A DNA stretch of 64,000 nucleotides from an uncultured Chloroflexia bacterium (GTDB taxonomy: Bacteria > Chloroflexota > Ktedonobacteria > Ktedonobacterales > Ktedonobacteraceae). The translations under genes were made by a program, and so were the position numbers. The notes under the pieces were generated by a model that saw only the letters and a program-made list of their open reading frames with translations, had not been told where the DNA came from and searched no databases. Positions 1 to 64,000 of this stretch are shown here, piece after piece. Positions within the stretch are counted from its first letter, which is position 1. Each line of letters starts with the position of its first letter. The stretch covers positions 32,080 to 96,079 of the forward strand of contig CAVTLG010000003.1 of assembly GCA_963735495.1 (NCBI GenBank), in the 5' to 3' direction.

Positions 1-690
1 AGCGATGCCCGGATGATCTATATCACACCGTCATATCAGTTTCCCCTGGGCAGCACCATGAGCCTCACACGCCGTCTGCTGCTGCTCCAATGGGCCAGCA
101 GTCATGGCACATGGATACTTGAAGACGATTATGATAGCGAGTTTCGCTACGCAGGACGGCCACTTTCTTCATTACAGGGACTCGATAATACCGGACAAAT
201 AATCTATATTGGCACATTCAGTAAGGTCCTTTTCCCAGGTTTACGCCTCGGCTATCTGGTTGTTCCTGAGGACCTGGTGGACGCGTTTACAGCTGCTCGC
301 GCCGTCTCAGATCGCCACTCACCCATGCTGGAGCAGATCATATTGACCGATTTCATCGCGCAAGGCCATTTCGCGCAGCACATCAGGCGCATGCGCAGCC
401 TCTACGCAGAACGACAGGCCCACCTTGTCGATGAGGCTACCCGCGAGCTGGCCGGCCTACTTACCCTCCACCCAGCTACGGCAGGCATGCACCTCCTGGG
501 CGCGCTGGCACCTGGCCTGGACGACGCAACGGTTGCACAGCAGGCAGCCAGACATAATCTGATTACGCCTGCACTATCAGCATTCAGTATGGGAAAGTCA
601 CGCCTGCATGCGCTCTTGCTTGGCTATACAGCGATCAGTAAAGCCGAAATCAGTGCCGGTATTCAGCGCCTGGCTACCGTGTTGTCATAA
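1..690 (+). CDS. C-terminal part of a MocR/PdxR-type (GntR-fused) PLP aminotransferase-like protein, 5' partial at window edge
   Basis: ORF 13..690 is open to the window start. Fold-type I aminotransferase-like motifs are present (IYIGTFSKVLFPGLRLGYLV, SPMLEQ). Confidence 0.7.
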   Translation, partial: SDARMIYITPSYQFPLGSTMSLTRRLLLLQWASSHGTWILEDDYDSEFRYAGRPLSSLQGLDNTGQIIYIGTFSKVLFPGLRLGYLVVPEDLVDAFTAARAVSDRHSPMLEQIILTDFIAQGHFAQHIRRMRSLYAERQAHLVDEATRELAGLLTLHPATAGMHLLGALAPGLDDATVAQQAARHNLITPALSAFSMGKSRLHALLLGYTAISKAEISAGIQRLATVLS

Positions 691-693
691 TTT

Positions 694-819
694 GGGTCTC
701 CGTCCTTGAGGGGGAGCCAGGTAAGGGCGTGTCCTGGCGACCCGCCCCAGGGCGCACGCGAGGTGACGCCCCTACCCCCGTTCCGTTTCCCAACGTTTCC
801 CTTGGGGGGATGTAGACCC
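694..819. repeat. MITE/REP-like palindromic element, copy A (core inverted relative to copies B, D, E)
   Basis: Terminal inverted repeats are GGGTCTCCGTCC ... GGATGTAGACCC. The core is GTAAGGGCGTGTCC...GCGCACGC...GGTGACGCCCCTACC. The same architecture recurs at 16.2, 19.7, 30.4, 38.8 and 51.5 kb. Confidence 0.75.
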
Positions 820-991
820 AGAAATTCACCGACCTTCTTAAAAGGGGCAAATGCTGGTATAATGAACTCTATATAATGGGATCTTGATCCTGAAAAAAGT
901 TGTTCCTGGAAAGCGCAGAGCAAAACACAACAGTTACGATAGTTTGCACACGCAATACTGTCTGTATTACCTCTTAATGAAAGGGAGTGGC

Positions 992-1276
992 ATGATGTCT
1001 CAACTACTCAGGCGTATCCAGTTGCCTCTGGTCGGCGCGCTGCTTTTTTGCTTGCTTGTTGGTATATACCTGGTTGCCTGGAAGCGTCTGGCAAAACCAG
1101 AACCTGCCGACATTATTGTAAAGCACTCGGTAGATACTCCTCCCGATGAGGTCCTCCAGTATTGGACGGTGGATAAAATGCGCCATGCCAAACCCGCTGA
1201 ATTGCCAAATGTCGATGTTCCTGACCAGGGGAAACAGCATGCGCAACGTCCCCCACATAAATCGCATCCGGCTTGA
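992..1276 (+). CDS. Small membrane-anchored protein, paralogous to the N-terminal pro-region of the downstream protease
   Basis: ATG at 992 is preceded by AAGGGAG. It has one TM helix (LPLVGALLFCLLVGIYLVAW) and a motif YWTVDKMRHAKPA that matches YWTVARMDNAIDA in the next gene. Confidence 0.45.
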   Translation: MMSQLLRRIQLPLVGALLFCLLVGIYLVAWKRLAKPEPADIIVKHSVDTPPDEVLQYWTVDKMRHAKPAELPNVDVPDQGKQHAQRPPHKSHPA

Positions 1277-1293
1277 GGAAAGAGAGAGACACG

Positions 1294-2271
1294 ATGTCAC
1301 GACAACATGGACGCACCTCACCCCTTCAGGCGGATAAGATCTTTCTTTGCCTGCTTGCCTGTGTGTACCTGGGATACCTGATAGTAATGGGGGGAGTTCT
1401 GCATATCGGGACGCTAATACCTGCTGCCATCACTGAGCACCCATTGACTACAAGTGCCAACGCCGTCATCAAGTATTGGACTGTGGCACGCATGGACAAT
1501 GCCATCGATGCAGATCAACAGAATAGCAACGTTTCCGATCTCACACAAACGCAGAGCGACACGAGCACTGGCACGGCGGCCTCGCAGCAGGGACAGTTGC
1601 CACGCGATGAGAGCCTTGCTTATCCCACCTCGACGGTGGGCAAAGTTTTCTTTACGAACTCTACTGGTTCCAACTCCGTCTGCTCCGGTACTGCTGTTGC
1701 CAGCGCCAACGATAGCGTTGTTGACACAGCTGGTCACTGCCTCTACCGCAATGATGGCTGGTCGAAGAACCTGATCTTCTGCCCACTGTACAATAATGGG
1801 AGTACGCCCTATGGCTGCTGGGCCGCGCGCGACTTAGAGGTCCCAGCCGACTGGATCAATGCCAAGCCTAACGACTATCATCATGACTTCGGCATGGCCA
1901 TCGTGGATGCCAATAGCCAGGGTCTCCTGACCGACCTGGTGGGCGGCGCGGGTTGGGCCTATAATCAGTCCGTCAACCAATCCTTTAGCGCGTATGGCTA
2001 TCCCGCCGCGTATCCCTTCAATGGTCAGATCAGGAAGTCCTGCGAGAATTCCTCCGGCACAGGTTTGCAGCATGGGGGTGGCAAGGTGGTTTCCATCGTC
2101 TGTAATATGACTGGCGGCTCCAGTGGTGGCCCGTGGTTCGTGAAGATCGGCAACAACTGGTACCTCAACGGCCATAACGACTTTATCAGCAGCCTCCAGC
2201 CCGGGTACATGTTCTCGCCCTACTATGACGATACGTGGTACGCCCTTTACAACAAGGCCCAGCATACATAA
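1294..2271 (+). CDS. Secreted or membrane-anchored trypsin-like serine peptidase (S1 family)
   Basis: Catalytic triad contexts are DTAGHC (His), HHDFGMAIV (Asp) and TGGSSGGPWF (Ser). There is an N-terminal hydrophobic anchor. ATG at 1294 has a GAGGAAAGAGAG upstream; the ORF itself opens at 1273. Confidence 0.8.
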   Translation: MSRQHGRTSPLQADKIFLCLLACVYLGYLIVMGGVLHIGTLIPAAITEHPLTTSANAVIKYWTVARMDNAIDADQQNSNVSDLTQTQSDTSTGTAASQQGQLPRDESLAYPTSTVGKVFFTNSTGSNSVCSGTAVASANDSVVDTAGHCLYRNDGWSKNLIFCPLYNNGSTPYGCWAARDLEVPADWINAKPNDYHHDFGMAIVDANSQGLLTDLVGGAGWAYNQSVNQSFSAYGYPAAYPFNGQIRKSCENSSGTGLQHGGGKVVSIVCNMTGGSSGGPWFVKIGNNWYLNGHNDFISSLQPGYMFSPYYDDTWYALYNKAQHT

Positions 2272-2327
2272 AGTCATCTCGCTGAAGCTGTTGCACTTGA
2301 ACGACAGCTTCAGCGGTGCTCCAGGTT

Positions 2328-5009
2328 TCAGGATAGTGCGTCTAATGCTTGCAAAAGCTGAGTGTAGTGCGCCTGGCTGATCACTGTTTTGGGGTGGGCG
2401 TCTCCCAGAGACTGGGAGCGGATCGTGAGAGCACGTTGCGCCAGAGCTATGGCCTCGTTCAGCTCGCCCTGTTTGTGCCGGAAGACGGCCAGACCATGAA
2501 GCGTGTTGGCTGTGTCCGGATGCTCTGGTCCCAACTGTCGCTGCTGAATGTGCAAGGCTCGCTGATATAACGGCTCCGCCTGTTCATATTTGCCCTGATC
2601 TTGATACAGGCTTGCCAGGCCAAAGCATATACGTGCCAATTCCGGGTGCTCATCGTTCAATTGCCGCTGCTGAATGTGCAAAGCGCGTTGATATAACGGC
2701 TCCGCCTGTTCATACTTCCCCTGATCTTGATACAGGCTTGCCAGGCCAAAGCATGTGCGTGCCAATTCCGGGTGCTCGTTGTGCAACTGCTGCTCCTGAA
2801 TGTGCAAAGCGCGCTGATATAACGACTCCGCCTGCTCATACTTCCCCTGATCTTGATACAGGCTTGCCAGATTGCTCTGGCTGACTGACATATCGGGATG
2901 TTCTGGCCCCAACTGCTGCTCCCGAATGTGCAAGGCGCGCTGGTACAACGACTCCGCCTGCTCATACTTCCCCTGCTGCCAGTACAGGAGTGCCAGATTG
3001 GCGAGCGTGTAAGATATCTTCGCATGGCTGGGTCCTAGCTGCTGCTCCTGAATGCGCAGTGCCCGCTGATACAATGGCTCCGCTTGCTCATACTTGCCCT
3101 GCTTCCCATATAGAAGAGCCAGATTGGAGAGCGTATCGGCTATCTCCAGGTGCTCGAACCCCAATTGTCGTTCCTCAAGATGCAAGGCTTGTTGGTACAA
3201 AGGCTCCGCTTCGGCATACTTCCCCTGGCTGTGGTAAAGTGCCGCCAGGTTGTTGAGCGTTTCCGCGATCTCGGGGTGCTCTGGTTCCAGGTGTTGCCCC
3301 CCAATCGCCAGAATACGCTGCAATAGCGGTTCGGCCCGCTCATACTGTCCCTGCTTCCAAAACAGCTCTGCTCGTCTCTTCAACCGAGGAATGAGCAGCG
3401 GATGGTCGAGGCCATACTGTTGTTCACCCAGCACCAATGCTTGTTCCAACAACGATGCTGCCTCTCTGTAGCGTCCGTGCATCAGGAGATAGCTCCCGGT
3501 TTTGTACAACAACTCACCCACTTCTGGCAGATTAGTGCCTACCACTTTCAGCAGCGGCACGCAGGCCAGCGCCTGCGCCAGGCAGCGCTCGCACTGTGCC
3601 CTGGTCTCAAACGTTGGCTCGGGAAAGGCAGCGTTGACCATGCGCACCACACGCTCGCTCCACAGGCGTGTCTCCCCTGGCTCCATCTGATCCTGGAGCA
3701 CCGCCTGCACCAACCGGTGGACCGAAAGCGTCCGTGTCTCCCCATGGCGAGCAAGCAACGAAGCACTACGCAAGGCAGCCAGGGCCAGATCGAACTGGTA
3801 GGGATCAACAACTGTCGGACCCAGCACTGGCCCCAGGTGCGCCGCACCTGCTACAAAGAGTTCCTCAGGAATGACTTCTGGATGCAAGAAGGCACTGGCC
3901 CGTAGGAGGTCTGCCGCAGCCGGATGCTGCCGCTCGACCTGCTCTGCCGCCAGTTGGAGGGTTGTAGCAACCGAGGCCGGATGAGCGCCAGCATGGGCAC
4001 CCCGTCGAGCAAGCACATGCTGGCGCTGCTCGTGGTAGCGCCGCAGATAATCCGCGAGACTACATCCAGTTTCTTCAATATATGCGCCGGCCTGATCCAA
4101 TGCCAAAGGCAATCCTTCCAGCAGCTGCACGAGTTCTACGGCTTCCGCGAAAGCGGGATCATCCAGCGGCGTCTGCTGTGACAGGGCAGCTTCGGGGAAA
4201 AAACTACTCAGCTTCCTGGCACGACGTAGGAGCAGCGTCACACCCTCTTCGTTGCTCAGTGGCGGAAGTTCCAATAGTGTAGCCACCGTCCCCAGTGTCT
4301 GCCTCCGCGTCGTGAGCAGGAACGCACCCTGCCTGCTCGCTGGCAGATAGCGCTGCAATAGGTCCAGGTCTTCCAGGTTATCCCAGATCAGCAACCACTC
4401 GCCATGCGTCTCCAGCCAACGTTGCACTGCTGCCACGATGCGTTGCTGGTCAATTTCCACACGCTCTGGCAAGTCTAAGCGTTCGGCGATACGTAACAGA
4501 CTGGCGTGTACCTGCTCAACAGTTTCCGCCCCGATCCAAAAGACCGCGCTGTATTCCGACGCATAGCGATAGGCATACTCCAGCGCGAGCTGGGTCTTGC
4601 CAATCCCACCCAACCCATGCAGGGCATATGACTGGGTCAGCGCGATCTGCTGGTCTGGACCAAGCTGCGCATGGAGCGTCGCCAGCGTTTCCTCGCGTCC
4701 CGTGAAGAAGGGATTGCGTGGATGTGGGAGAGACCAGAAGGCTGGCAGGAGGCCACTGGGGGGCGATGAAACGCTGCCAGAGCTTTCCTGCTCAGCGGAT
4801 ACGAGACACAGATCAACTGCACTTTTCCCGAAGAGTTCGCACAGCTTCCGGCGAAAGTACAGACTGGGCTGGGCTCTTCCACGCTCCCAGCGGTTGACCG
4901 TATACCCATCGGTACCAAGAAAACCTGCGACATCTGCCTGCGTCCAGCCATGCAGAACACGTTCCTGCTTTAAACGCTCATTGGGCCTGGGGGCAGAAGG
5001 ATGCTTCAT
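2328..5009 (-). CDS. STAND NTPase with XRE-type HTH, NB-ARC-like P-loop NTPase and TPR repeats
   Basis: The HTH is LKQERVLHGWTQADVAGFLGTDGYTVNRWERG. Walker A is GLGGIGKTQLA. Eight 42-aa TPR units form the C-terminus. The likely start is MKHPSAP at 5009; the ORF extends to 5123. Confidence 0.85.
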   Translation of the reverse strand: MKHPSAPRPNERLKQERVLHGWTQADVAGFLGTDGYTVNRWERGRAQPSLYFRRKLCELFGKSAVDLCLVSAEQESSGSVSSPPSGLLPAFWSLPHPRNPFFTGREETLATLHAQLGPDQQIALTQSYALHGLGGIGKTQLALEYAYRYASEYSAVFWIGAETVEQVHASLLRIAERLDLPERVEIDQQRIVAAVQRWLETHGEWLLIWDNLEDLDLLQRYLPASRQGAFLLTTRRQTLGTVATLLELPPLSNEEGVTLLLRRARKLSSFFPEAALSQQTPLDDPAFAEAVELVQLLEGLPLALDQAGAYIEETGCSLADYLRRYHEQRQHVLARRGAHAGAHPASVATTLQLAAEQVERQHPAAADLLRASAFLHPEVIPEELFVAGAAHLGPVLGPTVVDPYQFDLALAALRSASLLARHGETRTLSVHRLVQAVLQDQMEPGETRLWSERVVRMVNAAFPEPTFETRAQCERCLAQALACVPLLKVVGTNLPEVGELLYKTGSYLLMHGRYREAASLLEQALVLGEQQYGLDHPLLIPRLKRRAELFWKQGQYERAEPLLQRILAIGGQHLEPEHPEIAETLNNLAALYHSQGKYAEAEPLYQQALHLEERQLGFEHLEIADTLSNLALLYGKQGKYEQAEPLYQRALRIQEQQLGPSHAKISYTLANLALLYWQQGKYEQAESLYQRALHIREQQLGPEHPDMSVSQSNLASLYQDQGKYEQAESLYQRALHIQEQQLHNEHPELARTCFGLASLYQDQGKYEQAEPLYQRALHIQQRQLNDEHPELARICFGLASLYQDQGKYEQAEPLYQRALHIQQRQLGPEHPDTANTLHGLAVFRHKQGELNEAIALAQRALTIRSQSLGDAHPKTVISQAHYTQLLQALDALS
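2331..3350 (-). repeat. Tandem 126-bp coding repeats (8 TPR units) with very high internal identity
   Basis: Units read GKYEQAE(P/S)LYQRALHI(Q/R)(E/Q)(Q/R)QL..EHP.......(N/G)LA.LY.(D/Q)Q. Adjacent units are nearly identical at the DNA level. Confidence 0.85.
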
Positions 5010-5324
5010 AGTATCTGCTTTCTGGATAGGTATGCCCATACCACAGTTTAGACCGATTAGAGACACGGAAGAACCCATCGGTTTTACCCCTCTTGTGTTT
5101 TTAAGAGGAACCGCTTCCCTCATGCCGCTATTATAGTATGTCTGTCAAGCAGGATAAGGGAAAAGAAGCAGCCAGGATAGGCAAGGATGAACAAGGATAC
5201 ACTCTGTTTCAGAGGAACGGTTATGATAGCACCATACTGAATGGGAAATAATCGCAACACGTAAGCCGCTCCCGACGTTCTTAAATCCATTTTTTATGTG
5301 TGCTCAAAGGGGTTGTCAGATAGA

Positions 5325-5359
5325 AAGAAACCAGCATACTGCTTGCAACAGTATGCTGG
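5325..5359 (-). terminator. Rho-independent terminator of tRNA-Asp copy 1
   Basis: An 11-bp stem CCAGCATACTG/CAGTATGCTGG (5331-5341/5349-5359) is followed on the minus strand by TTTCTTTC. Confidence 0.6.
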
Positions 5360-5365
5360 TCAGGA

Positions 5366-5439
5366 CGGAACCGACGGGATTCGAACCCGCGATCTTCTGC
5401 GTGACAGGCAGACATGTTAGGCCACTACACCACGGCTCC
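5366..5439 (-). tRNA. tRNA-Asp (anticodon GTC), copy 1; CCA not encoded
   Basis: The reverse complement GGAGCCGTGGTGTAGTGGCCTAACATGTCTGCCTGTCACGCAGAAGATCGCGGGTTCGAATCCCGTCGGTTCCG folds as a cloverleaf. The acceptor stem is GGAGCCG/CGGTTCC, the anticodon loop is CTGTCAC, and the T-loop is GGTTCGAATCC. Confidence 0.9.
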
Positions 5440-5478
5440 TGATGCTCGCTTGTGCTATCAGCACTGCTCACAAGCTAA

Positions 5479-5508
5479 ATCATAGCAGATCTGACCATGC
5501 TTTGTCAA
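5479..5508 (-). promoter_or_regulatory. Sigma-70-type promoter for tRNA-Asp copy 1
   Basis: The minus strand reads TTGACA, an 18-nt spacer, then TATGAT. The -10 element ends about 40 nt upstream of the tRNA 5' end. Confidence 0.55.
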
Positions 5509-5662
5509 CTTTTTTGCTGACTCATCTCTGCGCCATACAATAGCGCGCCAGCACAGGGTTTGATGGCAGTCAGTTGAGGCTGCCATCAAACCCCGTTCGC
5601 TACACGCATTTATCCGTCACAACTGAGCGCAAACAATAACAATGCCTCACTCACTCACTCAC

Positions 5663-6778
5663 TCACAAGTTGCAGGCAATGCCAGCATAGGTCTTGCTCA
5701 AGGCAACCCCTACTGATCCGGTCATCTGGAAGGTGTCGATCATACGATGGGCAGGCGTCAAGCCTTCTTGCAGCATAAAATAGAGTGGATCAAGAAACTG
5801 GGCATCTTCATCAGCACCCAGCGCGCGCCTGACTGCATCTAATACAGCAAGCGCTCCGGCAGAAATATCAGTATTGCTAAAACCTTGAAATGCCGATCTC
5901 TGGTGCAGGGGGACATCAGGGGTCAGTGCGCGACCGGAGAGGGTTGTATCCAGCGCTAAGCCCTTGAGCAATGCGCAGATGCCCGCGTAAATGGTGAAAT
6001 CATCACAGCTATCACAGCCTTTAAACTCAATGCGACCAACTTCCCCAGGAATACGAGCCAGTTTTGTGAGCGAAGGCACACTATCGAGCAACTCATCAGC
6101 GTGCGCGAGAAATACGAGCGTCGCCGGTCGCAGTCCACTGCGCAGAAAGGTGCGCACGGATAACCCACCCCATAAATGACCCTCGATAAACGGTGAGCTA
6201 TACGTAAAAGGTATAATGTAAGGACTGTAATAGGTAAATTTGTGTCCAATATCGATCATGGCACTCGTTGTCATGCTTTGCATGGACATATTGATGTCAG
6301 GCCCATAGGTCAGCAGAGAAAATGGAGAAGTCAAATCCTCGGGGGAAATTTGTAGCTGTGCTTCTTCAAAAGCATTAAAAGGGGGATCGGGCACAAACTC
6401 CGAACGGTAGGGATGAAAGCTCGTGAGTACAGGGGAAAAACCGCTCTCGACAACCGTTTCATAGAGGATACGAAAACTCTGCGTTAACTCGTCAATAGCT
6501 CCCTGTATGGTTGGATGAGGTGTTGTACGAATCTCGATGCCCTTCGATAAGTGATCGATCAATTTACCTGATGCATCGAAACGTTCAAGACCTTCAATAT
6601 ACCAGCGTTTCACCCTGATCCCCGCGTCCCCAACATGTAGCCAGGGATAGTCTCCAGCATAGGTAGGCAGTTTCGCAATGATTGCCTCAAACTCCGCAAA
6701 TGATGTGGAGGCAAAATCAGCAAACTGACCCTCACGATTAAGAAAGGCTACCTCGTGCTCAATACCAAATGTGAACAT
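5663..6778 (-). CDS. Carboxylate-amine ligase / glutamate-cysteine ligase family 2 (GCS2)-like protein
   Basis: The N-terminal FGIEHEVAFL motif and overall size resemble GCS2-type ligases. The assignment is from memory of the family only. Confidence 0.45.
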   Translation of the reverse strand: MFTFGIEHEVAFLNREGQFADFASTSFAEFEAIIAKLPTYAGDYPWLHVGDAGIRVKRWYIEGLERFDASGKLIDHLSKGIEIRTTPHPTIQGAIDELTQSFRILYETVVESGFSPVLTSFHPYRSEFVPDPPFNAFEEAQLQISPEDLTSPFSLLTYGPDINMSMQSMTTSAMIDIGHKFTYYSPYIIPFTYSSPFIEGHLWGGLSVRTFLRSGLRPATLVFLAHADELLDSVPSLTKLARIPGEVGRIEFKGCDSCDDFTIYAGICALLKGLALDTTLSGRALTPDVPLHQRSAFQGFSNTDISAGALAVLDAVRRALGADEDAQFLDPLYFMLQEGLTPAHRMIDTFQMTGSVGVALSKTYAGIACNL

Positions 6779-7135
6779 GTTAACTTCTCCTAATTACCCC
6801 TTTTCACAATACAACGGCGGTAGACGCATACCCCGTGAGCTGCTCAAGTAGAGCGATATGCCTGCGGCTCACGCTATCTTCTCGCAGTCCATCTATTAGT
6901 ATAACCTAATATGCGGGTTTTTAGCAGGATTTTCGCGGCCAATTTGACCTTATATCCTATTTTTGATTACTCTATCATCGTTATCACGTGATTGAGATAG
7001 TTAGGCATTAAAAAAAATTAAGATATCGATGCTATCAGTATGAGGTTATTTGCAAAAAAGACTGCGAGAGTGTATATTTATGTAAGGAAGTGCAATTAGT
7101 GCTTTCAATTCAGACTCAGCCAAAAGGACTACAGA

Positions 7136-7462
7136 ATGGGTTTCGATCAATACCATGAACCTGTTAACGAATTGTCGCAAGCTACGCGGACGTTTGCTCG
7201 AGTGATTACATCTCTGCAAGAGGAGTGTGAAGCCATTGGGTGATATCAACAGAGAACCTCATTAGAGCAAGATCCCGAAGCAAAGAAAATCTTGCTCCGT
7301 GCTCAGTCCGAGGAGTTCCTACACTTCGCTATGGATCTGGAGTTCTTGCTTCGTCGCCACCCACAATGGCGAATCGCTGTTCAGAGTGTCCTATTTAAAC
7401 CTGGTGATATTATTGCAAATGCAAAGCACGGGGAAGCAGAGCTGGAAGCGTCAGAACAGTAA
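7136..7462 (+). pseudogene. Encapsulated-ferritin-like (EncFtn/Flp-type) gene interrupted by one in-frame TGA (7241-7243) at a conserved Trp position
   Basis: Translation is MGFDQYHEPVNELSQATRTFARVITSLQEECEAIG*YQQRTSLEQDPEAKKILLRAQSEEFLHFAMDLEFLLRRHPQW...EQ*. An AAAGGA lies upstream of the ATG. Neither half appears in the ORF track. Confidence 0.7.
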
Positions 7463-7805
7463 TTTGCCAGTCGCAGTAATATCTGTACACCCCTCAAACG
7501 CTCTTTTAGGATAGTAGCACTTTTCCGCGTAGCGTCTTTCTTTAGAAAGTTTCTACTATTCTTGTAGGGATACAGGTCATCCTTTCAACATGATGACCTG
7601 TATCCCTATTTCGACTGCCACATTTCTGACCTGGAAAGCCTGGAGTATGCTCTCCCTATCCCCCACACATCCCCATCCCAAATATTGAGCCTCGTCTCCC
7701 TGCCCCACTTTGCTACTGGCGAGAGAAACAAGAGGCGCGCTTCAGGCCCAACGAGAACGAGTGCTCTTGCTTCTCTTCCCTCTTCACCCGCCAGGAGACA
7801 GTGCA

Positions 7806-8414
7806 CTATGACAACCATGTTGTCTTCACTGAATAGTGGGTAGGTATACGTGCAGAGCGAGTGACTTTGGGATAGCCAACATAAATAAAACCCACGATGT
7901 GATCCTGAAGAGCCAGGCCGAACCAGCGCTTAACGACCGGATCATAGGCGGTGTCGCCTGTACGCCACAATGTTGCCAGTCCCATCTCTTCAGCCGTTAA
8001 GAGCATGTTCTGGACCGCCGCCGCCGTCGCTTCGATATTCTCAATCAGCAGTCCTTCCTGATGCAACGCACCTCTCATTGTCGCAACAATAATGACAGGG
8101 GCACGTAGCGGCTTATTGCGTTCCCTTAACAGCTTAACGCGTTTTTTCTCTTCAGGGAGTCCTTCGTCGTATTTTTCCATACGTGCTGCTAGCGATGCGG
8201 CCATCGCATCACCTAATCTCTCACGAGCAGTTCCTGTTACGACAAAAAAGTGCCATGGCTCGGTTACATGGTGGCTGGGCGCATAGACAGCGGCTTCCAG
8301 CATTTGCTCAATCTGTGCCTGCGTTGGTTGCTCCTGTGTGACCTGACCAACGCTACGTCGGTGCTTGATGACGTCCAATACTCGTACGGCTGGCGCATTT
8401 AGTACAGCGTTCAT
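7806..8414 (-). CDS. Nitroreductase family protein
   Basis: Motifs are VIKHRRSVGQV, APSHHVTEPWHFFVV and a C-terminal GFIYVGYP. ATG is at 8414; an alternative GTG start is at 8432. Confidence 0.8.
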   Translation of the reverse strand: MNAVLNAPAVRVLDVIKHRRSVGQVTQEQPTQAQIEQMLEAAVYAPSHHVTEPWHFFVVTGTARERLGDAMAASLAARMEKYDEGLPEEKKRVKLLRERNKPLRAPVIIVATMRGALHQEGLLIENIEATAAAVQNMLLTAEEMGLATLWRTGDTAYDPVVKRWFGLALQDHIVGFIYVGYPKVTRSARIPTHYSVKTTWLS

Positions 8415-8725
8415 ATGGCTTACTATCTCCACTAGAAGAAATACTCTTCATGGTTTCATATTAGCATGGAACTACTATAAAACCGTTTTCCTGTGAAATG
8501 TATCGCAAGCTTCTTTCTGATCACTTACGATAGAGGGGCGAATCTAAAATATCCCCTTCGTTTTACACGTACAAGAAGTGCTATTTTTACCGATTTCGTC
8601 GGCAATTTACCACTACACCCCAGAAAAAAGTACTTTCGGTATTTCTCACGCCCTGCTGTCTTTTCATAAATAAACACCTTCTATCCTTCTTAAATAAGAT
8701 GCAAAAACACTGCGTCATCTAATGA

Positions 8726-8759
8726 CAGATGTACTCACATAAGACAGCGAGTACATCTG
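8726..8759 (-). terminator. Hairpin downstream of the VIT1 gene
   Basis: An 11-bp stem CAGATGTACTC/GAGTACATCTG is present. There is no clear T-run. Confidence 0.35.
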
Positions 8760-8813
8760 AACAACAATAACGCCTTTCTTCTTCAGGGATAGCATCCAAA
8801 ACCAACCGGATCG

Positions 8814-9866
8814 TCAAGCATTTCCTAACAGAAATGCCACTGCAAAGACGAGAGCTCCACCACCAACCACCTGCACGATAGAAAGCCACCAACTGGTTCC
8901 GAAGAACTTATGGCGGATCGCAGCAATCACTACGAGCTCAACCGCAACGACAACATAAGCCGTCGTTAGCGCAAGGTGAATATTCGGCAGGAGGAAAGGT
9001 AATGCGTGTCCCAGTCCACTGAGAAATGTCATCAGACCCGTGACGCCTCCACGCAGAAATGGTTTGCCGCGCCCGGTGAGTTCGCCATCGTCGGAGAGCG
9101 CTTCAGAAAAGGCCATGCTAATGCCTGCGCCTAAAGCTGAAGCCAGGCCGATGATAAACGTTGTGAATGGGTTATGCGTTGCGAAAGCCACTGAAAATAT
9201 CGGAGCCAGCGTCGAAACAGAACCATCCATTAAACCCACTAAGCTCGGCTGGACTATTTGCAAAACAAAGTCCCGCGATGCGTCTTCCGCAGGAGCCTCT
9301 TCTGGCTGACTGCGCGTTGCAGCCGGGTTGTTAGGTCCTACTAACATTCCGGCATTGGGAGTAACGGGCATATTCCACGCGGGGTGAAGTGCCGGTTGCG
9401 CCTGCATTGCTTGCGCCTGCATGAGTTGCGCTTGCATCGCTTGCGTTTGCGTCAGTTGCGCCTGGATCGCTTGCAGTTGAGCCTCTATCCCTTGCCCCTG
9501 CATTGGCAAAGGCTGGGACTGTACCGTTCGTGCTTGCATTGGCAAAGGCTGGGACTGCGCAAGAGGGCTTTGCCCTACGTTGATGCTGTACCATTGCTGA
9601 TTAGCGCCCGCGAAGCTGACTCTCATGACAGGTGCGCCATCCGCTCCAAGCGCAGGCTGTGCGCCTTGCGGAAAATTCATGCCATTGGGTGGAGTCTCCT
9701 GCGGTTGCCCATTCACTACAGGTATGCGCCCTCCCGTAACAACTGGCGGCGTAATTTGCCATCCTCTCATGGGGGAAGCGGCCTGCCAATCATCCCCAGC
9801 TAGCGGTGGTGCATATGGGCTGACCGGTCCATCATCCCCGAAGGCTGTCGGTGCATAGTTTGTCAT
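8814..9866 (-). CDS. VIT1/CCC1-family iron/manganese transporter domain with a long low-complexity Q/A/M/P-rich N-terminal extension
   Basis: The C-terminal 170 aa (LVGLMDGSVSTLAPIF...GAGISMAFSEALSDDGE...TM helices) match the VIT1 pattern. The N-terminus contains QAMQAQLMQAQAMQAQ and a duplicated SQPLPMQ. A GAAGGAAAA lies upstream of the ATG. Confidence 0.75.
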   Translation of the reverse strand: MTNYAPTAFGDDGPVSPYAPPLAGDDWQAASPMRGWQITPPVVTGGRIPVVNGQPQETPPNGMNFPQGAQPALGADGAPVMRVSFAGANQQWYSINVGQSPLAQSQPLPMQARTVQSQPLPMQGQGIEAQLQAIQAQLTQTQAMQAQLMQAQAMQAQPALHPAWNMPVTPNAGMLVGPNNPAATRSQPEEAPAEDASRDFVLQIVQPSLVGLMDGSVSTLAPIFSVAFATHNPFTTFIIGLASALGAGISMAFSEALSDDGELTGRGKPFLRGGVTGLMTFLSGLGHALPFLLPNIHLALTTAYVVVAVELVVIAAIRHKFFGTSWWLSIVQVVGGGALVFAVAFLLGNA

Positions 9867-10056
9867 TTCGCTGTTTTTCCTTCAGTCCTCTATATTACTT
9901 GTATGCAACTGTGGCTGTCATACATTTATCTATATGGATAGTCTAATTAAAGACTATATGATGCTGCAAAGTTTTTCCAAAGAATATGCCCATTCCCGTA
10001 CTTATGGATAGGAAATAGCGGGCATTTCCTCACGACAAAGATACAAAACGACCCTA

Positions 10057-10293
10057 TCATGACTCACCTGTGTATGAGGGATTCACGTAAGCGCTGTGAG
10101 CTGAAAGATGCTCGTCGTTTCTCTTGCCCTTGTGTTGAAAAGAAAAACCCACGCTACAACAACCGCCTCCAACTGCGGCGAAGATCATCGTCAAGAATAT
10201 AACTCCATGTAGGAGCGCGACGAGTGCCAATCCATAGAGACAGAGTGTAGCACCCATGCTCAATACGAGAATGAGCGACGAACGGCTTACCAT
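10057..10293 (-). CDS. Small two-TM membrane protein, hypothetical
   Basis: A GGAGGG lies 8 nt upstream of the ATG. There are two hydrophobic helices. Confidence 0.4.
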   Translation of the reverse strand: MVSRSSLILVLSMGATLCLYGLALVALLHGVIFLTMIFAAVGGGCCSVGFSFQHKGKRNDEHLSAHSAYVNPSYTGES

Positions 10294-11216
10294 TTTTTAA
10301 CCCTCCTGGACCATCTCTCGTTGCTCTTAACCAACAGAGACAGGTCGTACATCTCTCAAACCTGGTGAGCAAGCTTTTCTTGCTAAAAAGGGTTCCTGGG
10401 ATATCCTCGGCATTCACTGTCATCAACTACCGCTACTCCTCTGCGCCAATTTAGAGTAGTTAGGCATATCACAAAATAACCCACACACAAGGTCAACTAA
10501 AGGTTAACTCTAAAAATCAGTCTACAGGCTGTATCAGAAAGTTTCAAGTCATTGTCCTGTTTACCAGGACTTGTTGGTATCCAGCAGTGAAGATTCTAGA
10601 GATAACGGCCATGAGATCCATGCTATTCGCCAGCAGAAAAATACTCAAAAATAACAATTTCCATTTAAAAATGCATCAAGTATACTATTGCTACTCTTAA
10701 TGCATTCAGAATTGGAGTAGTCTGGCCATGTGCCAATTTTTCACAACTGTGAAGTATGGATCTTCCAACAATTTTTCTTATCTCTCAGAGAGTGTTTGGT
10801 TTCAGCTCACAACTGACGAAAAGTGTGCGCGTTCCAAACACTCTCTCAGGAAAGTAGACGATAGCAGTAGTGACAGACACATTTTCGCTATGTCGTGCTC
10901 AGTTACCTATCCTTTCAATGCCAGCAGCAAAGAGAGATGTGAGCTTGAGCCTGATGGTGACAGCCCACACAAACATTTCTCGTTTCGCGCAACTACTGGC
11001 CCCAATACCACTTATATCATTGCACGCACTTATGCAGCTCTATTTACAAACGCGTACTCTTGTCTGGCCATGGGTACCTTGTCTGGCCGCGAACGCATCC
11101 AGGCATACGTTTTTTGAGCAGGACGAAGACGTTCTCGGGCCCTATTTTCGCTCAATTATTGCGTCGTACCCGCACTGTGCCTGCGGGACAAGAGAGCATA
11201 GAGCCGGAGTGCAACG

Positions 11217-11561
11217 ATGAAAAAACGCGTCATCTGGCCGCTCTTGCTGCTCTGTTCCAGCCTGCTGACCGCGCTTGTGGTGTTCCTCGCGCCAACAATC
11301 AGCATCCGCCCGCTGGTGGTCATGTGGTTTCTGTTTATCTGCCCCGGCATGGCATGGGTGCGCTTACTGCGCCTGCATTCCAACCTGGCGGAGTGGACCA
11401 TTGCGCTGGCACTTAGCATTGCGCTTGATGCGCTCGTAGCAGGCATATTTCTCTATGCCAGAGCCTGGTCTCCTGCGTCCATTTTTCTAGTACTTTTGTT
11501 GCTTTGCAGCACAGGCGCTTTTCTGCAAATGATCGTAGATGCCTTTTTTATCAAACTATAA
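11217..11561 (+). CDS. Small polytopic membrane protein, hypothetical
   Basis: A GGAG lies upstream of the ATG. There are 3-4 hydrophobic segments. Confidence 0.45.
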   Translation: MKKRVIWPLLLLCSSLLTALVVFLAPTISIRPLVVMWFLFICPGMAWVRLLRLHSNLAEWTIALALSIALDALVAGIFLYARAWSPASIFLVLLLLCSTGAFLQMIVDAFFIKL

Positions 11562-11976
11562 AATTCACGGTTCGCTCATTTTTCGAACGGTTTTGAAGAA
11601 TTGTGCTCTCAAAGGTGACACTTTCTGCCATGAAACTGGAGCAGCACTTCACTTTGATAAAAATACATGACTTTGGCCTAACGTACTTTTGCCAAGTAGG
11701 GTAAAGATACCGTTTTTGCGGCAACGAAGCACCAGGAAAAACATGAGGACTTCTCCTCATAGCAACCTGAGAAAAGTTAGGGTAAAGATAGTATGGTGGC
11801 CCGGTCTTTCTACACGTCGCATTCTCGGCCTCTGAGGAACAATAGCATGGGGAGGTGCGATTGCCCGCGCCAATCTCGCACAAAGCGACGCGGGAAACTT
11901 GGGCATGTGGTACAATGGAGGAGTATACGAGCACCATTGGGTGTACGATGCTACTTTTCAGCATAAAGGATATTCT

Positions 11977-12231
11977 ATGGGATACCAACACTCTTTTCAT
12001 GTAGAAGACGTGACGTGCGAGCACTGTGATACGCGTGTTCGCAACGCGTTACTGGCTCTTCCAGGAGCACAGACTGTAGAGCTTACCCGGACTCCCCAGG
12101 ATGAGGCTACGGTTCTCTTCACGACAACCGAAATCCTTGCCCCTGAGCAGATCGAGACAGCCATTACTCAGCAATCAATTGGAACGACTCATCACTATCG
12201 CGTCCGATGGGATGCCTCCCCAACAGTTTGA
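11977..12231 (+). CDS. Heavy-metal-associated (HMA) domain metallochaperone-like protein
   Basis: FHVEDVTCEHCDTRVRNALLALPGAQTV contains the CxxC metal-binding loop. An AAAGGA lies upstream of the ATG at 11977. Confidence 0.7.
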   Translation: MGYQHSFHVEDVTCEHCDTRVRNALLALPGAQTVELTRTPQDEATVLFTTTEILAPEQIETAITQQSIGTTHHYRVRWDASPTV

Positions 12232-12361
12232 AGATAGATCCAGACACATTTTCCCGGTGTTTTCCTATGAAGCAAGAGAAGAAAGTGACAACTGGAGAAG
12301 TATTTGAGAAGGAAAACGACCCCTGTAAGCCAAAACAGGGAAATCCATCGAAATGCTTGAC

Positions 12362-12426
12362 CATCTCTCGTCTTCTGATCTATTATAGACCCACTGAGTC
12401 TATAATAGATCAGAAGACGAGAGATG
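12362..12426. repeat. Perfect 28-bp inverted repeat with a 9-nt spacer
   Basis: The arms at 12362-12389 and 12399-12426 (CATCTCTCGTCTTCTGATCTATTATAGA / TCTATAATAGATCAGAAGACGAGAGATG) are exact reverse complements. Confidence 0.9.
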
Positions 12427-12523
12427 AAGTATTGGGTTTTGTATGACACACATTTGGCACTATCGATAGCTGCAATATCCAACAATTCTGAGGTAAAATA
12501 GCAAATGGAGGAGAAAACGATGA

Positions 12524-13207
12524 ATGAATCAGCACAATGCACAATCTGGACATGACTGGAATATCTTTGCGCGCGAGCTAAATTCTGTCCTTCAGCAACA
12601 CGGACTGGATTTAGAGCACCTGGATGAGCACATAGGCGTGCATCAGCTAACGCAACGTCGCCTGATCCAGTCATTGGATACACCGGAGAGCCTCCCGGTC
12701 TTAAGCGACGAGGAAATGCAGCAACTCATTCAGGCATTGCAGCTTGCTGAATCAGAGATCTTACACCTGAGAGCGGCTATGCTCGCTACGGCCATACACA
12801 GAGAACTGCTCTTACATATTCAAGAGGATGACGCACAACTGGCAGCAGAGCAGACTTTCTCTATCATTTTCCAATCACTGCAAAAGCACGAGCGCAATCT
12901 GGGGAATAAGCGCAAAGGCGATTTCGGGGGCATCGAAGATCCTGGGCTTGACTACCTGCTGACGCCGGCATGGAACAGGATCGATAGCGGCTGGGAACTG
13001 CTGGATCAGAGCAAACATACAAACGGCCATTCTCACGCCAGTGTAGAGAAAGCCCATCAGGCTCGCGGCAATTTTCAAGTCGCCAGCGATCTTATCAAGA
13101 GGCTGCCCGCTGTTATACGTCAGAAGCCAGCCAGTAAGCACGCGTATAACGCAGCTCAAAAGGGCTTATCATCCGCCACAAAACGGCTGACAGAGCTGGG
13201 TGAGTAA
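12524..13207 (+). CDS. Hypothetical protein with a degenerate HTH-like N-terminus; first gene of the TIR-STAND module
   Basis: It is a 227-aa ORF. The N-terminus FARELNSVLQQHGLDLEHLDEHIGVHQLTQRRLIQSL resembles an XRE-type HTH. It stops 24 nt before the next gene. Confidence 0.55.
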   Translation: MNQHNAQSGHDWNIFARELNSVLQQHGLDLEHLDEHIGVHQLTQRRLIQSLDTPESLPVLSDEEMQQLIQALQLAESEILHLRAAMLATAIHRELLLHIQEDDAQLAAEQTFSIIFQSLQKHERNLGNKRKGDFGGIEDPGLDYLLTPAWNRIDSGWELLDQSKHTNGHSHASVEKAHQARGNFQVASDLIKRLPAVIRQKPASKHAYNAAQKGLSSATKRLTELGE

Positions 13208-13231
13208 CGGTAGCAAGGGGTTTCTACACCA

Positions 13232-16174
13232 TTGAAGGACATATCTATACCGACAAGCACTGGATCTGACAAACCTATCGCCATCTATTATTCCTGCGCG
13301 CATACAAAGGAAGACCAGGCGCTCCTGCAACAATTGAACACGAGTCTGGCGGTGTCGCGACGTAAGCAAGAGATTACCACCTGGCATGAAGGCCAGATCA
13401 GCAGCGGAGGCTCTATTGAGCAGGAGCGCCTGGTACAGTGGGAGCAGGCACAGATCATCTTACTCTTGCTCAGCCCAACCTACATTGCGGACGACCATTG
13501 CTACGCACAAATGCAGTTGGCACTACAGAGGCAGCAAACGGCTGGCACACGTGTCGTTCCTATACTGCTGCGTCCTACACCTGGCTGGGAGGCCATGCCT
13601 ATCGCGGACCTGCAAGCATTACCGCAGGGAAATCGTCCGATTACAAGTTGGAACCAGCGTGAAGAAGCTCTGGCAAACGTCGCTGAGGGGATACACAATG
13701 TCGCCTTACAGTTACGCGAGCAGCAACACCCACTCCTATTGAGCAATGGTGTCATGCGCGTAGAGCCACCTCCCCACCAGCATAGCACGATACTGCCACG
13801 GGAAACGCTGGTCAACGCGCTCTACGCGCAGTTAACCCACTCCGATGTCTCCTCTGTAGTGCTCTCAGGCTTAAAAGGTGTGGGCAAATCAACGCTGGCC
13901 GCCCAGGTCTATGACCTTGCAGAGCAGCGCCGCAGTGCAGGAGAAGGTCCATTTACCGGCGCGGCGCTCTGGCTCAAGATCGAAGCCACAGGCACGCTGA
14001 CAGACCTGCTACGCGTCATCGCTGCCGCATTGCGCCAGGACTACGACAGCATTAACCATCTCCCGCCGCCAGCCAAAGATTTTTCTACTCCTCAGCTCAA
14101 ACCAGATCTAGAAATTTTTTATCTGCTGAAAAACTCCCCGACACCACGGCTGATTGTACTCGATCAGTTCGAGACCTGGCTGGATACCCAGACGGAAACA
14201 CAGCCTGCCAGACAGACAGAGATTAACACGTGGCTCGACCTGCTTAACGACTACCCCTGTGCCAGCCGTATCCTGTTAACCGCTCATACCTATCCTCAGG
14301 GCACAGGCGTTGCTCGTCCACTGTACCGACAGGCATTTCCTCTTGCAGGCTTCCAACCATCCGAAGGCGTGGCATTACTGCGTCTATGGGGCATACCCGA
14401 TGCTGATCGAGAGCTGTTACGCGCAGTTCAACACTGCGAAGGACACGCGCTGGCCCTCGTCCTTTTAGATCAACTACGACGACAGCTCCAGGTGAGCCTG
14501 GCAACCTTACTCGATGATCCCGCCTACAAACAATTATGGCTCAAGGATGTGCAACACAATATATTGGACTACATCTATGAACACCTGTTAAGGGATGAGC
14601 AGCAGCGCCAGTTGCTGCTGGCGTTCTGCATCTACCGCGAGGCCGTGCCATGGTCAGCCGCCTACGCCATTACCCATGCCCAGTCACAGGTCACAGAAGC
14701 ACAAACGCTGCGAGCGTTGGGCGTCCTGCAAGACTACCAGCTCTTCCAGAGGCAAGATAGCGGCGAAAAACGCTATATATTACATCCACTGGTGGCGGAT
14801 TATGCTCACGGTCGCTTTGCTACCGAGGATAACCATAACGGCTCTCCGTCCATTGACGCCCCTACCCAGTCACCAGACGTTTCCTCCACAAGGATGGAGA
14901 TCCCCCATCGCCAGACGCTCGACAAACGCCTGGCTCACGTTGCGGCGGCGCGCTACTACCAGCAGCACTCTCCACAATCTGGTCAACGCCATCAACGCAT
15001 CGATGATGTACACACGCTCATCGAGGCGCTCTGGCATCTTTGTCAGGCAGAGCAATACCAGGAAGCCTACACGCTCATGCGCCAGGAGCATCTTTTCGCT
15101 GATCTCCATCGTTGGGGCAGCAACACTATTTTGCTCAGCTTCTATCACATGCTATTGCCGCTTGAGCGCTGGAATACACAAATGGAGCAAGCTGCGCATA
15201 TCTCCTACGAGATCGGCGAAGTCTACAACGCACTGGGACAATTGCATGCCGCGCGCACTTCTTTTGCCAACGCTCTGGCCTTGTACCGTAACTGTGATCT
15301 CTGGGAGGGAGAAATCAAGGCTCTGAACAGCCTGATGCAGTATCCTCAGACGGATCAATGGCATGGAGAAAGTCAGATGCCGCCTCCCGCGCCTCCCAAC
15401 GGAGGATATGCTACGCGAATGATGCCGAAGAGGTCAAGTGGTTTTGCACCAGGGCCAATTTTCCTGGAGGACGGAGCAATAGAGCAAGCACAGATGTACT
15501 GCTTACAGGCACAACGCCTCGCTGAAAAGCACCCAGGCCACGTTGAGCAGGGCGTCACATTCAATAACCTGGGACAATTGCAGAAAAGGCTGGCACAGAC
15601 AGCACACACAGTCAACGCGAGAAACGCATGTTACCGGCAGGCCCTTACCGACTATAAGCAAGCTCTGGCTATCTACAAAGCATTGGACGATGTGTCAGAG
15701 ATTGCGCGCACGCTGAACAACATGGGTGAAGTCTATGATCAGCTCGATCAATCGAAGCAAGCACTCAACAATTACCGGCGAGCGCTTGGGCATTTTCGCG
15801 AGACTGGCGAGAGACGCGGCGAGGGCATTGTTTGTAATAATCTCGCGTATTATTATAAGCAGCGCCAGGAGAGACAAAACAGCGTTGAATATTATATCCG
15901 TGCGTTACACATCTTCCGTGAAATCGGAGATCGCCGGCACGAAGGGATTGTGCTCAAAAACCTTGGACATCTCTATGTATCAGTGCAGCGCAACGAGGTC
16001 GCGCTGGCCTGTTTTTTGTTAGCCAGAGATAATTTTACGCTCTTAGACGATCCTGAGCGTGGAGCGATAGACGTAGAATTACAAACGCGTCTAGCCGCCG
16101 AGCGGGTATTTGAAAGCATGGTAGCAGAGATATACCCACGTGCAGAGCAGATCATAGAGGGGGAATTCGGGTAA
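13232..16174 (+). CDS. TIR - STAND (NB-ARC-like P-loop NTPase) - TPR protein
   Basis: The TIR-like N-terminus is IAIYYSCAHTKED...IILLLLSPTYIADDHCYAQMQLAL...VVPILLRP. Walker A is GLKGVGKSTLA. C-terminal TPR-like units are FNNLGQL, LNNMGEVY, CNNLAYYY and LKNLGHLY. It starts at TTG 13232. The stop lies inside MITE copy B. Confidence 0.85.
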   Translation: MKDISIPTSTGSDKPIAIYYSCAHTKEDQALLQQLNTSLAVSRRKQEITTWHEGQISSGGSIEQERLVQWEQAQIILLLLSPTYIADDHCYAQMQLALQRQQTAGTRVVPILLRPTPGWEAMPIADLQALPQGNRPITSWNQREEALANVAEGIHNVALQLREQQHPLLLSNGVMRVEPPPHQHSTILPRETLVNALYAQLTHSDVSSVVLSGLKGVGKSTLAAQVYDLAEQRRSAGEGPFTGAALWLKIEATGTLTDLLRVIAAALRQDYDSINHLPPPAKDFSTPQLKPDLEIFYLLKNSPTPRLIVLDQFETWLDTQTETQPARQTEINTWLDLLNDYPCASRILLTAHTYPQGTGVARPLYRQAFPLAGFQPSEGVALLRLWGIPDADRELLRAVQHCEGHALALVLLDQLRRQLQVSLATLLDDPAYKQLWLKDVQHNILDYIYEHLLRDEQQRQLLLAFCIYREAVPWSAAYAITHAQSQVTEAQTLRALGVLQDYQLFQRQDSGEKRYILHPLVADYAHGRFATEDNHNGSPSIDAPTQSPDVSSTRMEIPHRQTLDKRLAHVAAARYYQQHSPQSGQRHQRIDDVHTLIEALWHLCQAEQYQEAYTLMRQEHLFADLHRWGSNTILLSFYHMLLPLERWNTQMEQAAHISYEIGEVYNALGQLHAARTSFANALALYRNCDLWEGEIKALNSLMQYPQTDQWHGESQMPPPAPPNGGYATRMMPKRSSGFAPGPIFLEDGAIEQAQMYCLQAQRLAEKHPGHVEQGVTFNNLGQLQKRLAQTAHTVNARNACYRQALTDYKQALAIYKALDDVSEIARTLNNMGEVYDQLDQSKQALNNYRRALGHFRETGERRGEGIVCNNLAYYYKQRQERQNSVEYYIRALHIFREIGDRRHEGIVLKNLGHLYVSVQRNEVALACFLLARDNFTLLDDPERGAIDVELQTRLAAERVFESMVAEIYPRAEQIIEGEFG

Positions 16175-16262
16175 GGGCGTCACCTCGCGTGCGCCCAGGG
16201 ACGGTCGACAGGACATGCCCCTACCCGAATTCCCAACGTTTCCCTCAGAAGGATGAAGATCC
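16150..16262. repeat. MITE/REP-like element, copy B (left end degenerate)
   Basis: The core is GGGTAAGGGCGTCACCTCGCGTGCGCCCAGGG...GGACATGCCCCTACCC and the right end is AAGGATGAAGATCC. It contains the palindrome GGGAATTCGGGTA.../...TACCCGAATTCCC. Confidence 0.7.
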
Positions 16263-16347
16263 TATATAATTAATATATCAATATATATAAATCAATGGTT
16301 CGTAGTGCATGCCACTTTATCGCAAGACAAGGAGTATAGCAGTCAAC

Positions 16348-17475
16348 ATGGCAAAGATCCTTTTTCTTTCAGCCAACACGCCCATGGGCGACGGATATCT
16401 CAAGACAGACAAAGAATACCGCACGATAGACGAGAAGCTACGCGCAGCCACCTATAGAGATCGCCTGGAATTAGTGTCCGCGTGGGCAGTACGTCCGCTA
16501 GATCTGCTTGACCAGTTGAACCTCCACCATCCCGACATCGTGCATTTTAGTGGACATGGCAATGCTAAAGGCGATCTTATGCTGGTAGGAGCCGACGAAC
16601 TGGCTCGCCCTATTTCTCTGCAAGATCTTAAAACGGTTTTTCAGGCGGTCGAGAGCAATACGCGACTGGTGATTTTGAATACCTGCTATTCCAGGCAGCA
16701 GGCGGAGGAGTTGACGAAGGTGATTGACTGCGTTATTGCGATGAAAGACAGTATTTATGACGACGCGGCCATCGCCTTTACAGGAGCTTTCTACCAGGCT
16801 CTGGGCTATGGACGCTCTATACAAAATGCATTTGCTCAAGGGCTAGCTGCACTCCCAATTGAAGGCATTGAGGGCGCAGATATTCCTGAATTGATCGTAC
16901 GTTCAGGGGTGAATGCAACCAAAATCGTGCTGACAGACCTGGTACAACCATCAGTACATCCAGGGGTGAAGGGAGCAAAAATCGTGCCAACAGACCCGGC
17001 GCAACAACAAGCACAAACGATACCCACGCTTTTTTATGTACACGCACCAGAAGATATAGACTTCTGTGTAGAGCTGGACAAGCAATTCTCCGTTATGAAG
17101 AGAAATGGACTTTTAAGGAGTTTTTATGAGCACGATCTCTTAGGTGGAGATGATATACAAAAAATAGTACAAAAAGAGCTACAAGCAGCAAAAATCATCC
17201 TACTCATTGTCACGCCTAATCTTCTGAGATCACAAGAGATCGATGAGCAACAACTCACACTGGCGTGGAAACTCTATCAAAGTGGAACCCGCGTTATCCC
17301 CATTAAGGTGAGACCTACGATGGACTGGGATCTGACTCCATTTAAAGGTCTCAGTGCATTACCTCGCGACGGGAAACCTGTGTATGCCCCCAAGAAGCGA
17401 GAGGAGGAATTCTATAACATAGCCATGGAGATCCGCCATGTTCTCGATGACGAGCTAAAAAAGCAAAACAATTGA
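16348..17475 (+). CDS. CHAT/caspase-like protease domain fused to a C-terminal TIR domain
   Basis: The His-Cys dyad contexts are DIVHFSGHG and RLVILNTCYS. The C-terminal TIR-like domain is LFYVHAPEDIDF...AKIILLIVTPNLLRSQEIDEQQL...RVIPIKVRP. ATG at 16348 lies downstream of an AAGGAG. Confidence 0.8.
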   Translation: MAKILFLSANTPMGDGYLKTDKEYRTIDEKLRAATYRDRLELVSAWAVRPLDLLDQLNLHHPDIVHFSGHGNAKGDLMLVGADELARPISLQDLKTVFQAVESNTRLVILNTCYSRQQAEELTKVIDCVIAMKDSIYDDAAIAFTGAFYQALGYGRSIQNAFAQGLAALPIEGIEGADIPELIVRSGVNATKIVLTDLVQPSVHPGVKGAKIVPTDPAQQQAQTIPTLFYVHAPEDIDFCVELDKQFSVMKRNGLLRSFYEHDLLGGDDIQKIVQKELQAAKIILLIVTPNLLRSQEIDEQQLTLAWKLYQSGTRVIPIKVRPTMDWDLTPFKGLSALPRDGKPVYAPKKREEEFYNIAMEIRHVLDDELKKQNN

Positions 17476-17616
17476 CCTGATTATTTTGTCATCAGATCGA
17501 TATTCATGTATGTATCTATCAAGCTAGAAATCGGGCTACAACACTTTATAGGTAAAAAATAGCATACGGACTCATGCCCATGGCGCAACGAAGTGTTTTG
17601 CGACCTTAAACCGCTC

Positions 17617-17655
17617 CCCGAGGAGGGCAAGCCCGGTTGACTCACCCTCCTCGGG
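17617..17655. terminator. GC-rich hairpin between convergent genes
   Basis: An 11-bp stem CCCGAGGAGGG/CCCTCCTCGGG has a 17-nt loop. It lies between the 3' ends of the 16348..17475 (+) and 17742..18122 (-) genes. Confidence 0.4.
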
Positions 17656-17741
17656 CAAAAGGGATAGGGCAATTGCCAATATTGCCGCAGGCATTGAAAG
17701 AGCAATAAAAGATCTCATAGGATGCACATGATGCAAGCTGA

Positions 17742-18122
17742 TTACGCGGGGCGCAAATCATACACTTCAACCTCCTTACTCAGCGAGCGTCGGTAGATAC
17801 GCACACGATGGATATGTTGAGTAAGGGGTAGCAGCAGGTATTCTACTTCTTCATCGCCCGTGGGCCGCACATTGAGCGAGCCACGTTTCGTGAGTTGAAA
17901 GTCACGTCGCTCACCTGCGTCGATAATACCGAGCAAGTGATAATCATGAAAAATCTTCCAGCTGATAGACGTCGCATTCATCACCAGCAATGTGTCGTCA
18001 TCGCCGCCTGCCATGGCTAACTTCACGCGTCCTACCAGGCGTCTAAACCATCCACCAGAACGGCGCGGACCTGGTTTAAGCACAGGCGACGGATCGATGA
18101 CGGGAGAAACTGTTACGGGCAT
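17742..18122 (-). CDS. Hypothetical protein (126 aa)
   Basis: A GAAAGGTGA lies 6 nt upstream of the ATG. No recognisable motif was found. Confidence 0.5.
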   Translation of the reverse strand: MPVTVSPVIDPSPVLKPGPRRSGGWFRRLVGRVKLAMAGGDDDTLLVMNATSISWKIFHDYHLLGIIDAGERRDFQLTKRGSLNVRPTGDEEVEYLLLPLTQHIHRVRIYRRSLSKEVEVYDLRPA

Positions 18123-18184
18123 AGGATATCACCTTTCATTATTCAATCGGTGCAAGCATACACGCGTAGACGCCATACAAGCCT

Positions 18185-19042
18185 TTATCTTATGAGAGTG
18201 AAACGTTCTTCCTCCATAGCTACCGGCGTTCCACAGACATGGGCGATACGCTCCGTAAAAGAAAGTTCCCCCCATCTTCTCTGTGATGGAACGCGACTCC
18301 GATCCGCCAGCGCGTGCAGCCCCTGACAGGCTCGCGTGCGCCCAACCCAACGTACCATCACCATATCTGCCTTCTGTGCCAGCCTCCTTATATATACATG
18401 CAGCAACCAGAGGATGGTCCCAATCAGCACGATACAAGCAAACATATTCAAGAAGCGCGTCAAGAGAGACAGCTCTTGCGAGAAGAGAGCGATCATGGCC
18501 CACACGAGCAGACCTAGTATTGCGCATATCGACAACACACGTGCCAGTACAGCGGTTGGTCTACGCAGCTCTTCGTATCGTGCCAGCCCGCCTGCCAGCA
18601 ACACATCCAGTTCCGCCGGTTTAATAGCCATATGTGCAGGTAAGGTAAGCTGAAGATGCTGTTTACTCAGCAGCACAACGCGTACACGCGGCACCCTGGT
18701 ACGCGGGGTAGAGCGACAAGCGAGCATATGCGTAGCAGGCGACCTATGTGCAGCGTATAAGATACGCGTAAAAGCCTCTTGCACGTTAGCAGGAAACGAG
18801 AAACGCCGTCTTCTGAGCCGTAGCCTGAAAGGTCGCCACACGTGACGTTGACGTCGTTGGGATGAACGCGGTTGTTGTACACCTAATTGTGAGCGAACCT
18901 GCAACCAGGAAGCTGCGGGCAACGGTTGTTCAGGCTGTGCGGGACCATAATAGGACCTCAGCCGTTGCTCAAGTGTATGCTCCATTTCTCGCCCATCCTT
19001 TTTTTCCCCAGCCTCGTCTGCGGGATGCCACTCATGCGTCAT
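18185..19042 (-). CDS. Membrane protein translationally coupled to the ECF sigma factor (putative anti-sigma factor)
   Basis: An ATGA start/stop overlap joins it to the sigma gene. There are two TM helices in the C-terminal half. The function is inferred from position only. Confidence 0.45.
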   Translation of the reverse strand: MTHEWHPADEAGEKKDGREMEHTLEQRLRSYYGPAQPEQPLPAASWLQVRSQLGVQQPRSSQRRQRHVWRPFRLRLRRRRFSFPANVQEAFTRILYAAHRSPATHMLACRSTPRTRVPRVRVVLLSKQHLQLTLPAHMAIKPAELDVLLAGGLARYEELRRPTAVLARVLSICAILGLLVWAMIALFSQELSLLTRFLNMFACIVLIGTILWLLHVYIRRLAQKADMVMVRWVGRTRACQGLHALADRSRVPSQRRWGELSFTERIAHVCGTPVAMEEERFTLIR

Positions 19043-19605
19043 CTCTCACTTCCTTTCATCTCATCCAGCAATAACTCACGACAGCGAGCACGAGCACGAT
19101 TCAAGCGAGATTTGACGGTTCCGACAGGCCAGCCCAGCACGTGCGCGATCTCCCATTCGGTAAGATCGGCCCCATAGCGCAAAGCGATGACGCGCCGTTG
19201 ATCGACGCTGAGCTGAGCCAACACCTGCCGCACCTCTTCTCGCCGAGCAACCTGCTCCTGTGGATCGCTACAACTGTTATCGGCGCACTGTCGTTCGCTC
19301 GCAACAATCTCGTCAAGTGAGAGAGGACGCTCGTAACTGCGTTGTCGCTCAAGCACATCAAGAGCATGGCGATAGAGTATGCGCAACAACCAGGGACGAA
19401 ATGGTCGTCCAGGCTGAAACTGTGGCAATCCACGCCAGGCCAGCAAAAAAGCTCCTTGCGTCACCTCTTCCGCGAGCGCGCGCTGCTGACAGAGTCGGAA
19501 TGCAGCAGCCATGGCGACGGCATGATACGCATCCCAGAGATGCCGAAATGCCTCCTGGTCTCCACACGCTGCTCTTGTGATATACTCATCTTCGCCGATA
19601 CTCAC
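19039..19605 (-). CDS. ECF-type RNA polymerase sigma-70 family factor
   Basis: Region 2 is AFRHLWDAYH...LLAWRGLPQF. Region 4 is LSVDQRRVIALRYGADLTEWEIAHVLGWPVGTVKSRLNRAR. The proposed GTG start at 19605 has a GAGAGGAA 7 nt upstream. The longer ORF (to 19800) runs through a MITE. Confidence 0.8.
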   Translation of the reverse strand: MSIGEDEYITRAACGDQEAFRHLWDAYHAVAMAAAFRLCQQRALAEEVTQGAFLLAWRGLPQFQPGRPFRPWLLRILYRHALDVLERQRSYERPLSLDEIVASERQCADNSCSDPQEQVARREEVRQVLAQLSVDQRRVIALRYGADLTEWEIAHVLGWPVGTVKSRLNRARARCRELLLDEMKGSER

Positions 19606-19655
19606 ACCGTCATTCCTCTCTTCTGTAGAAGTATTACGGCTATAGCAGGTCAAAA

Positions 19656-19812
19656 GGTTCCCATTTTCCGGTAACAGTGTTTTATTGCTGGGAAAACGTT
19701 GACAAATGGGGTAGGGGCGTGTCCTTGCGACCGCCCTGGGGGCCACGAGGCGAGCCACCGGGCGCACGCAAGGTGACGCCCCTACCCCATTTTCCCACAA
19801 GGATGGAGAACC
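19656..19812. repeat. MITE/REP-like element, copy C (with an internal 20-nt insertion)
   Basis: The core is GGGGTAGGGGCGTGTCC...GCGCACGCAAGGTGACGCCCCTACCCC. The right end is AAGGATGGAGAACC and the left end GGTTCCCATTTTCC is degenerate. Confidence 0.7.
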
Positions 19813-19924
19813 AATGCTGAACGATGAAACTGTCCCTATTTCTTCCTGAAGAAGCGGTGCAAATTTGCTATACTCACGACTATATGGAATCGATGAGATA
19901 TGCTTTCACAGCGGAAAGGCCACT

Positions 19925-21007
19925 ATGCCTCAACAGCAAGCACGACCAGGCTTCGCCTGGAGCAACCCTGCCTCTATTGCAGCCAACCAGCAAAGCACAA
20001 TCGCCCCTGAGCAGCGCGCCATGCTCAAGCGCCCCAATCTTGCACCTGCCATCATCATGACCCTTTTCGCCTTCATGCTCGCAGTTCCCATCTACCTGTT
20101 CGCCGCCGCGTTCGGCCACAGCGAAATCCTGTTTCTCGATGTTGTGACGTTCGGCTTCACTCTCCTCTTGTTCGTTCGCGCCTATCTGCAACGCGCGAGC
20201 CGCGTGCGAGCCGCTGATCAGGACCTGGTCAGACAAGAGCAGGGCGAGATCATCTGGCAGGGCAACAAATATATCGCACGCACCCCCACCTGCAAGCTCA
20301 CCACTGTCAACAACATCACCCTGCCTCCACCCGGCCCTTATCACTTCTATTACCTCTCCGCGAGTTCCATCCTGCTCGCCGCCGACCCTATCAAAACCTA
20401 CACTGGCATGATTGCTTATCCCGACACGCTCTCCGCCAGCGGCCTTCCCGGCAACGAACAGGCGCGCATCGCATTGCAAGAGGCGCTCTGTCACACCATC
20501 CACTTCACCCTCAACGATCTCAACAGCAACCAAATGGGCGTGATTAGCAAGGAGCAGCGTGGTAGCCTCTCGCAAAAACTACGCCGCACCTTCCTCGCCC
20601 CTCTGATCTGCATTCCCCTCGGTGTAGGCCTCCTCTTACAATCCGGGGTGATCTCTCCCACTGGCATCGGCAGCGCTTTTTCCCTTAATACGTTTCTGTT
20701 CATCGGCGGTGCTGCCCTTCTCCTCTTCGGCCTGTATCAACTTACCTTCAGCACACGTGCCCGCTGGCAAGAGATCCAACGTGCCGAAATCACTATCCTG
20801 ACAGGCCAGGTTAGCACACGCAAAATATCCTCCGGTACCGACGGTGGTGGCGACAATTTCTATTACTACATCGACTCCACCCTCATCCCCGTCTCCAAAG
20901 AGGCCTGCGACGCTCTTATGCCCAACACTCGCTACCGTCTCTACTATCTGCGCCACATGAAAACCCTTCTCAGCATCGAGCCATTAGAAGCGCCGCCTCG
21001 CTCTTAG
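19925..21007 (+). CDS. Polytopic membrane protein, hypothetical
   Basis: A GAAAGG lies upstream of the ATG at 19925. There are several TM helices. No motif was recognised. Confidence 0.55.
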   Translation: MPQQQARPGFAWSNPASIAANQQSTIAPEQRAMLKRPNLAPAIIMTLFAFMLAVPIYLFAAAFGHSEILFLDVVTFGFTLLLFVRAYLQRASRVRAADQDLVRQEQGEIIWQGNKYIARTPTCKLTTVNNITLPPPGPYHFYYLSASSILLAADPIKTYTGMIAYPDTLSASGLPGNEQARIALQEALCHTIHFTLNDLNSNQMGVISKEQRGSLSQKLRRTFLAPLICIPLGVGLLLQSGVISPTGIGSAFSLNTFLFIGGAALLLFGLYQLTFSTRARWQEIQRAEITILTGQVSTRKISSGTDGGGDNFYYYIDSTLIPVSKEACDALMPNTRYRLYYLRHMKTLLSIEPLEAPPRS

Positions 21008-21161
21008 TGGTAGTTTGTTGATCTGGGAAATCTCGCTTGATTTTCAGGTCTGTGTCGAGTATATACTCATCAGCCTGAGCTCAGATTATTGTTTTTGCTG
21101 TGTCTAAAATAAAGCGAAATCCCGAGTCAACCAACTACCGTTAGAGCGCTGTACAGAAGAG

Positions 21162-21400
21162 TTGAGCTGTGTTAAACTGTGCAAACGTACGTTCGAGCAG
21201 ATCCTGGCTCCCAGCCTGCATCCGGGACAGATCGTGATCCTGGACAATCTCTCGATTCACCTGGGACCTCATGTGAAGCAGGCCATCGCTGCCAGAGACT
21301 GCCAGCTCCTGTTTTTGCCAGCGTACTCGCCCGATTTTTTCCCCGATTGAGGGGGCCTTTTCTAAAAGGACTCTTGTCAGAGACACATCACCAGAACAGC
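21162..21400 (+). pseudogene. Remnant of an IS630-family DDE transposase (C-terminal fragment, frameshifted)
   Basis: PGQIVILDNLSIHLGPHVKQAIAARDCQLLFLPAYSPDF followed, after a frame change in a T-run, by PIEGAFSK matches the IS630 DDE C-terminal pattern (DN.S.H...LPPYSPDLNPIE..FSKLK). No N-terminal part or terminal inverted repeats were seen. Confidence 0.65.
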
Positions 21401-21456
21401 GGCTCCTCTCAAAGAGAGAAAAGAGGAGGGCAGCGACATCAGAAAGGAGATCATCC

Positions 21457-22173
21457 ATGCAGCAAGCCATTCGTCATCTGCTCATCGAGCTGTTCAGCCG
21501 GCACGGCTTACCGCTCAAGCTCAATGGGTATGAAGGAGACGAGTTCGAAGCAACAGACCATCCTGTCCTGGAAACGTCAGAAGAGCAATTCGAAGTGATC
21601 AAGGCAACGCCGTCCGGCGCATTGCAGGAACGCGCCAGGGTCGCCATCACCTCCAGCCAGCCGCACCCCGGCCCAGACAGTTCATGGCGAGATCAGAGAA
21701 GCTGGACCAGCCGTGTTGAGTTCATGGTTGAGCAGGAAATCAGACGCTTGCTGCCCACAAGGTATAGGTATTTCGATACCGAGTGCATCTATGACGACCG
21801 TGACTACGCGGGACTGCTCCTGGCCCTGGCAAAACTGACCGACGGCGAATGGCAGCCACGAAACGTGGTCTCGCGGCTCTCGGAGGATCGAAAACGGGCC
21901 TTCCTCACGTGGGACGATCCGCTCTGGCCGACCAACGCGGGCTTTCGAGAAGTGATGTTTTATCAAACTGACGATTGGGTGAGCATAGATTTCGACAATG
22001 TCATCAAGAGCCAGGGCAAGTATCTCCCTGGAACCTTCGTTTACCTGCCATCGGGAGATCAATGCAGCCGCGTCGTCTACTTGCCACATCATGCCGCGGC
22101 AGAATTGACTTCGCTGCTGAACCATTTCGCCAGACTCTGCAGAGCGGCCACAGCAGAACCAGAAGGGATCTAG
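21457..22173 (+). CDS. Hypothetical protein, first gene of the MazG-terminated operon
   Basis: A strong GAAAGGAG lies upstream of the ATG. It encodes 238 aa with no recognisable motif. Confidence 0.6.
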   Translation: MQQAIRHLLIELFSRHGLPLKLNGYEGDEFEATDHPVLETSEEQFEVIKATPSGALQERARVAITSSQPHPGPDSSWRDQRSWTSRVEFMVEQEIRRLLPTRYRYFDTECIYDDRDYAGLLLALAKLTDGEWQPRNVVSRLSEDRKRAFLTWDDPLWPTNAGFREVMFYQTDDWVSIDFDNVIKSQGKYLPGTFVYLPSGDQCSRVVYLPHHAAAELTSLLNHFARLCRAATAEPEGI

Positions 22174-22180
22174 CTTCTCC

Positions 22181-22795
22181 ATGGGGCTATGCAACTGGGA
22201 TCTCTTTGTCCAGGCTGGTGTTCTGGAACGTCTTCAGAAGGCAGCCGGGGACGATTACCTCCAATGGCATTTCGATCACAGCAACCTGCCTGCTCCCTAC
22301 ACCAGCGACGCTTCCACGCCATTTGAAGTCGAAAGCGAAGAAGGCATTTCGATCAACTGGAACGCCCTGCTTGACCAGAGGCTGGATCACCTGGAGCCGC
22401 CACCTCCCTCGCCTCCGGGCTACGAACTCTCCTCCGAGGATCACCTCCCGGCATTGAATGCGGCGCTGGAGATGCTCCTGTGGATTGAGGAAGAGAGCAG
22501 TGCCACGGTCTTTGTGCCTTTTGCGCCTTCCGATCGCACCTACGCCTTCGATCTGCTGCACCCGGATGGCAAGACTTTCTGGGTGGTTATAACCACCAAC
22601 CGCGTTCTTCTGGAGTGGCAGAGCCGATCAGCAGAGTACCGCCAGTATGCCCGGCAGCGGTTTGAGCAGATTCGTGATCCCAACGTGGGGCCGATCGATC
22701 GTGATTGGTTCGTCGCCGCCATGGTCGATCTGGCCAGCCAGTCTGTGCGCTATGGCCTGCCCGTTTTGATTAGCCTGCCAGCATCGAGGAAGTGA
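22181..22795 (+). CDS. Hypothetical protein, second gene of the MazG-terminated operon
   Basis: It starts 7 nt after the upstream stop and encodes 204 aa. Its stop overlaps the next gene's start. Confidence 0.55.
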   Translation: MGLCNWDLFVQAGVLERLQKAAGDDYLQWHFDHSNLPAPYTSDASTPFEVESEEGISINWNALLDQRLDHLEPPPPSPPGYELSSEDHLPALNAALEMLLWIEEESSATVFVPFAPSDRTYAFDLLHPDGKTFWVVITTNRVLLEWQSRSAEYRQYARQRFEQIRDPNVGPIDRDWFVAAMVDLASQSVRYGLPVLISLPASRK

Positions 22796-23124
22796 GTATG
22801 AGCAGCATGGCCCATTTACCAGAGCAGCCGACGCTCAAAGATCTCCAGAGCTACATGCAAGAGGTCTGCGCGGAACGCGGTTGGACCCACGATACCTACG
22901 CGGAAAAATTCTTACTCTTCACCGAAGAGGTCGGCGAGCTAGCCAAAGCCATCCGCCAGTCCCAGAGACTCTACGCGGAGCAGGCCAAACCCAGCTTCGC
23001 GCTCAGCGAAGAATTCGCGGACGTGCTCAGTTACCTGCTCGACCTGGCAAACCTGTTTCAGGTCGACCTGGAGCAAGCTTTCCGCGAGAAAGAGCGGCTC
23101 AACCAGACACGAACATGGGAGTAG
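22792..23124 (+). CDS. MazG-like nucleoside triphosphate pyrophosphohydrolase (single-domain)
   Basis: The metal-binding motifs typical of the all-alpha NTP-PPase fold are EEVGELAKA and EEFADVLSYLLDLAN. It starts at GTG 22792 or ATG 22798. Confidence 0.8.
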   Translation: MSMSSMAHLPEQPTLKDLQSYMQEVCAERGWTHDTYAEKFLLFTEEVGELAKAIRQSQRLYAEQAKPSFALSEEFADVLSYLLDLANLFQVDLEQAFREKERLNQTRTWE

Positions 23125-23132
23125 ATATTTCT

Positions 23133-24047
23133 TTAACTTACCTCGTAGCTTTTGAGCAAGAACTCTTTAGCACGTTCTAAATCTGCATCAGTTTTCAGAG
23201 AAATCTCTAAGCTGCCCGTTCCATAGTGACCAATCTTGCGCACATCGCGAGTAAACCCATCTTCCAATTGAATGTCATCCGGGTTTACTTTGACAAAAAG
23301 CACAATGCGCCTGGACTGGGCATGAACTTCTATGCAAGCAAAATTCTTGATGCGCCTGAAAGCAATATAGAACTTCAGCGTTTTCATCTGTACATCGTCA
23401 CCGAGTGCTATCAAAAAAGCTTTAAGCGCCTCAAAACGATCCTGAACATCAGGCGCAGCTTGCGCTAATTGTTCCATAACAGTCTTTTCATTGGATCTTC
23501 CCTGATTTTTCGCGGGCGTATCAGTAGGCGTTGCAATTGGTTGTGAGGTAACTGCACTTCCTAATTCAAGTAATAATAATTCAGTCCCATATCTCCTATA
23601 GCGAATTAATTCGATATCACGATTGATCTGTTGTACTGCGTGCTCATCGTACTTTGTAAAATCGTTGGCGATACAAAGCAAGCGAGGAAATGTCCATTCT
23701 ATTTTGTCAGCTTCTTTCTCCCCGAGCTTTTTGAGCACAAGCAGTTCAAACTCAGCCTTGTGATCCATCAGCCAGTCGAGGTAGAAGAGACCCTGGTTGA
23801 TGACGTTTTCGTTCAGCGCACGCTTGTATTCAATGATCACAGGTGAACCATTCTCATCGATGCCTAGTGTATCTATTCTTCCCCCATGTGTTTTCCCCGT
23901 GGAATATTCGGTTGCTAAGAACTGTACTCCAAGCAAGGCATCTAGATTTTTCTCAATGAGGGTTTGTAGCGTTTTTTTCAATAGCAATGGAAGTACCTTG
24001 CAATTCCTGAAAGCTTCCATTGTGTATTTGGAATAACTTGATATCAC
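23133..24047 (-). CDS. NucS/DUF91-like PD-(D/E)xK nuclease domain protein with a DUF5655-like C-terminus
   Basis: GRIDTLGIDENGSPVIIEYK is a PD-(D/E)xK signature. The C-terminal FYIAFRRIKNFACIE...LFVKV resembles DUF5655. The gene is AT-rich. Confidence 0.6.
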   Translation of the reverse strand: MISSYSKYTMEAFRNCKVLPLLLKKTLQTLIEKNLDALLGVQFLATEYSTGKTHGGRIDTLGIDENGSPVIIEYKRALNENVINQGLFYLDWLMDHKAEFELLVLKKLGEKEADKIEWTFPRLLCIANDFTKYDEHAVQQINRDIELIRYRRYGTELLLLELGSAVTSQPIATPTDTPAKNQGRSNEKTVMEQLAQAAPDVQDRFEALKAFLIALGDDVQMKTLKFYIAFRRIKNFACIEVHAQSRRIVLFVKVNPDDIQLEDGFTRDVRKIGHYGTGSLEISLKTDADLERAKEFLLKSYEVS

Positions 24048-24111
24048 TCATTCTCTATATAACTCAAAATTTACTTAAAATCTCATTCTTCTCATTTACG
24101 GCCTCTTTCCA

Positions 24112-25743
24112 CTATGTATCTGGTTGCGCATCTTTCCAATCTTCCGGTATCTGAATTTTTGCTTCTATTCCTGCATTTTCTTTAAGCAAATACAGTAGAT
24201 TGCTTCCACTCAGCAGTTCTAGTGGCTTGCCTTCGGCGAATTCAAACGAAGCTTTTCCATAGCCACTAGTCGTTACCAATATTCCTTTTGAAGCTCCTTC
24301 ATTTTGCACAGTACCATAAAGATCGCGTACTGCACTTACACCAACAGTATGCTTATAACGTTTGGCTTGGATAACCACTTTCCCACCAAAAATGGGACGC
24401 GTATCAAATGCCACACAGTCGACTCCTCCATCACGCGATGCCTGCGTTTGCCGTGTTTCCAGGCCCATTTTTTGAAATAAGTTGGTGATGAGAGACTCGA
24501 ATTCCGTAGGAGTAAGCTCCATCAAGTTAGGACGTTGATCAAGTTCCGAAAGTACATCAACCTCTTCAACAAAACGAGCATCAACCATATTGAATTCCAG
24601 GACAGGCCGTACCGGAGCCAATTCTACAGGGCTTTTAGAGACAGAAGCATTGAGGGTGATAAGACAAGTCTGTGGGTCCACCTGACTCAAATTCAGTTTC
24701 ATGAAGACATCACGACTAGTACGAATGGTAATAAGGCAGGTACGTATAGATCGTCCTGTTCCTTTATCAATACTGTCAACATAGCCATTGAAAACAATCA
24801 TATCCAAATGCTTCGTACGATCAGCACAGAATAGTTCATAGAGAGTACGTAGCGTAATCTGTGCAATGGTAGAAGAATACAGAGTTTTTCGTTGTGCCAG
24901 TGGCCGAGACGTCTCCGTAACGCTATCTTTTGACTTTATATATTTATAGATACCAATTTCAGGGATGACCTCAAATGCAGGCAAGTCATACTCAACCACC
25001 AACTGTTTAGACTCAGGCACATAGGCTAGTTTCGCTTGTTGCGGAAAACTGTCAGGATAAGCGCTTGAGGCAAGCACCATCGTAAAATACTCAACAACGG
25101 CCTGGGGAGAACCAGCGAGCCAATCACGCTGAAAGCTATCTATCTCAGCATGCTGCACGGCAACTCGCTGCTGCTCTTCTAATACTTGACGCTCAAATTG
25201 TGATCTCATTTCTGAAAGTGCCTGCTGGCGAGCAGCTTCACGGCTTACATGAATGGCCACATGAGACCTATACAGATCCTGTGCTCTCGCGACCTCTTGA
25301 GCATATTTTTCCTTCGCGCCTGGTAAGAGTTTCTGAAATCCAGTCAGTTCTGGTGGCTTATACATAGCTTGTGGCGGTGGTTCTGGTGTCGCCAGGGTTC
25401 CAGGGTTGAATATAGGCAAATTAGGAGCTTGTTTCAGGGACTGAATATCAATGTAAGTATCTAAAGAAAGAGAGCGCACTAACAGGCTTTCCAGTAATTT
25501 TACCTGCTGCTCCAACTGCTCATTCTGATAATTAACCTGAGCTATTCTTGACTCCACATAGAGTCTAGCCCGTTCTTTTTGATCAGCAGTTTTAGCTTGT
25601 TCATAAGCTTTTTTAGCCTTCTCAGCTTCCTTTGCAGCTTTCGACTGTAATTTATCCATCTCACGATAATGGGCAAGCCGCTTTTTTTCTGCATCACGTT
25701 GTGCCCGTGCAAGGGCATGTACCAGTCCACTTCTCCGTGCCAT
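24112..25743 (-). CDS. Restriction endonuclease-like protein with an N-terminal coiled coil and a C-terminal Mrr-cat nuclease domain
   Basis: The C-terminus is LTPTEFESLITNLFQKMG...DGGVDCVAF...VVIQAKRY...ILVTTSGY. The N-terminus is K/E/Q/A-rich and helical. An AAGGAGAAA lies upstream of the ATG at 25743. Confidence 0.75.
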   Translation of the reverse strand: MARRSGLVHALARAQRDAEKKRLAHYREMDKLQSKAAKEAEKAKKAYEQAKTADQKERARLYVESRIAQVNYQNEQLEQQVKLLESLLVRSLSLDTYIDIQSLKQAPNLPIFNPGTLATPEPPPQAMYKPPELTGFQKLLPGAKEKYAQEVARAQDLYRSHVAIHVSREAARQQALSEMRSQFERQVLEEQQRVAVQHAEIDSFQRDWLAGSPQAVVEYFTMVLASSAYPDSFPQQAKLAYVPESKQLVVEYDLPAFEVIPEIGIYKYIKSKDSVTETSRPLAQRKTLYSSTIAQITLRTLYELFCADRTKHLDMIVFNGYVDSIDKGTGRSIRTCLITIRTSRDVFMKLNLSQVDPQTCLITLNASVSKSPVELAPVRPVLEFNMVDARFVEEVDVLSELDQRPNLMELTPTEFESLITNLFQKMGLETRQTQASRDGGVDCVAFDTRPIFGGKVVIQAKRYKHTVGVSAVRDLYGTVQNEGASKGILVTTSGYGKASFEFAEGKPLELLSGSNLLYLLKENAGIEAKIQIPEDWKDAQPDT

Positions 25744-25927
25744 ACATTCTTTCTCCTTCATCCCTACGTAAAATAATGTGCAATTTTCTGTATGAGTACT
25801 ATTGAAGTAATACTTATATTTAATAACTCAACTATGTAGTACCCAATATTAACAGAGAATAAACAGAAATGCAAGATCGATTTTTCGATATAACATAGAC
25901 GATACGTACTAACAAGTACTTTATAGC

Positions 25928-26149
25928 CTATGCAACACAATCCTTACTCAAATTCTCAGTCTGCTCAATCAGCGTATTGACCGCCTCTTCCCGCTTCTCC
26001 TGCGGATAACCATGCTTCTTTAGCAGGCGTTTGATGATGACGCGTATGTTGGCGCGCGTACTCTCCTTGAGCGCCCAATCTATCGTTACGCTGCGACGCA
26101 CTGCCACTATCAGCTCTTGCGCAATAACTTTGAGTTGTACATCACCCAA
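25928..26149 (-). pseudogene. Orphan C-terminal fragment of a type I restriction enzyme R subunit (HsdR, DUF3387-like tail)
   Basis: IAQELIVAVRRSVTIDWALKESTRANIRVIIKRLLKKHGYPQEKREEAVNTLIEQTENL matches the conserved HsdR C-terminal tail (..TIDW..RE..RA.LR..VKR.L.KYGYPP). It encodes only 73 aa. No hsdM or hsdS is present. Confidence 0.65.
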
Positions 26150-26165
26150 AACCTCTAGCGCGCTC

Positions 26166-27164
26166 TTATATTGGCCTTTTTCCCGTCACTTCGTAGTTCT
26201 GTTCAGTGAGCTTGGACCATAAGTAATCATCATCTAAAAGCTTAAGAATGATCCATCTCTGCTTTTTGTCATAGACAAGCATCTCTTTACCTTCCACTTC
26301 TACTATCTGTAATGGTAATTTATTTTGTTCGATCACTTGTTTGATATGATCCATCGTGATTTTGCTCAGGTAAGGTTGGGTAGCAATATTCTTGAGTTTG
26401 CGCAATTTTAGGATATGTTTTTCACAATCCTGAGCAAAATCGTCAAAGTTTTGGATAGGTACCGTAGTCTTGATGGTGTTAAGCGCATCCTGAGCGACGG
26501 TACGTACCGTCTCGAAAAAACGAAATATGTTTTGAAAGTTTTCTTTATTAAAGATAAACATGACGCCACTACGGCTCATACAGTCTATTTCTCGATCAAA
26601 AAGGAGCAGTGGTTGTGTCACTTTGTCATAGCTTCCATCGTGCAGCCAGGCTGCAAAGATAGATGAGCGGTGCAGCCGTCGCATAGGGGTATAGACACGG
26701 AAGAAATACACGGGATCGCCCTCTGGAGGCTGAATTACGATGATGTAGAAATGCAGATCACCTATAAATTTCTCGTCTTTCTCAAAAATGTCCATACCAG
26801 CTAAAGACAAGAGCGGACTAATTTGCTCCAATAGAATGTTATAAGCGGATAAATCAATCCGCTCAATCTCATATGCTTCTGGTTTACTAGTGGTAGCAAA
26901 TTCGGGTAATAGTAAATCCTGTGCCTCCCACTCGCTTTTGTAGCGTTTGATTAGCTCTGCCACAATATTACTGAATTCAGCGGCTACCGTATCTGTGATC
27001 CTTAGTCGCTCGAAACGAGGAACGGCTTCAGTCTTCGCGACTGAAGCCAAACATACTGTTATTGTACATTTCTTGATGTCAAGAGTCAGAACACTATCAA
27101 AAACATCCTGGTGGCTATGCGCCAAAACTGCTGACTCATTTTTAAGAGCTGTTATTTCACCCAC
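26166..27164 (-). CDS. KwaB-like (DUF4868-like) protein of a Kiwa-type defence pair
   Basis: It is a 332-aa soluble protein directly downstream of, and overlapping, a 4-TM protein gene. The size, architecture and remembered sequence character fit DUF4868. This is not verified by search. Confidence 0.5.
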   Translation of the reverse strand: MGEITALKNESAVLAHSHQDVFDSVLTLDIKKCTITVCLASVAKTEAVPRFERLRITDTVAAEFSNIVAELIKRYKSEWEAQDLLLPEFATTSKPEAYEIERIDLSAYNILLEQISPLLSLAGMDIFEKDEKFIGDLHFYIIVIQPPEGDPVYFFRVYTPMRRLHRSSIFAAWLHDGSYDKVTQPLLLFDREIDCMSRSGVMFIFNKENFQNIFRFFETVRTVAQDALNTIKTTVPIQNFDDFAQDCEKHILKLRKLKNIATQPYLSKITMDHIKQVIEQNKLPLQIVEVEGKEMLVYDKKQRWIILKLLDDDYLWSKLTEQNYEVTGKRPI

Positions 27165-27679
27165 GGAATCTTCTCCAAAAAGACATTTCTACCCATATCA
27201 ACAATACGTACCGTCTCGCCTCGCTTAATGCGCCGACGTGTAATCAGAGAATATGACTCTGCCTCATTGTCTATAGTGATCTCATAGAGATGGTAACCAA
27301 GAATGCTAAACATAGGATTAATGCTTATCATTTCTGAGTTAATATAGACAATGCCCAACACTATCATGAAAATTAGCAGTACGGCGATCTGTTGCCAGCC
27401 GTTTAACGGAAACGCCACAAACGGGATAATATAGCTGGCAATATAGCCCATTACATCTCCATCGCGTATCTGCCGTCCAGTAATCTTCCCTTGAATTGCT
27501 GCCATGCCCGGGGCGATTTTGAAAAAGTATACATAGGTAAATATCAACCCAACAACTCCGATGACCAATGCGCTCCATGCCAACACTGGCTGCTGTGTCA
27601 AGAAAAGTATCCACATAATGAGCGCTAACGGAAAGTACGAGCTAATAAACAACATGCAGCGTACGAAAATGGTAGGCAT
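27152..27679 (-). CDS. KwaA-like four-TM membrane protein
   Basis: It encodes 175 aa with four predicted TM helices. A GAAAGGA lies upstream of the ATG. It overlaps the downstream gene by 13 nt. Confidence 0.45.
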   Translation of the reverse strand: MPTIFVRCMLFISSYFPLALIMWILFLTQQPVLAWSALVIGVVGLIFTYVYFFKIAPGMAAIQGKITGRQIRDGDVMGYIASYIIPFVAFPLNGWQQIAVLLIFMIVLGIVYINSEMISINPMFSILGYHLYEITIDNEAESYSLITRRRIKRGETVRIVDMGRNVFLEKIPWVK

Positions 27680-28343
27680 GTTTATATCCTTTCAGCTAGG
27701 GGGCAGTCTCTTTTTACTTCCAGACTGTTCTCTATTCCTATTCTTAATCTCTCCAGCAAAAGGAGTAATAAAAAGCCTCGAACCCACATTCCACGGCCTG
27801 GCATATGGCTCTTTCAGCATATTATAAAGTATCAGTGGAGAAGATATCCTGTGTAGCTGTAGATTATACAGCAAAAGCAGTTTCACCCACAACTTTTATA
27901 TTCAGCATTCATAGCCGTACAATAATGGATGAGCAGAGATATTGTCAAGTGAAAAGTTTGTATCAAAGAAGAAAAAGGACAATAGGCCCGCCTCTGTCCT
28001 ATCTCTATGGGATACTTGCTTCTATCAACCATATTAGCTATTGTTGTGACGTCTGCACAATAAAAGCGGGCATATAAATGCGGATGCAATCTTGCGATGT
28101 AACTGCATACAACGCGTAAGGGCCATTCATTCCAGCGAGGCTGAAATAGTTACGATTCTACTCAAGTGAGAAATTCTCTGAAGTCCTGAGCACCTCATAC
28201 ACTGATTGCGCCCACATGCGAACACTATCGCAATAGTTGTCCGCGCCATCCGCTATCACATTTGCGGCATACCTACAGTGAGCACAAGAGACCGGCTCAC
28301 TTTTTCCTGTTCTGGTGTCACCTCTTGACTCTCCGACATGAGA

Positions 28344-28388
28344 GAGGCAAGAGGGCAAAAACACCGGCTGTTTTTGCTCTCTTGCCTC
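28344..28388 (-). terminator. Long hairpin downstream of the beta-helix protein gene
   Basis: A 20-bp stem with one mismatch (GAGGCAAGAGGGCAAAAACA / TGTTTTTGCTCTCTTGCCTC) has a 5-nt loop. Confidence 0.4.
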
Positions 28389-28445
28389 CGAGACTCCCTG
28401 TTGCATTCATGCAGGGAAGTGGTCATTACCGCAAAGGCGCAGATT

Positions 28446-29645
28446 CTAAAAGAGGCAACTGATATCGCTGGAGGGGATGGAGTGGTTACCACCCCCATTG
28501 TTGATGGAACCCCCACAGTTGTTAGGATGGTTGTTTATCAGAGTGCTGTTGCTGATAGTCATCACATCAGTAGACCCGTTATTGATGCCGCCACCATTGC
28601 CGGAGGTGGCCGTGTTATTGGCGATGAAGCTCCCGACGACGGTCACCATGCCACTAAACTCGTTGTCGATGCCGCCGCCATTGTTGCTGGCTGTGTCGTT
28701 GGCGATGAGGCTCTTGCTTATGTTCAGCGTGCCACCGTTGAAGATGCCGCCACCGCCAAAGGTACTGTTGATGGAGGCTGTGTCGTTGGCGATAAGGCTC
28801 CTGGTAATGGTCACCGTGCCACCGGCACCACTGAAGATGCCACCGCCTAGTCCTGTGATGGCTGTGTTATTAGTGATGCTGCTCTTGCTTATGTTCAGCG
28901 TGCCTCCGACCGTATTGAAGATGCCTCCACCATTGCCGATGACCGTGTTGTTGGCGATGCTGCTCTTGCTTATGTTCTCCATACCATCATTGTTGAAGAT
29001 GCCGCCGCCGAACCTGCCGAAAGCCGTGTTATTGGTAATGCTGCTCTCGGTGATGGTCACCGTGCCACCGGACTCGCTGAAGATGCCGCCGCCTAGGCCG
29101 CCGCTGTTGTCGACGACTTGGGCCGTGTTATTGATGATGCTGCTCTTGCTTATGTTCAGCGTGCCTCCATTGTTGTCGATGCCACCACCGTTGCCGGTGG
29201 TGGCCGTGTTGTTGACGAAGGTGCTGCTGCAGATGGTCACCGTGCCTCCATTATTGGCGAGGCCACCACCATTTGTCGAAGACCCCTTGGTAATGGTGAG
29301 AGTCTTGAGCGTGAAGGTGACGCCGCTGTTCACGACGAAGACCTCTACACTGTTGTTGCCATCGAGGGTGACTTGCTGCCCGTCACCGTCCAGCGTGATG
29401 TTTGCGGCAATGGTCAGCGTCTTGGTGAGCAGAATATCTCCACTACAGCCAAAGACGATGGTTTCTCCGTTGGTCGCGGTGCTGATCGCCATTTGCAGTT
29501 GCGTCTCATCGCGACAATCGGCGATGACAACGTACCAACGCGCAGCGGCATGGACGAGGCTCTGCCGTGGGTTGACCAGCCCCAGCAGTCCGACGAGCAG
29601 GGCCAGGGCTAGCAACAAGAGCAAGTGGGTTCTTTTTCGTGTCAT
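28446..29645 (-). CDS. Secreted right-handed parallel beta-helix repeat protein (Pmp-like GGxI...NNTA repeats)
   Basis: The signal peptide is MTRKRTHLLLLLALALLVGLLG. There are more than 10 repeats of GGGIFN.GGTLNISKSSI.NNTA. ATG at 29645 has an AAAGGA upstream. Confidence 0.75.
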   Translation of the reverse strand: MTRKRTHLLLLLALALLVGLLGLVNPRQSLVHAAARWYVVIADCRDETQLQMAISTATNGETIVFGCSGDILLTKTLTIAANITLDGDGQQVTLDGNNSVEVFVVNSGVTFTLKTLTITKGSSTNGGGLANNGGTVTICSSTFVNNTATTGNGGGIDNNGGTLNISKSSIINNTAQVVDNSGGLGGGIFSESGGTVTITESSITNNTAFGRFGGGIFNNDGMENISKSSIANNTVIGNGGGIFNTVGGTLNISKSSITNNTAITGLGGGIFSGAGGTVTITRSLIANDTASINSTFGGGGIFNGGTLNISKSLIANDTASNNGGGIDNEFSGMVTVVGSFIANNTATSGNGGGINNGSTDVMTISNSTLINNHPNNCGGSINNGGGNHSIPSSDISCLF

Positions 29646-29856
29646 GGTCAACGATCCTTTCTGTTCTTGTGGATAGCCCGCACCAGAGAGCGATCTCACC
29701 GAGACACAGGGCATACTTTTTCTGCCAGTGTCTCTCTTTCTCTTCCCAGCATACCTCTCCTGCTGAACACAGAGATGTCTATCCCACGATGGATCGTTTG
29801 TCAGAAAACACAGAACGCTTTGCCAGGGATCTGGCGCAATGCCCACAGCATACAAA

Positions 29857-30327
29857 CTAGAGCAGCGCAGGATCAGTACCCGCCTCTGCCACCTGTTTCA
29901 AGAAGCTGTTCCTGGTCAGCAACAGCCCTTTCATGTAGCGCGTGAGCACCAACATCTCAGCCAACCGCCCCAGGATACCCAATGGAGCACGGAACGTAAA
30001 CTGATCGATCATCAGCGTTCCAGACCCCTGAGCAACAAACTCATGAACATGGGTTATTTCCTGAAAGGCCCCCTGCACCATTTCATCGGTAAAACGGGAT
30101 GGTCGTTCATAGGCCGTAATCTTTGAGGTCAGATGTTGCTTGATACCAAAATGCACCGCCTCCCAGGTCACAGTATCACCAAGTTTCATCATCCCCGAAG
30201 TCACACCCGCTACCGGGCGCTCATGTGTCTGCGCTACCGAGTGACGATGCAGGTCAATGCTCAGCGACAGATCGAAACAGCGCTCTATAGGAGCGTCGAT
30301 AAACGTTTCTAAGCGAATGTCAGCCAT
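29857..30327 (-). CDS. SRPBCC (START/polyketide cyclase-like) family protein
   Basis: The N-terminus MADIRLETFIDAPIERCFDLSLSIDLH is typical of the family. An AAGGAG ribosome-binding site (RBS) is present. Confidence 0.7.
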   Translation of the reverse strand: MADIRLETFIDAPIERCFDLSLSIDLHRHSVAQTHERPVAGVTSGMMKLGDTVTWEAVHFGIKQHLTSKITAYERPSRFTDEMVQGAFQEITHVHEFVAQGSGTLMIDQFTFRAPLGILGRLAEMLVLTRYMKGLLLTRNSFLKQVAEAGTDPALL

Positions 30328-30416
30328 ATCTTATCTCCTTACGCACATGAGGTAAAACAGTATAAGAGTTTCGCCCATAGACACGAACGTAAGAACTACT
30401 GAGTTTCGTTGATAAA

Positions 30417-30511
30417 CGGGTAGGGGCGTCACCTCGCGTGCGCCCTGGCGGCGGTTGCAGAGACACGCTCCTACCCTATTTCTCGACATTTCCCCGCGAG
30501 GATGGAGACCC
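30417..30511. repeat. MITE/REP-like element, copy D (left end truncated)
   Basis: The core is GGGTAGGGGCGTCACCTCGCGTGCGCCCTGG...GAGACACGCTCCTACCC and the right end is GAGGATGGAGACCCC. Confidence 0.7.
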
Positions 30512-31345
30512 CAAAAAAGCCATCAACTGCCTATCCAGCGAGCGAATATAATCTCTGCCATACTGACCATTCTCTAACTGCTCGCAGAGATGCGCGGGAA
30601 GATCCTGCGCGATCTCCTCACAGCAGGAGCCAGCAGCCAGAGCAATGGCAGCGACCGTATCCACATCACCTGAAAATTGAATGCATGTCTTCAACACCTC
30701 GCTCATCGCGCTACAGCCAACCAGGGCAGTAATTGCCGCTCGCACACTCATCCATCCCTTGGACATCACCTTGCCAGTCCAGGGTACGTCCCAGCGTCCA
30801 GGCACATGCGCTTCCAGAAAGCTACCAAGGGCTTTTTTAGGACCCAGCTTATAGAGGAAATAATGCGTCATGAGCGCGGCTGCGACCGCAGCGTTGATAC
30901 CATCAGGAGTATTATGTGTCACAGCAGCCTGCATGCTACAGCGCTCGATCACCAGGGCAACACTTGGATAGATACCAATTGGCGCGGCGCGCATAGCTGC
31001 GCCACTCTTATCGCTGGTTGGATTAATCTCCTGGAGAAACTGTTTGCCATCCTGAACATGCAGCAGAAAGTCATAGAAACCGGCTGCATATCCCTCCCTT
31101 GGATCGCGCCGAAAGACCTGCACAAACCTATCAGCCAGCAACGCAGGTTGCCAGGGTTCCCCTGAAACAATGCTTTCCGTGATAGCCAGACTCATCTGAG
31201 TATCGTCCGTGTAGCAACCGGGCTGAATGCGATGTCTGGGATGTTTCACATAACCGGAAAGGTCATTCCGCCGGAGAACCATCTCCCTATCAACGTATTC
31301 AAAACCGGCTCCATATGCATCACCGATTGCCAGCTCAAGTAACAT
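30476..31345 (-). CDS. ADP-ribosylglycohydrolase family protein
   Basis: Motifs are LELAIGDAYGAGFEY, YTDDTQMSLAI and SGDVDTVAAIALAAG. The last 12 codons and the stop lie inside MITE copy D. Confidence 0.8.
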   Translation of the reverse strand: MLLELAIGDAYGAGFEYVDREMVLRRNDLSGYVKHPRHRIQPGCYTDDTQMSLAITESIVSGEPWQPALLADRFVQVFRRDPREGYAAGFYDFLLHVQDGKQFLQEINPTSDKSGAAMRAAPIGIYPSVALVIERCSMQAAVTHNTPDGINAAVAAALMTHYFLYKLGPKKALGSFLEAHVPGRWDVPWTGKVMSKGWMSVRAAITALVGCSAMSEVLKTCIQFSGDVDTVAAIALAAGSCCEEIAQDLPAHLCEQLENGQYGRDYIRSLDRQLMAFLGSPSSRGNVEK

Positions 31346-31394
31346 ATGGTATTCACTCCTTCAGCAGCGAAGTAGCTCCCCTTGAGCAATGCAG

Positions 31395-31838
31395 TCAAAC
31401 ACGCCAGAAGCGCTTCAAGAGAGAGGGTCGCTGTCGCGTAATAGCTTGCTCGCTATCAATGTGAGAGGTGGTATCCTGGTGACTGCCAACTTCGAGAATA
31501 GCTTCCGCTTGTTGTCCAGCATATGGCAGATCAATCGTCACCACATCAGCCGGTATAACGACTTTCGTGTGCTCGTTCAACTTCTCCACGATGGTTTGAA
31601 TGGTTGGAGCGTCCTGATTGAGATGATGACCCTCGTATGCCAATGTTTTTTTGCTCCCATCGATCTGGATCGTCAGCGTCGTTTTTCTATTATCTAGCCA
31701 GGCTTTTAGCACGGTTGCGACGGCAGAGGAGGAGAGGATACCCGAACTGATCGCGATGACGACCTGAAGAAGAGCAACATCCTTCTCAGATAGTGCGCCT
31801 TTTTTCAAGACAAATGGCAGTTTGCATGGATTTTCCAT
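31395..31838 (-). CDS. Hypothetical protein (147 aa)
   Basis: An AGGAGA lies 8 nt upstream of the ATG. There is one hydrophobic segment (LLQVVIAISSGILSSSAVA). Confidence 0.5.
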   Translation of the reverse strand: MENPCKLPFVLKKGALSEKDVALLQVVIAISSGILSSSAVATVLKAWLDNRKTTLTIQIDGSKKTLAYEGHHLNQDAPTIQTIVEKLNEHTKVVIPADVVTIDLPYAGQQAEAILEVGSHQDTTSHIDSEQAITRQRPSLLKRFWRV

Positions 31839-32311
31839 CCTGCTATTCTCCTGAGAGGTCAGTTGCTGCGACTACTTCTCTTCTTGTCACAGGATTGCCT
31901 CTTAGTGTTAAATATACACTATTTCCGCTAGAAATGCCACCCTGGAGCACGTCGGTTATTGCCAGGATGATCCATTTTTATCTCCTCTCAATTCATTCCT
32001 ATTTGCATTTCAGCACCATTGCTGTTATACTGGAAAAAGAATTCCTGCTTTCCTCGTACTATCATAGGAAAAACACATGCACACACTATTGTCATCATCT
32101 TTCCCCCATCCGCTTCCTGTAGAGTATTGGTGCAACTCTTTCATAGGCATATATACTCTTCCTCTCCTCATCTTCCTCTTCCGCCAGCTTCCTGTAAGAC
32201 CTGTAAGACTTTGTGACAACAATTTGGTGCATGCACATGCTTTTTCCTCTATCTTATACGCTCTCATGCCACGCGCTTTATCACCGCGCCTGGGCAGCGA
32301 AAGGAAAAAAG

Positions 32312-33919
32312 ATGAACGTGCTTAATTCCGACAAAGCAGTGAGCACGGTGAGGGATACCACGATTGCGCTGCTGCGTTCACTCGGCATAACTACCATCTT
32401 TGGCAATCCCGGCTCGACGGAATTACCGTTTTTCAAAAATTGGCCTGGTGACTTCCGCTACATCCTTGGTTTACAGGAAGCAGCCGTCGTGGCGATGGCG
32501 GACGCCTATGCTCAGGCCACCCATAACGCGGCCTTTGTCAACCTCCATTCAGCGGCAGGTCTGGGCAATGCGCTGGGTAGCATCTTCACCGCCTCGCGCA
32601 ACCAGGCACCACTGGTCATCGCGGCAGGCCAGCAAACACGCGCAATGCTCCCCAGCGAACCCTTCCTCGGTGCCAAGGACGCCGCAGAGTTCCCGAAGCC
32701 GCATATAAAATGGAGTTGCGAGCCTGCGCGTGCGCAAGATGTACCCACGGCGCTCGCGCGCGCCTACTACCTCGCCATGCAAAAGCCCTGTGGTCCAACG
32801 TTCGTCTCCATTCCCGTCGATGATTGGGAAAGCGCAGCCGAACCAGTCATGCCGCACCAGGTCAGCTTCGAGTTTGCCCCTGATCCAATTGCGCTCCAGC
32901 GTGTCGCGGACGCACTCAACCAGAGTACATCTCCAGCGCTGATTGTCGGTCCCAGCGTAGATCGGGATGGCGCATGGGATGCCGTTGTCGCGTTGGCCGA
33001 ACGTACCCGTAGTGTTGTATGGGAAAGTCCAAAGTCCAGTCGGGCCAGTTTTCCAGAGGACCACCCGCTCTTCGCGGGCTTCTTACCTCCGATACGGCGC
33101 TCATTAGCGGAAAAACTCACCGGTCATGACGTGGTCGTCGTACTGGGCGCGCCAGTCTTCACGTACCACGTACATACGGGAGGTGCCTTTGTGCCTGAAG
33201 GCGTGCAACTCTTTCAACTCATCGACGATCCTGAGGCTGCCGCCCGCTCCCCGTTAGGTACGAGCATACTTTGCACACTCCGTCTGGGACTCACGCAACT
33301 GCTTGCGTTGGTGGAGACCACGACACGGCCTGCGCCCAGGCCACGCGTTCGTCCTCCTACACCAGCCGCAACCGATCCATTATCAGTAGAATTCTTCATG
33401 CACACCATCGCACACGTCATGCCACGCGATGCCGTTATCGTCGAAGAGGCACCTTCTCACGAGAACGCCATGCATGACTATCTGCCGATGCGCAAAAGCC
33501 ACAGTTTCTACACTATGGCGAGCGGAGGACTAGGCTATGGCTTGTCTGCTGCCGTCGGTGTTGCGCTGGCCGACCCTCGACGCCGCGTCATTTGTCTGCT
33601 CGGCGATGGATCAAGCATGTATACCATACAGGGTTTGTGGACAGCAGTGCAACACCATCTACCGATCACCTTTATTGTGCTCAACAACCAGGGCTATGCA
33701 GCCTTAAAAGACTTCGGTCGCATGTTTGACATACAGAATTTCCCGGGCAATGATTTACCCGGTATCGACATCCCAACCATCGCTAGAGGCTATGGTTGCG
33801 CAGCCAGGCGCATAGAGCAAGCCAGGGACCTCGCCGAGGCGCTTACCAGCTCGTTTACAAGTGAAGGACCTATCCTGCTCGATATACCCATCGCTCCTGT
33901 TACCGAGCCATTGTACTAA
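32312..33919 (+). CDS. Thiamine-diphosphate-dependent enzyme, benzoylformate decarboxylase-like
   Basis: The N-terminus is IFGNPGSTELPFF...LQEAAVVAMADAY. The ThDP-binding motif is LLGDGSSMYTIQGLWTAVQHHLPITFIVLNN. An AAAGGAAAA lies upstream of the ATG at 32312. Confidence 0.8.
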   Translation: MNVLNSDKAVSTVRDTTIALLRSLGITTIFGNPGSTELPFFKNWPGDFRYILGLQEAAVVAMADAYAQATHNAAFVNLHSAAGLGNALGSIFTASRNQAPLVIAAGQQTRAMLPSEPFLGAKDAAEFPKPHIKWSCEPARAQDVPTALARAYYLAMQKPCGPTFVSIPVDDWESAAEPVMPHQVSFEFAPDPIALQRVADALNQSTSPALIVGPSVDRDGAWDAVVALAERTRSVVWESPKSSRASFPEDHPLFAGFLPPIRRSLAEKLTGHDVVVVLGAPVFTYHVHTGGAFVPEGVQLFQLIDDPEAAARSPLGTSILCTLRLGLTQLLALVETTTRPAPRPRVRPPTPAATDPLSVEFFMHTIAHVMPRDAVIVEEAPSHENAMHDYLPMRKSHSFYTMASGGLGYGLSAAVGVALADPRRRVICLLGDGSSMYTIQGLWTAVQHHLPITFIVLNNQGYAALKDFGRMFDIQNFPGNDLPGIDIPTIARGYGCAARRIEQARDLAEALTSSFTSEGPILLDIPIAPVTEPLY

Positions 33920-34060
33920 TACGACACGCCAGACCACCCTAAAAATTCCATGCATACAAAACACCGTGCACAACGCAACACGCCTCAACAAAACAATTCT
34001 GCCATACGCATCGGCAAACACAGCTCCTCTGCTATCAAACCCGCCCCGCAGGAAAGTATC

Positions 34061-35581
34061 TCAGGGTTGCACGCCTGTATTCATCACTTCCAGAATCGTA
34101 GTAGCATCCAGATGCGGAGGGTCGAGGGTCGCGCAAACGCGCCCATTATAAAAGATAAATACGCGGTCGCAGACAGTCGCGAGTTCCCAGGGGTCAGTAG
34201 AGGCCAGCACTTGCACGACACCCCGTTCGGCAAGTTTTCTCATCAGCGCATAAATCTCAGCTTTAGCGCCTATATCCACGCCGCGTGTTGGATCATCGAG
34301 CAAGAGAACCTCTGGCTCCGCTTCAAGCCACTTAGCAAAGACAACCTTTTGCTGATTACCGCCTGATAAGTAACCCACCTGCTGGTCTACCGAGGAGCTA
34401 CTGATGCCCAGTTGAGCGACATACTCGCGCGCACGCGTGCGCAACTGGCTCGCTCGCAGAAACAAGCCATCCCGCAGCAGTGCAACAGAGCGCACTTGAG
34501 CCATATTGTCCCACAGAGGCTTGTCCAGCATCAAGCCAACGCGCCGTCGGTCCCCTGGAACCAGCGCAACCCCCTGCTTGATAGCCCCACGCATACCATA
34601 GCGCACCTGAGCACCACCTGGAAGCCGCACGCGTCCTTCCGTTGGGCGCGTTAACCCCGCTGCAACAGCCAGGATATCACGATGTCCCGCGTCCGACAGT
34701 CCGGTCACACCGACAATAGTTCCTACCGGTGCCTCAAACGTTACTGCGTGCAGGTGCTTCGGCACGGTCACATTTTCTACACGTAAGGCACGCGTGCCTG
34801 ACATGAGTTGATCCAGCGAGGTTGAGCGTTGTTGTACCGGGGCTGCCGTCTTGTCTCCCAGCATCGCCCGCACGATTTCATCGAGCTTCAACTGTGCAAC
34901 CGGAGTTGCGTCCAGCACGCACTCGCCATCGCGTAGTACAGTCACTTCGTCGCACAGGCTTAGTACATCCTCCAGGATGTGCGAGATATAGACGACTGCA
35001 ACCTCACGCTCGCAGAGTGTGCGCAATACTTTGTGCAATCGCTCCGTCTCACGTGTATGCAGCGCCGATGTAGGTTCGTCCAGGATCAATACGCGCGGGC
35101 GCACCGTCAAGGCACGTGCGATCTCCAGCAACTGGCTCTGCTCCAGCGAAAGGGACGCCGCTGGCAGAGACAGATCAACATCAAGTCCAAGCTCGCGCAA
35201 AATAGGTCTGGCCTGCTGCTCCATCTGCCGACGATTGATCAGCGGACCCCGGCGCGGCTCTCGCAGCGGAAACATATTCGCCAGGATATCGAGATCTGGG
35301 AAGAGCGTCAGCTCCTGCGAGACAACCGCAATACCATGTTTGGCCGCATCAGCCGTGCTTGAGAAGTGCACCTCCCGACCGTCAAGGCGTAAACTACCCG
35401 CATCCGGGGTAGTGGCTCCCACTAACAACTTGATCAAGGTGGACTTTCCTGCGCCATTCTCTCCCACTAACGCGTGTACAGATCCAGCATGCACACGAAA
35501 GTTCACCCCTTTGAGCGCTGCAACGCCACCATATGACTTACGCAGTCCCTCTGCTTCGAGCATAGCATCAGAGCTTGCCAT
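34061..35581 (-). CDS. Sugar ABC transporter ATP-binding protein (duplicated ABC domains, RbsA/MglA-like)
   Basis: Walker A is GENGAGKST, the signature is LSLEQSQL / LSGGNQQK, and Walker B is LILDEPT / LLLDDPT. Confidence 0.85.
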   Translation of the reverse strand: MASSDAMLEAEGLRKSYGGVAALKGVNFRVHAGSVHALVGENGAGKSTLIKLLVGATTPDAGSLRLDGREVHFSSTADAAKHGIAVVSQELTLFPDLDILANMFPLREPRRGPLINRRQMEQQARPILRELGLDVDLSLPAASLSLEQSQLLEIARALTVRPRVLILDEPTSALHTRETERLHKVLRTLCEREVAVVYISHILEDVLSLCDEVTVLRDGECVLDATPVAQLKLDEIVRAMLGDKTAAPVQQRSTSLDQLMSGTRALRVENVTVPKHLHAVTFEAPVGTIVGVTGLSDAGHRDILAVAAGLTRPTEGRVRLPGGAQVRYGMRGAIKQGVALVPGDRRRVGLMLDKPLWDNMAQVRSVALLRDGLFLRASQLRTRAREYVAQLGISSSSVDQQVGYLSGGNQQKVVFAKWLEAEPEVLLLDDPTRGVDIGAKAEIYALMRKLAERGVVQVLASTDPWELATVCDRVFIFYNGRVCATLDPPHLDATTILEVMNTGVQP

Positions 35582-35688
35582 ACATACCCCCCTTTCTCTT
35601 ATCAAATATGCCTGCCAGCCTGCTGTATACAGAAGCGGCAGAGCGTTGCCCTGCCGCTTCTACGGCAACAGTGTTGTCCAGTAGCTAC

Positions 35689-36777
35689 TTATCTTGCCTC
35701 AGATAGCGGTTTGATCTGAGCTGCTGGATCAGCAAACTCTTTCGTGATGATCGGCAAGTAGAAAGCGCCTTTGCTAGCAAGAGTCTTCTGACGCGTAATG
35801 ATCTGCTGGACATTGCTCTGGTTCACAAGTAAATCGCCGGGATTCCACCATCCCGTCGGAATGGTCGTCCCATACAGTGCGTGCTCAATCAGCAGTCGCA
35901 TCGCCACGTAGCCCTTCAGGAAGTGCTCCGGGTCAAGGAGTGCATAATTGGTACCATTGGCGACTGCCTGTAATGCTGTGGGGTCCAGGTCAAAAGCAGA
36001 GGTCAGGTATGTGCCCTTATTGGCTTCCTTGATTCTCGCCAGGGAAGAGTTGTCCGGGTCCCCAACGCCAATATAGGCCAGAGCACCAGGGTGGGCCTTG
36101 ATAAGATTGTTCCAGGCTTGATAATTCTGGTCCGGCTCCTGCTGCGAATCGTATGGACCAAGAACCGTCACACCAGGAAGCGCATCCTTGAATGCCTGCT
36201 TAATACCCTGGAAGCGGTATTCGAGCGGAGGTATGCCTGGGGTGTCGATACCAACTACCACGGTGCCCTTGGCATTCTTAGCCAGATGCTTGATAGCCTC
36301 CTGGGCCAGCGTTTCTCCGGCAGCGAAGTTGTCATTGCCAACATAGGTCGTGATGTTGGTACCCGCAGGCGGTGCCGTATCAACAGCAATGACCGGAATA
36401 CCCTGACTAACGGCGTTAGCCTCTGCACGGATGAAGAGGGCTGGCGCCAATGTCTCGACGGCAATGCCATCGCGCGCGGTTCTTGTCAGGCCCTGGAAGA
36501 GACTGACTGATTGTTCATCGTTCTCGTTGGCTGGTGCCACAATTTGTGCCGATACGTGGAACTGGTTCGCCGCGTATTGTGCGCCAGCCGCCATCTCGGC
36601 TGCAAAGTCCTCGCTACTGGTTTCAGAGACGAAACCGACATGAATGTCCGCCGGATTCTTGCTCGTTGGGGTACCTGTACCAGACGTCGATGTTGCTCCG
36701 CCGCCACAGGCTGCCAGAAGCAGGAGTGATAGCACCATCAGAGCGCTACTCAGGGGTGCCAGGATTTTTGACTGCAT
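35689..36777 (-). CDS. Sugar ABC transporter substrate-binding lipoprotein (RbsB-like periplasmic binding fold)
   Basis: The lipobox is LLLLAACGG. It has a type I PBP-like sequence and an AGGAGG ribosome-binding site. Confidence 0.8.
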   Translation of the reverse strand: MQSKILAPLSSALMVLSLLLLAACGGGATSTSGTGTPTSKNPADIHVGFVSETSSEDFAAEMAAGAQYAANQFHVSAQIVAPANENDEQSVSLFQGLTRTARDGIAVETLAPALFIRAEANAVSQGIPVIAVDTAPPAGTNITTYVGNDNFAAGETLAQEAIKHLAKNAKGTVVVGIDTPGIPPLEYRFQGIKQAFKDALPGVTVLGPYDSQQEPDQNYQAWNNLIKAHPGALAYIGVGDPDNSSLARIKEANKGTYLTSAFDLDPTALQAVANGTNYALLDPEHFLKGYVAMRLLIEHALYGTTIPTGWWNPGDLLVNQSNVQQIITRQKTLASKGAFYLPIITKEFADPAAQIKPLSEAR

Positions 36778-37126
36778 ACATTCCTCCTAAAATGAAAAAT
36801 AATTTTTGCTGAATCTGTGCATCAATGCATCATTCCGCAATGTAGTACTTGTAGTGAACCTGCTTCCCTCAAATAGGACCGTAACGCTTCAGATACCATC
36901 CTCGCACTGCACCAGCAGCGCGGCAAAAAAGCAGAGATAGTGCCGGGAACATCCCATGCCCCGACCAGGAGACTAATGACCCCAGTTCCCCTCACCTGAA
37001 TTGTTACCAGGAGAAAACGTGTCCAACTCGCGTACAAATAAGGAATACGTCAATTGCACATATAACTTCACAAATATATTACTTAAATCGCCACGGACAA
37101 CACAACATGAACTCCTGAAGACGTCC

Positions 37127-38260
37127 TCACAGGTGGGGACCGCGATTCGCTCGACTCCTACGTAGCAGGCTATCCAACACAACGGCGAGCAGAATCACAC
37201 CACCAGTAGCAAAGGTGGTCCAGTTAATACCTACGTTAAAGTATGCGAGACCACTGCTTACCACTTGTAGCAGAATGGAACCAAGCGCCGCACCGATAAT
37301 TGTTGCCTTCCCGCCTTTTAGGGAAGTACCTCCGATGACGGCGGAGGCTATCGCCAAAAGCTCATAGCCTGTACCAAGGTTGGGGTCTGCTGACCCAAAA
37401 TAGCCCAGCGTGAGTACTCCGGCCACTCCACCTAACGCACCCATCAACACGAAAGCGAGTAATCGAACCTGCCGTACTGGCAGACCACTAAATGTTGCCG
37501 CATCGGGATTCGATCCAATGGAGCGGACTCGATACCCAAACGGCGTCGCATACAGTACAACGGTGAAGAGCGCGACAAGCACAACCATCACCCACACGCT
37601 TGAGGGGATTCCCAGGAGATGACCACCCGCAAATTCAGCGAATGTGTCGGTCAAGGCCGGGCCGACGACCTGCGTGCCATTGCTCAACGCATAGGCAAGC
37701 CCACGATAGATAGACGCAGTAGCTAATGTTGCAACAATTGATGGCAGCCGAAACAATTGGATGATGAGTCCATTGACCAGACCCAGCGCCGCGCCGATCA
37801 AGATCCCCATAAAGGCACTGAGCCAGGTGGACATGCCTGTGTGTAGAAGCATGGCAGCACAAAGGCAGGTCAACCCATAGGTTGAACCTATAGATAAGTC
37901 CAGTTCGCGCATTGCCAGGAGAAACGCCATCCCACAAGCCAGGATAGCCACAAATGTAGCCTGATTAAGGATGTCTAGCAACTGACCGACAGCCAGGAAG
38001 CTGGGGTACACCGCACCAATACAGGCAACCAGTGCGATGATCGCAACAAGTACACCAATGTAGTCCTGCGAAACGACCGCGTGAGTAATGGAACGTAGAG
38101 ATAGGCCAGAGGCTCTTCCTTTGTTGCTAGTATACACCGTATCGGAGCTAGCACTGTCTATCTCAGTCGTCGCTACCGGTGACTGCGTACTTTCTGGCGA
38201 GGGCTGTTCATATGTTGGAGACGGGTCATCACCACGCGGATCGGGGAATTTCGCATCCAT
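37127..38260 (-). CDS. Sugar ABC transporter permease (RbsC/AraH-like)
   Basis: It is a polytopic membrane protein with GSNP.AA..SG and GGTSL.GG motifs. A GAAAGGA ribosome-binding site is present. Confidence 0.85.
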   Translation of the reverse strand: MDAKFPDPRGDDPSPTYEQPSPESTQSPVATTEIDSASSDTVYTSNKGRASGLSLRSITHAVVSQDYIGVLVAIIALVACIGAVYPSFLAVGQLLDILNQATFVAILACGMAFLLAMRELDLSIGSTYGLTCLCAAMLLHTGMSTWLSAFMGILIGAALGLVNGLIIQLFRLPSIVATLATASIYRGLAYALSNGTQVVGPALTDTFAEFAGGHLLGIPSSVWVMVVLVALFTVVLYATPFGYRVRSIGSNPDAATFSGLPVRQVRLLAFVLMGALGGVAGVLTLGYFGSADPNLGTGYELLAIASAVIGGTSLKGGKATIIGAALGSILLQVVSSGLAYFNVGINWTTFATGGVILLAVVLDSLLRRSRANRGPHL

Positions 38261-38732
38261 GAGTGCAGTCCTTTCATTTTATAAAAAATATTGTGGTTCG
38301 TGGAGGGCTCGAAGGATGATGCGCAAATACACTCTATGCAAGTTCCACAAAGCTGAGAGTTTGAAGGTGGGAAATTCTACAAGAGCGGGCTGCTTCGCCA
38401 CAACCACTGGTACTTTTGTCTCTACCATGGCTTGCCCCTTCCGCTACTCCCGTTGTTAGAATTGTTTGAAAGATGGTATCCACCATACATCCATGCTACG
38501 GGGCGGCAAGCGTCTTCTTCGTCCTCTTGGGTAAAACTGCTTCCGATTATAGCATGCAAAGAAATCTCAGTCAATTCTCCTATTTGGCTGCATCAGCGCA
38601 GTACCCCCAAAAGATGCAAAGTTCTTTTTTGCAGATAGCAATGTACCACGGGTCGCAAATGGAACACATGCTCTCACAAAAAAGCTATAATCTCTCATCA
38701 ATGGATGTATGTGTGTTCTATACAAAGAAAAA

Positions 38733-38855
38733 GGCTCTCCATCCTTCCGGGTGAAAACGTTGGGAAACAGGGTAGGGGCGTCACCTTGCGTGCGCCCTGG
38801 GGGCCGGTCGCAAGGACACGCCCCTACCCTGTTTCACCCTAATGGATGGAGAGCC
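38733..38855. repeat. MITE/REP-like element, copy E (best-preserved full-length copy)
   Basis: Perfect 12-bp terminal inverted repeats are GGCTCTCCATCC / GGATGGAGAGCC. The core is GGGTAGGGGCGTCACCTTGCGTGCGCCCTGGGGGCCGGTCGCAAGGACACGCCCCTACCC. Confidence 0.8.
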
Positions 38856-39450
38856 TATCGGGCTGTTTGATATATCGGGTGAAGATATGCAAATGCTGAA
38901 CACTAGTGTTGCCTTGAAACGCTATATACGCCATGCTCATGGCATTATTTTTCTGTTCGATCCAGCCACTTTTCCCAATGTGCAATACCAGATTAACCAT
39001 GAAAGTAAGTCAGGCTCCTCTACTACTATCCCACCTGACAATAGTGTGTTAGCCTTAAGAAGTCTCTTTGAGGCAGAGCGATTGGTGCGTACGACAGAAA
39101 AGGTAAAAACACCCATCGCATTTACGCTCTCAAAGGTAGATACGATACAATCGCTGCTTGATCCTGCTTCTCCATTACGCAGGCCTGGCTTATACCACAG
39201 CGACATAGAACAAGAACAATTGCAATCCTTGAGTACCGAAGCGCTGAGTCTCTTCAATGCCTGGAGTAATCCAAATTTTGGCAATCTGGTAAACAGCGAA
39301 TTTGCTACCTATGCGTATTTTGGTGTATCGGCTCTGGGAAGACAAGCTGACGAGAATAATCAACTCGCTGCAATTAGTCCCCTGCACGTTGAGGACCCAT
39401 TTCTCTGGCTTCTCTTACAACTCAAGGTACTGAAAAAAGACAAACGTTGA
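38842..39450 (+). pseudogene. N-terminally truncated TRAFAC-type GTPase-like fragment (P-loop missing)
   Basis: G3-like DISGED, G4-like SKVD and G5-like VSALG motifs are present, but no Walker A. The first codons (MDGEP) are MITE sequence. Confidence 0.45.
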
Positions 39451-39593
39451 TCATAGCAGGAGGATGAGTCTATGCCAACAATGGTCTTAGTACGAGGGAT
39501 ATCAGAAATACTTAATGAGCGTGGGGCTGAGGTTGGATAGACATTTCCATCTGAGGAGAGCACCTGATTTCAGAAATGGAGTTGTTGAGTATG

Positions 39594-39629
39594 AAAAAGC
39601 CAACGGCCTGCTTATAACAGAACGTTGGC
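39594..39629 (-). terminator. Rho-independent terminator of tRNA-Asp copy 2
   Basis: The stem GCCAACG/CGTTGGC is followed on the minus strand by TTTTTC. Confidence 0.5.
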
Positions 39630-39634
39630 AAGAG

Positions 39635-39708
39635 CGGAACCGACGGGATTCGAACCCGCGATCTTCTGCGTGACAGGCAGACATGTTAGGCCACTACACC
39701 ACGGCTCC
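39635..39708 (-). tRNA. tRNA-Asp (GTC), copy 2, identical to copy 1
   Basis: The 74 nt are identical to 5366..5439. Confidence 0.9.
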
Positions 39709-39757
39709 TGATGCTTGCTCGCTGCGCTCAAAAACGAAACACAGCTTACGAGATAGG

Positions 39758-39786
39758 ATCATACCAGACCGACCACGCCCTGTCAA
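39758..39786 (-). promoter_or_regulatory. Sigma-70-type promoter for tRNA-Asp copy 2
   Basis: The minus strand reads TTGACA, a 17-nt spacer, then TATGAT. Confidence 0.55.
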
Positions 39787-39917
39787 CCTTTTCTCGATAC
39801 AATTCCCGCCTGGTTCGCGTTTCTCCTTCCAATTGAATTGGTGTCCAGGCTAAATGCTAGCCAGAAGAAACTCGCCAGAGAAGGAAGAGGGAAACGTACA
39901 AACATTCATCCTTCCGG

Positions 39918-41592
39918 CTAGTTGTCGTGCGGCACTGAAGAAGCCCGGCTGTTCTTCTTTGGTGAAACCTCAACAGGGATAACACGAAACGTTTTTATTT
40001 CAAAAGGTTTTACTGCAAAGGAAAACCTGTTCTCTTGCACCGAAACATCCGCTAAAGGCTGCTCCAGCAGATTACAAGCCTGTACAGAGCGTAGAGCGGT
40101 TGCAAAGCTGAGTGTTCCGCCGCCGCGCCGATTATGTGCTTCGTAAAGACGCACAATCCATCCGTTGCCATCTTCAGCAGGTTTTACCGTCTCTACGACA
40201 ACATGAGGACAATCGGTTTGTACGAATGGCACGAGAGCATTGGCGGGAGACGAGATTGTTTGTGCCTGACCAGGAAGAGAGACAAGCGGAACATTGAGTT
40301 CATAGGCATGTCGTACCGTTTGTGCCTCACGCCAGTCGCCGAGGTGCGGCAAGAGGCTATAGATAAAACGATGCAAGCCCTGATCGGCCTGTGCATCAGG
40401 GTCCACGCCAGATTTCAGCAGAGTGAGGCGCATCACGTTATCATGCACATCGTAGCCATACTTGCTATCGTTGAGCAGACTTACACCATAGCCTCCTTCG
40501 CTCAGATCAGCCCAACGATGTGCGCAGACCTCGAAACGCGCCAGGTCCCACGAGGTGTTCCGATGCGTCGGACGCTCAACACTGCCAAACTGGATTTCAT
40601 AGGTTGCACGCGTACTGTTGATCGCCAGGGGAAATGCTGTCTTCAAGAGTGTCTGATGTTCATGCCAATCGATCTCTGTGGCGATATCAATGCGCGGTGA
40701 GTGACGCCAGATTGAGAGACGTTGCGTAATGCGCGACGAGAGGTAGAGCCGGGTGATCTCGACCGTAGCGCGTACCGGTCCCTCTTCAAGGATACGTAGC
40801 TTGGCCGCGTCATACAGAGGATAGGCTTTCTCTTCATAAAAGAGATCAATATCCCAGGCATCAAAATCTAATGGACGGTCCTCATAGGCAATCAGCTGAT
40901 TGCCCACTTGCTCAGGCGCAAGCACATCCCGCATGGCTCGCTTATCGTAGAGCCGACTGATGTTCCCATCGGCGTTGAGCCAGAGATCGTAATACTCGTT
41001 CTGAAGTAAAATTGTGGCGTTATCCTGGCAGAGCGCGCGGCAGTTTGCTGTTCGCCTGTTTGTTGCGCGCCTGTGATGTATATGTGCCCCGATGATATTC
41101 CAGATAGAGTTCACCAACCCAGGTGGGCAGGCGAGTATTCTTCCAGACACGCGCATAGAGTTCCGTAAAGAATGCTTCGGCTCGACCAGATTGCACCAGG
41201 GGAAAGCCGGGCAGATCGGCCATAATTTGTACGCGTTCCAGTTGCTCCTCGGTTGGTCCGCCACCACCATCGCCCCATCCAGCGAGGTAAAGCAAATGAT
41301 CATTGATGTCCTGCTGACGATAGTTGTGCCACGTGCCGATCATATCTGCTGGACGCAGAGGGCCATTATAGGTATAGGAATGCGAATCCACAGACTCATC
41401 GGGTGCCGTGATGAAGTGCGTCAACACCTCGCTACCGTCGATGCCGCGCCAGCGGAAGGTATCACAGGGCATGCGGTTAAATTGATTCCAGCTAATCTTA
41501 GTGGTCATGAACACAGGGATATTACAGCCGCACATAATCTGAGAGAGTGTTTGGCATGCGCACACTTTTTGCGAAGAGCGAGCTGAAATCAA
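39918..41592 (-). pseudogene. GH38 alpha-mannosidase remnant (N-terminally truncated, frameshifted, apparent internal deletion)
   Basis: The two overlapping ORFs are 41020..41592 and 39918..41303. The first reads KISWNQFNRMPCDTFRWRGIDGSEVLTHF...GWGDGGGGPT...EYHRGTYTSQARNK. The second reads NEYYDLWLNADGNISRLYDK...DFDAWDIDLFYEEK... The N-terminal catalytic region is absent. Confidence 0.7.
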
Positions 41593-41609
41593 ACACTCTC
41601 TCAGAAGGT

Positions 41610-42893
41610 CTATTCCTTCAGAAACAGCTCAACGACGGGGACCAGCACATCTGGCCGCTGAATGGGCAGATTGAGCCTGAGCGTGGTCGCGCCCTGTGAA
41701 TCGCCCTCAACGGTGCCTGCCTCCATGTGTATCTCAGATCCGTCATGCAGCAATTGAGCATACTCCACGCGGCCAACAAAGTTATCCAGATAGACCGCTT
41801 CCATGGGCCAGGCGAAAATGTGCAGGTAGAGACGGTTGCCACGCTGCGTGAAACGACAGTCCGGCGGAGCCGTAAACTCGCTCTGCGTCGCGCCATAGAT
41901 AGAGCGGGCATGCAGCCGCATCCATGCACCAAGAGCATGCAGTGTCGTAACCGCTCTGGGATCAAATTCGCCACGGGCAGTCGGGCCAACATTGAGCAGC
42001 AGATTGCCACCCTTGGAAACGGTATCTATCAGCATACGCAGGAGCAGATCCGGCGCTTTCCAGTTCAGGTTATCGCGATCATAGCCCCAACTACCGTTGA
42101 GTGTCTGACACGCCTCCCACACCACACGTTCGCCATTGATTTCTACCCAGTTGCGCGGCTGCTCCTGTTCCGGGGTATAGAAATCGGGATCGACCTCGGT
42201 GCGGTTATTGATCAGAATAGCCGGCTGCAACTCGCGCGCCATGTGCAGCAATTTCTCGGATTGCCAATCCTCTTTACCTTTGCCTTTTGACCAGCCCCAA
42301 CTCTGATCCGTATAGGAAAAGTCAAACCAGAGGATATCGATCTGGCCATAGTTGGTGAGTAGTTCACGCACCTGTCCGTGCAGATACGCGGCATACTTGC
42401 CTATATCCCGCTGTTTTGCTTGCTCCCGAAACTCCAGATCTTCACGCTGTGGGTACAACCCATCGACGGGAAATTCTGGATGATGCCAGTCAATCAGTGA
42501 ATGATAGAAACCAACCTTCAGGCCCTCGGCGCGGAATGCCTCAACCCACTCGCGGAGCAGATCACGACCGGCAGGCGTATTAGTGGCCTTGTAGTCGGTC
42601 AATCGCGAGTCCCAGAGGCAAAAACCATCGTGGTGCTTCGTGGTGATAACAGCATAGCGCATGCCCGCGCGTTTCGCGATACGCGCCCAGGTAACGGGAT
42701 CGTAGAGATCAGGATCGAAGTGATCAAAATAGCGCTGATAGTGCTCATCAGTCAACTGCTCACGATTCTTTACCCATTCATGCCTGGCTGGCAGAGCATA
42801 AATCCCCCAGTGAATGAAGAGCCCAAAGCGGTCTTGGATGAACCATGCACGTCGCTGTTCTACCGCATGTTGCGCAGGTTGTGTTTGTGCCAT
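41610..42893 (-). CDS. Alpha-L-fucosidase (GH29)
   Basis: Motifs are RFGLFIHWGIYALPA, YAVITTKHHDGFCLWDS and IDILWFDF. Confidence 0.85.
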   Translation of the reverse strand: MAQTQPAQHAVEQRRAWFIQDRFGLFIHWGIYALPARHEWVKNREQLTDEHYQRYFDHFDPDLYDPVTWARIAKRAGMRYAVITTKHHDGFCLWDSRLTDYKATNTPAGRDLLREWVEAFRAEGLKVGFYHSLIDWHHPEFPVDGLYPQREDLEFREQAKQRDIGKYAAYLHGQVRELLTNYGQIDILWFDFSYTDQSWGWSKGKGKEDWQSEKLLHMARELQPAILINNRTEVDPDFYTPEQEQPRNWVEINGERVVWEACQTLNGSWGYDRDNLNWKAPDLLLRMLIDTVSKGGNLLLNVGPTARGEFDPRAVTTLHALGAWMRLHARSIYGATQSEFTAPPDCRFTQRGNRLYLHIFAWPMEAVYLDNFVGRVEYAQLLHDGSEIHMEAGTVEGDSQGATTLRLNLPIQRPDVLVPVVELFLKE

Positions 42894-43041
42894 GAGAACT
42901 TTTTAACCTCCATACCCATTATTTCATAGAGTACCCGCTCAGATAAGCGAAGACGCCCTCAGTAACTCTTCAGGTCGACGAGGGTATAATTGCGTAGGGA
43001 CAAGCCCTTGCGGTTGTCCACGGTGGGCCGCTGCAGGGGTC

Positions 43042-43100
43042 GCCAAGACCTTTTTTGCCAGTTCCAACGCGAAAGACCAGCCACCAAAAAAGGTCTTGGC
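43042..43100 (-). terminator. Hairpin between the kinase and fucosidase genes
   Basis: A 15-bp stem GCCAAGACCTTTTTT/AAAAAAGGTCTTGGC has a 29-nt loop. Confidence 0.3.
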
Positions 43101-43145
43101 TCGGCCCCTACGCGAGGTCCTGTGGCTCCTGAATAGTTACCGCCC

Positions 43146-44171
43146 TCAACGTATTGGCCTTGTCTCAAACAGAGCCGCATCTGGAATAGTCGGCACCAGC
43201 CGCTCCAGCAACGCCTCATCAATGCTTACACTAGCCATCTCCAGAGCGCCGAAGAGGAGACCAACTACCGGCTCAAAGCGCGAGCGTACAGGTTGCGCAT
43301 GGGGTGAGGTTGTACGCACACGTTCAACAATCGCATCCCCTAACAGGGATGACGGATGCCTCAACACGCCGCCGGCTAGCACAACTGGAAACGCTGTCCC
43401 CTCGATGCCGACACGCCGCGCCGCGACAACAGCGATATTGCCTAGCGCCTGCCCCTGCTGCATCACAATGCGTCGTGCCACCTCGTCGCCCGCCTCTGCT
43501 TCATCCAGCAGGATTGGCGTCAGTCCCCCGATATGCCGATGGGCACGTGTTGCACGGTGCGTACGACCTGTCCAGTAATGGAGAACCTCCTCGACGCTGC
43601 TCATAGCAAAATATGCCAGAACACGCGCAGTAAGCGTGGTCGGTTGCTCAATTCCTAGCGCTGAGTAGTAAACGGCATCCAACGTCTTCTCGCCCAGTTG
43701 AATACTCCCACGCGCATCCAGTTGCCAGAAGCTGCTATGCCAGACCTGTCCATCCGGTCCACGCGCTCCCGTAGCCGATCCAGTACCACAGACGATAGAG
43801 ACGCCGATATTCTTTACCGTGCCAGCATGCAGCACGCCCAGCGCATCATTCTGTAGCAGCAGCTTGCGGCCAAACCCGCGTGCCTCTATGCCCGCCTGTA
43901 ACACAGCAAAATCTTCCTGCCAGTCAGCACCAGCCATACCAAATGCGCCAACCGCGAGATCGCTCGGCTGCGCCTGCGCAAGCTGCAACGCGTCGCCAAC
44001 AGCACACTCGATGTTACCAAATGCAGCCTCCTCCGATGTTTTTCCAGCAGCACGAGCACCGTAGATATCACCACAACCAGCTCGTCCCGATCCCACAATC
44101 CTCCCATCCAGGGTAGCTACCAGCGCGATGGTTTTTGTATTGCCACCATCAACAGCCAGCACACACTTCAT
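43146..44171 (-). CDS. BadF/BadG/BcrA/BcrD-type ATPase, N-acetylglucosamine kinase-like
   Basis: VLAVDGGNTKTIALV is the ASKHA phosphate-1 motif; VCGTGS is also present. Confidence 0.75.
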   Translation of the reverse strand: MKCVLAVDGGNTKTIALVATLDGRIVGSGRAGCGDIYGARAAGKTSEEAAFGNIECAVGDALQLAQAQPSDLAVGAFGMAGADWQEDFAVLQAGIEARGFGRKLLLQNDALGVLHAGTVKNIGVSIVCGTGSATGARGPDGQVWHSSFWQLDARGSIQLGEKTLDAVYYSALGIEQPTTLTARVLAYFAMSSVEEVLHYWTGRTHRATRAHRHIGGLTPILLDEAEAGDEVARRIVMQQGQALGNIAVVAARRVGIEGTAFPVVLAGGVLRHPSSLLGDAIVERVRTTSPHAQPVRSRFEPVVGLLFGALEMASVSIDEALLERLVPTIPDAALFETRPIR

Positions 44172-44216
44172 ATGATACATCTCCCGCTGTGCCATTTTTC
44201 TGACGCAGCATCCTCT

Positions 44217-45515
44217 CTAACGCAAGAGACGCTCAGGTAGATAGTCCCGGTGTGCCGCTGCCATTTCGTCATATAATGCTTCTGCTTTAGAGGGCGAGAA
44301 GACCAGTGGATGGCTGGCCATGGCGCGGATAGCATCCTTACGCGTCCCACTCCAGGCGGCCTCAGCAGTCAATGCCTGATATGCACCAAGCGTCTGTACC
44401 AGCCCTCGTATCTGCTGCGGCAGGTGTCCCTGTTGGAGTGGAACAATGCCATTATGATCAACGTAGCCAGTCAGTTCGACGACCAGGTCGTCAGGGAAAT
44501 CCGCGATAGCCCCTTGATTGGGCACATTGACGTACCAGACCTCTTTGCGGTCATTATAGATTGCGTCCATGACGTCTACCGCCAGTTCCAGTTCATTGAT
44601 CCCACCACGCGAGCGCGCGGGATCAAGCTCGGGACTGTCTTTCTCTGCCTGCTCACGATAATGTCGCCAGTAGTCATCGACGTGCGCCATGATATCCTGC
44701 GCCCGCGTGGTTGGTTTGGCCTGGAGGCTCGCCAGAAGCTCATCTTTAAAATAGTAGTACTGGAAGTAGGAGTTCGGCAGTGCTCCCATCAGGCAAGCCA
44801 GTTCCAGCATACGCTGGTCGTGGAGCGATAGTGTGCCATCCTTGCGCTTGCGCTCGTAGGCAGCTTGCAGCAAGGGCATGAAATCCTGCCCTTCGTAGCG
44901 ATTGCGCACAGACCAGGAGCCATGATTTAAGCCAAAAAACGAGGTCTCGACCTTAGCAGGATCAAGGTCGGCCTGTCGCGCATACCACTGGGCATCAAAA
45001 ATCGGTCCCTCACATAAGGAAACAGTCGGAATAGCAGCATGATGTGTGACAGCCTCAGAGACGATGTTAATGGGATTGGTATAATTGAAGAGACGAGCGT
45101 TGGGACAGGCCAACTCCATATCTTCGATGACGCCCTTCATGACGTGAATAGAGCGCAAAGCCATAAAGAAGCCGCCCGGTCCCTGTGTCTCCTGCCCTAT
45201 CATTCCATGTTTTAGTGGTATACGCTCATCATTGTAACGCGCCTCAAAGCCACCTGGTCGGTAACTCGTCAGCACCGCATCACAGTCCTTCAGCCCCTCA
45301 CGTCGGTTGGTAGTAATCGAGACGCGCAGATCCAGTCCTCTTGCCCGTGCCATCTTCTGGGCGAGCGTCTGTACCAGTTTCAAGCGCTCCTCATTCAGGT
45401 CAATCAATACGACTTCTGAGCCGCTGAAATGCTCTCCCTGCTGAATAATTGAGGCCATGGTGCCAGCACCACGCGTGCTACCACCACCAACATACGCCAG
45501 TTTGATACGTGCCAT
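44217..45515 (-). CDS. Glycoside hydrolase family 4 (NAD/Mn-dependent glycosidase)
   Basis: The N-terminal Rossmann motif is IKLAYVGGGSTRG. Also present are SLCEGP, NHGSW and FNYTNP. Confidence 0.75.
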   Translation of the reverse strand: MARIKLAYVGGGSTRGAGTMASIIQQGEHFSGSEVVLIDLNEERLKLVQTLAQKMARARGLDLRVSITTNRREGLKDCDAVLTSYRPGGFEARYNDERIPLKHGMIGQETQGPGGFFMALRSIHVMKGVIEDMELACPNARLFNYTNPINIVSEAVTHHAAIPTVSLCEGPIFDAQWYARQADLDPAKVETSFFGLNHGSWSVRNRYEGQDFMPLLQAAYERKRKDGTLSLHDQRMLELACLMGALPNSYFQYYYFKDELLASLQAKPTTRAQDIMAHVDDYWRHYREQAEKDSPELDPARSRGGINELELAVDVMDAIYNDRKEVWYVNVPNQGAIADFPDDLVVELTGYVDHNGIVPLQQGHLPQQIRGLVQTLGAYQALTAEAAWSGTRKDAIRAMASHPLVFSPSKAEALYDEMAAAHRDYLPERLLR

Positions 45516-45667
45516 AAAAAGTCTCTTTCCTATCCAGACACCATCGCGAGATGGCCTAAAACAATACGACCAGATTAATGTATCACATACCAACAGCTTA
45601 ACGCAGCGCAAAATATGTTTCTCGTATGTTTTGAGAACAAGATTGTTGAATGGAGCGCAAAAAAACG

Positions 45668-47781
<2,114 letters not shown>

Positions 47782-47925
47782 AATGAGGGAAAATTGCTAG
47801 GTGATTTGCCGAGCAAGCCGATTGGGAAAAGGAGTGGAATCTATCATCCCCGCATCTTTCCGTTTAGAGCAGCAATAGAGCTTATCCCCAAATCTAGCAT
47901 TTTGCCAGTCTTAGCATTAGGACTA

Positions 47926-47959
47926 GAAAAAACACACCGACGATATATTGTCGATGTGT
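47926..47959 (-). terminator. Rho-independent terminator of tRNA-Asp copy 3
   Basis: An imperfect 14-bp stem (ACACATCGACAATAT/ATATCGTCGGTGTGT on the minus strand) is followed by TTTTTTC. Confidence 0.55.
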
Positions 47960-47979
47960 CCCACTTGGTAGAGTTCAGA

Positions 47980-48053
47980 CGGAACCGACGGGATTCGAAC
48001 CCGCGATCTTCTGCGTGACAGGCAGACATGTTAGGCCACTACACCACGGCTCC
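47980..48053 (-). tRNA. tRNA-Asp (GTC), copy 3, identical to copies 1 and 2
   Basis: The 74 nt are identical to 5366..5439. Confidence 0.9.
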
Positions 48054-48089
48054 CGGTGATGCTTTTGTTAGCATACCTTATGGAAGTGG

Positions 48090-48118
48090 ATAATAACAGG
48101 CTTCGCTAACCCTGTCAA
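48090..48118 (-). promoter_or_regulatory. Sigma-70-type promoter for tRNA-Asp copy 3
   Basis: The minus strand reads TTGACA, a 17-nt spacer, then TATTAT. Confidence 0.5.
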
Positions 48119-48230
48119 GCCTTTCTCCCCGGCTAAAGCCTTGAGCCTGATTTATTTGTATCATTTCTGCTGTTTCAGGCATAAAGATAATCAATCTGAG
48201 AAAATAGCCATAAGACAGGGAACTATGCAC

Positions 48231-48746
48231 CTATGATCGGGCAACGAGACCAGATGCCTCAAATTCAGAGGTAATCCGCTCAATTACCATGACTGGCTGT
48301 GATAAGATCATCGCAATCTGTTCAATACTGTGCGTACCGTCAGCGAGAAAATACACGGAACGTTTCAGATCCGACCAGGTGCGAGTTTGAGACGCAGAAG
48401 CGGTAAAGCGCCGCGAAACGAAGCGTCCTTTTTTCTCCACTGGCTTTGCCAGCGGTACTGCGGGTGGAACAACTGCATTTGAAGTAGTAGGAGCAGCGGA
48501 AGAGGCAAGCTTCCAATCTAATATCCCGAACTTGGGAAGCAAACGTTGAGCCTCCGGGCCGTGATACAACTTCCGCCCACTTTTATCGAAAATGAAACAA
48601 GACATGATATTGCCATCTTGCACTAACAAGACGACACGACCACCTCCTCTCAACGCCGGTTGAGAAGACACAACGGCGTTGAATTCTCCTGAGTATTTTA
48701 ACTGCTGCAGAACCTGGACGATCATTCCATATGCAAGGCTATACAT
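48231..48746 (-). CDS. Hypothetical protein (possibly DUF4388-like)
   Basis: A GGAGGAG lies upstream of the ATG. The N-terminal pattern VLQQLKYSGEFNAVV...VVLLVQDGNIMSCF...G.EA..LL weakly recalls DUF4388. Confidence 0.5.
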   Translation of the reverse strand: MYSLAYGMIVQVLQQLKYSGEFNAVVSSQPALRGGGRVVLLVQDGNIMSCFIFDKSGRKLYHGPEAQRLLPKFGILDWKLASSAAPTTSNAVVPPAVPLAKPVEKKGRFVSRRFTASASQTRTWSDLKRSVYFLADGTHSIEQIAMILSQPVMVIERITSEFEASGLVARS

Positions 48747-49216
48747 AACACACTATTCTCCTCCAAATGCGCTAGAGGTACCGTCATTGGCAAATATTTA
48801 TGCTAGATTGAGCGAGAACACCTATACCTTGCGAGGCTGCAATTGCAGCCTCGAAGAGAGCACGCGCTTCTCCGTTCCTGGTTGTATATGCTCGCATAGA
48901 AAAGTGGTCGATTGCTTACGCGAGTGTAAATTACCATACAAAATAAATCAATTAAAAATTAATTAAGATATTTAAAAAAATCTCTGTTAACTTCAAAAAT
49001 ACAGAATTACTCACAGAGTGGCATGATGCCGGAACGGCCATACCCTATCAACCTTTCAGCATACCAAACTGCGCCGGTTTCGCGTTTCTCCTTAACATAG
49101 TGACACTCTTTTTTGTGCAAGATGCAACGCGCTCTTTTTGTAGTAATGTCGAGTATAATATTGAGAGAAGGTTCGTTTACATCGCTCTATATATAGCATT
49201 CAAGCGGGAGGCGTCT

Positions 49217-50032
49217 GTGACCAATAGCCGGTCAACTCAGCAGCCAGGACCACCAGATCGTCCTTTCATTAGCGAAAAAGGTACACTTGCCTGCGTTATT
49301 TGCCAGGCAGTTTATACGCCTGCTCCAGCACACGCTTATCTCTTAAAAGCGCCTGCTATCGCCTTCGAGTCAGCGTTTATGAGCATGTGTCATTTCTGTT
49401 TCCGCTGCCGACGTCCCGCCTGTCCGAGCTGCTGGGATGACGTGCACGCCGTCTGTGGTATGTGTACGCTTGAAGCACATCTGCCCTTCCGGGCTGAAGC
49501 TGATCCTTTACACGGAGTGCTCTTCTCACCGCTACGCCAGGAGCAAACCAGGCGCATACATGCTGAACCAGCACGTTTTATCTGCGTACGCCCCGGTCGC
49601 TTCCAGCGCACAGGATCGCTCGTAGCTCCTCTTGAGGTGGCAACGACGCTCCCTATCCCTGTCACCCCCAAAAAACAGCCCGCTCCCCAGATGAATCCCC
49701 CTGCTGTGGATAAGCCCCTATCACCATCACCCGCCGTTACACCAGTCCAGACTCCCGCGCCAGAGCGACTGGTGGATATCGATAAGATTGTCACACGGCC
49801 CGCACACGATGAAATAAAGACGCGCCCTGAACGTCATCCATCCAGTGCCGCGTCTAAGATCGAAATCATCTTCACCAATATCTTATTGTTTTGCCTGCTT
49901 TTTATCTTACTGGCGATCTTCTCCGCTGAATTCTCCTCAGGAGTAAATGCGTTTATTGCCAATCTCCTGCATATTGACATTCGCCTGGAAATCGCCTACC
50001 TCTGGCAACTTATCAGCCAGCTCCATCTTTAG
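49217..50032 (+). CDS. Cys-rich (zinc-ribbon-like) protein with a Pro-rich linker and a C-terminal TM anchor
   Basis: GTG at 49217 follows a GGGAGG. Motifs are CVICQ...CHFCFRCRRPACPSCW...CGMC. The TM helix is ILLFCLLFILLAIF. Confidence 0.45.
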   Translation: MTNSRSTQQPGPPDRPFISEKGTLACVICQAVYTPAPAHAYLLKAPAIAFESAFMSMCHFCFRCRRPACPSCWDDVHAVCGMCTLEAHLPFRAEADPLHGVLFSPLRQEQTRRIHAEPARFICVRPGRFQRTGSLVAPLEVATTLPIPVTPKKQPAPQMNPPAVDKPLSPSPAVTPVQTPAPERLVDIDKIVTRPAHDEIKTRPERHPSSAASKIEIIFTNILLFCLLFILLAIFSAEFSSGVNAFIANLLHIDIRLEIAYLWQLISQLHL

Positions 50033-50355
50033 TTTCCTGTTGTGCACATCATGCAGGCCTGGTTCCGATGACACTGACAAATGTGCCCAGAGCGCAGAAG
50101 TTGGGCCTGCTTGCCAGAATGCTCAGACATTGGTAAGCTGTGCATAGTACTTCAGGACTCTTTGAGGAAAACAGAGGAGCTATGGTCACATTTTCCACAG
50201 GTGAATACGTGAGAGTCACAGAAGGCGAAATTTGCAGTACAATAGCACTGGGTACAGGATGCTCTGCTGATGTTGAAGACACTCTCTGCAAGACTGCTTG
50301 CACGCAGAACAGTCCTGCCCCTGTACTTACAATCAACACAAGAAGGGATTAGCAT

Positions 50356-51405
50356 ATGCAACTTGGTTTAGTTGGACTTGGCCGCATGGGCGCAAATATG
50401 GCGAAGCGGCTGCTACGTGCAGGTCATACCTGCGTCGGTTACGCCCGACATGAAGAAACAGTGCAAGCACGCATCCAGGATGGTTCGATCAGTAGCGGAG
50501 CAACCTCGCTGGCCGATCTTGTCCATCAGCTTGATGCGCCACGTGTTATCTGGCTCATGGTGCCAGCGGCCTCCGTCGATGCAACATTGGAACAACTCAT
50601 TCCGTTGGTCTCACCCAATGATGTGATTATCGATGGTGGCAACTCTTACTATCATGATGATATTCGGCGTGCGGATACGCTCAAAAAGTTTAACATCCAT
50701 TATCTTGACGTTGGTACCAGTGGCGGTGTCTGGGGACTGGAGCGCGGCTACTGTCAGATGATCGGCGGCGAGACGGAGATTGTCCAGCGTCTCGACCCCA
50801 TCTTCTCAACACTGGCTCCCGGCATTGACGCGGCTCCGCGCACACCTGGACGCGAGCAAATCGGCGGCACAGCTGAACAGGGCTACCTCCACTGTGGTCC
50901 TCATGGGGCCGGTCATTTCGTCAAAATGGTGCACAACGGCATCGAATATGGCATCATGGCCGCCTACGCCGAGGGACTTAACATCCTGCACCACGCGAAC
51001 ATTGGCCAGCAACAGCAGACCGTCGATGCCGAGACGGCTCCCCTGGGCGATCCACGCTACTATCAGTACGATCTCAACCTCACCGACGTCACGGAACTCT
51101 GGCGACGTGGCAGTGTCATCGGTTCATGGCTACTGGATCTGACAGCCAGCGCCATGCTCAAGAGTCCAGAACTCGACAATTTCCAGGGCCGCGTGTCCGA
51201 CTCCGGGGAAGGTCGCTGGACCATCAGTGCAGCTATCGACGAAGGTGTTCCCGCACATGTGTTGACGGCGGCTCTCTACGAACGTTTCAGCTCACGCGGC
51301 AATGCTGATTTCGGCAATAAGATCATGTCAGCCATGCGCTTCGAGTTCGGTGGTCATCTGGAAACCAATGAAACAGCCAGGGCGAAGACAAAAGTCGAAG
51401 GCTAA
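50356..51405 (+). CDS. gnd: 6-phosphogluconate dehydrogenase, decarboxylating (short GntZ/YqeC-like form)
   Basis: Motifs are MQLGLVGLGRMGANMAKRL, GHFVKMVHNGIEYG and WRRGSVI.SWLL. Confidence 0.85.
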   Translation: MQLGLVGLGRMGANMAKRLLRAGHTCVGYARHEETVQARIQDGSISSGATSLADLVHQLDAPRVIWLMVPAASVDATLEQLIPLVSPNDVIIDGGNSYYHDDIRRADTLKKFNIHYLDVGTSGGVWGLERGYCQMIGGETEIVQRLDPIFSTLAPGIDAAPRTPGREQIGGTAEQGYLHCGPHGAGHFVKMVHNGIEYGIMAAYAEGLNILHHANIGQQQQTVDAETAPLGDPRYYQYDLNLTDVTELWRRGSVIGSWLLDLTASAMLKSPELDNFQGRVSDSGEGRWTISAAIDEGVPAHVLTAALYERFSSRGNADFGNKIMSAMRFEFGGHLETNETARAKTKVEG

Positions 51406-51435
51406 CCCATCCGCTTCTCTGCGGCTAAAAAATAT

Positions 51436-51897
51436 GGCTCTCCGTCCATAGGGGAAACGAGGTAGGGGCGAACTTAAGAATGGATCAGTTTAGAGTATGA
51501 TGTGTCAGATGCAAAAAGGGAAATACCGGGAAGGTTGCCACCTTTCCAGGCTCCGCGCCCACGAGGACAACGGGGTAGGGGCGTCACCTTCCTCCTTTCC
51601 GACACATGAGCCGAAGGCTAGCGGCGAGAGCCGCGTTTCCTCCGCTCCGTCAGATGAGCGAAGCTAGAAGCGACAGCTTCGTTTCTGACGGTCTTAGAGG
51701 TTGTGTCGGTCTAAGAGGCAGCGTGCGCCCTGGGCCTCACGAGAGCCACCCCTTGATCTCTGAATACCCACCGGGGGCGGTCGCCAGGACACGCCCCTAC
51801 CCGTTTGCCGATGACTCTCAGCAGTTCCTAAGTTAGCGCCTATAGGTGACGCCCCTACCCAATTTCCCGACGCAATTCTGCCGGGATAGGTGATCTC
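51436..51897. repeat. Composite locus of nested MITE/REP-like elements
   Basis: The outer copy runs from GGCTCTCCGTCC...GGTAGGGGCG (51436-51470) to GGTGACGCCCCTACCC (51845-51860). Its core is split by about 370 nt of inserted sequence that contains a second copy spanning about 51570-51810. That second copy is itself split at 51589-51720 by a 132-nt palindrome-ended insert. Confidence 0.7.
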
Positions 51898-52065
51898 GTA
51901 CGCTAAAATTATCGTATATAAGCAGAGGTAATACGTTTTTAGTCAATTAGTATAGAAGGAGTTGTTTATCATGATAGTAGACATCAGCCAATGGAACGAT
52001 GCGAGTGTGGAACGCAGCCCATCTCGACAGCGAACCAGACAGCATGGTCCGCTGACAGAGACGAG

Positions 52066-52611
52066 ATGGAGCTTATGGGGTTTGAGATTTTAGTTGACGG
52101 CTACAATGTAATTAAAAATAATATGATGTTTCAGATGGTGGAGATGAAAAGCCTCGCCGAGGCCCGCATGCTCCTCGTCCGCCAATTAAAGAACCGTTAT
52201 CGCCAGACAACACATCGTGTGATTGTTGTTTTCGATGGCAATGACCGCCAGGAACAGGTCAGCCACGATGAGCATATCCGCATTATTTACTCACGCTATG
52301 GGGAAACAGCCGATAGTGTTATTGCGCGCCTGGCTGGCGAGGCACAGCGCAATGGGCAACAAGTCATGCTCTATAGCGATGACGTAGAGGTGAAAGAGAA
52401 CGTGGTGGAACGTGGTGGTCAGACTCAAACGACACGCACCCTGACAGCCCATCTCAATGAGGCTCCCCGTGATATCGCGCTGCGCTCACAGCATCGCCAG
52501 GCCATGCGTCGCGCCTATGGCATCGATCCTGCCTATAAACCTGATGATGAGCTAGAGCCTCACCACCAGGCTCACAAGAAAAAGAAAAAATCACCGAAAC
52601 GCTATAGATAG
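52066..52611 (+). CDS. NYN-domain protein, YacP/Rae1-like
   Basis: Motifs are ILVDGYNVIKN, VIVVFDG, ETADSVI and LYSDDVEV. It has a basic C-terminal tail. The start is uncertain (52066 or 52075). Confidence 0.7.
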   Translation: MELMGFEILVDGYNVIKNNMMFQMVEMKSLAEARMLLVRQLKNRYRQTTHRVIVVFDGNDRQEQVSHDEHIRIIYSRYGETADSVIARLAGEAQRNGQQVMLYSDDVEVKENVVERGGQTQTTRTLTAHLNEAPRDIALRSQHRQAMRRAYGIDPAYKPDDELEPHHQAHKKKKKSPKRYR

Positions 52612-52646
52612 ACATACATCAATGTATCACCAGGGAATCCCATGGG

Positions 52647-53426
52647 CTACTTCCGCACGCCTGAGGTTACTTCACTTACTGCTTCAGGCTGCTTGTCTGG
52701 CAATGGTAGTGCGCTATCGCTAGCTTGTGGCTTGCTAAAACGGGCACGCAATACAAAGGTAAAAGCCTCGGTCACAATCTTGCTTGACATCTTCGATGCG
52801 CCGACGCGCCTGTCCATAAAGACAATGGGGATCTCAACTATTTTATAGTGCTGTTTCATGACACGATAGGCTAGCTCCACCTGGAAGGCATAGCCCTGTG
52901 ACTGCACACTATCCAGATCGATATGTTCCAGTACTTCACGCCGGTAGCAGCGATAGCCTGCCGTACAGTCATGCACGGGGATACCCAGCATGATGCGAGC
53001 AAAGATATTTCCACATCCACTGATGAGGCGACGGGCCAACGTCCAGTTCGGTGTCGAGCCGCCCGGGATATACCTTGAGCCGATCACCAGGTCTGCCTGC
53101 TCAATGGCCTGTAAGAAGTCTGGCAAATAGCGTGGATCATGTGAGAAGTCGGCGTCCATTTCGAAGGCCGCGTCATAGCCATGCTCGATAGCATACTTGA
53201 AGCCCGCCACATATGCTGTTCCCAGGCCTAATTTGCCAGCGCGGTGCATAACGTGAATACGCGGATCATCTGCGCGCATTTGTTCAGCAAGTTGCCCTGT
53301 ACCATCGGGAGAATTGTCATCGACAATTAAAACATCAGTAGCAGCCGCATTGGCAAAGACCGCAGTCATGAGTGGACCGAGATTCTCATATTCATTATAG
53401 GTTGGAATAATAATTAACGTCTTCAT
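52647..53426 (-). CDS. Polyprenol-phosphate mannosyltransferase (GT2, Ppm1/DPM1-like)
   Basis: Motifs are IIIPTYNEYENL, VDDNSPDGT and EMDADFSHDP. ATG at 53426 has an AGGAGA upstream. Confidence 0.85.
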   Translation of the reverse strand: MKTLIIIPTYNEYENLGPLMTAVFANAAATDVLIVDDNSPDGTGQLAEQMRADDPRIHVMHRAGKLGLGTAYVAGFKYAIEHGYDAAFEMDADFSHDPRYLPDFLQAIEQADLVIGSRYIPGGSTPNWTLARRLISGCGNIFARIMLGIPVHDCTAGYRCYRREVLEHIDLDSVQSQGYAFQVELAYRVMKQHYKIVEIPIVFMDRRVGASKMSSKIVTEAFTFVLRARFSKPQASDSALPLPDKQPEAVSEVTSGVRK

Positions 53427-53588
53427 AACAAAGTTTCTCCTGTATTCGCTGATACTGACGCAGGGATTAACCTCGTCAGGCATCATCACAGCTCTCCTGT
53501 GACAGTCCTCATGCCTTGAGGATGAAGGAGGAAATACCGCTCCATGAGGAACCGTTACCTTCCATTTACACAAATGTACGTCTCCATG

Positions 53589-54581
53589 CTACGTTGGAAG
53601 CAGATACAGAACTGTGATAATCAGGACTGTACATATCAAAACGGTTCCCAATATATGGTAGTCACGCAATAGGACTTCTTCGGGACTCCCGCCTTCCATT
53701 CGCATATAGACCAGATATAAATAACGGAATATGCCATACAAAACAAATGGCACCGTCACAAATAAGCGATGATCCCCCGTGGTTGACTCAATGGTATACA
53801 AGCTGTATGCCATGATGATACCTGTCACAACGATGGTTATCATCTGATCCAGCAGAGGAATACTATATTCTTTGAGTATCTGGCGATGGCTGCCTGCTTC
53901 CCCATGCAACAACACGAGTTCTTGACGCCGCTTGCTGAGTGCCAGGAAGAGCGAGAGGAAACACGTGACCAGGAAGAGCCATGGCGAAATAGCCACCGGC
54001 ACAGCGACTGCGCCTGCCATGATCCGTAGCATAAAACCTAGCGCAATACAAAAGACATCGATCAGCACAACATGCTTGAGATAGACGCTATAAAGCGCCA
54101 TCAAGAGCAAGTAGGACGCGATGCTGAGCGCAAAGAGTATATTTGCACCACCAGATGCGACATACACATCTTGCAAAGTGATGGGGAGCTTGAAAATGCA
54201 GAGCGTCAATGCTCCACAGACGATGAGTAGCAACCCTATCATGGCGATAGCCCAGGAGATTGGTAAACTCCCGGAAGCCAATGGACGCCAGCGTTTCGTT
54301 GGATGTTGACGATCCCGCTCTACATCCAGCAGATCGTTAAACAGATAAATACTACTGGACGCCAGGCAAAATACGAGAAAAGCGAGCGCCGTTCTCTCCA
54401 GAGGGACACGCTCGAAAAGTTTTTGTGCAAATACCAGGCCAATAAATACAACGAAGTTCTTTGTCCATTGCCGAGGACGTAGTGCCACCAGTAGCGCACG
54501 CAGACGACTCGCCGTGCTCGCAAATGTAGCAGTCGTGTCATCCGCTCCTACGTTGGCAGGACCCTGTTCCTCCTCTGTCAT
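53589..54581 (-). CDS. UbiA-family decaprenyl-phosphate phosphoribosyltransferase-like protein
   Basis: Motifs are LRPRQWTKN and NDLLDVERDRQHPTKRWRPLASG. It is a polytopic membrane protein. Confidence 0.75.
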   Translation of the reverse strand: MTEEEQGPANVGADDTTATFASTASRLRALLVALRPRQWTKNFVVFIGLVFAQKLFERVPLERTALAFLVFCLASSSIYLFNDLLDVERDRQHPTKRWRPLASGSLPISWAIAMIGLLLIVCGALTLCIFKLPITLQDVYVASGGANILFALSIASYLLLMALYSVYLKHVVLIDVFCIALGFMLRIMAGAVAVPVAISPWLFLVTCFLSLFLALSKRRQELVLLHGEAGSHRQILKEYSIPLLDQMITIVVTGIIMAYSLYTIESTTGDHRLFVTVPFVLYGIFRYLYLVYMRMEGGSPEEVLLRDYHILGTVLICTVLIITVLYLLPT

Positions 54582-54730
54582 CGCTTACTTCTTTACTATA
54601 CTTCCTTATTCTAAGAATGCATATTCCCTCTGGCGTGTACTGCACAGACGCGCAGCTACACACCCAACGTAATTGGAACGTACCGCAATTCAAGCAGGTA
54701 ACAATACTTACCCCAAACCCAATACTATTG

Positions 54731-55427
54731 CTAGTATATGCGTTTCTTTAAATCAGCTACACTTTTCAGTGTAATCCTATGTTTATCGGTACTGATATAG
54801 TCTTTCTCTGTAAAATATCCCAGCACCTTATTCACGCTCTCACGCGATGCCCCAACCATTGAGGCAATTTCTTGCTGCGTCAGCCGCAGATCGATGCGCA
54901 GACCATCGCCCACTTTGATGCCGTGGCTCTCAGCCAGATCCAGCAGTTTCTTGGCTACACGCCCATAGACATCCAGGAAGATCAAGTCCTCCACCTGCTG
55001 ATCCGTATTACGCAACCGCTCACAGAGCACTTCCATCACACGAATAGCAATCTGCGGATTTTTCATAATGGCACGATGAAAATCGCTGCGCTGCAAGCTG
55101 TAGCATTCAACCTTTTTCGAGCGTAATCGCGTCAGCGGAGCGCGGCAAATTATCGAGCAGCGCTAACTCACCAAAGCACTCGCCTTTGCTAAATACAACC
55201 AGTGCGATTTCTTGCCCATCGGGGCTGCTACGACAGATTTTTACTTTGCCTTCTTTGATCACATACAAGACCTGCCCCGGATCATCCTGGTGAAAGATGA
55301 CCTCACCTGCGCGGAACGTGCGCCTTTTTACCACGGCTGCCAGCGCGTCTATCTCTTCATTACTCAGGCCATTGAAGATGTGTACCTGTTTGAGGTAACT
55401 GACTTCTTTCTCAGCCTCCATCGTCAT
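54731..55427 (-). pseudogene. Crp/Fnr-family transcriptional regulator interrupted by a frameshift in an A5 (plus-strand T5) run
   Basis: The cNMP-binding half is ORF 55107..55505, and the HTH half is ORF 54731..55096. Removing one base from the run at 55113-55117 gives the continuous reading ...DAITLEKVECYSLQRSDFHRAI... Confidence 0.7.
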
Positions 55428-55642
55428 TTCCTTTATGTCTCGGGTTACAATTGAAAAGGGCGAAATACTCCCGCAAAGCCATACTATCATAACCATCCCA
55501 CACATGCAATTCTACCTATTGTTTATGGGCAATCTCCCTCCTCACACATGCGCAAATACACAGGACTTTTCAGGTGAAAAGGCCCTGTTTCTGCTTGCAC
55601 ACAAACCATGCTAGCGTTATAGTTCCAAGAAAAGCAAACATT

Positions 55643-56911
55643 CTATTGACCGCTTGCCTTCTGGCTTCGTGAGGGGAACGACAACCTCACTGGATGGACT
55701 ACCGGCTTGTGGCCTTTCCCATCCTCTACCCCCTCCGACCCGAAGGCATCAGGGGCTACTTTTCTGATAATGTTGCCTGAACCATTGCAATCGGCATTCA
55801 TGAGCGTGCCATCTGCTGCACGATACAATCCACGCTTCATGCGCTTGCCGCTAAACTTTGGTTTCTCTGTCTGATTGGGATCATAGACCGGCATCTCATC
55901 ACGATCAAGGAAACTGGCTTTGCTCGTGTAGGACTCTTCGGTGATCTTGACCGTAATGCCTGCTCGTTCCGCTTTGTACGTCAGCATGGAAATGAACCGA
56001 GCATGAGGGATAGCAACGAAATTTTGATTGGTGCGCTTGCCCATGTTGGCTTCCTGCTTCCATCCATCATTCTTGCCAATCACGAGCGTCCCAATCCCAT
56101 GAGCTACCAGATCATCGACTATCCATCTGGATGTCGTGTGCAGGTAATGCTCTATCCGCCGATTGCGTTTGTTCGTCAGACGCTCCATACGCGCAGTACG
56201 GCCTGGATGACCGAGCTTGCTCTGTAACGCTGCTTTACGCTTGTTGTAAAATTGGTTCACCGATTTTATCGGACGCCCGTTAACCAGAACCGGTACGAAA
56301 CCGGGAAGGTTTGAAGTTAGCGCCACCAGATTATCCAGGCCAATATCTATGCCAGCGTAATAGTCAGGGTTGACCGCACTCTTTGGCTGTTCGTGTTCAT
56401 AGACCACTTCGATCACGTAGAACCCGTTACGCGGTACAATCCGCACTTGATCGATGTCCTTGTACCTCGTGTGCACCGAGATCGCGAGCATGGAGGGTTG
56501 AATACATCCTTGCTTCAACCCTCTCTTGCTGATCGCCTGGATGGTGTAGACCAGCAGGTTCCGCCCTTCCGTTTTCTGTTTGTACCTGGGCAACCTGGGC
56601 CGTCCCAAGAACATGGAGGGGTCTTTGTTGTAGGCAGCACGTGCTTTGAAGAAGCTTTCCCAATCGTGGGCAAGCTGCATCAACACCTGCTGACTGACCT
56701 TTGCCGGAAGCGCCTTGTACGCCTCGTGCGATTGCATGCGCCGTTGCACCTCGTTGTAGGTGAGGTACGTTCCATCAGCAAAGAAGGCTTGACGTACCTC
56801 GTAGTTTCCCGCATTGTACAAATTCTTCGACTTGAAAGCCGCTTGATCGATCACGGCATAGCGTGGATCACTCCGGCTGATCACATGCTGCTCTACCAGC
56901 TTCATTCGCAC
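55643..56911 (-). mobile_element. tnpB: IS200/IS605-family (IS1341-type) TnpB RNA-guided nuclease gene with no adjacent tnpA
   Basis: RuvC-like motifs are GIDIGLDNL, EESYTSK and NADCNGSGNI. The OrfB N-terminus is typical (VEQHVI...LYNAGNY). Confidence 0.85.
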
Positions 56912-56986
56912 TGCCCCTCTCGGTTCATCTGCAAACGTAAGGCTCGTAGCGCATTCCGGTCTCTACAGGGAAGCATGCGACACCCC

Positions 56987-57313
56987 TCACAGAAGGACAC
57001 CCTCGCGCTCTTCTTCGTCCCGTTGCTCATCCACTGGCACGACATGCACCTCACAGACAGGACGATCACAGCCATAACAGGTCACGGGTGTCAGGATATT
57101 ACAGAACCCGAGAGTCCCGTCCAGGAGCATAACAAGCTGCATACAATGCAACAACTCTTCTCGTTCCTCAGAAGCCAGCAGCGAACGAAATTCCGGCAAG
57201 AGTAGTACAATGTCTCTGTGTGTCAGGGAAACACCCACCAACGGGTGGAATGATTGGTGGATGCTCTGCTCGATTGATATCCCTGCCCCGTAATGCGCGG
57301 GTTGTTCACTCAT
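56987..57313 (-). CDS. Hypothetical protein (108 aa)
   Basis: A GAAAGGAAA lies upstream of the ATG at 57313. It is the last gene of a co-directional cluster. Confidence 0.45.
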   Translation of the reverse strand: MSEQPAHYGAGISIEQSIHQSFHPLVGVSLTHRDIVLLLPEFRSLLASEEREELLHCMQLVMLLDGTLGFCNILTPVTCYGCDRPVCEVHVVPVDEQRDEEEREGVLL

Positions 57314-57332
57314 GATCGATTTTCCTTTCTCA

Positions 57333-58691
57333 CTAGACATCCTGCAGGAGCAGTAGATGAATCTGATTGAGATCAGTTGGCAGGCGCTCGGTGTGCGTAG
57401 TCGTAATCGAGACACTTTGCACGCCTGGTGCCCCAAGCAGTCGTTGCGTGGCCTGTGCTTTGCTCTGCCCGGCAATCAAGGCCGCCAAGTGCTGAAGCTG
57501 GCTCGGCTGAAACTGATACATCCATTGGCCTGTGGCTTTGACCACAAACGCAATAGTACCCGCTGATTGTTGGGTGGTGCTCACGTGCATCGTGCTTGCC
57601 TGGACGTCCCCTACCTGGCTATAGCCTGCTCCCAATTGCCGGGTTGCCTGGCTGATCACAAACTGCGTCACGAGCGCGTGATAGTCGTTGGCGTTGTACA
57701 CTTCTCCGGTGCACGTCTCGCTCTCCGTCACACGAACCTGAGCAGCCTCTGCTCCTGGCTCGTGGTCAGCCGTCACGGTTGGTTGACATGGCAGCGGCGT
57801 GATGAGCGTCTCGTTGGCCCGGACCTGCGTTTGCAGTGCCGCCTGGATACTCTGATCGATGCTTGTGGTGAGAGTGGAGGCGGCACTGGTGATATCCTGC
57901 TGCGTTGCCGTCTGATAGGTGCGTGCAGCCTGTCCCCCGCTAAAGGCGTGACTGACCGCTGAGATATTGAGGCGGCAACAGGATCCGTAGATATCTCCTG
58001 CGTGGATGTTGCCCTGGGGTCCTGCCACGACCGCGTGGGCGCTGACCGTTGCCTGCCCAAACGTGGGATAGCTGGCAGCCGGGATAATCGCGTCCTGCTC
58101 CGTCACCACCTGTACCCCGTCTGCTCCTGTGAGCAAGGTCCCTGCTGGGATCGTCTGTGCACCGGTCGCGGCGTTGTAAAACGTGATCACACCCTGAGCG
58201 GCATGTGCATCCTGATGCGCAGTTCCAGTGGTGGGGACGGTTTGCGCCTGGCTCATGGTGATGGAAGAGAGGCGTCTGCCTGCTATCTGATCGTGCTGCG
58301 CGCTCGGGGGAGCGGTGACAACGATGATGGTCCCGGTGCTGCTGATCGTCTTTGTGATAGGGACCAGGGTCACGGTGGCCGATGGTGCCCACGAGGGCAG
58401 TAACGCAACGACCACCGTGATCCCTGCGATAAGCAAGCAGCAGGCAAGAAACACGACAGGTAATACCAACCCCCGTCTCCAGGGTTGTCGTGGTGGTGGG
58501 GCTGCCTCATCCTGGCTGGCCTCTTCGTCCTGCGTGTCATCCGGTAGGATCGTACTCTCCACGCCTGGCAGTTCGGTTTCTGCTGCGGGAAGATCATAAA
58601 TGTGCACGTCAATCAAACGGGTGGGTGGTCCTTCTGGCACTGGCGTACCTGTCTGGGTGAGTATTTCGTCGGTATGACGGATAGAGCTCAT
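57333..58691 (-). CDS. Single-pass membrane protein with a large T/A/Q-rich extracytoplasmic domain, hypothetical
   Basis: An AAGGAGGA lies upstream of the ATG at 58691. The TM helix is LVLPVVFLACCLLIAGITVVVALL. The motif GVITFYNAATGAQTIPAGTLL is present. Confidence 0.55.
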   Translation of the reverse strand: MSSIRHTDEILTQTGTPVPEGPPTRLIDVHIYDLPAAETELPGVESTILPDDTQDEEASQDEAAPPPRQPWRRGLVLPVVFLACCLLIAGITVVVALLPSWAPSATVTLVPITKTISSTGTIIVVTAPPSAQHDQIAGRRLSSITMSQAQTVPTTGTAHQDAHAAQGVITFYNAATGAQTIPAGTLLTGADGVQVVTEQDAIIPAASYPTFGQATVSAHAVVAGPQGNIHAGDIYGSCCRLNISAVSHAFSGGQAARTYQTATQQDITSAASTLTTSIDQSIQAALQTQVRANETLITPLPCQPTVTADHEPGAEAAQVRVTESETCTGEVYNANDYHALVTQFVISQATRQLGAGYSQVGDVQASTMHVSTTQQSAGTIAFVVKATGQWMYQFQPSQLQHLAALIAGQSKAQATQRLLGAPGVQSVSITTTHTERLPTDLNQIHLLLLQDV

Positions 58692-58761
58692 GGTTCGTGT
58701 CCTCCTTTTCACGGAACAAAAGGGAAGAGAGGATAGGTATCACCTCTCTTCCCAGGTAAGG

Positions 58762-59022
58762 TTACGATGATGACGCAGGTCCCGCTTGAGGACCAGGGGC
58801 ATCATAGATCAGGTAATCGAGCATATCGGTATCCTGTTTGAGTTTGGCGGCAAAGCGTGCAGGGATGGGTTTGCTCCACTCCAGGAGGACAAAGCCGTCT
58901 CTCGCCTTTGCCGTGACGCCGTACAGCTTGACAGCGAGTCCTTCGTCCTTCCAGTCTGCGAACTCGTCAACGATCTTCTCAAGCTCTCGCTTGTTACAGG
59001 TGACAAGCATCATACTTGGCAT
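58762..59022 (-). CDS. Hypothetical protein (86 aa)
   Basis: A GGAGGGGG lies just upstream of the ATG. Confidence 0.5.
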   Translation of the reverse strand: MPSMMLVTCNKRELEKIVDEFADWKDEGLAVKLYGVTAKARDGFVLLEWSKPIPARFAAKLKQDTDMLDYLIYDAPGPQAGPASSS

Positions 59023-59035
59023 TATTCCCCCTCCG

Positions 59036-59816
59036 CTATATGGTGATCTTGTCGGTTGAGGTGCTCGGACGAAACCCCGTATGGGTATTGATCAAGATGT
59101 AGCGTCCAGTGCCCACCGCAATGATCATATCGGGAAAGCCATCCCCGTTGACATCCCGAAACGAGATGGTGGCAGGTTCCTGATCAACGCCTGCTCCTGA
59201 GAACACCGGACCGGTATAGACTTTGGAGTGGGACAAGTCACCGGGCAATACCTCGGGTAATGATGATATGCCCGTTCAGGTTCTCCACCGTAAAATGGCT
59301 GACCCCACCATGCCCGACATTGGCATCACATTGGTAGGTCCGGGGAAAGCCATACTGCCAGGTCTCTTGCGCTGCCTGCCACCAGTGAACCAGGCCAGAA
59401 AACGCAAGAAATACCAGCAGGGCAAGCAGCATTCCCAGGCCGATGGACCACAGGAGTGGGAGCCGTGGTAGGGTCGGTTGTGGGAGCACGAACGGCCGCG
59501 CGTGTTGCTGGTGTACCGGTGCCTGTGTTCGTGATGCGCGTTGCATAGGCGGAGGCGGAGCCTGGTGCCTAGTCACACGGATCATCGTTCGCGGTTGCGT
59601 CTGTGCAGCAGGAGCCGTGTAGCGCCGGGTACTGGTTGGCAGCCGGGTGCTGTAGAGCGTGTCGTCTTCGTCCCCGTGCATCGGGCGTTCATCGGTGAGA
59701 TAAGGGCTATCGTCCGGGTGAAAGCCGTGGGTGGTTCCAACACTGTGCGTGGGCGCTGCATGTGCCCGTAGCGGGACGCGTCCAAATCCGGCGGTCTGTT
59801 CCTTCAAGGGTGGCAT
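59036..59816 (-). pseudogene. Membrane-anchored FG-GAP/VCBS-like repeat protein, apparently split by a frameshift near 59240-59250
   Basis: ORF 59238..59816 (TM helix plus ...VENLNGHIIIT) and ORF 59036..59248 (...SFRDVNGDGFPDMIIAVGTG) overlap by 11 nt in different frames. Confidence 0.4.
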
Positions 59817-60061
59817 AGACGGGCCTCCTCCCTCGGTTGCTGGTGGGTGGAACAGTCAAAGGGAAACGTGCGCTCATGCGTGACAGGGGAAAGGTGGTGC
59901 TGCAGCAAACACGCTGGGCAATAAAACACGGTGCCACAGGCAAGACAGACCTGTTCTCCTGGACGAAAGGTGGCGCTCAGGAGATGCTTCCCTTGGTGGC
60001 ATTGAACAAGCGTGTGCCTGTGTGAAGGTTGCGGCGTCCGGGTGCCAGGAGTGTTGTACAT
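59804..60061 (-). CDS. Small Cys/His-rich (zinc-ribbon-like) protein
   Basis: The motif is CHQGKH...CLACGTVFYCPAC. It overlaps the downstream gene by 13 nt. Confidence 0.35.
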   Translation of the reverse strand: MYNTPGTRTPQPSHRHTLVQCHQGKHLLSATFRPGEQVCLACGTVFYCPACLLQHHLSPVTHERTFPFDCSTHQQPREEARLCHP

Positions 60062-60076
60062 GGGACCCTGCCTTCC

Positions 60077-60307
60077 TCACACGGTGGTGCCGTGAAAAAT
60101 ACGGTCAACGTCGCGCTCAGAGACTTCTCCATTGCGTCGGGCCTGCTCCAGATCAGCAATAGATGCCGGGTTTTCATGGCATTCATGGCTCATGTTATGA
60201 CAAAAGCCGGTCGAGTTATGTTCGGGGTAATCTTCCCCCTCATACTGAATGACAGGAACAACGGTATATTCTTCGTTGTCGTCCTGGGACGGTCGAGGTA
60301 GAAACAT
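60077..60307 (-). CDS. Small acidic hypothetical protein
   Basis: An AGAAAGG lies 7 nt upstream of the ATG at 60307. Confidence 0.45.
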   Translation of the reverse strand: MFLPRPSQDDNEEYTVVPVIQYEGEDYPEHNSTGFCHNMSHECHENPASIADLEQARRNGEVSERDVDRIFHGTTV

Positions 60308-60576
60308 GGTTGGCCTTTCTTGACTTTGGCGTCCCATGAGGTATAGAATCCCCCTGGGACCATGTAGACAACTTAAAGGGGTTTAACGGTCCTGCTCGGC
60401 TGTCTTCGTCTGATCCACGAAGCCAGCTTCTTTTTGTTCAAAACTTACTGTCCTGCCTGCCTTTCTAGTTAAGTACATCTAACATGCTAATTATACATGA
60501 CTGAATGATATTTTTTCAAGGTTTCTGCTATTGAATATGATTATTTGATATAGATCATAATAGAACAAACTAATTG

Positions 60577-60605
60577 TTGACCAAATATTATGCTAGTACT
60601 ATAAT
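60577..60605 (+). promoter_or_regulatory. Near-consensus sigma-70 promoter for the excisionase-type HTH gene
   Basis: It reads TTGACC, a 17-nt spacer, then TATAAT. It lies 30 nt upstream of the ATG, which has a TAAGGAG ribosome-binding site. Confidence 0.6.
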
Positions 60606-60635
60606 GATTGCAAATAATGGTAAGGAGTAGATTTA

Positions 60636-60839
60636 ATGTCGCAATCGCAAGATGAGCCAATGCTCACCGTAAAGCAGGTTGCCCGACGTATGAGTGTAGA
60701 TGAGGCTACCGTTAGAAGGTGGATACAGGCAGGCACATTGCGGGCTGTAAATTTAGGGCGTATTCGGCCAGAGTATCGTATCAGACCTTCTGACTTAGAT
60801 GATTTTATTCAGCATAGAGAAACTGACAGGAATAATTAA
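60636..60839 (+). CDS. Excisionase-family (MerR-superfamily) helix-turn-helix DNA-binding protein
   Basis: The motif is LTVKQVARRMSVDEATVRRWIQAGTLRAV. Confidence 0.8.
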   Translation: MSQSQDEPMLTVKQVARRMSVDEATVRRWIQAGTLRAVNLGRIRPEYRIRPSDLDDFIQHRETDRNN

Positions 60840-61080
60840 CTATCCATTTCATCCTATCAGGATTTTTTTAAGTGTACCTTGTAGCCTGTCTCTGCGTATT
60901 ACCTAAACAGAGGCAGCACACACGAGACCCCATATGGTCACATTTCTATACAGTGTGCTATAATATCTTAGTGAAAGAGTCGGAATTAGGTTTTTATCAC
61001 AAGCTTATCTACGCTTCAGCTAAAAAAGAGGAGAGTAGCAAGCGGAGTCTGTTTCCTTTGCTACACGTGAGGATACAAAT

Positions 61081-62115
61081 ATGGCGGAAACGATTACTGC
61101 CGAGATGGTTATTCATGATGTCGTCAGCAAGTACCCGGCGACGGTGAAGGTTTTTCATGGACATGGCCTTCCCTGTACGGCTTGCGCGGTCGGTTCGCGC
61201 GAAAGTGTGGCTGGCGGAGCGCGTACGCATCATTTCCCACCCGAGAAGCTGGACCAGTTGGTGACAGATTTAAATGCGGTCATCAACGGTGAGCCGATTT
61301 CTGTGGCGCCCAAAAAGGCTCCTGTTGGCCGTGGTGTGCCCCTGACGATGGCATCTGGCGCTCCTGATCGCAAGATTAAGCAGGTCATCGCGATTATGAG
61401 CGGCAAAGGTGGCGTCGGGAAGTCGCTCGTCACAGGGCTGCTCGCTGTGTCGCTGCGCCGGCAGGGACAGCAAGTCGGCATTCTGGACGGCGATATTACC
61501 GGTCCCAGTATTGCGCGCATGTTCGGCACTCATGGACAGCCTACCAAGTCTGCCAGCGGCGGTATCGAGCCATTGCGCAGTAAAAGTGGCATCAAGGTCA
61601 TGTCCATGAACATGTTCCTGGAGAAGGAAAGCGATCCAGTTGTCTGGCGTGGTCCGATGATCTCCGGCGCCATCAAGCAATTCTATAGCGATGTGGATTG
61701 GGGTGCGCTCGATTACTTACTGGTTGACCTCCCGCCGGGCACCTCTGACGCGCCGATGACGGTGATGCAGTCACTCCCCCTGGATGGTGTGGTGATTGTT
61801 TCTTCTCCGCAGATGCTCGCTACCATGATCGTGATGAAGTGCATCAATATGGTACGCCAGCTCAAAGGCATCATCGTGGGTGTGGTGGAGAATATGTCCT
61901 ACTTCGAAACGCCAAATGGCGAGCGCTACGAGATATTTGGTCCCAGCAATGGCACTGACCTGGTTGGTATGACCGGCGCTCCCTTACTCGGCACGATGCC
62001 CATTGACCCTGCTCTCACCACGCTGTGCGATGCCGGTCGCGTTGAAGAATACTATGCTGAACCCTACGAGGAATTAGCGGCTAACTTCATCAGCACGCTG
62101 AAAATCAAACGCTAG
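61081..62115 (+). CDS. Mrp/NBP35/ApbC-family Fe-S cluster carrier ATPase with an N-terminal DUF1858-like domain
   Basis: The N-terminus is VVSKYPATVKVFHGHGLPCTACAV. The deviant Walker A is SGKGGVGKS. Also present are VDLPPGTSD and ENMSYF. Confidence 0.85.
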   Translation: MAETITAEMVIHDVVSKYPATVKVFHGHGLPCTACAVGSRESVAGGARTHHFPPEKLDQLVTDLNAVINGEPISVAPKKAPVGRGVPLTMASGAPDRKIKQVIAIMSGKGGVGKSLVTGLLAVSLRRQGQQVGILDGDITGPSIARMFGTHGQPTKSASGGIEPLRSKSGIKVMSMNMFLEKESDPVVWRGPMISGAIKQFYSDVDWGALDYLLVDLPPGTSDAPMTVMQSLPLDGVVIVSSPQMLATMIVMKCINMVRQLKGIIVGVVENMSYFETPNGERYEIFGPSNGTDLVGMTGAPLLGTMPIDPALTTLCDAGRVEEYYAEPYEELAANFISTLKIKR

Positions 62116-62184
62116 CAGAGCTGGACGCAGCATCCGCCAGTTTCCTATTTCACAGAGGAATAACTGGCGGAAGTTTTTTGGGGA

Positions 62185-63081
62185 CTAGATGCTGCGCACA
62201 AATGAACCCAACACTTTGCAGAACGTGGTATGACCGGCGAGGTCTGCCAGTGCACTGCGTACAGTCGGATCATCGCGATGTCCCTCCAGATCGAGGTAGA
62301 AGACGTATTCCCAGGGGCGTTGCCGCGATGGCCGTGACTCCAGTTTGAGCAGGTTAATCCCGTTGGCGGCCAGAAAGCCCAGGCATTTATAGAGCGAGCC
62401 TGGCTGGTGAGATGTCGCCATGACGAGCATCGTCTTCGCGCTCCCGGCGCGGCGCGCGGTGGATTCTCGACTCAAGGCAATAAAGCGCGTATAGTTATCT
62501 TTAATGGTCTGAATATTACTTGCCAGTATCTCCAACTGGTAGAGTTCTGCGGCTCCGGCTCCAGCCACCGCCGCCACACCCTCTAACTGTCCTTCGCGCA
62601 CCATCTTCGCACTACCCGCCGTATCATAGGTCGCGACAATCTCTACACCCAACTCACGCAAGTAGACATCGCTCTGGGCCAGGGCCTGCGGATGGGAAAT
62701 AACGCGTTTGATCGCACTCAATGGCTGTCCCGGCAAACAGAGTAAGCAATGATTGACGGGATGAGCGATCTCACCGATCACAAACAGATCATGCTGGCGC
62801 AACAGATCATAGACATCGTTGATACTACCGGCCTGCGAATTTTCTACCGGCACCAGCCCATAGTCAACATCCCCTGCTGCCACAGCGCGGAAGACCTCGG
62901 CAAAGCTGCGATAAGGCATCGCCTCTGGCTGACGATGGGCCTCTTTGCCAAAATAGATCTGTACCGCCTCATCGCCAAAGGCTCCACGTTCGCCCTGGAA
63001 AGCGACGGTGATCGTGCGGGACTGTGGCTGGACGTTGTGCTCTTGGACCAGCTCTTTATCTTCGTTGGTCGATGGTATCAT
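62185..63081 (-). CDS. pheA: Prephenate dehydratase
   Basis: Motifs are VAFQGERGAFGDEA and VPVENSQAGSI, with a C-terminal ACT domain (PGSLYKCLGFLAANGINLLKLESRP). Confidence 0.85.
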   Translation of the reverse strand: MIPSTNEDKELVQEHNVQPQSRTITVAFQGERGAFGDEAVQIYFGKEAHRQPEAMPYRSFAEVFRAVAAGDVDYGLVPVENSQAGSINDVYDLLRQHDLFVIGEIAHPVNHCLLCLPGQPLSAIKRVISHPQALAQSDVYLRELGVEIVATYDTAGSAKMVREGQLEGVAAVAGAGAAELYQLEILASNIQTIKDNYTRFIALSRESTARRAGSAKTMLVMATSHQPGSLYKCLGFLAANGINLLKLESRPSRQRPWEYVFYLDLEGHRDDPTVRSALADLAGHTTFCKVLGSFVRSI

Positions 63082-63585
63082 TAGGGATATGTTCTGCCTT
63101 TCTAAATGGTTCTCTCAATTGTTTTGCGCGCGACGAGATGGAGTGCCCTGTACAAACAGCCCTGATGCTTGTTGCGCTTTGCTGCGAAATGTGCTTGCAC
63201 ACCTGACTCAAGTACTGATATCGGCGCGCTCCTCTTTGACAACAATCTCGCTTAGAACGGATGGTGTCCAGTTGTGTATTATACCACTTGCCCCCCTTGC
63301 AAACAGCGATATGGTAGAAACATCCTTGCTCGTTCACCCCCGTTGCCAGGGATCTTGCTATTTTGATCCCCGGGCCTATTCGCGCCCTATTTTCATGGCA
63401 GATGGCGCGTCTTCAGTACTGGCTGATTAAGAGGTGCAATCTGTTTAAGGCTGTCATACATGAATATGTTATTATCTATCTATCTATAATAAATGATGTC
63501 TGCTATAGCTGCGGACAATACAATGCCGATGAAGTTACCCTTGGATTTTATCCAGGATGTCCGCAAGGAAGAGAGGAGCACAAGC

Positions 63586-64000
63586 ATGGACCGACGCGCA
63601 TGGGAACATCAGCGTACCATCGATACGCGCAAGGGACAAAACGGTGATCACAATGGAACCAGGGACCAGAACTTTTTGCAGATACAACGGCAGGAAAATA
63701 GGATGCGAGCTGATCGGCAAACTCAGCAAACTCCACGTGAACAAGAGCGCATAAATCAATATGAGCAGATAGAGCGGCAGCATATTAATGATTTTTTACG
63801 AGCCTTTAATAGGCAAATGGGAAACAGAGAAACAATTCATGATCGAGAGTACAAGCGTCACTGGATAGATAGAGAGGAGGAAAGTGCTTGGAAGAATTTA
63901 TATCTAATACAAAATTTAAATAGGCAAGAGAAGCGGCATGGGCAAGAATGGCAGAAATTGTCAGATCAGGAGCGGAGGCAAGCTCGGCGACAGTTGCAAA
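63586..64000 (+). CDS. 5' part of a highly charged Q/R/E-rich (coiled-coil-like) protein, 3' partial at window edge
   Basis: ATG at 63586 lies 7 nt after GAGAGGAG. The frame is open to the last base of the window. It is not in the supplied ORF track. Confidence 0.45.
   Translation, partial: MDRRAWEHQRTIDTRKGQNGDHNGTRDQNFLQIQRQENRMRADRQTQQTPREQERINQYEQIERQHINDFLRAFNRQMGNRETIHDREYKRHWIDREEESAWKNLYLIQNLNRQEKRHGQEWQKLSDQERRQARRQLQ

What the first reader, a model, noticed from the sequence alone, without database searches (positions are those of the whole stretch)
7136..7462. Hidden encapsulated-ferritin-like gene with an in-frame TGA exactly at a conserved Trp codon, followed by a hairpin
A 108-codon frame runs from ATG 7136 to TAA 7460-7462 and is absent from the ORF track. 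It translates to MGFDQYHEPVNELSQATRTFARVITSLQEECEAIG*YQQRTSLEQDPEAKKILLRAQSEEFLHFAMDLEFLLRRHPQW... This matches the pattern I recall for EncFtn-type ferritin-like proteins (..EELEAVDWYDQR...DEEKEHAAM.LEWLRR..). The single stop (TGA, 7241-7243) aligns with the conserved Trp, one transition away from TGG. The Glu/Tyr and E-x-x-H metal-ligand positions are retained, so any inactivation is recent. Alternatively, the UGA is read through; Trp-tRNA near-cognate decoding of UGA is the classic leaky event. A 9-bp stem (7265-7273 / 7289-7297) begins 22 nt downstream of the TGA. No encapsulin shell gene is nearby. The neighbours include a VIT1 iron transporter, which gives a local iron theme.
Basis: partly seen in the sequence, partly recalled or inferred. 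Interest (0 to 1): 0.6.

Follow-up and report, generated by a model that had tools for sequence, protein, structure and literature searches.

The report
EncFtn-like ferritin gene with nonsense mutation
A small ferritin-like iron-oxidising gene in a Ktedonobacteria genome is cut short by one G-to-A change that turns an invariant tryptophan codon into a stop; it looks like an ordinary, very recent gene inactivation (or a base-call error), not programmed recoding.

Summary
Frame 7136-7462 (+) has one in-frame TGA (7241-7243). Read through, it gives a 108-aa protein that passes Pfam EncFtn-like (80 bits, cut-off 27). The stop sits on the Trp equivalent to Trp38 of R. rubrum EncFtn, next to intact ferroxidase ligands.

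All 21 orthologue genes examined have TGG there. In a six-frame search of 169 genomes of the class, 79 carry the gene, and only this one has a stop in a full-length copy.

The 9-bp hairpin exists, but its energy is ordinary (z = -0.8). It is 7/9 present in the closest TGG-bearing relatives, because its arms encode E-Q-D and I-L-L. It is unlike the genome's own SECIS.

The genome has selA, selB, selC and a real Sec-containing formate-dehydrogenase-like gene, so Sec had to be tested. It failed on position (Trp, not Cys), context (UGA-U) and structure.

TGA is a normal stop here, ending 32% of long ORFs. The gene shows no other defect.

Best reading: a private, very recent TGG→TGA nonsense mutation (~0.65). 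Sequencing or consensus error is ~0.2. Programmed readthrough or Sec is ≤0.07. Ordinary; low interest.

The parts
7136..7462 (+). EncFtn-like (PF22277) ferritin-like gene, 108 codons, interrupted once at codon 36
   Evidence: single copy in the genome
7241..7243 (+). In-frame TGA replacing the invariant Trp codon (TGG in all 21 orthologues examined); the next base is T
   Evidence: equals Trp38 of R. rubrum EncFtn
7265..7297 (+). 9-bp hairpin with a 15-nt A-rich loop inside the coding sequence. Its arms encode E-Q-D and I-L-L. It is incidental, not a recoding signal.
   Evidence: z = -0.8; 7/9 pairs in TGG relatives L022, L023 and L041; at most 6/9 in the others; no Rfam match; unlike the genome's own SECIS
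7124..7128 (+). AAGGA Shine-Dalgarno-like motif 7 nt upstream of the ATG, still intact
   Evidence: read directly
7049..7078 (+). Sigma-70-like promoter match (TTGCAA-17-TATATT); a consensus match only
   Evidence: 3 found against 1.7 expected, so weak evidence
5663..6778 (-). Divergent 371-aa gene with no Pfam family; a conserved neighbour of the EncFtn-like gene in the closest relatives
   Evidence: 62-67% identical homologues adjacent in L052 and L053
7806..8432 (-). Nitroreductase-family gene, convergent with the EncFtn-like gene; a conserved neighbour
8814..9866 (-). MbfA-like / VIT1-family iron exporter gene; a conserved neighbour

Best explanation
This is a stand-alone EncFtn-like ferritin-like gene (not encapsulin-associated) that has suffered one private G-to-A transition. 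The change turned the invariant Trp36 codon TGG into TGA. Translation should stop after 35 residues. That removes Tyr37 and all of helix 2 (Glu60, His63), which are needed to build the di-iron ferroxidase centre at the dimer interface, so the product is inactive. At most, traces of full-length protein could arise from the ordinary background misreading of UGA by tRNA-Trp. The event is very recent, since nothing else in the gene, its start or its ribosome-binding site has decayed. Shown here: the family, the position, TGG in the relatives, that the stop is private to this genome, and the absence of a recoding signal. Inferred: that the base is real (no reads were available) and that the truncated product is non-functional.
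For: Family and ligands: PF22277 at 80 bits. The alignment to 5da5 places E30/Y37/E60/H63 on Glu32/Tyr39/Glu62/His65 and the TGA on Trp38. W36 is invariant in 20 proteins, and codon 36 is TGG in 21 of 21 orthologue CDS. The stop is private: 79 of 169 class genomes carry the gene, with about 85 full-length copies, and only this one has an internal stop. The gene is dispensable: it is absent from 90 of 169 genomes, and the same-genus genome G001 lacks both it and its divergent neighbour. Recency: dN/dS is at most 0.05 against the nearest relatives, Tajima relative-rate tests are not significant, and there are 5 private residues (relatives have 0-7), none at an otherwise invariant column. Mutational plausibility: Trp codons supply 4 of the 16 transition routes to a stop. 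The assembly is not noisy for substitutions: 0 other in-frame stops in 156 conserved probe genes. Other broken genes do exist in the genome and in this window: a Crp/Fnr regulator split at 55096-55107, an Fdh-like gene with two frame changes, and a C9 gene with two frame changes. No recoding signal was found. TGA is a normal stop, ending 624 of 1929 long ORFs, and is not enriched at stops flanked by coding-like sequence. The only tRNA with a UCA anticodon is tRNA-Sec.
Against: No read-level or independent-assembly evidence confirms base 7243. The gene is otherwise pristine, which fits a base-call error or a functional recoded gene equally well. The nearest sampled relatives are so distant (synonymous sites saturated) that 'recent' is only loosely bounded. 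Several frame-broken genes in the assembly could reflect assembly error rather than real decay.
Confidence: 0.65

Rival explanations
1. Sequencing, consensus or assembly error, or a minority allele captured in the consensus. The organism's gene really reads TGG and is an intact, functional EncFtn-like ferroxidase.
For: The gene has no other defect, with intact start, SD and ligands and no private change at invariant columns. The assembly contains several conserved genes with frame changes that could be long-read indel errors: Crp/Fnr split next to an A5 run, an Fdh-like selenoprotein gene with two frame changes, and a C9 gene with two frame changes within about 130 nt. The assembly has 15 contigs and 86% estimated completeness.
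Against: This is a substitution, not an indel, and it is not in a homopolymer. None of 156 conserved probe genes shows another in-frame stop, so substitution-type errors that create stops are rare here. By general knowledge, real nonsense pseudogenes outnumber error-derived ones in finished or polished assemblies.
Confidence: 0.22
2. Programmed or functionally relevant UGA readthrough. Near-cognate tRNA-Trp decodes the UGA, possibly helped by the downstream hairpin, giving a low, regulated level of full-length EncFtn-like protein with the native Trp.
For: tRNA-Trp misreading would restore the native residue, which is a classical leaky event. The rest of the gene is intact. A 9-bp stem lies downstream.
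Against: The stop is private to one genome among about 85 copies, so there is no evolutionary conservation of a recoding site. Hairpin energy is ordinary (z = -0.8). The hairpin is 7/9 present in TGG-bearing relatives, so it predates the stop. It starts 21 nt after the stop, whereas known stimulatory structures sit about 5-9 nt downstream (general knowledge). The 3' base is U, and UGA-U is reported as an efficient termination context in E. coli (recalled from Poole, Brown and Tate, 1995; not checked here). No suppressor tRNA-Trp(UCA) is present.
Confidence: 0.05
3. The UGA encodes selenocysteine, inserted by SelB with the downstream hairpin acting as a bacterial SECIS.
For: The genome has tRNA-Sec, SelB at 325 bits, 358 with its neighbouring stretch, above the cut-off, SelA at 575 bits, and a real Sec codon in an Fdh-like gene. 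The apical loop of the hairpin starts 30 nt after the UGA. As I recall, that lies inside the 16-37 nt range of bacterial SECIS models.
Against: Sec replaces Cys in known selenoprotein families, not Trp, and no homologue has Cys at this column; W is invariant. The genome's own SECIS is quite different: UGA-C, a GC-rich stem starting 15 nt downstream, a GGUCU apical loop, and -25.6 kcal/mol over 70 nt. Here there is UGA-U, a 15-nt A-rich loop starting CC, and -12.5 kcal/mol. No Rfam SECIS hit appears even at E <= 10. The hairpin mostly exists in TGG relatives.
Confidence: 0.02

Closest known systems
Encapsulated ferritin (EncFtn) of Rhodospirillum rubrum, Rru_A0973 (PDB 5da5), and relatives (Haliangium ochraceum 7oe2, Pyrococcus 5n5f)
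   Same: Two-helix EncFtn fold by sequence (E 8e-15 over residues 5-96). The ferroxidase-centre residues Glu32/Tyr39/Glu62/His65, the entry-site residues Glu31/Glu34 and Trp38 all have counterparts (E30/Y37/E60/H63, E29/E32, codon 36). In R. rubrum, Trp38 flanks the entry site; W38A/G variants keep activity but destabilise the decamer (bioRxiv 10.1101/785121).
   Different: There is no C-terminal encapsulin localisation sequence: the TIGR04535 match stops at model position 99 of 114 and scores 82 against a cut-off of 125. There is no family-1 encapsulin gene in the genome. The neighbours are a nitroreductase and an MbfA/VIT1 exporter, plus FTR1 in relatives. In this genome the gene carries a stop at the Trp38-equivalent codon.
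Stand-alone EncFtn-like proteins of Ktedonobacteria (Pfam PF22277; e.g. 'ferritin family protein' of Tengunoibacter tsumagoiensis, P0080)
   Same: 60-82% identical, 105-114 aa, with the same conserved blocks and the same orphan status. The closest relatives share the neighbourhood ORF371 / EncFtn-like / (FTR1) / nitroreductase / MbfA.
   Different: All of them are uninterrupted, with TGG at codon 36.
Bacterial SECIS-dependent Sec insertion (fdhF/fdnG type)
   Same: An in-frame UGA followed by a stem-loop in a genome that has selA, selB and selC.
   Different: The genome's real example (C14...NQARI-U-HSSTVPG...) has UGA-C and a GC-rich stem with a GGUCU loop 15 nt downstream. The EncFtn-like hairpin has none of these features, and the codon replaces Trp, not Cys.
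Ordinary nonsense pseudogenes arising by G-to-A transition at Trp codons
   Same: A single transition, a private allele, a dispensable accessory gene, and other broken genes in the same window.
   Different: None that the evidence shows.

Membership tests
Pfam PF22277 EncFtn-like | Match to the family HMM above the gathering score | tested here: met
   80.1 bits against a cut-off of 27, profile 1-84/85, with TGA read as W
EncFtn ferroxidase (R. rubrum type) | Di-iron ferroxidase-centre ligands Glu32, Glu62 and His65 plus Tyr39, and entry-site Glu31/Glu34/Trp38 | tested here: met
   The alignment to 5da5 has a constant +2 offset: E30, E60, H63, Y37, E29, E32 are all present. Codon 36, the Trp38 equivalent, is the TGA. 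Residue roles are taken from 10.1101/785121.
Encapsulin-associated ferritin-like protein (TIGR04535) | Score above the curated cut-off, including the C-terminal localisation sequence | tested here: not met
   82.1 bits against a cut-off of 125. The match covers model positions 1-99 of 114, and the tail GEAELEASEQ is acidic rather than Gly/Ser/Leu-rich.
Encapsulin-associated ferritin-like protein (TIGR04535) | An encapsulin shell gene adjacent or in the genome | tested here: not met
   PF04454 finds nothing in the 7.1-Mb assembly, while the control genomes respond. Family-2 to family-4 encapsulins were not searched, and the assembly is about 86% complete.
Bacterial selenoprotein gene | Sec machinery (selA, selB, selC) in the genome | tested here: met
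   a real Sec gene is seen
Bacterial selenoprotein gene | A SECIS stem-loop just downstream of the UGA, with an apical loop of the G-containing type | tested here: not met
   No Rfam match at E <= 10. The 15-nt A-rich loop begins CC, and the energy is ordinary. It differs from the genome's own SECIS.
Bacterial selenoprotein gene | Cys (or Sec) at the homologous position in relatives | tested here: not met
   Trp is invariant, TGG in 21 of 21
Programmed stop-codon readthrough site | The stop codon and a stimulatory element conserved across relatives | tested here: not met
   The stop is private to one of about 85 copies. The hairpin is a by-product of coding and is present without the stop.
Genome-wide TGA reassignment (TGA = Trp) | TGA is not used as a terminator, and a tRNA-Trp(UCA) is present | tested here: not met
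   TGA ends 624 of 1929 long ORFs. The only tRNA-Trp has anticodon CCA, and the only UCA anticodon is tRNA-Sec.
Recent nonsense pseudogene | The disputed base is real in the organism's DNA | not testable with these tools
No independent assembly or contig was found.

The most novel reading that the evidence does not exclude
The UGA at codon 36 is real and is decoded at a useful rate. That could happen by tRNA-Trp near-cognate readthrough or by SelB using the non-canonical downstream hairpin. Either way, this lineage would make a deliberately low or selenium-dependent amount of a stand-alone EncFtn-like ferroxidase. It would be the first recoded member of the ferritin superfamily.
Probability: 0.05. 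Interest if true: 0.55.

Novelty: already known. Interest (0 to 1): 0.1.

Why it matters
It matters little in itself. It is one more accessory gene caught just after inactivation, or a single base-call error that annotation pipelines would flag as a pseudogene. It is a useful negative example. A stop 'exactly at a conserved Trp' followed by a hairpin, even in a genome with full selenocysteine machinery, is what a plain G-to-A mutation in coding sequence produces, and it should not be read as recoding without conservation of the stop. The side observation may deserve separate attention: Ktedonobacteria keep an orphan EncFtn-like protein next to FTR1, nitroreductase and MbfA genes and have no encapsulin.

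Tried and rejected

2. Independent assemblies: an exact-protein look-up of the neighbouring nitroreductase and exact-pattern scans of metagenome and genome contigs, with the disputed base left open, all found nothing.

I did not attempt it another way and used pairwise dN/dS and Tajima relative-rate counts instead.

4. 'Partner loss' argument. The closest genome-resolved relatives have an FTR1 permease gene between EncFtn-like and the nitroreductase. The window has none and no remnant. I first took this as a sign of locus decay and then rejected it. L053, the relative with the highest identity (82%), has the same FTR1-less arrangement with an intact TGG gene.

5. Codon-usage detection of interrupted genes genome-wide: the discriminator was weak (TPR 56% at FPR 4%). 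It only served to show no TGA excess.

6. The homology-probe screen flagged 18 cases. Most were antisense shadows or tandem paralogues, and the one apparent in-frame stop lies upstream of the true start.

7. The Rfam scan at E <= 10 gave only chance-level hits.

8. Structure prediction was not run. The sequence-level match to solved EncFtn structures (E about 1e-14) made it unnecessary.

Full report
OBSERVATION. An ATG at 7136 is preceded by AAGGA 7 nt upstream. The frame runs to TAA 7460-7462 and has a single in-frame TGA at 7241-7243, followed by T. Reading the TGA as Trp gives a 108-aa protein, P0001. A 9-bp stem (7265-7273 / 7289-7297) with a 15-nt loop starts 21 nt after the stop.

WHAT THE GENE IS. 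P0001 matches Pfam PF22277 (EncFtn-like) end to end, at 80.1 bits against a gathering score of 27. It matches NCBIfam TIGR04535 (encapsulin-associated ferritin-like protein) only below cut-off, at 82 against 125, and only over model positions 1-99 of 114, so the C-terminal localisation sequence is missing. Against solved structures the best hit is R. rubrum EncFtn 5da5 (E 8e-15, residues 5-96) with a constant +2 offset. That places E30/Y37/E60/H63 on the ferroxidase-centre residues Glu32/Tyr39/Glu62/His65, E29/E32 on the entry-site Glu31/Glu34, and the TGA on Trp38. The literature confirms that Trp38 flanks the entry site, and that W38A/G variants keep ferroxidase activity but destabilise the decamer (bioRxiv 10.1101/785121). 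A stop at this codon removes Tyr37 and all of helix 2, so the 35-residue product cannot form the di-iron site (inference from the published structure). No family-1 encapsulin gene (PF04454) exists in the 7.1-Mb assembly. The gene is single-copy.

RELATIVES. The protein database returns more than 3,800 homologues. The closest are 70-82% identical and come from Ktedonobacteria (Chloroflexota) and soil metagenomes. In an alignment of 20, W36 is invariant. At the DNA level, codon 36 is TGG in 21 of 21 orthologue genes. Six-frame searches would detect interrupted copies. They find the gene in 22 of 41 close relatives and in 79 of 169 genomes of the class. Of about 85 full-length matches, only the window's copy contains a stop. 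The TGA is therefore private to this genome. The gene is patchily distributed. The only other species of the same genus lacks it and also lacks its divergent 371-aa neighbour, so it is an accessory, dispensable gene.

NEIGHBOURHOOD. In the window the order is ORF371 (-), EncFtn-like (+), a 343-nt spacer, nitroreductase (-), MbfA/VIT1 exporter (-). The closest relatives share this. Most also have an FTR1 iron permease gene next to EncFtn-like (L022, L023, L052, L054). The window has no FTR1 there and no remnant; homologues lie elsewhere, on C6 and C10. I first read this as locus decay. However L053, the relative with the highest identity, has the same FTR1-less order with an intact gene, so that argument was dropped. 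More distant Ktedonobacteria copies have none of these iron genes within 8 kb.

IS THE REST OF THE GENE DECAYING? No. Against the nearest relatives, synonymous sites are saturated (pS 0.72-0.90) while dN is about 0.1, so dN/dS is about 0.05 or less. Tajima relative-rate counts show no acceleration on the window's lineage. The window's protein has 5 private residues, against 0-7 in relatives, and none is at an otherwise invariant column. There are no indels. The stop is the only lesion, so it is recent, an error, or tolerated.

RECODING HYPOTHESES.

(a) Genome-wide TGA reassignment is excluded. TGA ends 624 of 1929 long ORFs and is not enriched among stops flanked by coding-like sequence. The only tRNA-Trp has anticodon CCA.

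(b) Selenocysteine. Contrary to what one might expect, the machinery is complete: tRNA-Sec, SelB and SelA. A formate-dehydrogenase-like gene on contig C14 has a canonical Sec context...NQARI-U-HSSTVPG.... That gene provides an internal positive control. Its UGA is followed by C, and 15 nt downstream there is a GC-rich stem capped by a GGUCU loop (-25.6 kcal/mol over 70 nt). The EncFtn-like site has UGA-U, a stem with a 15-nt A-rich loop beginning CC, and -12.5 kcal/mol. It has no Rfam match even at E <= 10. It replaces Trp in a column where no homologue has Cys.

(c) Stimulated readthrough. The hairpin's energy is ordinary (z = -0.80). Its arms are the codons for E-Q-D and I-L-L, and 7 of its 9 pairs are present in the three closest TGG-bearing relatives. 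It therefore predates the stop and is a by-product of coding. It also begins 21 nt after the stop, further than known stimulatory structures (general knowledge). Nothing is conserved that would mark a programmed site.

IS THE POSITION SURPRISING? No. Only 16 transitions in this gene can create a stop. Four of them are in the two Trp codons, and two of the four transition routes to TGA are at Trp. A TGA on a Trp codon is the signature of a plain G-to-A mutation.

REAL MUTATION OR ERROR? This could not be settled. Indirect evidence comes from 156 conserved probe genes taken from relatives' loci. None shows another in-frame stop in this assembly, and two or three show frame changes. The Fdh-like selenoprotein gene changes frame twice. 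A Crp/Fnr regulator in this same window is split between its cNMP-binding and HTH halves beside an A5 run. That confirms an earlier first-reader note. So broken genes exist, mostly indel-type, which fits either real decay of an accessory region or some long-read indel noise. Stop-creating substitutions are otherwise absent. I put a real nonsense allele at about 0.65 and an error or minority allele at about 0.22.

VERDICT. This is an ordinary, very recent inactivation (or base-call error) of a stand-alone EncFtn-like gene. Programmed readthrough (about 0.05) and selenocysteine (about 0.02) are not supported. Interest is low.

Noticed in passing
window 5663-9866; loci L022, L023, L052, L053, L054: In the closest Ktedonobacteria relatives the orphan EncFtn-like gene sits in a conserved iron cluster: an unknown 371-374-aa protein (divergent), EncFtn-like, usually an FTR1 permease, a nitroreductase, and an MbfA/VIT1 exporter. 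L023 also has ZIP and ferritin genes. No encapsulin is present. An EncFtn-like ferroxidase paired with an FTR1 permease may be a functional unit worth separate study.
   Followed up: partly
genome contig C14 about 751145-754539 (-), outside the window: A formate-dehydrogenase-like selenoprotein gene has a canonical Sec UGA (753843-753841) and a textbook SECIS (GGUCU loop). Its homology passes through three reading frames, with frame changes near 752.55 kb and between 752.13 and 752.38 kb. It is either a decaying selenoprotein gene or it contains assembly indels.
   Followed up: partly
window 54731-55505 (-): A Crp/Fnr-type regulator is split into a cNMP-binding ORF (55107-55505, Pfam model cut at 71/89) and an HTH_Crp_2 ORF (54731-55096) in different frames. 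The junction is beside an A5 run (CTCGAAAAAGGTTGA).
   Followed up: yes
window 7567-7606: A perfect 15-bp inverted repeat (GGGATACAGGTCATC / GATGACCTGTATCCC, 10-nt loop) lies in the spacer between the convergent EncFtn-like and nitroreductase genes. No T-run follows, so the terminator scan did not call it. It may be a bidirectional terminator. The spacer it lies in has no other copy in the genome.
   Followed up: partly
window 5663-6778 (-): The 371-aa protein has no Pfam family and only a faint NCBIfam match to carboxylate-amine ligase (E 2e-4). It is conserved next to EncFtn-like in L052 and L053 (62-67% identity) and about 4.4 kb away in L023. It is absent from the same-genus genome G001.
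   Followed up: partly
genome contigs C9:740673-741808 (-), C14:163568-164150 (+), C2:1448596-1450016 (+): Conserved genes whose homology to relatives' ORFs switches reading frame. The C9 gene switches twice within about 130 nt. None of the junctions is in a long homopolymer.
   Followed up: partly
whole assembly: ARAGORN finds only 40 tRNA genes with 34 anticodon types. No tRNA-Cys and only one tRNA-Ser were listed, which fits an incomplete assembly (about 86% by the completeness estimate).
   Followed up: no

What the first reader, a model, noticed from the sequence alone, without database searches (positions are those of the whole stretch)
12524..17475. HTH-like / TIR-STAND-TPR / CHAT-TIR three-gene module: candidate apoptosome-like immune or cell-death system
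There are three co-directional genes.
1. Gene 1 (12524-13207, 227 aa) has a degenerate XRE-like HTH.
2. Gene 2 (13232-16174, 980 aa) reads TIR-like N-terminus (IAIYYSCAH..IILLLLSPTYI..VVPILLRP), then Walker A GLKGVGKST, then C-terminal TPR-like units.
3. Gene 3 (16348-17475) reads a caspase/CHAT-like His-Cys dyad (DIVHFSGHG, LVILNTCYS), then a second TIR-like domain (LFYVHAPED..KIILLIVTPNLL..VIPIKVRP).

TIR-bearing STAND NTPases (Avs-like) and CHAT/caspase proteases are each established components of bacterial conflict systems. A STAND sensor and a caspase-like protease that both carry a TIR suggest a specific model. In this model the TIR is the shared homotypic adaptor, analogous to CARD-CARD recruitment of caspase-9 by Apaf-1, so NTPase oligomerisation could activate the protease. 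I know of no named system with this composition.
Basis: partly seen in the sequence, partly recalled or inferred. Interest (0 to 1): 0.85.

Follow-up and report, generated by a model that had tools for sequence, protein, structure and literature searches.

The report
TIR-linked STAND sensor and caspase-like protease
A three-gene cassette in a Ktedonobacteria-like genome pairs an NLR-type sensor ATPase with a caspase-like protease; both carry a TIR domain lacking its NAD-cleaving residues, so TIR here probably acts as a docking module, as in animal immunity, not as an enzyme.

Summary
Three co-directional genes encode a 227-aa helical protein (g1), a TIR-NB-ARC-TPR STAND NTPase (g2) and a CHAT-TIR protease (g3). 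All domain calls hold except the g1 HTH, which is only weakly supported.

Comparative genomics supports a functional module. The block 12437-17512 recurs as a unit, with unrelated flanks, in one other Chloroflexota MAG.

g1 belongs to a large unnamed family (361 clusters at 50% identity). Its members sit directly upstream of either a TIR-NB-ARC gene or a caspase gene. The g1 + TIR-STAND core pairs with interchangeable effectors that also carry a TIR (CHAT-TIR here, PNP-TIR elsewhere). This follows the "effector-associated domain" logic of Kaur et al. 2020, with TIR as the shared domain.

In the window both TIRs have Gln at the catalytic Glu column (Cat1 E74; MyD88 also has Gln there). Gln-type TIRs as a class are degraded at the other active-site positions. 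Both window TIRs are under purifying selection.

Best reading: TIR is a non-enzymatic assembly adaptor that recruits the protease to the oligomerised STAND. This is inference; no interaction or phenotype was tested.

Verdict: a new variant of a known kind, moderately to highly interesting.

The parts
12437..17512 (+). Whole cassette: the block conserved as a unit with the only syntenic relative (L001/L003, an uncultured Chloroflexia MAG). The flanks are unrelated.
   Evidence: blastn window vs L001 gives 74-89% identity from 12437 to 17512 only.
12524..13207 (+). g1: a 227-aa soluble all-helical 'constant component'. Weak XRE-HTH-like N-terminal third, a disordered loop at residues 126-137, then a helical bundle.
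   Evidence: No Pfam, NCBIfam or PADLOC hit. AF2 pLDDT 83.5. Family of 361 clusters at 50% identity. Always 5' of a TIR-NB-ARC gene or a caspase gene. dN/dS 0.19.
12911..12913 (+). g1 Arg130: a conserved basic residue in the disordered loop, and a candidate protease cleavage site (speculative).
   Evidence: R or K in 49 of 52 non-gap sequences, 3.26 bits, the best-conserved column of the segment. The loop has pLDDT <50.
13232..16174 (+). g2: TIR-NB-ARC-TPR STAND NTPase (980 aa, TTG start).
   Evidence: Pfam and PADLOC hits. Family alignment. The MKDI N-terminus is conserved in L001.
13274..13726 (+). g2 N-terminal TIR domain (residues ~15-165), Gln-type.
   Evidence: TIR_2 E=3e-10 and PADLOC ThsB 6e-29. 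90.7% identical to L001, dN/dS 0.15.
13508..13510 (+). g2 Gln93 (CAA) at the catalytic-Glu column of the TIR.
   Evidence: Aligned to Cat1 E74. hmmalign columns. Coordinates.
13757..14911 (+). g2 NB-ARC-like NTPase module. Walker A is at 13868-13894, the Walker B Asp311 at 14162-14164, GHALAL from 14441 and LHPLVAD from 14780.
   Evidence: Pfam NACHT/NB-ARC/AAA_16. The motifs are invariant in alignment A3. Coordinates.
15030..16066 (+). g2 C-terminal TPR array (the presumed sensor), interrupted by a low-complexity Pro/Gly-rich insert.
   Evidence: TPR_12 matched in three stretches, E=1e-20. Sequence shown. The insert is absent from L001.
16348..17475 (+). g3: CHAT-TIR protein (375 aa), separated from g2 by a 173-nt AT-rich gap.
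   Evidence: Pfam CHAT plus TIR. Two-domain AF2 model with a disordered linker at 199-221. Sequence.
16348..16941 (+). g3 compact CHAT (caspase-like) protease domain. Catalytic His70 is at 16555-16557 and Cys113 at 16684-16686.
   Evidence: H70 and C113 are invariant in 23 homologues. Foldseek match to SAVED-CHAT 8tl0, E=2.6e-14, rmsd 2.9. dN/dS 0.26.
17029..17472 (+). g3 C-terminal TIR domain, Gln-type. Gln302 (CAA) at 17251-17253 lies at the catalytic-Glu column.
   Evidence: TIR_2/TIR hits and PADLOC ThsB 2e-20. Column mapping. dN/dS 0.17. Foldseek matches to MAL, TRAM and MyD88 TIRs.
12362..12426 (.). 65-nt near-perfect palindrome just outside the left edge of the cassette, overlapping a sigma-70-like promoter match. 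It may be an operator, a terminator or a boundary element. Whether it belongs to the module is uncertain.
   Evidence: 32-nt arms, 97% complementary. Unique in the window. Promoter-like site at 12357-12386.

Best explanation
This is a self-contained three-gene conflict (cell-death or abortive-infection type) cassette.

Shown:
- g2 is an NB-ARC-type STAND NTPase with a C-terminal TPR array and an N-terminal TIR.
- g3 is a compact CHAT (caspase-like Cys-His) protease fused to a second TIR.
- g1 is the constant partner gene of a wider, previously unnamed family of caspase-associated systems.
- Both TIRs have Gln in place of the catalytic Glu. Gln-type TIRs as a class are degraded at the other NAD-pocket positions. 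Both window TIRs are kept under purifying selection.

Inferred mechanism:
1. A trigger is bound by the TPR array.
2. The NB-ARC module exchanges nucleotide and oligomerises, which clusters the N-terminal TIRs.
3. The clustered TIRs form a TIR-TIR assembly that incorporates the TIR of g3.
4. Bringing CHAT domains together activates the protease. Its closest solved relative, SAVED-CHAT, was captured in an activated filament.
5. The protease then cleaves cellular targets, and possibly g1 itself at the conserved Arg130 loop.

In this lineage TIR would therefore be an assembly and recruitment adaptor, like MyD88/MAL, and not an NADase. In sister systems that keep the Glu and pair with PNP-TIR, the same TIR-TIR co-assembly would also be enzymatic.

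g1 is most likely a regulator: an HTH-like autorepressor, and/or an inhibitor or substrate of the protease. Confidence in that role is low.
For: 1. Domains and catalytic dyad.

2. Discrete cassette: the homology block is 12437-17512 with unrelated flanks. All domains have dN/dS 0.15-0.26.

3. g1 lies directly 5' of a TIR-NB-ARC(-TPR) gene in every close relative examined: WIN, L001, L083, L084, L085-88, L095 (twice), L096, L097. The same holds in 11 further metagenome loci.

4. The effector is swapped while the TIR is kept. It is CHAT-TIR in WIN and L001, and PNP_UDP_1-TIR or TIR-PNP in L084, L085-87, L110, L116, L125 and L128. By my tally, 9 of 14 g1 + TIR-STAND loci with adequate flanks hold a second TIR-bearing ORF.

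5. In a survey chosen only by the CHAT motif, a second TIR ORF lies within 6 kb in 5 of 14 CHAT-TIR loci and in 0 of 59 CHAT-without-TIR loci (Fisher p=1.3e-4). The partners include TIR-STAND-TPR, TIR-nSTAND1-WD40, TIR-TPR-WD40 and TIR-TPR.

6. The catalytic column is anchored to Cat1 E74, an active-site residue tested by mutation (PMC12162218), and to the AbTIR and 7uxr Glu. MyD88 has Gln there. g2 Q93 and g3 Q302 are Gln in both WIN and L001. Ten of the closest STAND-TIR relatives are also Gln-type.

7. Gln-type TIRs are degraded at the other pocket positions compared with Glu-type TIRs: S7 45% vs 84%, Y8 30% vs 78%, S68 55% vs 97%, aromatic position 70 5% vs 80%.

8. The CHAT domain's closest structure is PDB 8tl0, titled 'Structure of activated SAVED-CHAT filament'.

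9. TIR active sites and filaments are built from TIR-TIR contacts (Cat1, PMC12162218), so co-assembly is an intrinsic property of the fold.
Against: - No physical interaction, multimer model or phenotype was obtained.
- The two TIRs share only 30% identity and are not each other's closest relatives. The EAD hallmark of closest paralogues in adjacent genes is therefore not met.
- The exact trio was seen in only one other genome, and there the STAND gene changes frame twice. That could be decay or long-read sequencing error.
- Most Gln-type STAND cores (L095, L096, L097, L098) have no TIR-bearing partner nearby.
- Many CHAT-TIR genes are solo (L002), or sit next to NB-ARC proteins that have no TIR (L008, L015, L017, L018, L025), or are fused to an NTPase (L020, L021).
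- g3 has its own 173-nt AT-rich upstream region and could be expressed independently.
- The Gln-type sequences come from a few clades, so the residue statistics are not phylogenetically independent.
- ORF calls and several HMMs were home-made.
- The immediate neighbours of the cassette are housekeeping-like. Defence-type genes lie only 4-10 kb away.
Confidence: 0.45

Rival explanations
1. g1-centred protease system. The primary functional pair is g1 and the caspase-superfamily protease, as in the g1 + C14-caspase two-gene loci. g1 would be the protease's inhibitor, pro-substrate or sensor. The TIR-STAND would be an accessory or parallel sensor, and the TIR-TIR match would be secondary. This partly overlaps the best explanation rather than excluding it.
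For: The ORF directly downstream of g1 is a Peptidase_C14 caspase in 17 of 38 assessable non-redundant loci, often with a 4-nt overlap. 15 of 16 loci of at least 8 kb hold a caspase or CHAT ORF. These caspases resemble the EACC1-associated caspase type (E~1e-20 to 1e-25). Arg/Lys130 is conserved in the only disordered loop of g1.
Against: In the window's own branch, g1 is always followed by the TIR-STAND and not by the protease. PNP-TIR variants L084 and L128 show no protease next to g1. Cleavage of g1 is pure conjecture. This model does not explain why both proteins carry a TIR.
Confidence: 0.25
2. Thoeris-like signalling. The STAND's TIR makes an NAD-derived second messenger on activation. 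The CHAT-TIR protein senses it, or makes its own, and the protease is switched on in trans, as in type IV Thoeris.
For: Type IV Thoeris couples a TIR to a caspase-like protease through N7-cADPR (bioRxiv 10.1101/2024.10.24.620036). Sister systems keep Glu in both TIRs (L083-85, L109-128). Mixed Glu/Gln or Glu/Ile pairs exist (L089, L092, L094, L063/66/68).
Against: Both TIRs in the window and in L001 have Gln at the catalytic column, and Gln-type TIRs are degraded at the other pocket positions, so no producer is left. No known signal-sensing domain (SLOG, Macro, SAVED, CARF) was found in g3. PADLOC gives only generic ThsB-TIR hits and no Thoeris effector.
Confidence: 0.08
3. Two independent effectors, co-located by chance or by defence-island clustering. 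g2 would be a self-contained TIR-STAND and g3 an autonomous CHAT-TIR toxin or sensor with its own promoter. The shared TIR would be coincidental.
For: There is a 173-nt AT-rich gap before g3. Solo CHAT-TIR genes exist (L002). The partner TIRs are only 30% identical. Most Gln-type cores lack a TIR partner.
Against: The cassette is conserved as one block with sharp edges. A second TIR is enriched next to CHAT-TIR genes (p=1.3e-4). TIR-bearing effectors (PNP-TIR) recur next to the same core. A TIR-STAND with a dead TIR would have no output of its own.
Confidence: 0.15
4. A decaying or non-immune module. The E-to-Q changes and the frameshifts in L001 would reflect loss of function, or the system would serve development or regulation in a multicellular Ktedonobacterium rather than defence.
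For: The L001 STAND gene changes frame twice. The immediate neighbours are housekeeping-like. CHAT proteases such as HetF act in cyanobacterial development (weak NCBIfam hit).
Against: dN/dS is 0.15-0.26 in every domain, including both Gln-type TIRs. The Gln state is shared by about 10 clade members. The ORFs are intact in the window. L001 comes from a metagenome assembly in which indel errors are plausible. Mobile-element and defence genes lie nearby (IS110/DDE_5/HNH in L001; DDE_3 remnant, Mrr and KwaB-like in the window).
Confidence: 0.07

Closest known systems
EAD-coupled conflict systems, the 'EAD principle' (Kaur, Burroughs, Iyer, Aravind 2020 eLife PMC7159879; 2021 eLife PMC8195603)
   Same: The same domain sits on the N-terminus of a core NTPase and on separately encoded, interchangeable effectors (caspase-like, PNPase and others). 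The published prediction is that effectors are recruited through domain-domain contacts, in explicit analogy to Death-fold adaptors. These systems are enriched in multicellular bacteria. This CHAT module is itself fused elsewhere to other small domains of this type (Pfam PF19955, PF19960, PF19964; I recognise these accessions as EADs from memory and did not check).
   Different: The shared domain here is a TIR, which those papers treat as an enzymatic effector, and not one of the 12 small EADs or Death-like domains. The two copies are divergent (30% identity) rather than closest paralogues. Both are catalytically degenerate. A new constant component (g1) is present.
EACC1-caspase two-gene system (Kaur et al. 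2020, 'System 4')
   Same: A conserved 5' 'constant component' gene is followed by a caspase-superfamily gene. The caspases that follow distant g1 relatives hit NCBIfam caspase_w_EACC1 at E~1e-20 to 1e-25.
   Different: EACC1 is a single-pass membrane domain, while g1 is a soluble 227-aa helical protein with no sequence match to it. Those caspase scores (73-87 bits) are below the family cut-off of 140. In the window's branch the gene 3' of g1 is a TIR-STAND, and the protease is a CHAT-TIR.
Apaf-1/caspase-9 apoptosome and bacterial Apaf-1-like NB-ARC-WD40 proteins
   Same: An NB-ARC STAND with a repeat sensor. Under the model, a caspase-fold protease is recruited through a shared N-terminal or C-terminal interaction domain and activated by induced proximity. 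Cyanobacterial CHAT-TIR genes sit directly upstream of NB-ARC-APAF1_C-WD40 genes (L008, L017, L025).
   Different: The proposed adaptor is TIR, not CARD. The sensor is TPR, not WD40. The protease is CHAT, not a true caspase. Recruitment has not been demonstrated.
Type IV Thoeris (TIR plus caspase-like protease; Rousset et al., bioRxiv 10.1101/2024.10.24.620036)
   Same: Combines TIR and a caspase-like protease in one bacterial immune module.
   Different: In Thoeris IV the coupling is through the diffusible signal N7-cADPR made by an active TIR. Here both TIRs lack the catalytic Glu, the protease itself carries a TIR, and a STAND NTPase is present.
SAVED-CHAT of type III CRISPR signalling (PDB 8tl0)
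   Same: It is the closest solved structure to the g3 protease domain (E=2.6e-14, 27% identity). The entry is titled an activated filament, so it is a CHAT solved in an oligomeric active state.
   Different: Its assembly domain is SAVED, driven by a cyclic oligoadenylate (from my knowledge of that system, not checked here). In g3 the non-protease domain is a TIR and no nucleotide sensor is present.
Animal TLR adaptors (MyD88, MAL, TRAM) and plant TIR-NB-ARC-LRR receptors
   Same: MyD88 has Gln at the same column as g2 Q93 and g3 Q302. The g3 TIR model matches the MAL, TRAM and MyD88 TIR assemblies. g2 has the TIR-NB-ARC-repeat layout of plant TNLs.
   Different: These are separated by very large evolutionary distance. 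Plant TNL TIRs are active NADases. The downstream partner here is a protease, not a kinase or a helper NLR.
Avs / bNACHT TIR-STAND anti-phage proteins
   Same: A single-chain STAND with an N-terminal TIR and a C-terminal repeat sensor.
   Different: No PADLOC Avs or bNACHT model hits g2. In those systems the TIR is described as an NAD+-depleting effector, whereas here it is predicted to be inactive and is accompanied by g1 and a TIR-tagged protease.

Membership tests
TIR domain (fold) | Significant match to TIR profiles and a flavodoxin-like TIR fold. | tested here: met
   g2: TIR_2 3e-10 and PADLOC ThsB 6e-29. g3: TIR_2 1.6e-6 and ThsB 2e-20. The g3 AF2 model matches MAL, TRAM, MyD88 and SPARTA TIRs. 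The family profile hits Cat1, AbTIR and MyD88.
TIR NADases (enzymatic TIRs: Thoeris ThsB, AbTIR, Cat1, SARM1) | A catalytic Glu in the W/F-x-x-x-E motif (Cat1 E74), plus a conserved NAD pocket. | tested here: not met
   g2 has Q93 and g3 has Q302 at the column aligned to Cat1 E74. Other pocket positions are degraded in Gln-type TIRs. Enzymatic activity itself was not assayed.
STAND NTPase, NB-ARC/AP-ATPase type | Walker A, Walker B, a GxP-like motif and an MHD-like motif, followed by a repeat array. | tested here: met
   GVGKST, LIVLDQFE, GHALAL and LHPLVAD are invariant in the family. Pfam NB-ARC, NACHT and AAA_16 hits are just above their cut-offs for g2, and NB-ARC is reported without a weak mark in relatives L084 and L095. 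TPR_12 E=1e-20.
CHAT / caspase-superfamily protease | Caspase-hemoglobinase fold with a conserved His-Cys dyad. | tested here: met
   CHAT E=1.8e-8. H70 and C113 are invariant in 23 sequences. Foldseek matches 8tl0 at E=2.6e-14, and also caspase-7, caspase-3 and separase.
Type IV Thoeris | A catalytically active ThsB-type TIR that produces N7-cADPR, plus a separate caspase-like effector that senses it. | tested here: not met
   Both TIRs lack the catalytic Glu. The architecture differs: there is a STAND, and the TIR is fused to the protease. PADLOC gives only generic TIR hits.
Avs / AVAST or bNACHT (as modelled in PADLOC) | A match to the family's NTPase models. | tested here: not met
   No Avs or bNACHT model hits at E<=0.1. 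Only ThsB-TIR, TPR and a marginal RtcR AAA hit were found.
EAD-coupled systems (Kaur et al. 2020) | (a) The same small non-catalytic domain on the core NTPase N-terminus and on stand-alone effectors. (b) Effectors are interchangeable. (c) Adjacent copies are each other's closest relatives. | tested here: inconclusive
   (a) and (b) are met with TIR as the shared domain. (c) is not met in the window (30% identity, rank 18-29 of 35). TIR is not one of the defined EADs.
EACC1-caspase two-gene system | A 5' gene encoding the single-TM EACC1 domain and a 3' gene with an N-terminal caspase. | tested here: not met
   By reading the translation, g1 has no hydrophobic segment long enough to span a membrane. 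It has no hit to any Pfam or NCBIfam model. EACC1 is described as a single TM helix. The partner caspases of distant g1 relatives score 73-87 bits against a cut-off of 140.
XRE-family HTH regulators (for g1) | A significant match to HTH_3/HTH_31-type profiles, or a five-helix XRE fold. | tested here: inconclusive
   g1 itself has no Pfam hit. One of 10 members gives E~0.03 hits. Foldseek gives partial matches to C.BclI, HigA and CI repressors, all at E>0.1. hhalign against the fused HTH_3 of the neighbouring STAND is negative.

The most novel reading that the evidence does not exclude
Some bacterial TIR domains have given up NAD+ chemistry and act purely as heterotypic assembly adaptors. They would recruit a caspase-like protease, and in sister systems a PNP nucleosidase, to an oligomerised NB-ARC sensor. 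That would be a prokaryotic hybrid of Myddosome and apoptosome. It would mean the scaffold role of TIR known from animal TLR signalling also arose, or already existed, in bacteria. In addition, g1 would define a new and widespread soluble 'constant component' family that regulates caspase-superfamily proteases, possibly as a cleaved substrate or inhibitor.
Probability: 0.35. Interest if true: 0.85.

Novelty: new variant of a known kind. Interest (0 to 1): 0.62.

Why it matters
In the literature I consulted, bacterial TIR domains are treated as enzymes: NAD+ depleters or signal synthases. Adaptor-type TIR signalling is regarded as an animal feature.

A conserved, selected pair of catalytically degenerate TIRs that links a STAND sensor to a caspase-like protease would be direct evidence that the enzyme-to-adaptor transition also happened in prokaryotes. 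It would provide a simple three-gene system in which to study induced-proximity activation of a caspase-fold protease by an NLR-like ATPase.

Sister systems with Glu-bearing TIRs and PNP-TIR effectors offer a natural evolutionary series from enzymatic to scaffold TIR.

The g1 family has hundreds of clusters and no Pfam model, and it is almost always found next to a caspase or CHAT gene. It is therefore an unannotated marker for a sizeable group of candidate cell-death or immune systems in Chloroflexota-like soil bacteria.

Tried and rejected
1. g1 as EACC1: rejected. EACC1 is a single-TM domain and g1 is soluble with no profile hit.

2. g1 as a relative of the HTH_3 domain fused to sister NB-ARC-TPR proteins: hhalign was negative.

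3. Assigning the g1 fold: Foldseek against the PDB and viral libraries, and profile searches against the PDB and Pfam, gave only non-significant partial HTH or helical-bundle matches.

4. The 'closest paralogue in the same locus' test for the two TIRs: not met in the window.

5. phmmer of the g2 NTPase module against the PDB: no hit. phmmer of the g3 TIR alone against the PDB: no hit, so a family profile was needed.

6. A metagenome scan with the broad 56-sequence g1 alignment failed because no stretch was conserved enough. It was repeated with the 10-sequence alignment.

7. A Thoeris-like signalling reading: considered and down-weighted because both TIRs lack the catalytic Glu.

8. Literature searches for an earlier description of CHAT-TIR plus TIR-STAND, or of non-catalytic bacterial TIR adaptors, found none in the papers examined. 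This is not an exhaustive search.

9. Multimer modelling of TIR-TIR contacts was not possible with the tools available.


Full report
OBSERVATION

The three co-directional ORFs are real.

g1 (12524-13207, 227 aa) has no hit in Pfam, NCBIfam or PADLOC.

g2 (13232-16174, TTG start, 980 aa) carries an N-terminal TIR (Pfam TIR_2 3e-10; PADLOC ThsB-type TIR 6e-29). It also has a STAND NTPase module (NACHT, NB-ARC and AAA_16 all just above threshold) and C-terminal TPRs (TPR_12 1e-20). In a family alignment, Walker A (GVGKST), Walker B (LIVLDQFE), a GxP-like GHALAL and an MHD-like LHPLVAD are invariant. The NTPase is therefore NB-ARC/AP-ATPase-like.

g3 is best started at 16348, because its orthologue begins with the same MAKILFLSAN. 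It is a compact CHAT domain (E=2e-8) followed by a TIR. His70 and Cys113 are invariant in 23 homologues. An AF2 model (pLDDT 84.8) shows two domains joined by a disordered linker. The protease domain matches the SAVED-CHAT filament 8tl0 (E=2.6e-14), and the C-terminal domain matches TIR structures including MAL, TRAM and MyD88.

The g1-g2 gap is 24 nt. The g2-g3 gap is 173 nt and AT-rich.

IS IT A MODULE?

The closest relative of g3 (71% identity) lies in an uncultured Chloroflexia MAG, with the same g1, TIR-STAND, CHAT-TIR order and transposases nearby. DNA similarity between the two genomes runs from 12437 to 17512 only, which is exactly the three genes. The cassette is therefore a discrete, probably mobile unit.

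All domains are under purifying selection (dN/dS 0.15-0.26).

One caveat: the MAG's STAND gene changes frame twice. That could be decay or assembly indel error.

g1 DEFINES A WIDER FAMILY OF SYSTEMS

The word-indexed search found only 10 g1 homologues. An exhaustive profile search found 361 clusters at 50% identity, 157 of them at E<=1e-30. Nearly all are standalone proteins of about 225 aa.

In every close relative examined, g1 sits directly upstream of a TIR-NB-ARC-TPR gene: Reticulibacter mediterranei L083, and L084-88, L095 (twice), L096 and L097.

A g1-centred metagenome survey gave 73 loci, 56 of them non-redundant. Of the 38 with enough downstream sequence to assess, the ORF immediately downstream was:
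- a Peptidase_C14 caspase in 17, often with a 4-nt overlap;
- a TIR-NB-ARC gene in 11, plus one partial;
- a TPR-CHAT protein in 2 (L101 by my HMM; L120 by Pfam).

15 of 16 loci of at least 8 kb contain a caspase-superfamily ORF.

The caspases that follow distant g1 relatives resemble NCBIfam 'caspase, EACC1-associated type' (E~1e-20 to 1e-25), but their scores are below that family's cut-off. EACC1 itself is a single-TM domain (Kaur et al. 2020), and g1 is soluble and helical (AF2 pLDDT 83.5). So g1 is not EACC1. It does occupy the same genomic position.

The g1 fold could not be assigned. Only weak partial matches of the N-terminal third to XRE-type repressors were found. The one disordered loop of g1 (residues 126-137) carries the best-conserved column of that segment: Arg/Lys130 in 49 of 52 non-gap sequences. 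I flag this, speculatively, as a candidate cleavage site for an Arg/Lys-specific caspase-like protease.

THE TIR-TIR LINK

Within the window, the non-CHAT part of g3 is homologous to the N-terminus of g2 (phmmer E=8e-19 within the locus).

The same g1 + TIR-STAND core pairs elsewhere with a different effector that is also fused to a TIR. This is PNP_UDP_1-TIR or TIR-PNP in L084, L085-87, L110, L116, L125 and L128. Large TPR-CHAT proteins are often present as well (L095, L109, L110, L113, L116, L125). By my tally, 9 of 14 g1 + TIR-STAND loci with adequate flanks contain a second TIR-bearing ORF.

There is independent evidence from a separate survey. Among 80 genome loci selected only through the CHAT motif, a second TIR ORF lies within 6 kb of 5 of 14 CHAT-TIR genes and of 0 of 59 CHAT genes without a TIR (Fisher p=1.3e-4). 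The partners there and in metagenome contigs are sensor-like: TIR-TPR, TIR-TPR-WD40 and TIR-nSTAND1-WD40.

Other CHAT-TIR genes are directly followed by NB-ARC-WD40 (Apaf-1-like) or NB-ARC-TPR proteins that lack an N-terminal domain, or are fused as CHAT-TIR-NTPase. Some are solo.

This is the pattern that Kaur et al. (2020, 2021) call the EAD principle: a shared domain on the core and on interchangeable effectors. The difference is that the shared domain is TIR. One EAD hallmark fails here, because the two window TIRs are only 30% identical and are not each other's nearest relatives.

THE TIRs ARE PREDICTED TO BE NADase-DEAD

A TIR family profile aligns its conserved Glu with Cat1 E74, which lines the NADase site and was tested by mutation (PMC12162218). 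It also aligns with the corresponding Glu of AbTIR and of 7uxr. Human MyD88 has Gln at that column.

g2 has Gln93 and g3 has Gln302 there, and both are CAA codons. The orthologous pair in L001 is the same.

Among the closest STAND relatives, 10 have Gln. The Glu-bearing members include Reticulibacter (L083) and the PNP-TIR-associated cores.

In a pooled, non-redundant set of 64 Glu-type and 20 Gln-type TIRs, the Gln-type TIRs are also degraded at the other pocket positions. The figures are Ser7 45% vs 84%, Tyr8 30% vs 78%, Ser68 55% vs 97%, and aromatic position 70 5% vs 80%.

Even so, both window TIRs are under purifying selection, and the g2 TIR is the most conserved domain of the cassette (90.7% identity, dN/dS 0.15). 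They are therefore retained for a non-catalytic function.

Other pairs are mixed: Glu/Gln in L089, L092 and L094, and Glu/Ile in L063, L066 and L068. This fits hetero-oligomeric TIR assemblies in which not every subunit needs to be catalytic.

MECHANISM (INFERRED)

1. The TPR array senses a trigger.
2. The NB-ARC module oligomerises.
3. The TIRs cluster.
4. The g3 TIR joins the assembly.
5. CHAT is activated by proximity and cleaves its targets.

The precedent for step 5 is that the nearest solved structure is a CHAT in an activated filament (8tl0). The precedent for steps 3 and 4 is that TIR active sites and filaments are built from TIR-TIR contacts (Cat1 paper). g1 is a regulator of unknown mode.

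Nothing here tests binding, activity or phenotype. I put the full model at about 0.45.

CONTEXT

The immediate neighbours are not defence genes: nitroreductase, VIT1, HMA and an ECF sigma factor. A second STAND (HTH_3-NB-ARC-TPR) lies at 2328-5123.

Between 4 and 10 kb to the right there is a DDE_3 transposase remnant, an Mrr-type endonuclease and a KwaB-like protein, in a low-GC stretch.

Homologue names and locus titles point to Ktedonobacteria/Chloroflexota.

NOVELTY

The components and the adaptor logic are known. PADLOC recognises no system here, and none of the papers I read describes CHAT-TIR plus TIR-STAND, a non-catalytic bacterial TIR adaptor, or the g1 family.

I rate it a new variant of a known kind.

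LIMITS

- ORFs in fetched loci were called with a simple greedy script.
- The TIR, CHAT, PNP, C14 and g1 profiles were built in-session.
- Metagenome loci are partly redundant and phylogenetically clustered.
- The literature search was not exhaustive.

Noticed in passing
window 12362-12426: A 65-nt near-perfect palindrome (32-nt arms, 97% complementary, 1-nt spacer), unique in the window. It lies 11 nt left of the cassette homology block and overlaps a sigma-70-like TTGACC-18-TATTAT match. It could be an operator for g1, a terminator of the upstream HMA-domain ORF, or an insertion boundary.
   Followed up: partly
window 16161-16234: An imperfect inverted repeat (36-nt arms, 75% complementary) spans the g2 stop codon and the g2-g3 spacer. 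The spacer 16160-16268 is not conserved in L001.
   Followed up: no
window 2328-5123 (- strand): A second STAND NTPase: HTH_3-NB-ARC-DUF7779-TPR, 931 aa. Sister NB-ARC-TPR proteins of g2 also carry a fused XRE-type HTH (P0165, P0166). There is no detectable relation to g1.
   Followed up: partly
window 21162-21350; 23133-27679: A DDE_3 (IS630-like) transposase remnant. Further right, in a low-GC (~42%) stretch, lie a DUF5655/NucS-like protein, an Mrr_cat restriction endonuclease (549 aa) and a KwaB-like (Kiwa) protein. A 175-aa ORF just upstream of the KwaB-like gene could be KwaA. Together these look like a small defence islet.
   Followed up: partly
window 18185-19800 (- strand): An ECF sigma factor (253 aa) overlaps by 4 nt a downstream 285-aa Arg-rich ORF with no Pfam hit, possibly an anti-sigma factor. 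It is adjacent to the cassette but is not conserved next to it in L001.
   Followed up: no
window 11502-11560 and L001 6119-6177: A 59-nt stretch, 91.5% identical, lies upstream of both cassettes although the rest of the flanks are unrelated. It may be a short repeat element or the remnant of a cassette end.
   Followed up: no
L095 (ERZ25039533 contig_22961), whole locus: Two tandem g1 + TIR(Gln)-NB-ARC-TPR modules are interleaved with three proteins of 1400-1550 aa that carry a C-terminal CHAT domain.
   Followed up: partly
L008, L017, L025 (cyanobacteria): CHAT-TIR(Glu) genes are directly followed by Apaf-1-like NB-ARC-APAF1_C-WD40 proteins that have no N-terminal domain. Fused forms also exist: CHAT-TIR-AAA_35 (L020) and CHAT-TIR-nSTAND5 (L021). 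This suggests fission and fusion of an effector head from STAND proteins.
   Followed up: partly
L141, L155, L169, L164, L137 and others: Distant g1 relatives form a two-gene unit with a ~415-aa Peptidase_C14 caspase (4-nt overlap). In L141 this is followed by a double-zinc-ribbon-TIR protein of 742 aa. L150 has a prokaryotic SLOG (LSDAT_prok) gene upstream and several TIR genes nearby.
   Followed up: partly
L097 5718-10229: A g1 + TIR(Gln)-STAND pair lies next to GAP1-M and DO-GTPase2 proteins (the GTPase-centric system of Kaur et al. 2020) and an FGE-sulfatase-like ORF.
   Followed up: no
window 8814-9866 (- strand): A VIT1-family protein has a long low-complexity N-terminal region rich in Gln, Ala, Met and Pro (MQAQ repeats).
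   Followed up: no

What the first reader, a model, noticed from the sequence alone, without database searches (positions are those of the whole stretch)
23133..28100. AT-rich, single-strand-oriented island packed with nuclease and defence-type genes
All genes from 23133 to 27679 lie on the minus strand. The region is visibly AT-richer than its flanks. Hand counts of single 60-nt lines gave about 32-38% G+C inside the island and about 68% in one line of the adjacent 22.4 kb region. These are spot checks, not a computed profile. The content is a NucS-like/DUF5655 protein, a coiled-coil Mrr-cat nuclease, an HsdR tail fragment and a Kiwa-like pair. The compositional break plus this gene content indicates a horizontally acquired defence island with internal turnover.
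Basis: partly seen in the sequence, partly recalled or inferred. Interest (0 to 1): 0.6.

Follow-up and report, generated by a model that had tools for sequence, protein, structure and literature searches.

The report
Decayed restriction-Kiwa defence islet
A 5-kb AT-rich block in a Ktedonobacteria-like genome is an ordinary mosaic of known anti-phage genes (Kiwa, an Mrr-type restriction enzyme, a frameshifted PDC-S18 candidate), and its orphan hsdR tail most likely shows that the Kiwa pair once sat inside a type I restriction operon that has since been lost.

Summary
G+C is 0.425 in 23133-28100 against 0.525 for the rest of the window. Change-points lie at about 23120 and 28175. All genes are on the minus strand, and island GC3 is below that of every long ORF outside. 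PADLOC hits coincide exactly with the block: KwaA+KwaB, mREase_IV (Mrr_cat) and PDC-S18; ten flanking proteins give none.

Two refinements:
- **hsdR tail.** The window's KwaB lies in a well-supported Ktedonobacteria clade. In five of its six other members kwaAB sits in hsdM-hsdS-kwaA-kwaB-hsdR. The 75-codon HsdR tail starts 2 nt after the kwaB stop, where hsdR sits in those relatives. The locus is best read as a decayed R-M/Kiwa composite.
- **PDC-S18.** This gene carries a +1 frameshift in an A7 run, so it is probably inactive, unless this is an assembly error.

The Mrr and PDC-S18 families never co-occur in 80 and 4 other loci, so the island is a one-off mosaic. No integrase, tRNA or flanking repeat was found. 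Horizontal origin rests on composition and on plasmid-borne relatives. Verdict: real, ordinary, new member of known kinds.

The parts
23120..28175 (.). AT-rich block (G+C 0.42 against 0.56 and 0.54 on its two sides)
   Evidence: Three-segment likelihood change-point fit, log-likelihood gain 89. Support intervals are 23075-23130 and 28065-28305. Profiles.
23133..24051 (-). PDC-S18 candidate defence gene: NucS/EndoMS-like PD-(D/E)xK nuclease domain plus a DUF5655 C-terminal domain. It is interrupted by a +1 frameshift. The conserved start ATG is at 24051, a premature TGA lies at 23953-23955, and the rest of the gene continues in the next frame to the stop at 23133.
   Evidence: PADLOC PDLC04946 E 6.5e-137 over residues 23-302; Pfam DUF5655 E 7.6e-10. 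The conserved N-terminus MSDIKLF...GTSIAIEK is found in another frame upstream. D59, E73 and K75 are invariant in 30 homologues. Fold: N-domain like EndoMS 5gke (E 1.7e-5); C-domain like YjbR/DUF1801.
23972..23978 (-). A7 homopolymer at the frameshift site. The homologue in L004 reads GAAAAAAC (A6) at the same codons.
   Evidence: No independent reads cover it. The same short ORF (295 aa) was called on the Logan contig of ERR12040025.
24112..25761 (-). Mrr-type predicted type IV (modification-dependent) restriction enzyme, 549 aa. It has a coiled-coil hairpin (about 3-91 and 149-215), a middle alpha/beta domain (about 240-375) and an Mrr_cat nuclease domain (414-525).
   Evidence: Pfam Mrr_cat E 4.2e-31; PADLOC mREase_IV PDLC03663 E 4.7e-104 over the full length. 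D444, D448, Q465 and K467 are invariant in 23 homologues. Model. No PDB fold match for the N-terminal two thirds.
25928..26164 (-). Remnant of a type I restriction subunit gene (hsdR). Only the last ~75 codons remain, starting 2 nt after the kwaB stop codon.
   Evidence: Pfam T1RH-like_C positions 260-328 of 329, E 2.9e-23. 40% identity over 75 aa to residues 1046-1120 of the 1125-residue HsdR of L035, E 1e-17. An in-frame stop lies 13 codons upstream of the TTG. GC3 is 0.58, unlike its neighbours.
26166..27164 (-). kwaB (Kiwa effector, DUF4868), 332 aa, intact
   Evidence: Pfam KwaB E 9.3e-24; PADLOC KwaB E 2e-26. PDB Kiwa KwaB 9mrx E 5e-8. 61-71% identical to KwaB of L007, L009 and L011.
27152..27679 (-). 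kwaA (Kiwa membrane component), 175 aa, overlapping kwaB by 13 nt
   Evidence: PADLOC KwaA E 2.2e-23; NCBIfam KwaA E 3.5e-23. PDB KwaA 9mrg E 1.5e-9. Hydrophobic segments at about 3-29, 29-57 and 88-121.
27680..28175 (-). AT-rich non-coding leader upstream of kwaA. No gene remnant was detected.
   Evidence: No blastx, tblastn or blastn match to HsdM, HsdS, HsdR or any ORF of 82 related loci. No Rfam family. One promoter-like site on the minus strand at 27948-27919 (TTGACA, 18 nt, TATTGT), but the number of such sites equals that in shuffles.

Best explanation
The block is a small mosaic defence islet, foreign in composition to its surroundings. All units lie on one strand.

1. Kiwa pair. kwaA and kwaB are intact and overlap by 13 nt. 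By homology to the E. coli system, membrane KwaA senses phage attachment or DNA entry, and KwaB then binds the incoming DNA and stalls its replication and late transcription.

2. Mrr-type nuclease. It has no partner methyltransferase and is predicted to cut modified foreign DNA. Its N-terminal coiled coil and an unassigned middle domain probably serve assembly and target recognition.

3. PDC-S18. This is a NucS/Shedu-like PD-(D/E)xK nuclease joined to a DUF5655 domain. The family is an untested defence candidate. Here it is broken by a one-base insertion in an A run, so it is probably silent.

4. hsdR remnant. Seventy-five codons of an hsdR 3' end remain.

History (inferred). The Kiwa pair belongs to a Ktedonobacteria lineage that normally rides inside a type I restriction-modification operon, in the known cargo slot between hsdS and hsdR. 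In this genome the restriction genes have been deleted, leaving only the hsdR tail directly after kwaB. The Mrr and PDC-S18 genes were added independently next to it.

Shown: composition break, gene identities, the tail's position, clade membership, the frameshift in the assembly.
Inferred: the order of events, horizontal origin, and all biochemical activities.
For: Composition.

Identities.

Defence hits confined to the block.

Embedded relatives:
- The three closest KwaB relatives (71, 68 and 61% identity) all lie in hsdM-hsdS-kwaA-kwaB-hsdR. Full-length hsdR starts within about 30 nt of kwaB, or after one phosphatase-like gene.
- In the KwaB tree the window sits in a clade of 7 with 100/99 support. 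Five of the six others are embedded.
- Among the KwaB loci fetched (70 from a scan of species-representative genomes plus 6 looked up directly), 11 distinct loci have hsdM/hsdS directly upstream on the same strand, and 7 have hsdR directly downstream.

The tail:
- HsdR homology begins 2 nt after the kwaB stop and corresponds to residues 1046-1120 of 1125 of an HsdR that itself follows kwaB in L035.
- Its GC3 of 0.58 resembles hsdR genes (0.63-0.77) and not kwaAB (0.40-0.50) in relatives.
- DNA homology to relatives covers only 27699-26160, that is kwaAB alone.

Mosaic:
- 0 of 80 Mrr-family loci carry PDC-S18 or Kiwa.
- PDC-S18 homologues stand alone in 4 loci.

Mobility of the families:
- Plasmid-borne relatives in unrelated phyla.
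- kwaAB is AT-richer than its flanks in 61 of 62 loci.

Frameshift.

Literature:
- Embedding of defence genes in type I R-M, and the definition of PDCs by embedding: bioRxiv 10.1101/2024.01.29.577857.
- The hsdS-hsdR slot as a probable recombination hotspot: PMC12255303.
- Kiwa mechanism: bioRxiv 10.1101/2023.02.26.530102.
Against: - The tail is only 22-25% identical to the HsdR C-termini of the window's own KwaB clade, which are 61-66% identical to each other. The lost operon was therefore of a different hsdR family from those of the nearest Kiwa relatives. This requires that the cassette moved between operons, or that the operon genes were exchanged.
- No trace of hsdM or hsdS remains upstream of kwaA.
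- The deletion breakpoint lies within a nucleotide or two of the kwaB stop. That is an unlikely spot for a random deletion, although only breakpoints that spare kwaB could survive selection for Kiwa.
- No mobility gene, tRNA or direct repeat marks the edges.
- No related genome with an empty site was available.
- The frameshift lies in a homopolymer and has no independent read support.
Confidence: 0.7

Rival explanations
1. The Kiwa pair inserted into a resident hsdR gene of this genome and displaced most of it. On this view the tail marks a destroyed native type I R-M locus, not a lost carrier operon.
For: - The junction lies exactly at the 3' border of the kwaAB DNA shared with relatives (26160-26179), which looks like a cassette edge.
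- The tail's G+C (0.50, GC3 0.58) is close to the host's.
- The tail's hsdR family differs from that of the nearest Kiwa relatives.
Against: - No upstream part of hsdR, and no hsdM or hsdS, is found on the other side of the pair or anywhere in the 64 kb.
- hsdR sits in just this position after kwaB in seven other loci, including one whose HsdR is the tail's best match.
- hsdR genes of embedded operons are themselves host-like in G+C, so the tail's composition does not discriminate.
Confidence: 0.2
2. The block is not a recent acquisition. These defence genes keep a low G+C wherever they reside, so the compositional break says little about when or whether the block arrived by transfer.
For: - kwaAB is AT-richer than its flanks in 61 of 62 genomes.
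- hsdS and kwaAB are AT-rich even inside operons whose hsdM and hsdR match the host.
- There are no mobility genes or att-like repeats.
Against: - Non-embedded Kiwa pairs in other Chloroflexota differ from their flanks by only 0.01-0.05, so amelioration does occur.
- The non-coding leader 27680-28175 is as AT-rich as the genes, which coding constraints cannot explain.
- Family members sit on plasmids of distant phyla.
Confidence: 0.15
3. The PDC-S18 frameshift is an assembly or sequencing error in a homopolymer, or a reversible phase-variable tract. On this view the gene is intact, or switchable, in the living population.
For: - The lesion is a single extra A in an A7 run, a classic site for both long-read errors and slipped-strand switching.
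- The rest of the 306-codon gene is free of stops and 63-77% identical to homologues.
Against: - A separate assembly of run ERR12040025 also calls the shortened 295-aa ORF, though it may rest on the same reads.
- Only 8 homopolymers of 7 or more occur in the whole window, so there is no sign of general homopolymer noise breaking genes.
Confidence: 0.35
4. The adjacent Mrr-type and PDC-S18 genes form a dedicated two-gene restriction-like module.
For: They lie 64 nt apart on the same strand.
Against: - None of 80 loci with close Mrr-family relatives (41-87% identity) has a PDC-S18 gene within 6 kb.
- PDC-S18 homologues in L001, L003, L004 and L005 have no Mrr neighbour.
- PADLOC treats each as a single-gene system.
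Confidence: 0.03

Closest known systems
Kiwa (KwaA/KwaB) of E. coli O55:H7 and ECOR strains; structures 9mrg, 9mrx, 9o0i; bioRxiv 10.1101/2023.02.26.530102
   Same: - A two-gene operon of a small multi-pass membrane protein and a DUF4868 protein.
- Both proteins hit the PADLOC, Pfam and NCBIfam models and the solved chains.
   Different: - It is distant in sequence. NCBIfam scores of 71 and 82 fall below the equivalog cut-offs of 200 and 100.
- It belongs to a Ktedonobacteria clade that is normally embedded in a type I R-M operon.
- Its activity is untested.
Defence genes embedded between hsdS and hsdR of type I R-M operons: the EPEC rptR-hsdM-hsdS-darT2-darG2-hsdR island (PMC12255303), PrrC, and the 'guilt-by-embedding' survey (bioRxiv 10.1101/2024.01.29.577857)
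   Same: - Relatives of this Kiwa pair occupy the same slot in the same orientation.
- The window keeps the hsdR end right after the cargo.
   Different: - Here the carrier operon is gone: no hsdM, no hsdS, and only about 75 codons of hsdR. This is a decayed derivative, not a working composite.
- Kiwa is not mentioned in the main text of the survey.
E. coli K-12 immigration control region (mcrBC, hsdSMR, mrr). This comparison is from my own knowledge and was not tested here.
   Same: A type I R-M locus (here a remnant) lies next to an Mrr-type modification-dependent nuclease, in a variable region of foreign composition.
   Different: - The Mrr protein here has a 410-residue N-terminal coiled-coil and unknown domain in place of the E. 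coli Mrr N-terminal winged-helix domain.
- Additional Kiwa and PDC-S18 genes are present.
- The host phylum is different.
PADLOC PDC-S18 (single-gene phage defence candidate; DUF5655 proteins)
   Same: - Near full-length match to model PDLC04946.
- The PD-(D/E)xK residues D59, E73 and K75 are conserved.
   Different: - It is frameshifted at codon 27 in this assembly.
- The family has no experimental validation. PDCs are described as untested candidates.

Membership tests
Kiwa defence system | KwaA: a small multi-pass membrane protein matching KwaA models | tested here: met
   PADLOC KwaA, 14 models, best E 2.2e-23. NCBIfam KwaA E 3.5e-23, but 82 bits is below the equivalog cut-off of 100. PDB 9mrg E 1.5e-9. 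Hydrophobic segments.
Kiwa defence system | KwaB: a DUF4868 protein encoded directly downstream in the same operon | tested here: met
   Pfam KwaB E 9.3e-24 (84.9 bits against a cut-off of 26.3). PADLOC E 2e-26. PDB 9mrx E 5.3e-8. 13-nt overlap with kwaA.
Kiwa defence system | Protection against phage or conjugation | not testable with these tools
   Needs cloning and plaque assays.
Type IV (modification-dependent) restriction enzyme, Mrr family | Mrr_cat PD-(D/E)xK nuclease domain with catalytic residues | tested here: met
   Pfam Mrr_cat E 4.2e-31. D444, D448, Q465 and K467 are invariant in 23 homologues.
Type IV (modification-dependent) restriction enzyme, Mrr family | Solitary nuclease without a cognate methyltransferase | tested here: met
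   No methyltransferase domain in any island or flanking ORF scanned. No HsdM-like match in the window.
Type IV (modification-dependent) restriction enzyme, Mrr family | Cleavage dependent on modified DNA | not testable with these tools
   The PADLOC label mREase_IV (E 4.7e-104) is a prediction. The N-terminal domains have no fold match.
PADLOC PDC-S18 | Full-length match to a PDC-S18 model | tested here: met
   PDLC04946 E 6.5e-137, protein residues 23-302 on model positions 41-321 of 365.
PADLOC PDC-S18 | Uninterrupted reading frame | tested here: not met
   +1 frameshift in the A7 run at 23972-23978, with a premature TGA at 23953-23955. It could be an assembly error.
Type I restriction-modification system | hsdM, hsdS and full-length hsdR all present | tested here: not met
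   Only about 75 C-terminal codons of hsdR remain. No HsdM or HsdS match in the window.
Integrative genomic island | Integrase or recombinase, tRNA target, flanking direct repeats | tested here: not met
   No tRNA within 11 kb. No credible edge repeats. No recombinase domain in the ORFs scanned.
Defence island (cluster of defence systems) | Two or more independent defence systems adjacent | tested here: met
   Kiwa, mREase_IV and PDC-S18 lie within 4.6 kb. A TIR-STAND and a CHAT-TIR gene lie 6-10 kb away.

The most novel reading that the evidence does not exclude
The R-M-embedded Kiwa lineage is a functional partner of type I restriction, not just a passenger. For example, KwaB could hold incoming DNA at the membrane for the Hsd complex, or share DNA-mimic inhibitors with it, as Kiwa does with RecBCD. 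On this view the window is a natural uncoupling, in which the Kiwa pair has been kept intact after loss of hsdM, hsdS and hsdR, showing that the pair can be retained on its own. A smaller novel reading is that the A7 tract makes PDC-S18 a phase-variable defence gene.
Probability: 0.12. Interest if true: 0.55.

Novelty: new member of a known kind. Interest (0 to 1): 0.27.

Why it matters
**Annotation.** It gives a clean example of how defence loci decay. Cargo that normally rides in the hsdS-hsdR slot of a type I restriction operon can outlive its carrier, leaving a 75-codon scar that records the history.

**Biology.** It adds Ktedonobacteria to the hosts of R-M-embedded Kiwa. It also gives a natural Kiwa-only derivative, which bears on whether embedded Kiwa needs its restriction partner.

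**Caution for pipelines.** The PDC-S18 hit would be counted as a defence system by automatic tools although its frame is broken in this assembly.

None of this changes current understanding of these systems.

Tried and rejected
**Empty-site and synteny test**
- A genome-contig scan with the flanking TPP enzyme found nothing.
- The flanking 204-aa protein is not on record elsewhere.
- Homologues of the flanking membrane protein (19865-21007) are at most 54% identical and lie in unrelated neighbourhoods.

**Sequencing runs**
- One soil run holds identical short contigs from both island and flanks, so it is the same strain.
- Runs of a related organism hold 85-95% identical pieces of two flank genes and none of the island. 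The contigs are too short to prove an empty site.
- A contig joint 19725 to 30378 is explained by MITE copies at 19692-19787 and 30418-30482.

**Remnants of hsdM, hsdS or the hsdR 5' part**
- None was found by tblastn, blastx or blastn in 27660-28460, 25740-25940 or 24030-24130.

**Other searches that led nowhere or gave a negative result**
- tRNA, direct and inverted repeats at the edges: nothing credible.
- Rfam: nothing.
- Promoter and terminator scan: counts no higher than in shuffles.
- Two-gene Mrr plus PDC-S18 module: rejected.
- Fold search of the Mrr protein: no match with E below 0.07 for the coiled-coil or middle domains, and the nuclease domain was modelled at low confidence.
- Independent reads over the frameshift: none.
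- Codon-usage JS divergence: not discriminating. GC3 is.


Full report
**Observation**

A sliding profile shows G+C near 0.42 from about 23000 to 28250 and 0.53-0.59 on both sides.
- The stated interval has G+C 0.425, against 0.525 for the rest of the window. It is the lowest of all 5-kb windows in the 64 kb.
- A three-segment likelihood fit places the boundaries at 23120 (support 23075-23130) and 28175 (28065-28305), with a log-likelihood gain of 89.
- Third-position G+C of the island genes (0.36-0.51) lies at or below the bottom of the range of long ORFs outside (0.48-0.73).
- The left edge falls in the 8 nt between the convergent stops of the MazG-like gene (23124) and the DUF5655 gene (23133).
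- The right edge falls in non-coding DNA about 500 nt upstream of kwaA. It lies before a 20-bp hairpin (28344-28388) just downstream of the stop of the neighbouring repeat-protein gene, probably its terminator.

**Content**

All recognisable genes are on the minus strand. Reading 5' to 3' on that strand:
- kwaA, 27679-27152.
- kwaB, 27164-26166, overlapping kwaA by 13 nt.
- A 73-aa ORF that matches only the last 69 of 329 positions of the HsdR C-terminal domain.
- After a 167-nt gap, a 549-aa Mrr_cat protein, which is PADLOC mREase_IV over its full length (E 4.7e-104).
- After a 64-nt gap, a DUF5655 protein, which is PADLOC PDC-S18 (E 6.5e-137).

KwaA and KwaB also match the solved Kiwa chains and the NCBIfam models, though below the equivalog cut-offs. 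None of ten flanking proteins hits PADLOC. The recognised defence content and the AT-rich block therefore coincide. Further conflict-type genes of host-like composition lie nearby: TIR-STAND-TPR, CHAT-TIR, EACC1 and ADP-ribosylglycohydrolase.

**The hsdR tail and the origin of the Kiwa pair**

The three closest KwaB relatives (71, 68 and 61% identity) all sit in one arrangement: hsdM-hsdS-kwaA-kwaB-hsdR. A full-length hsdR of 1053-1083 codons begins within about 30 nt of kwaB, or after one phosphatase-like gene.

A scan of species-representative genomes with a KwaB alignment returned 70 loci. Together with six loci looked up directly:
- 11 distinct loci have hsdM/hsdS directly upstream on the same strand.
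- 7 have hsdR directly downstream.
- The embedded loci come from Chloroflexota, Nitrospirota, Hydrogenedentota, Calditrichota and Pseudomonadota.
- The remaining pairs sit next to housekeeping or other genes.

In a maximum-likelihood KwaB tree the window falls in a clade of seven Ktedonobacteria sequences (support 100/99). Five of the other six are embedded. Nucleotide homology between the window and these relatives covers only 27699-26160. That is kwaAB with 20 nt upstream and 6 nt downstream.

HsdR-like sequence begins 2 nt after the kwaB stop. It aligns at 40% identity over 75 residues (E 1e-17) with residues 1046-1120 of the 1125-residue HsdR of L035, which itself follows kwaB in a Hydrogenedentota genome.

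The simplest reading is that this Kiwa pair descends from one carried in the hsdS-hsdR slot of a type I operon. About 1045 codons of hsdR, together with hsdM and hsdS, have since been lost.

Two facts complicate this:
- The tail is only 22-25% identical to the HsdR C-termini of its own KwaB clade, which are 61-66% identical to each other. The carrier operon was therefore of another family.
- The breakpoint abuts the cassette edge very closely.

The alternative, insertion of the pair into a resident hsdR, cannot be excluded. It lacks the expected upstream hsdR part.

The general phenomenon is published:
- Defence genes are often nested in type I R-M, BREX and DISARM, and the PDC candidates were defined that way (bioRxiv 10.1101/2024.01.29.577857).
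- The hsdS-hsdR slot has been called a likely recombination hotspot (PMC12255303).
- Earlier notes of this scan report Kiwa in this slot in other genomes, which agrees with my own tally.

**Composition of the cassette elsewhere**
- In embedded relatives, kwaAB (0.39-0.45) and hsdS (0.43-0.47) are AT-rich, while hsdM and hsdR (0.53-0.59) match the host.
- Across 62 loci kwaAB is AT-richer than its flanks in 61, with a median difference of -0.06. The difference is -0.04 to -0.17 in embedded loci and -0.01 to -0.05 in several non-embedded Chloroflexota loci.
- The window's difference (about -0.10) is typical of the embedded, apparently mobile lineage.
- The window's hsdR tail has GC3 0.58, like hsdR genes and unlike its neighbours.

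**The two nuclease genes**

*Mrr-type protein.* It has many close relatives in soil metagenomes (80 loci, 41-87% identity).
- None has a PDC-S18 or Kiwa gene within 6 kb. Four have hsdM directly upstream.
- The predicted structure shows a long coiled-coil hairpin, a middle alpha/beta domain and the nuclease domain.
- No solved structure resembles the first two.
- Catalytic-type residues are invariant in the alignment.

*PDC-S18.* The family is very large and conserved.
- Homologues stand alone in four inspected loci.
- They occur on Staphylococcus and Cupriavidus plasmids at about 70% nucleotide identity.
- The model has an EndoMS/NucS-like and Shedu-like nuclease domain and a YjbR/DUF1801-like C-terminal domain.
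- D59, E73 and K75 are invariant.

*The frameshift.* In the window the conserved N-terminus (MSDIKLF...GTSIAIEK) is encoded from ATG 24051 in one frame. The rest of the protein is in the next frame.
- The switch lies at an A7 run (23972-23978), where a homologue has A6.
- The first frame ends at TGA 23953-23955.
- This may be a true inactivating mutation, a phase-variable tract or a homopolymer error. No independent reads cover it.

**Horizontal origin**

Evidence for it:
- The composition break, which includes non-coding DNA.
- The behaviour of the same cassettes in other genomes.
- Plasmid carriage of two of the families.

Evidence missing:
- There is no integrase, tRNA or edge repeat.
- There is no empty site in a relative, for three reasons. 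One scan found nothing. The nearest homologues of a flank gene are too distant to share synteny.
- Short contigs of a related organism carry pieces of two flank genes but none of the island, which is compatible with absence but weak.

**Verdict**

The finding is real and correctly interpreted in outline. It is a small, compositionally foreign defence islet that shows turnover. It is built entirely from known kinds of parts.

The added value of this analysis is threefold:
- The reading of the hsdR scar as the remains of a carrier operon.
- The demonstration that the gene combination is a one-off mosaic.
- The detection of the broken PDC-S18 frame.

Noticed in passing
window 5366-5439, 39634-39708, 47980-48053 (all minus): Three tRNA-Asp(GTC) genes lie within 43 kb, each in or near a low-G+C patch.
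   Followed up: no
window 19692-19787 and 30418-30482: Copies of a MITE/REP-like element (reference copy 38733-38855) bracket a 10.6-kb segment that contains the MazG operon, the island and two further genes. A metagenome contig that seems to skip 19725 to 30378 is explained by these repeats.
   Followed up: partly
L007 8111-8632; L009 11012-11518; L013 8446-9060; L017 4523-5092: A dual-specificity-phosphatase-like gene (Pfam DSPc) travels with the hsdMS-kwaAB-hsdR composites, sometimes before kwaA and sometimes after kwaB. It is absent from the window.
   Followed up: no
L043 10937-11836: In an Ignavibacteria genome kwaB is followed at once by a 300-aa Mrr_cat protein related to the window's (E 1.2e-10). 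Kiwa next to an Mrr-type nuclease therefore occurs at least once elsewhere.
   Followed up: partly
L014 10933-11883; L020 11018-12055; L037 10902-11909: A DUF1848 gene directly follows kwaB in three Chloroflexota genomes (E 5e-88 to 8e-93). It is a possible recurrent third gene of non-embedded Kiwa in this group.
   Followed up: no
L036 10893-15574; L040 11025-12785: In a gammaproteobacterial and a Calditrichota genome, hsdM-hsdS-kwaAB is followed by further defence-type genes (TIR, AAA_15/AAA_21 with DUF3696) in place of hsdR. The slot can therefore hold several cargoes.
   Followed up: no
L103 289-3710; L104 343-3764; L108 2594-7728; L138 3-2303: Four of 80 Mrr-family loci have hsdM (and hsdS in L108) about 150 nt upstream on the same strand. 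This Mrr family too is sometimes attached to type I R-M operons.
   Followed up: no
window 24112-25761, residues about 240-375: The middle alpha/beta domain of the Mrr-type protein is confidently modelled (pLDDT 85-95) but has no Foldseek match in the PDB.
   Followed up: partly
window 28446-29855 (minus): The neighbouring secreted-looking protein is built of about 28-residue (81-84 nt) repeats of the type ...GGGI.N..GT..I..S...NNTA. It has no Pfam, NCBIfam or PADLOC hit, and its GC3 (0.73-0.74) is the highest in the window.
   Followed up: no
window 23600-24000 against plasmids NZ_CP054436.1, NZ_CP090917.1, NZ_CP038637.1: The DUF5655/PDC-S18 gene keeps about 68-71% nucleotide identity over 315-385 nt between this Chloroflexota-like genome and Staphylococcus and Cupriavidus plasmids. 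That is unusually high conservation across phyla.
   Followed up: no
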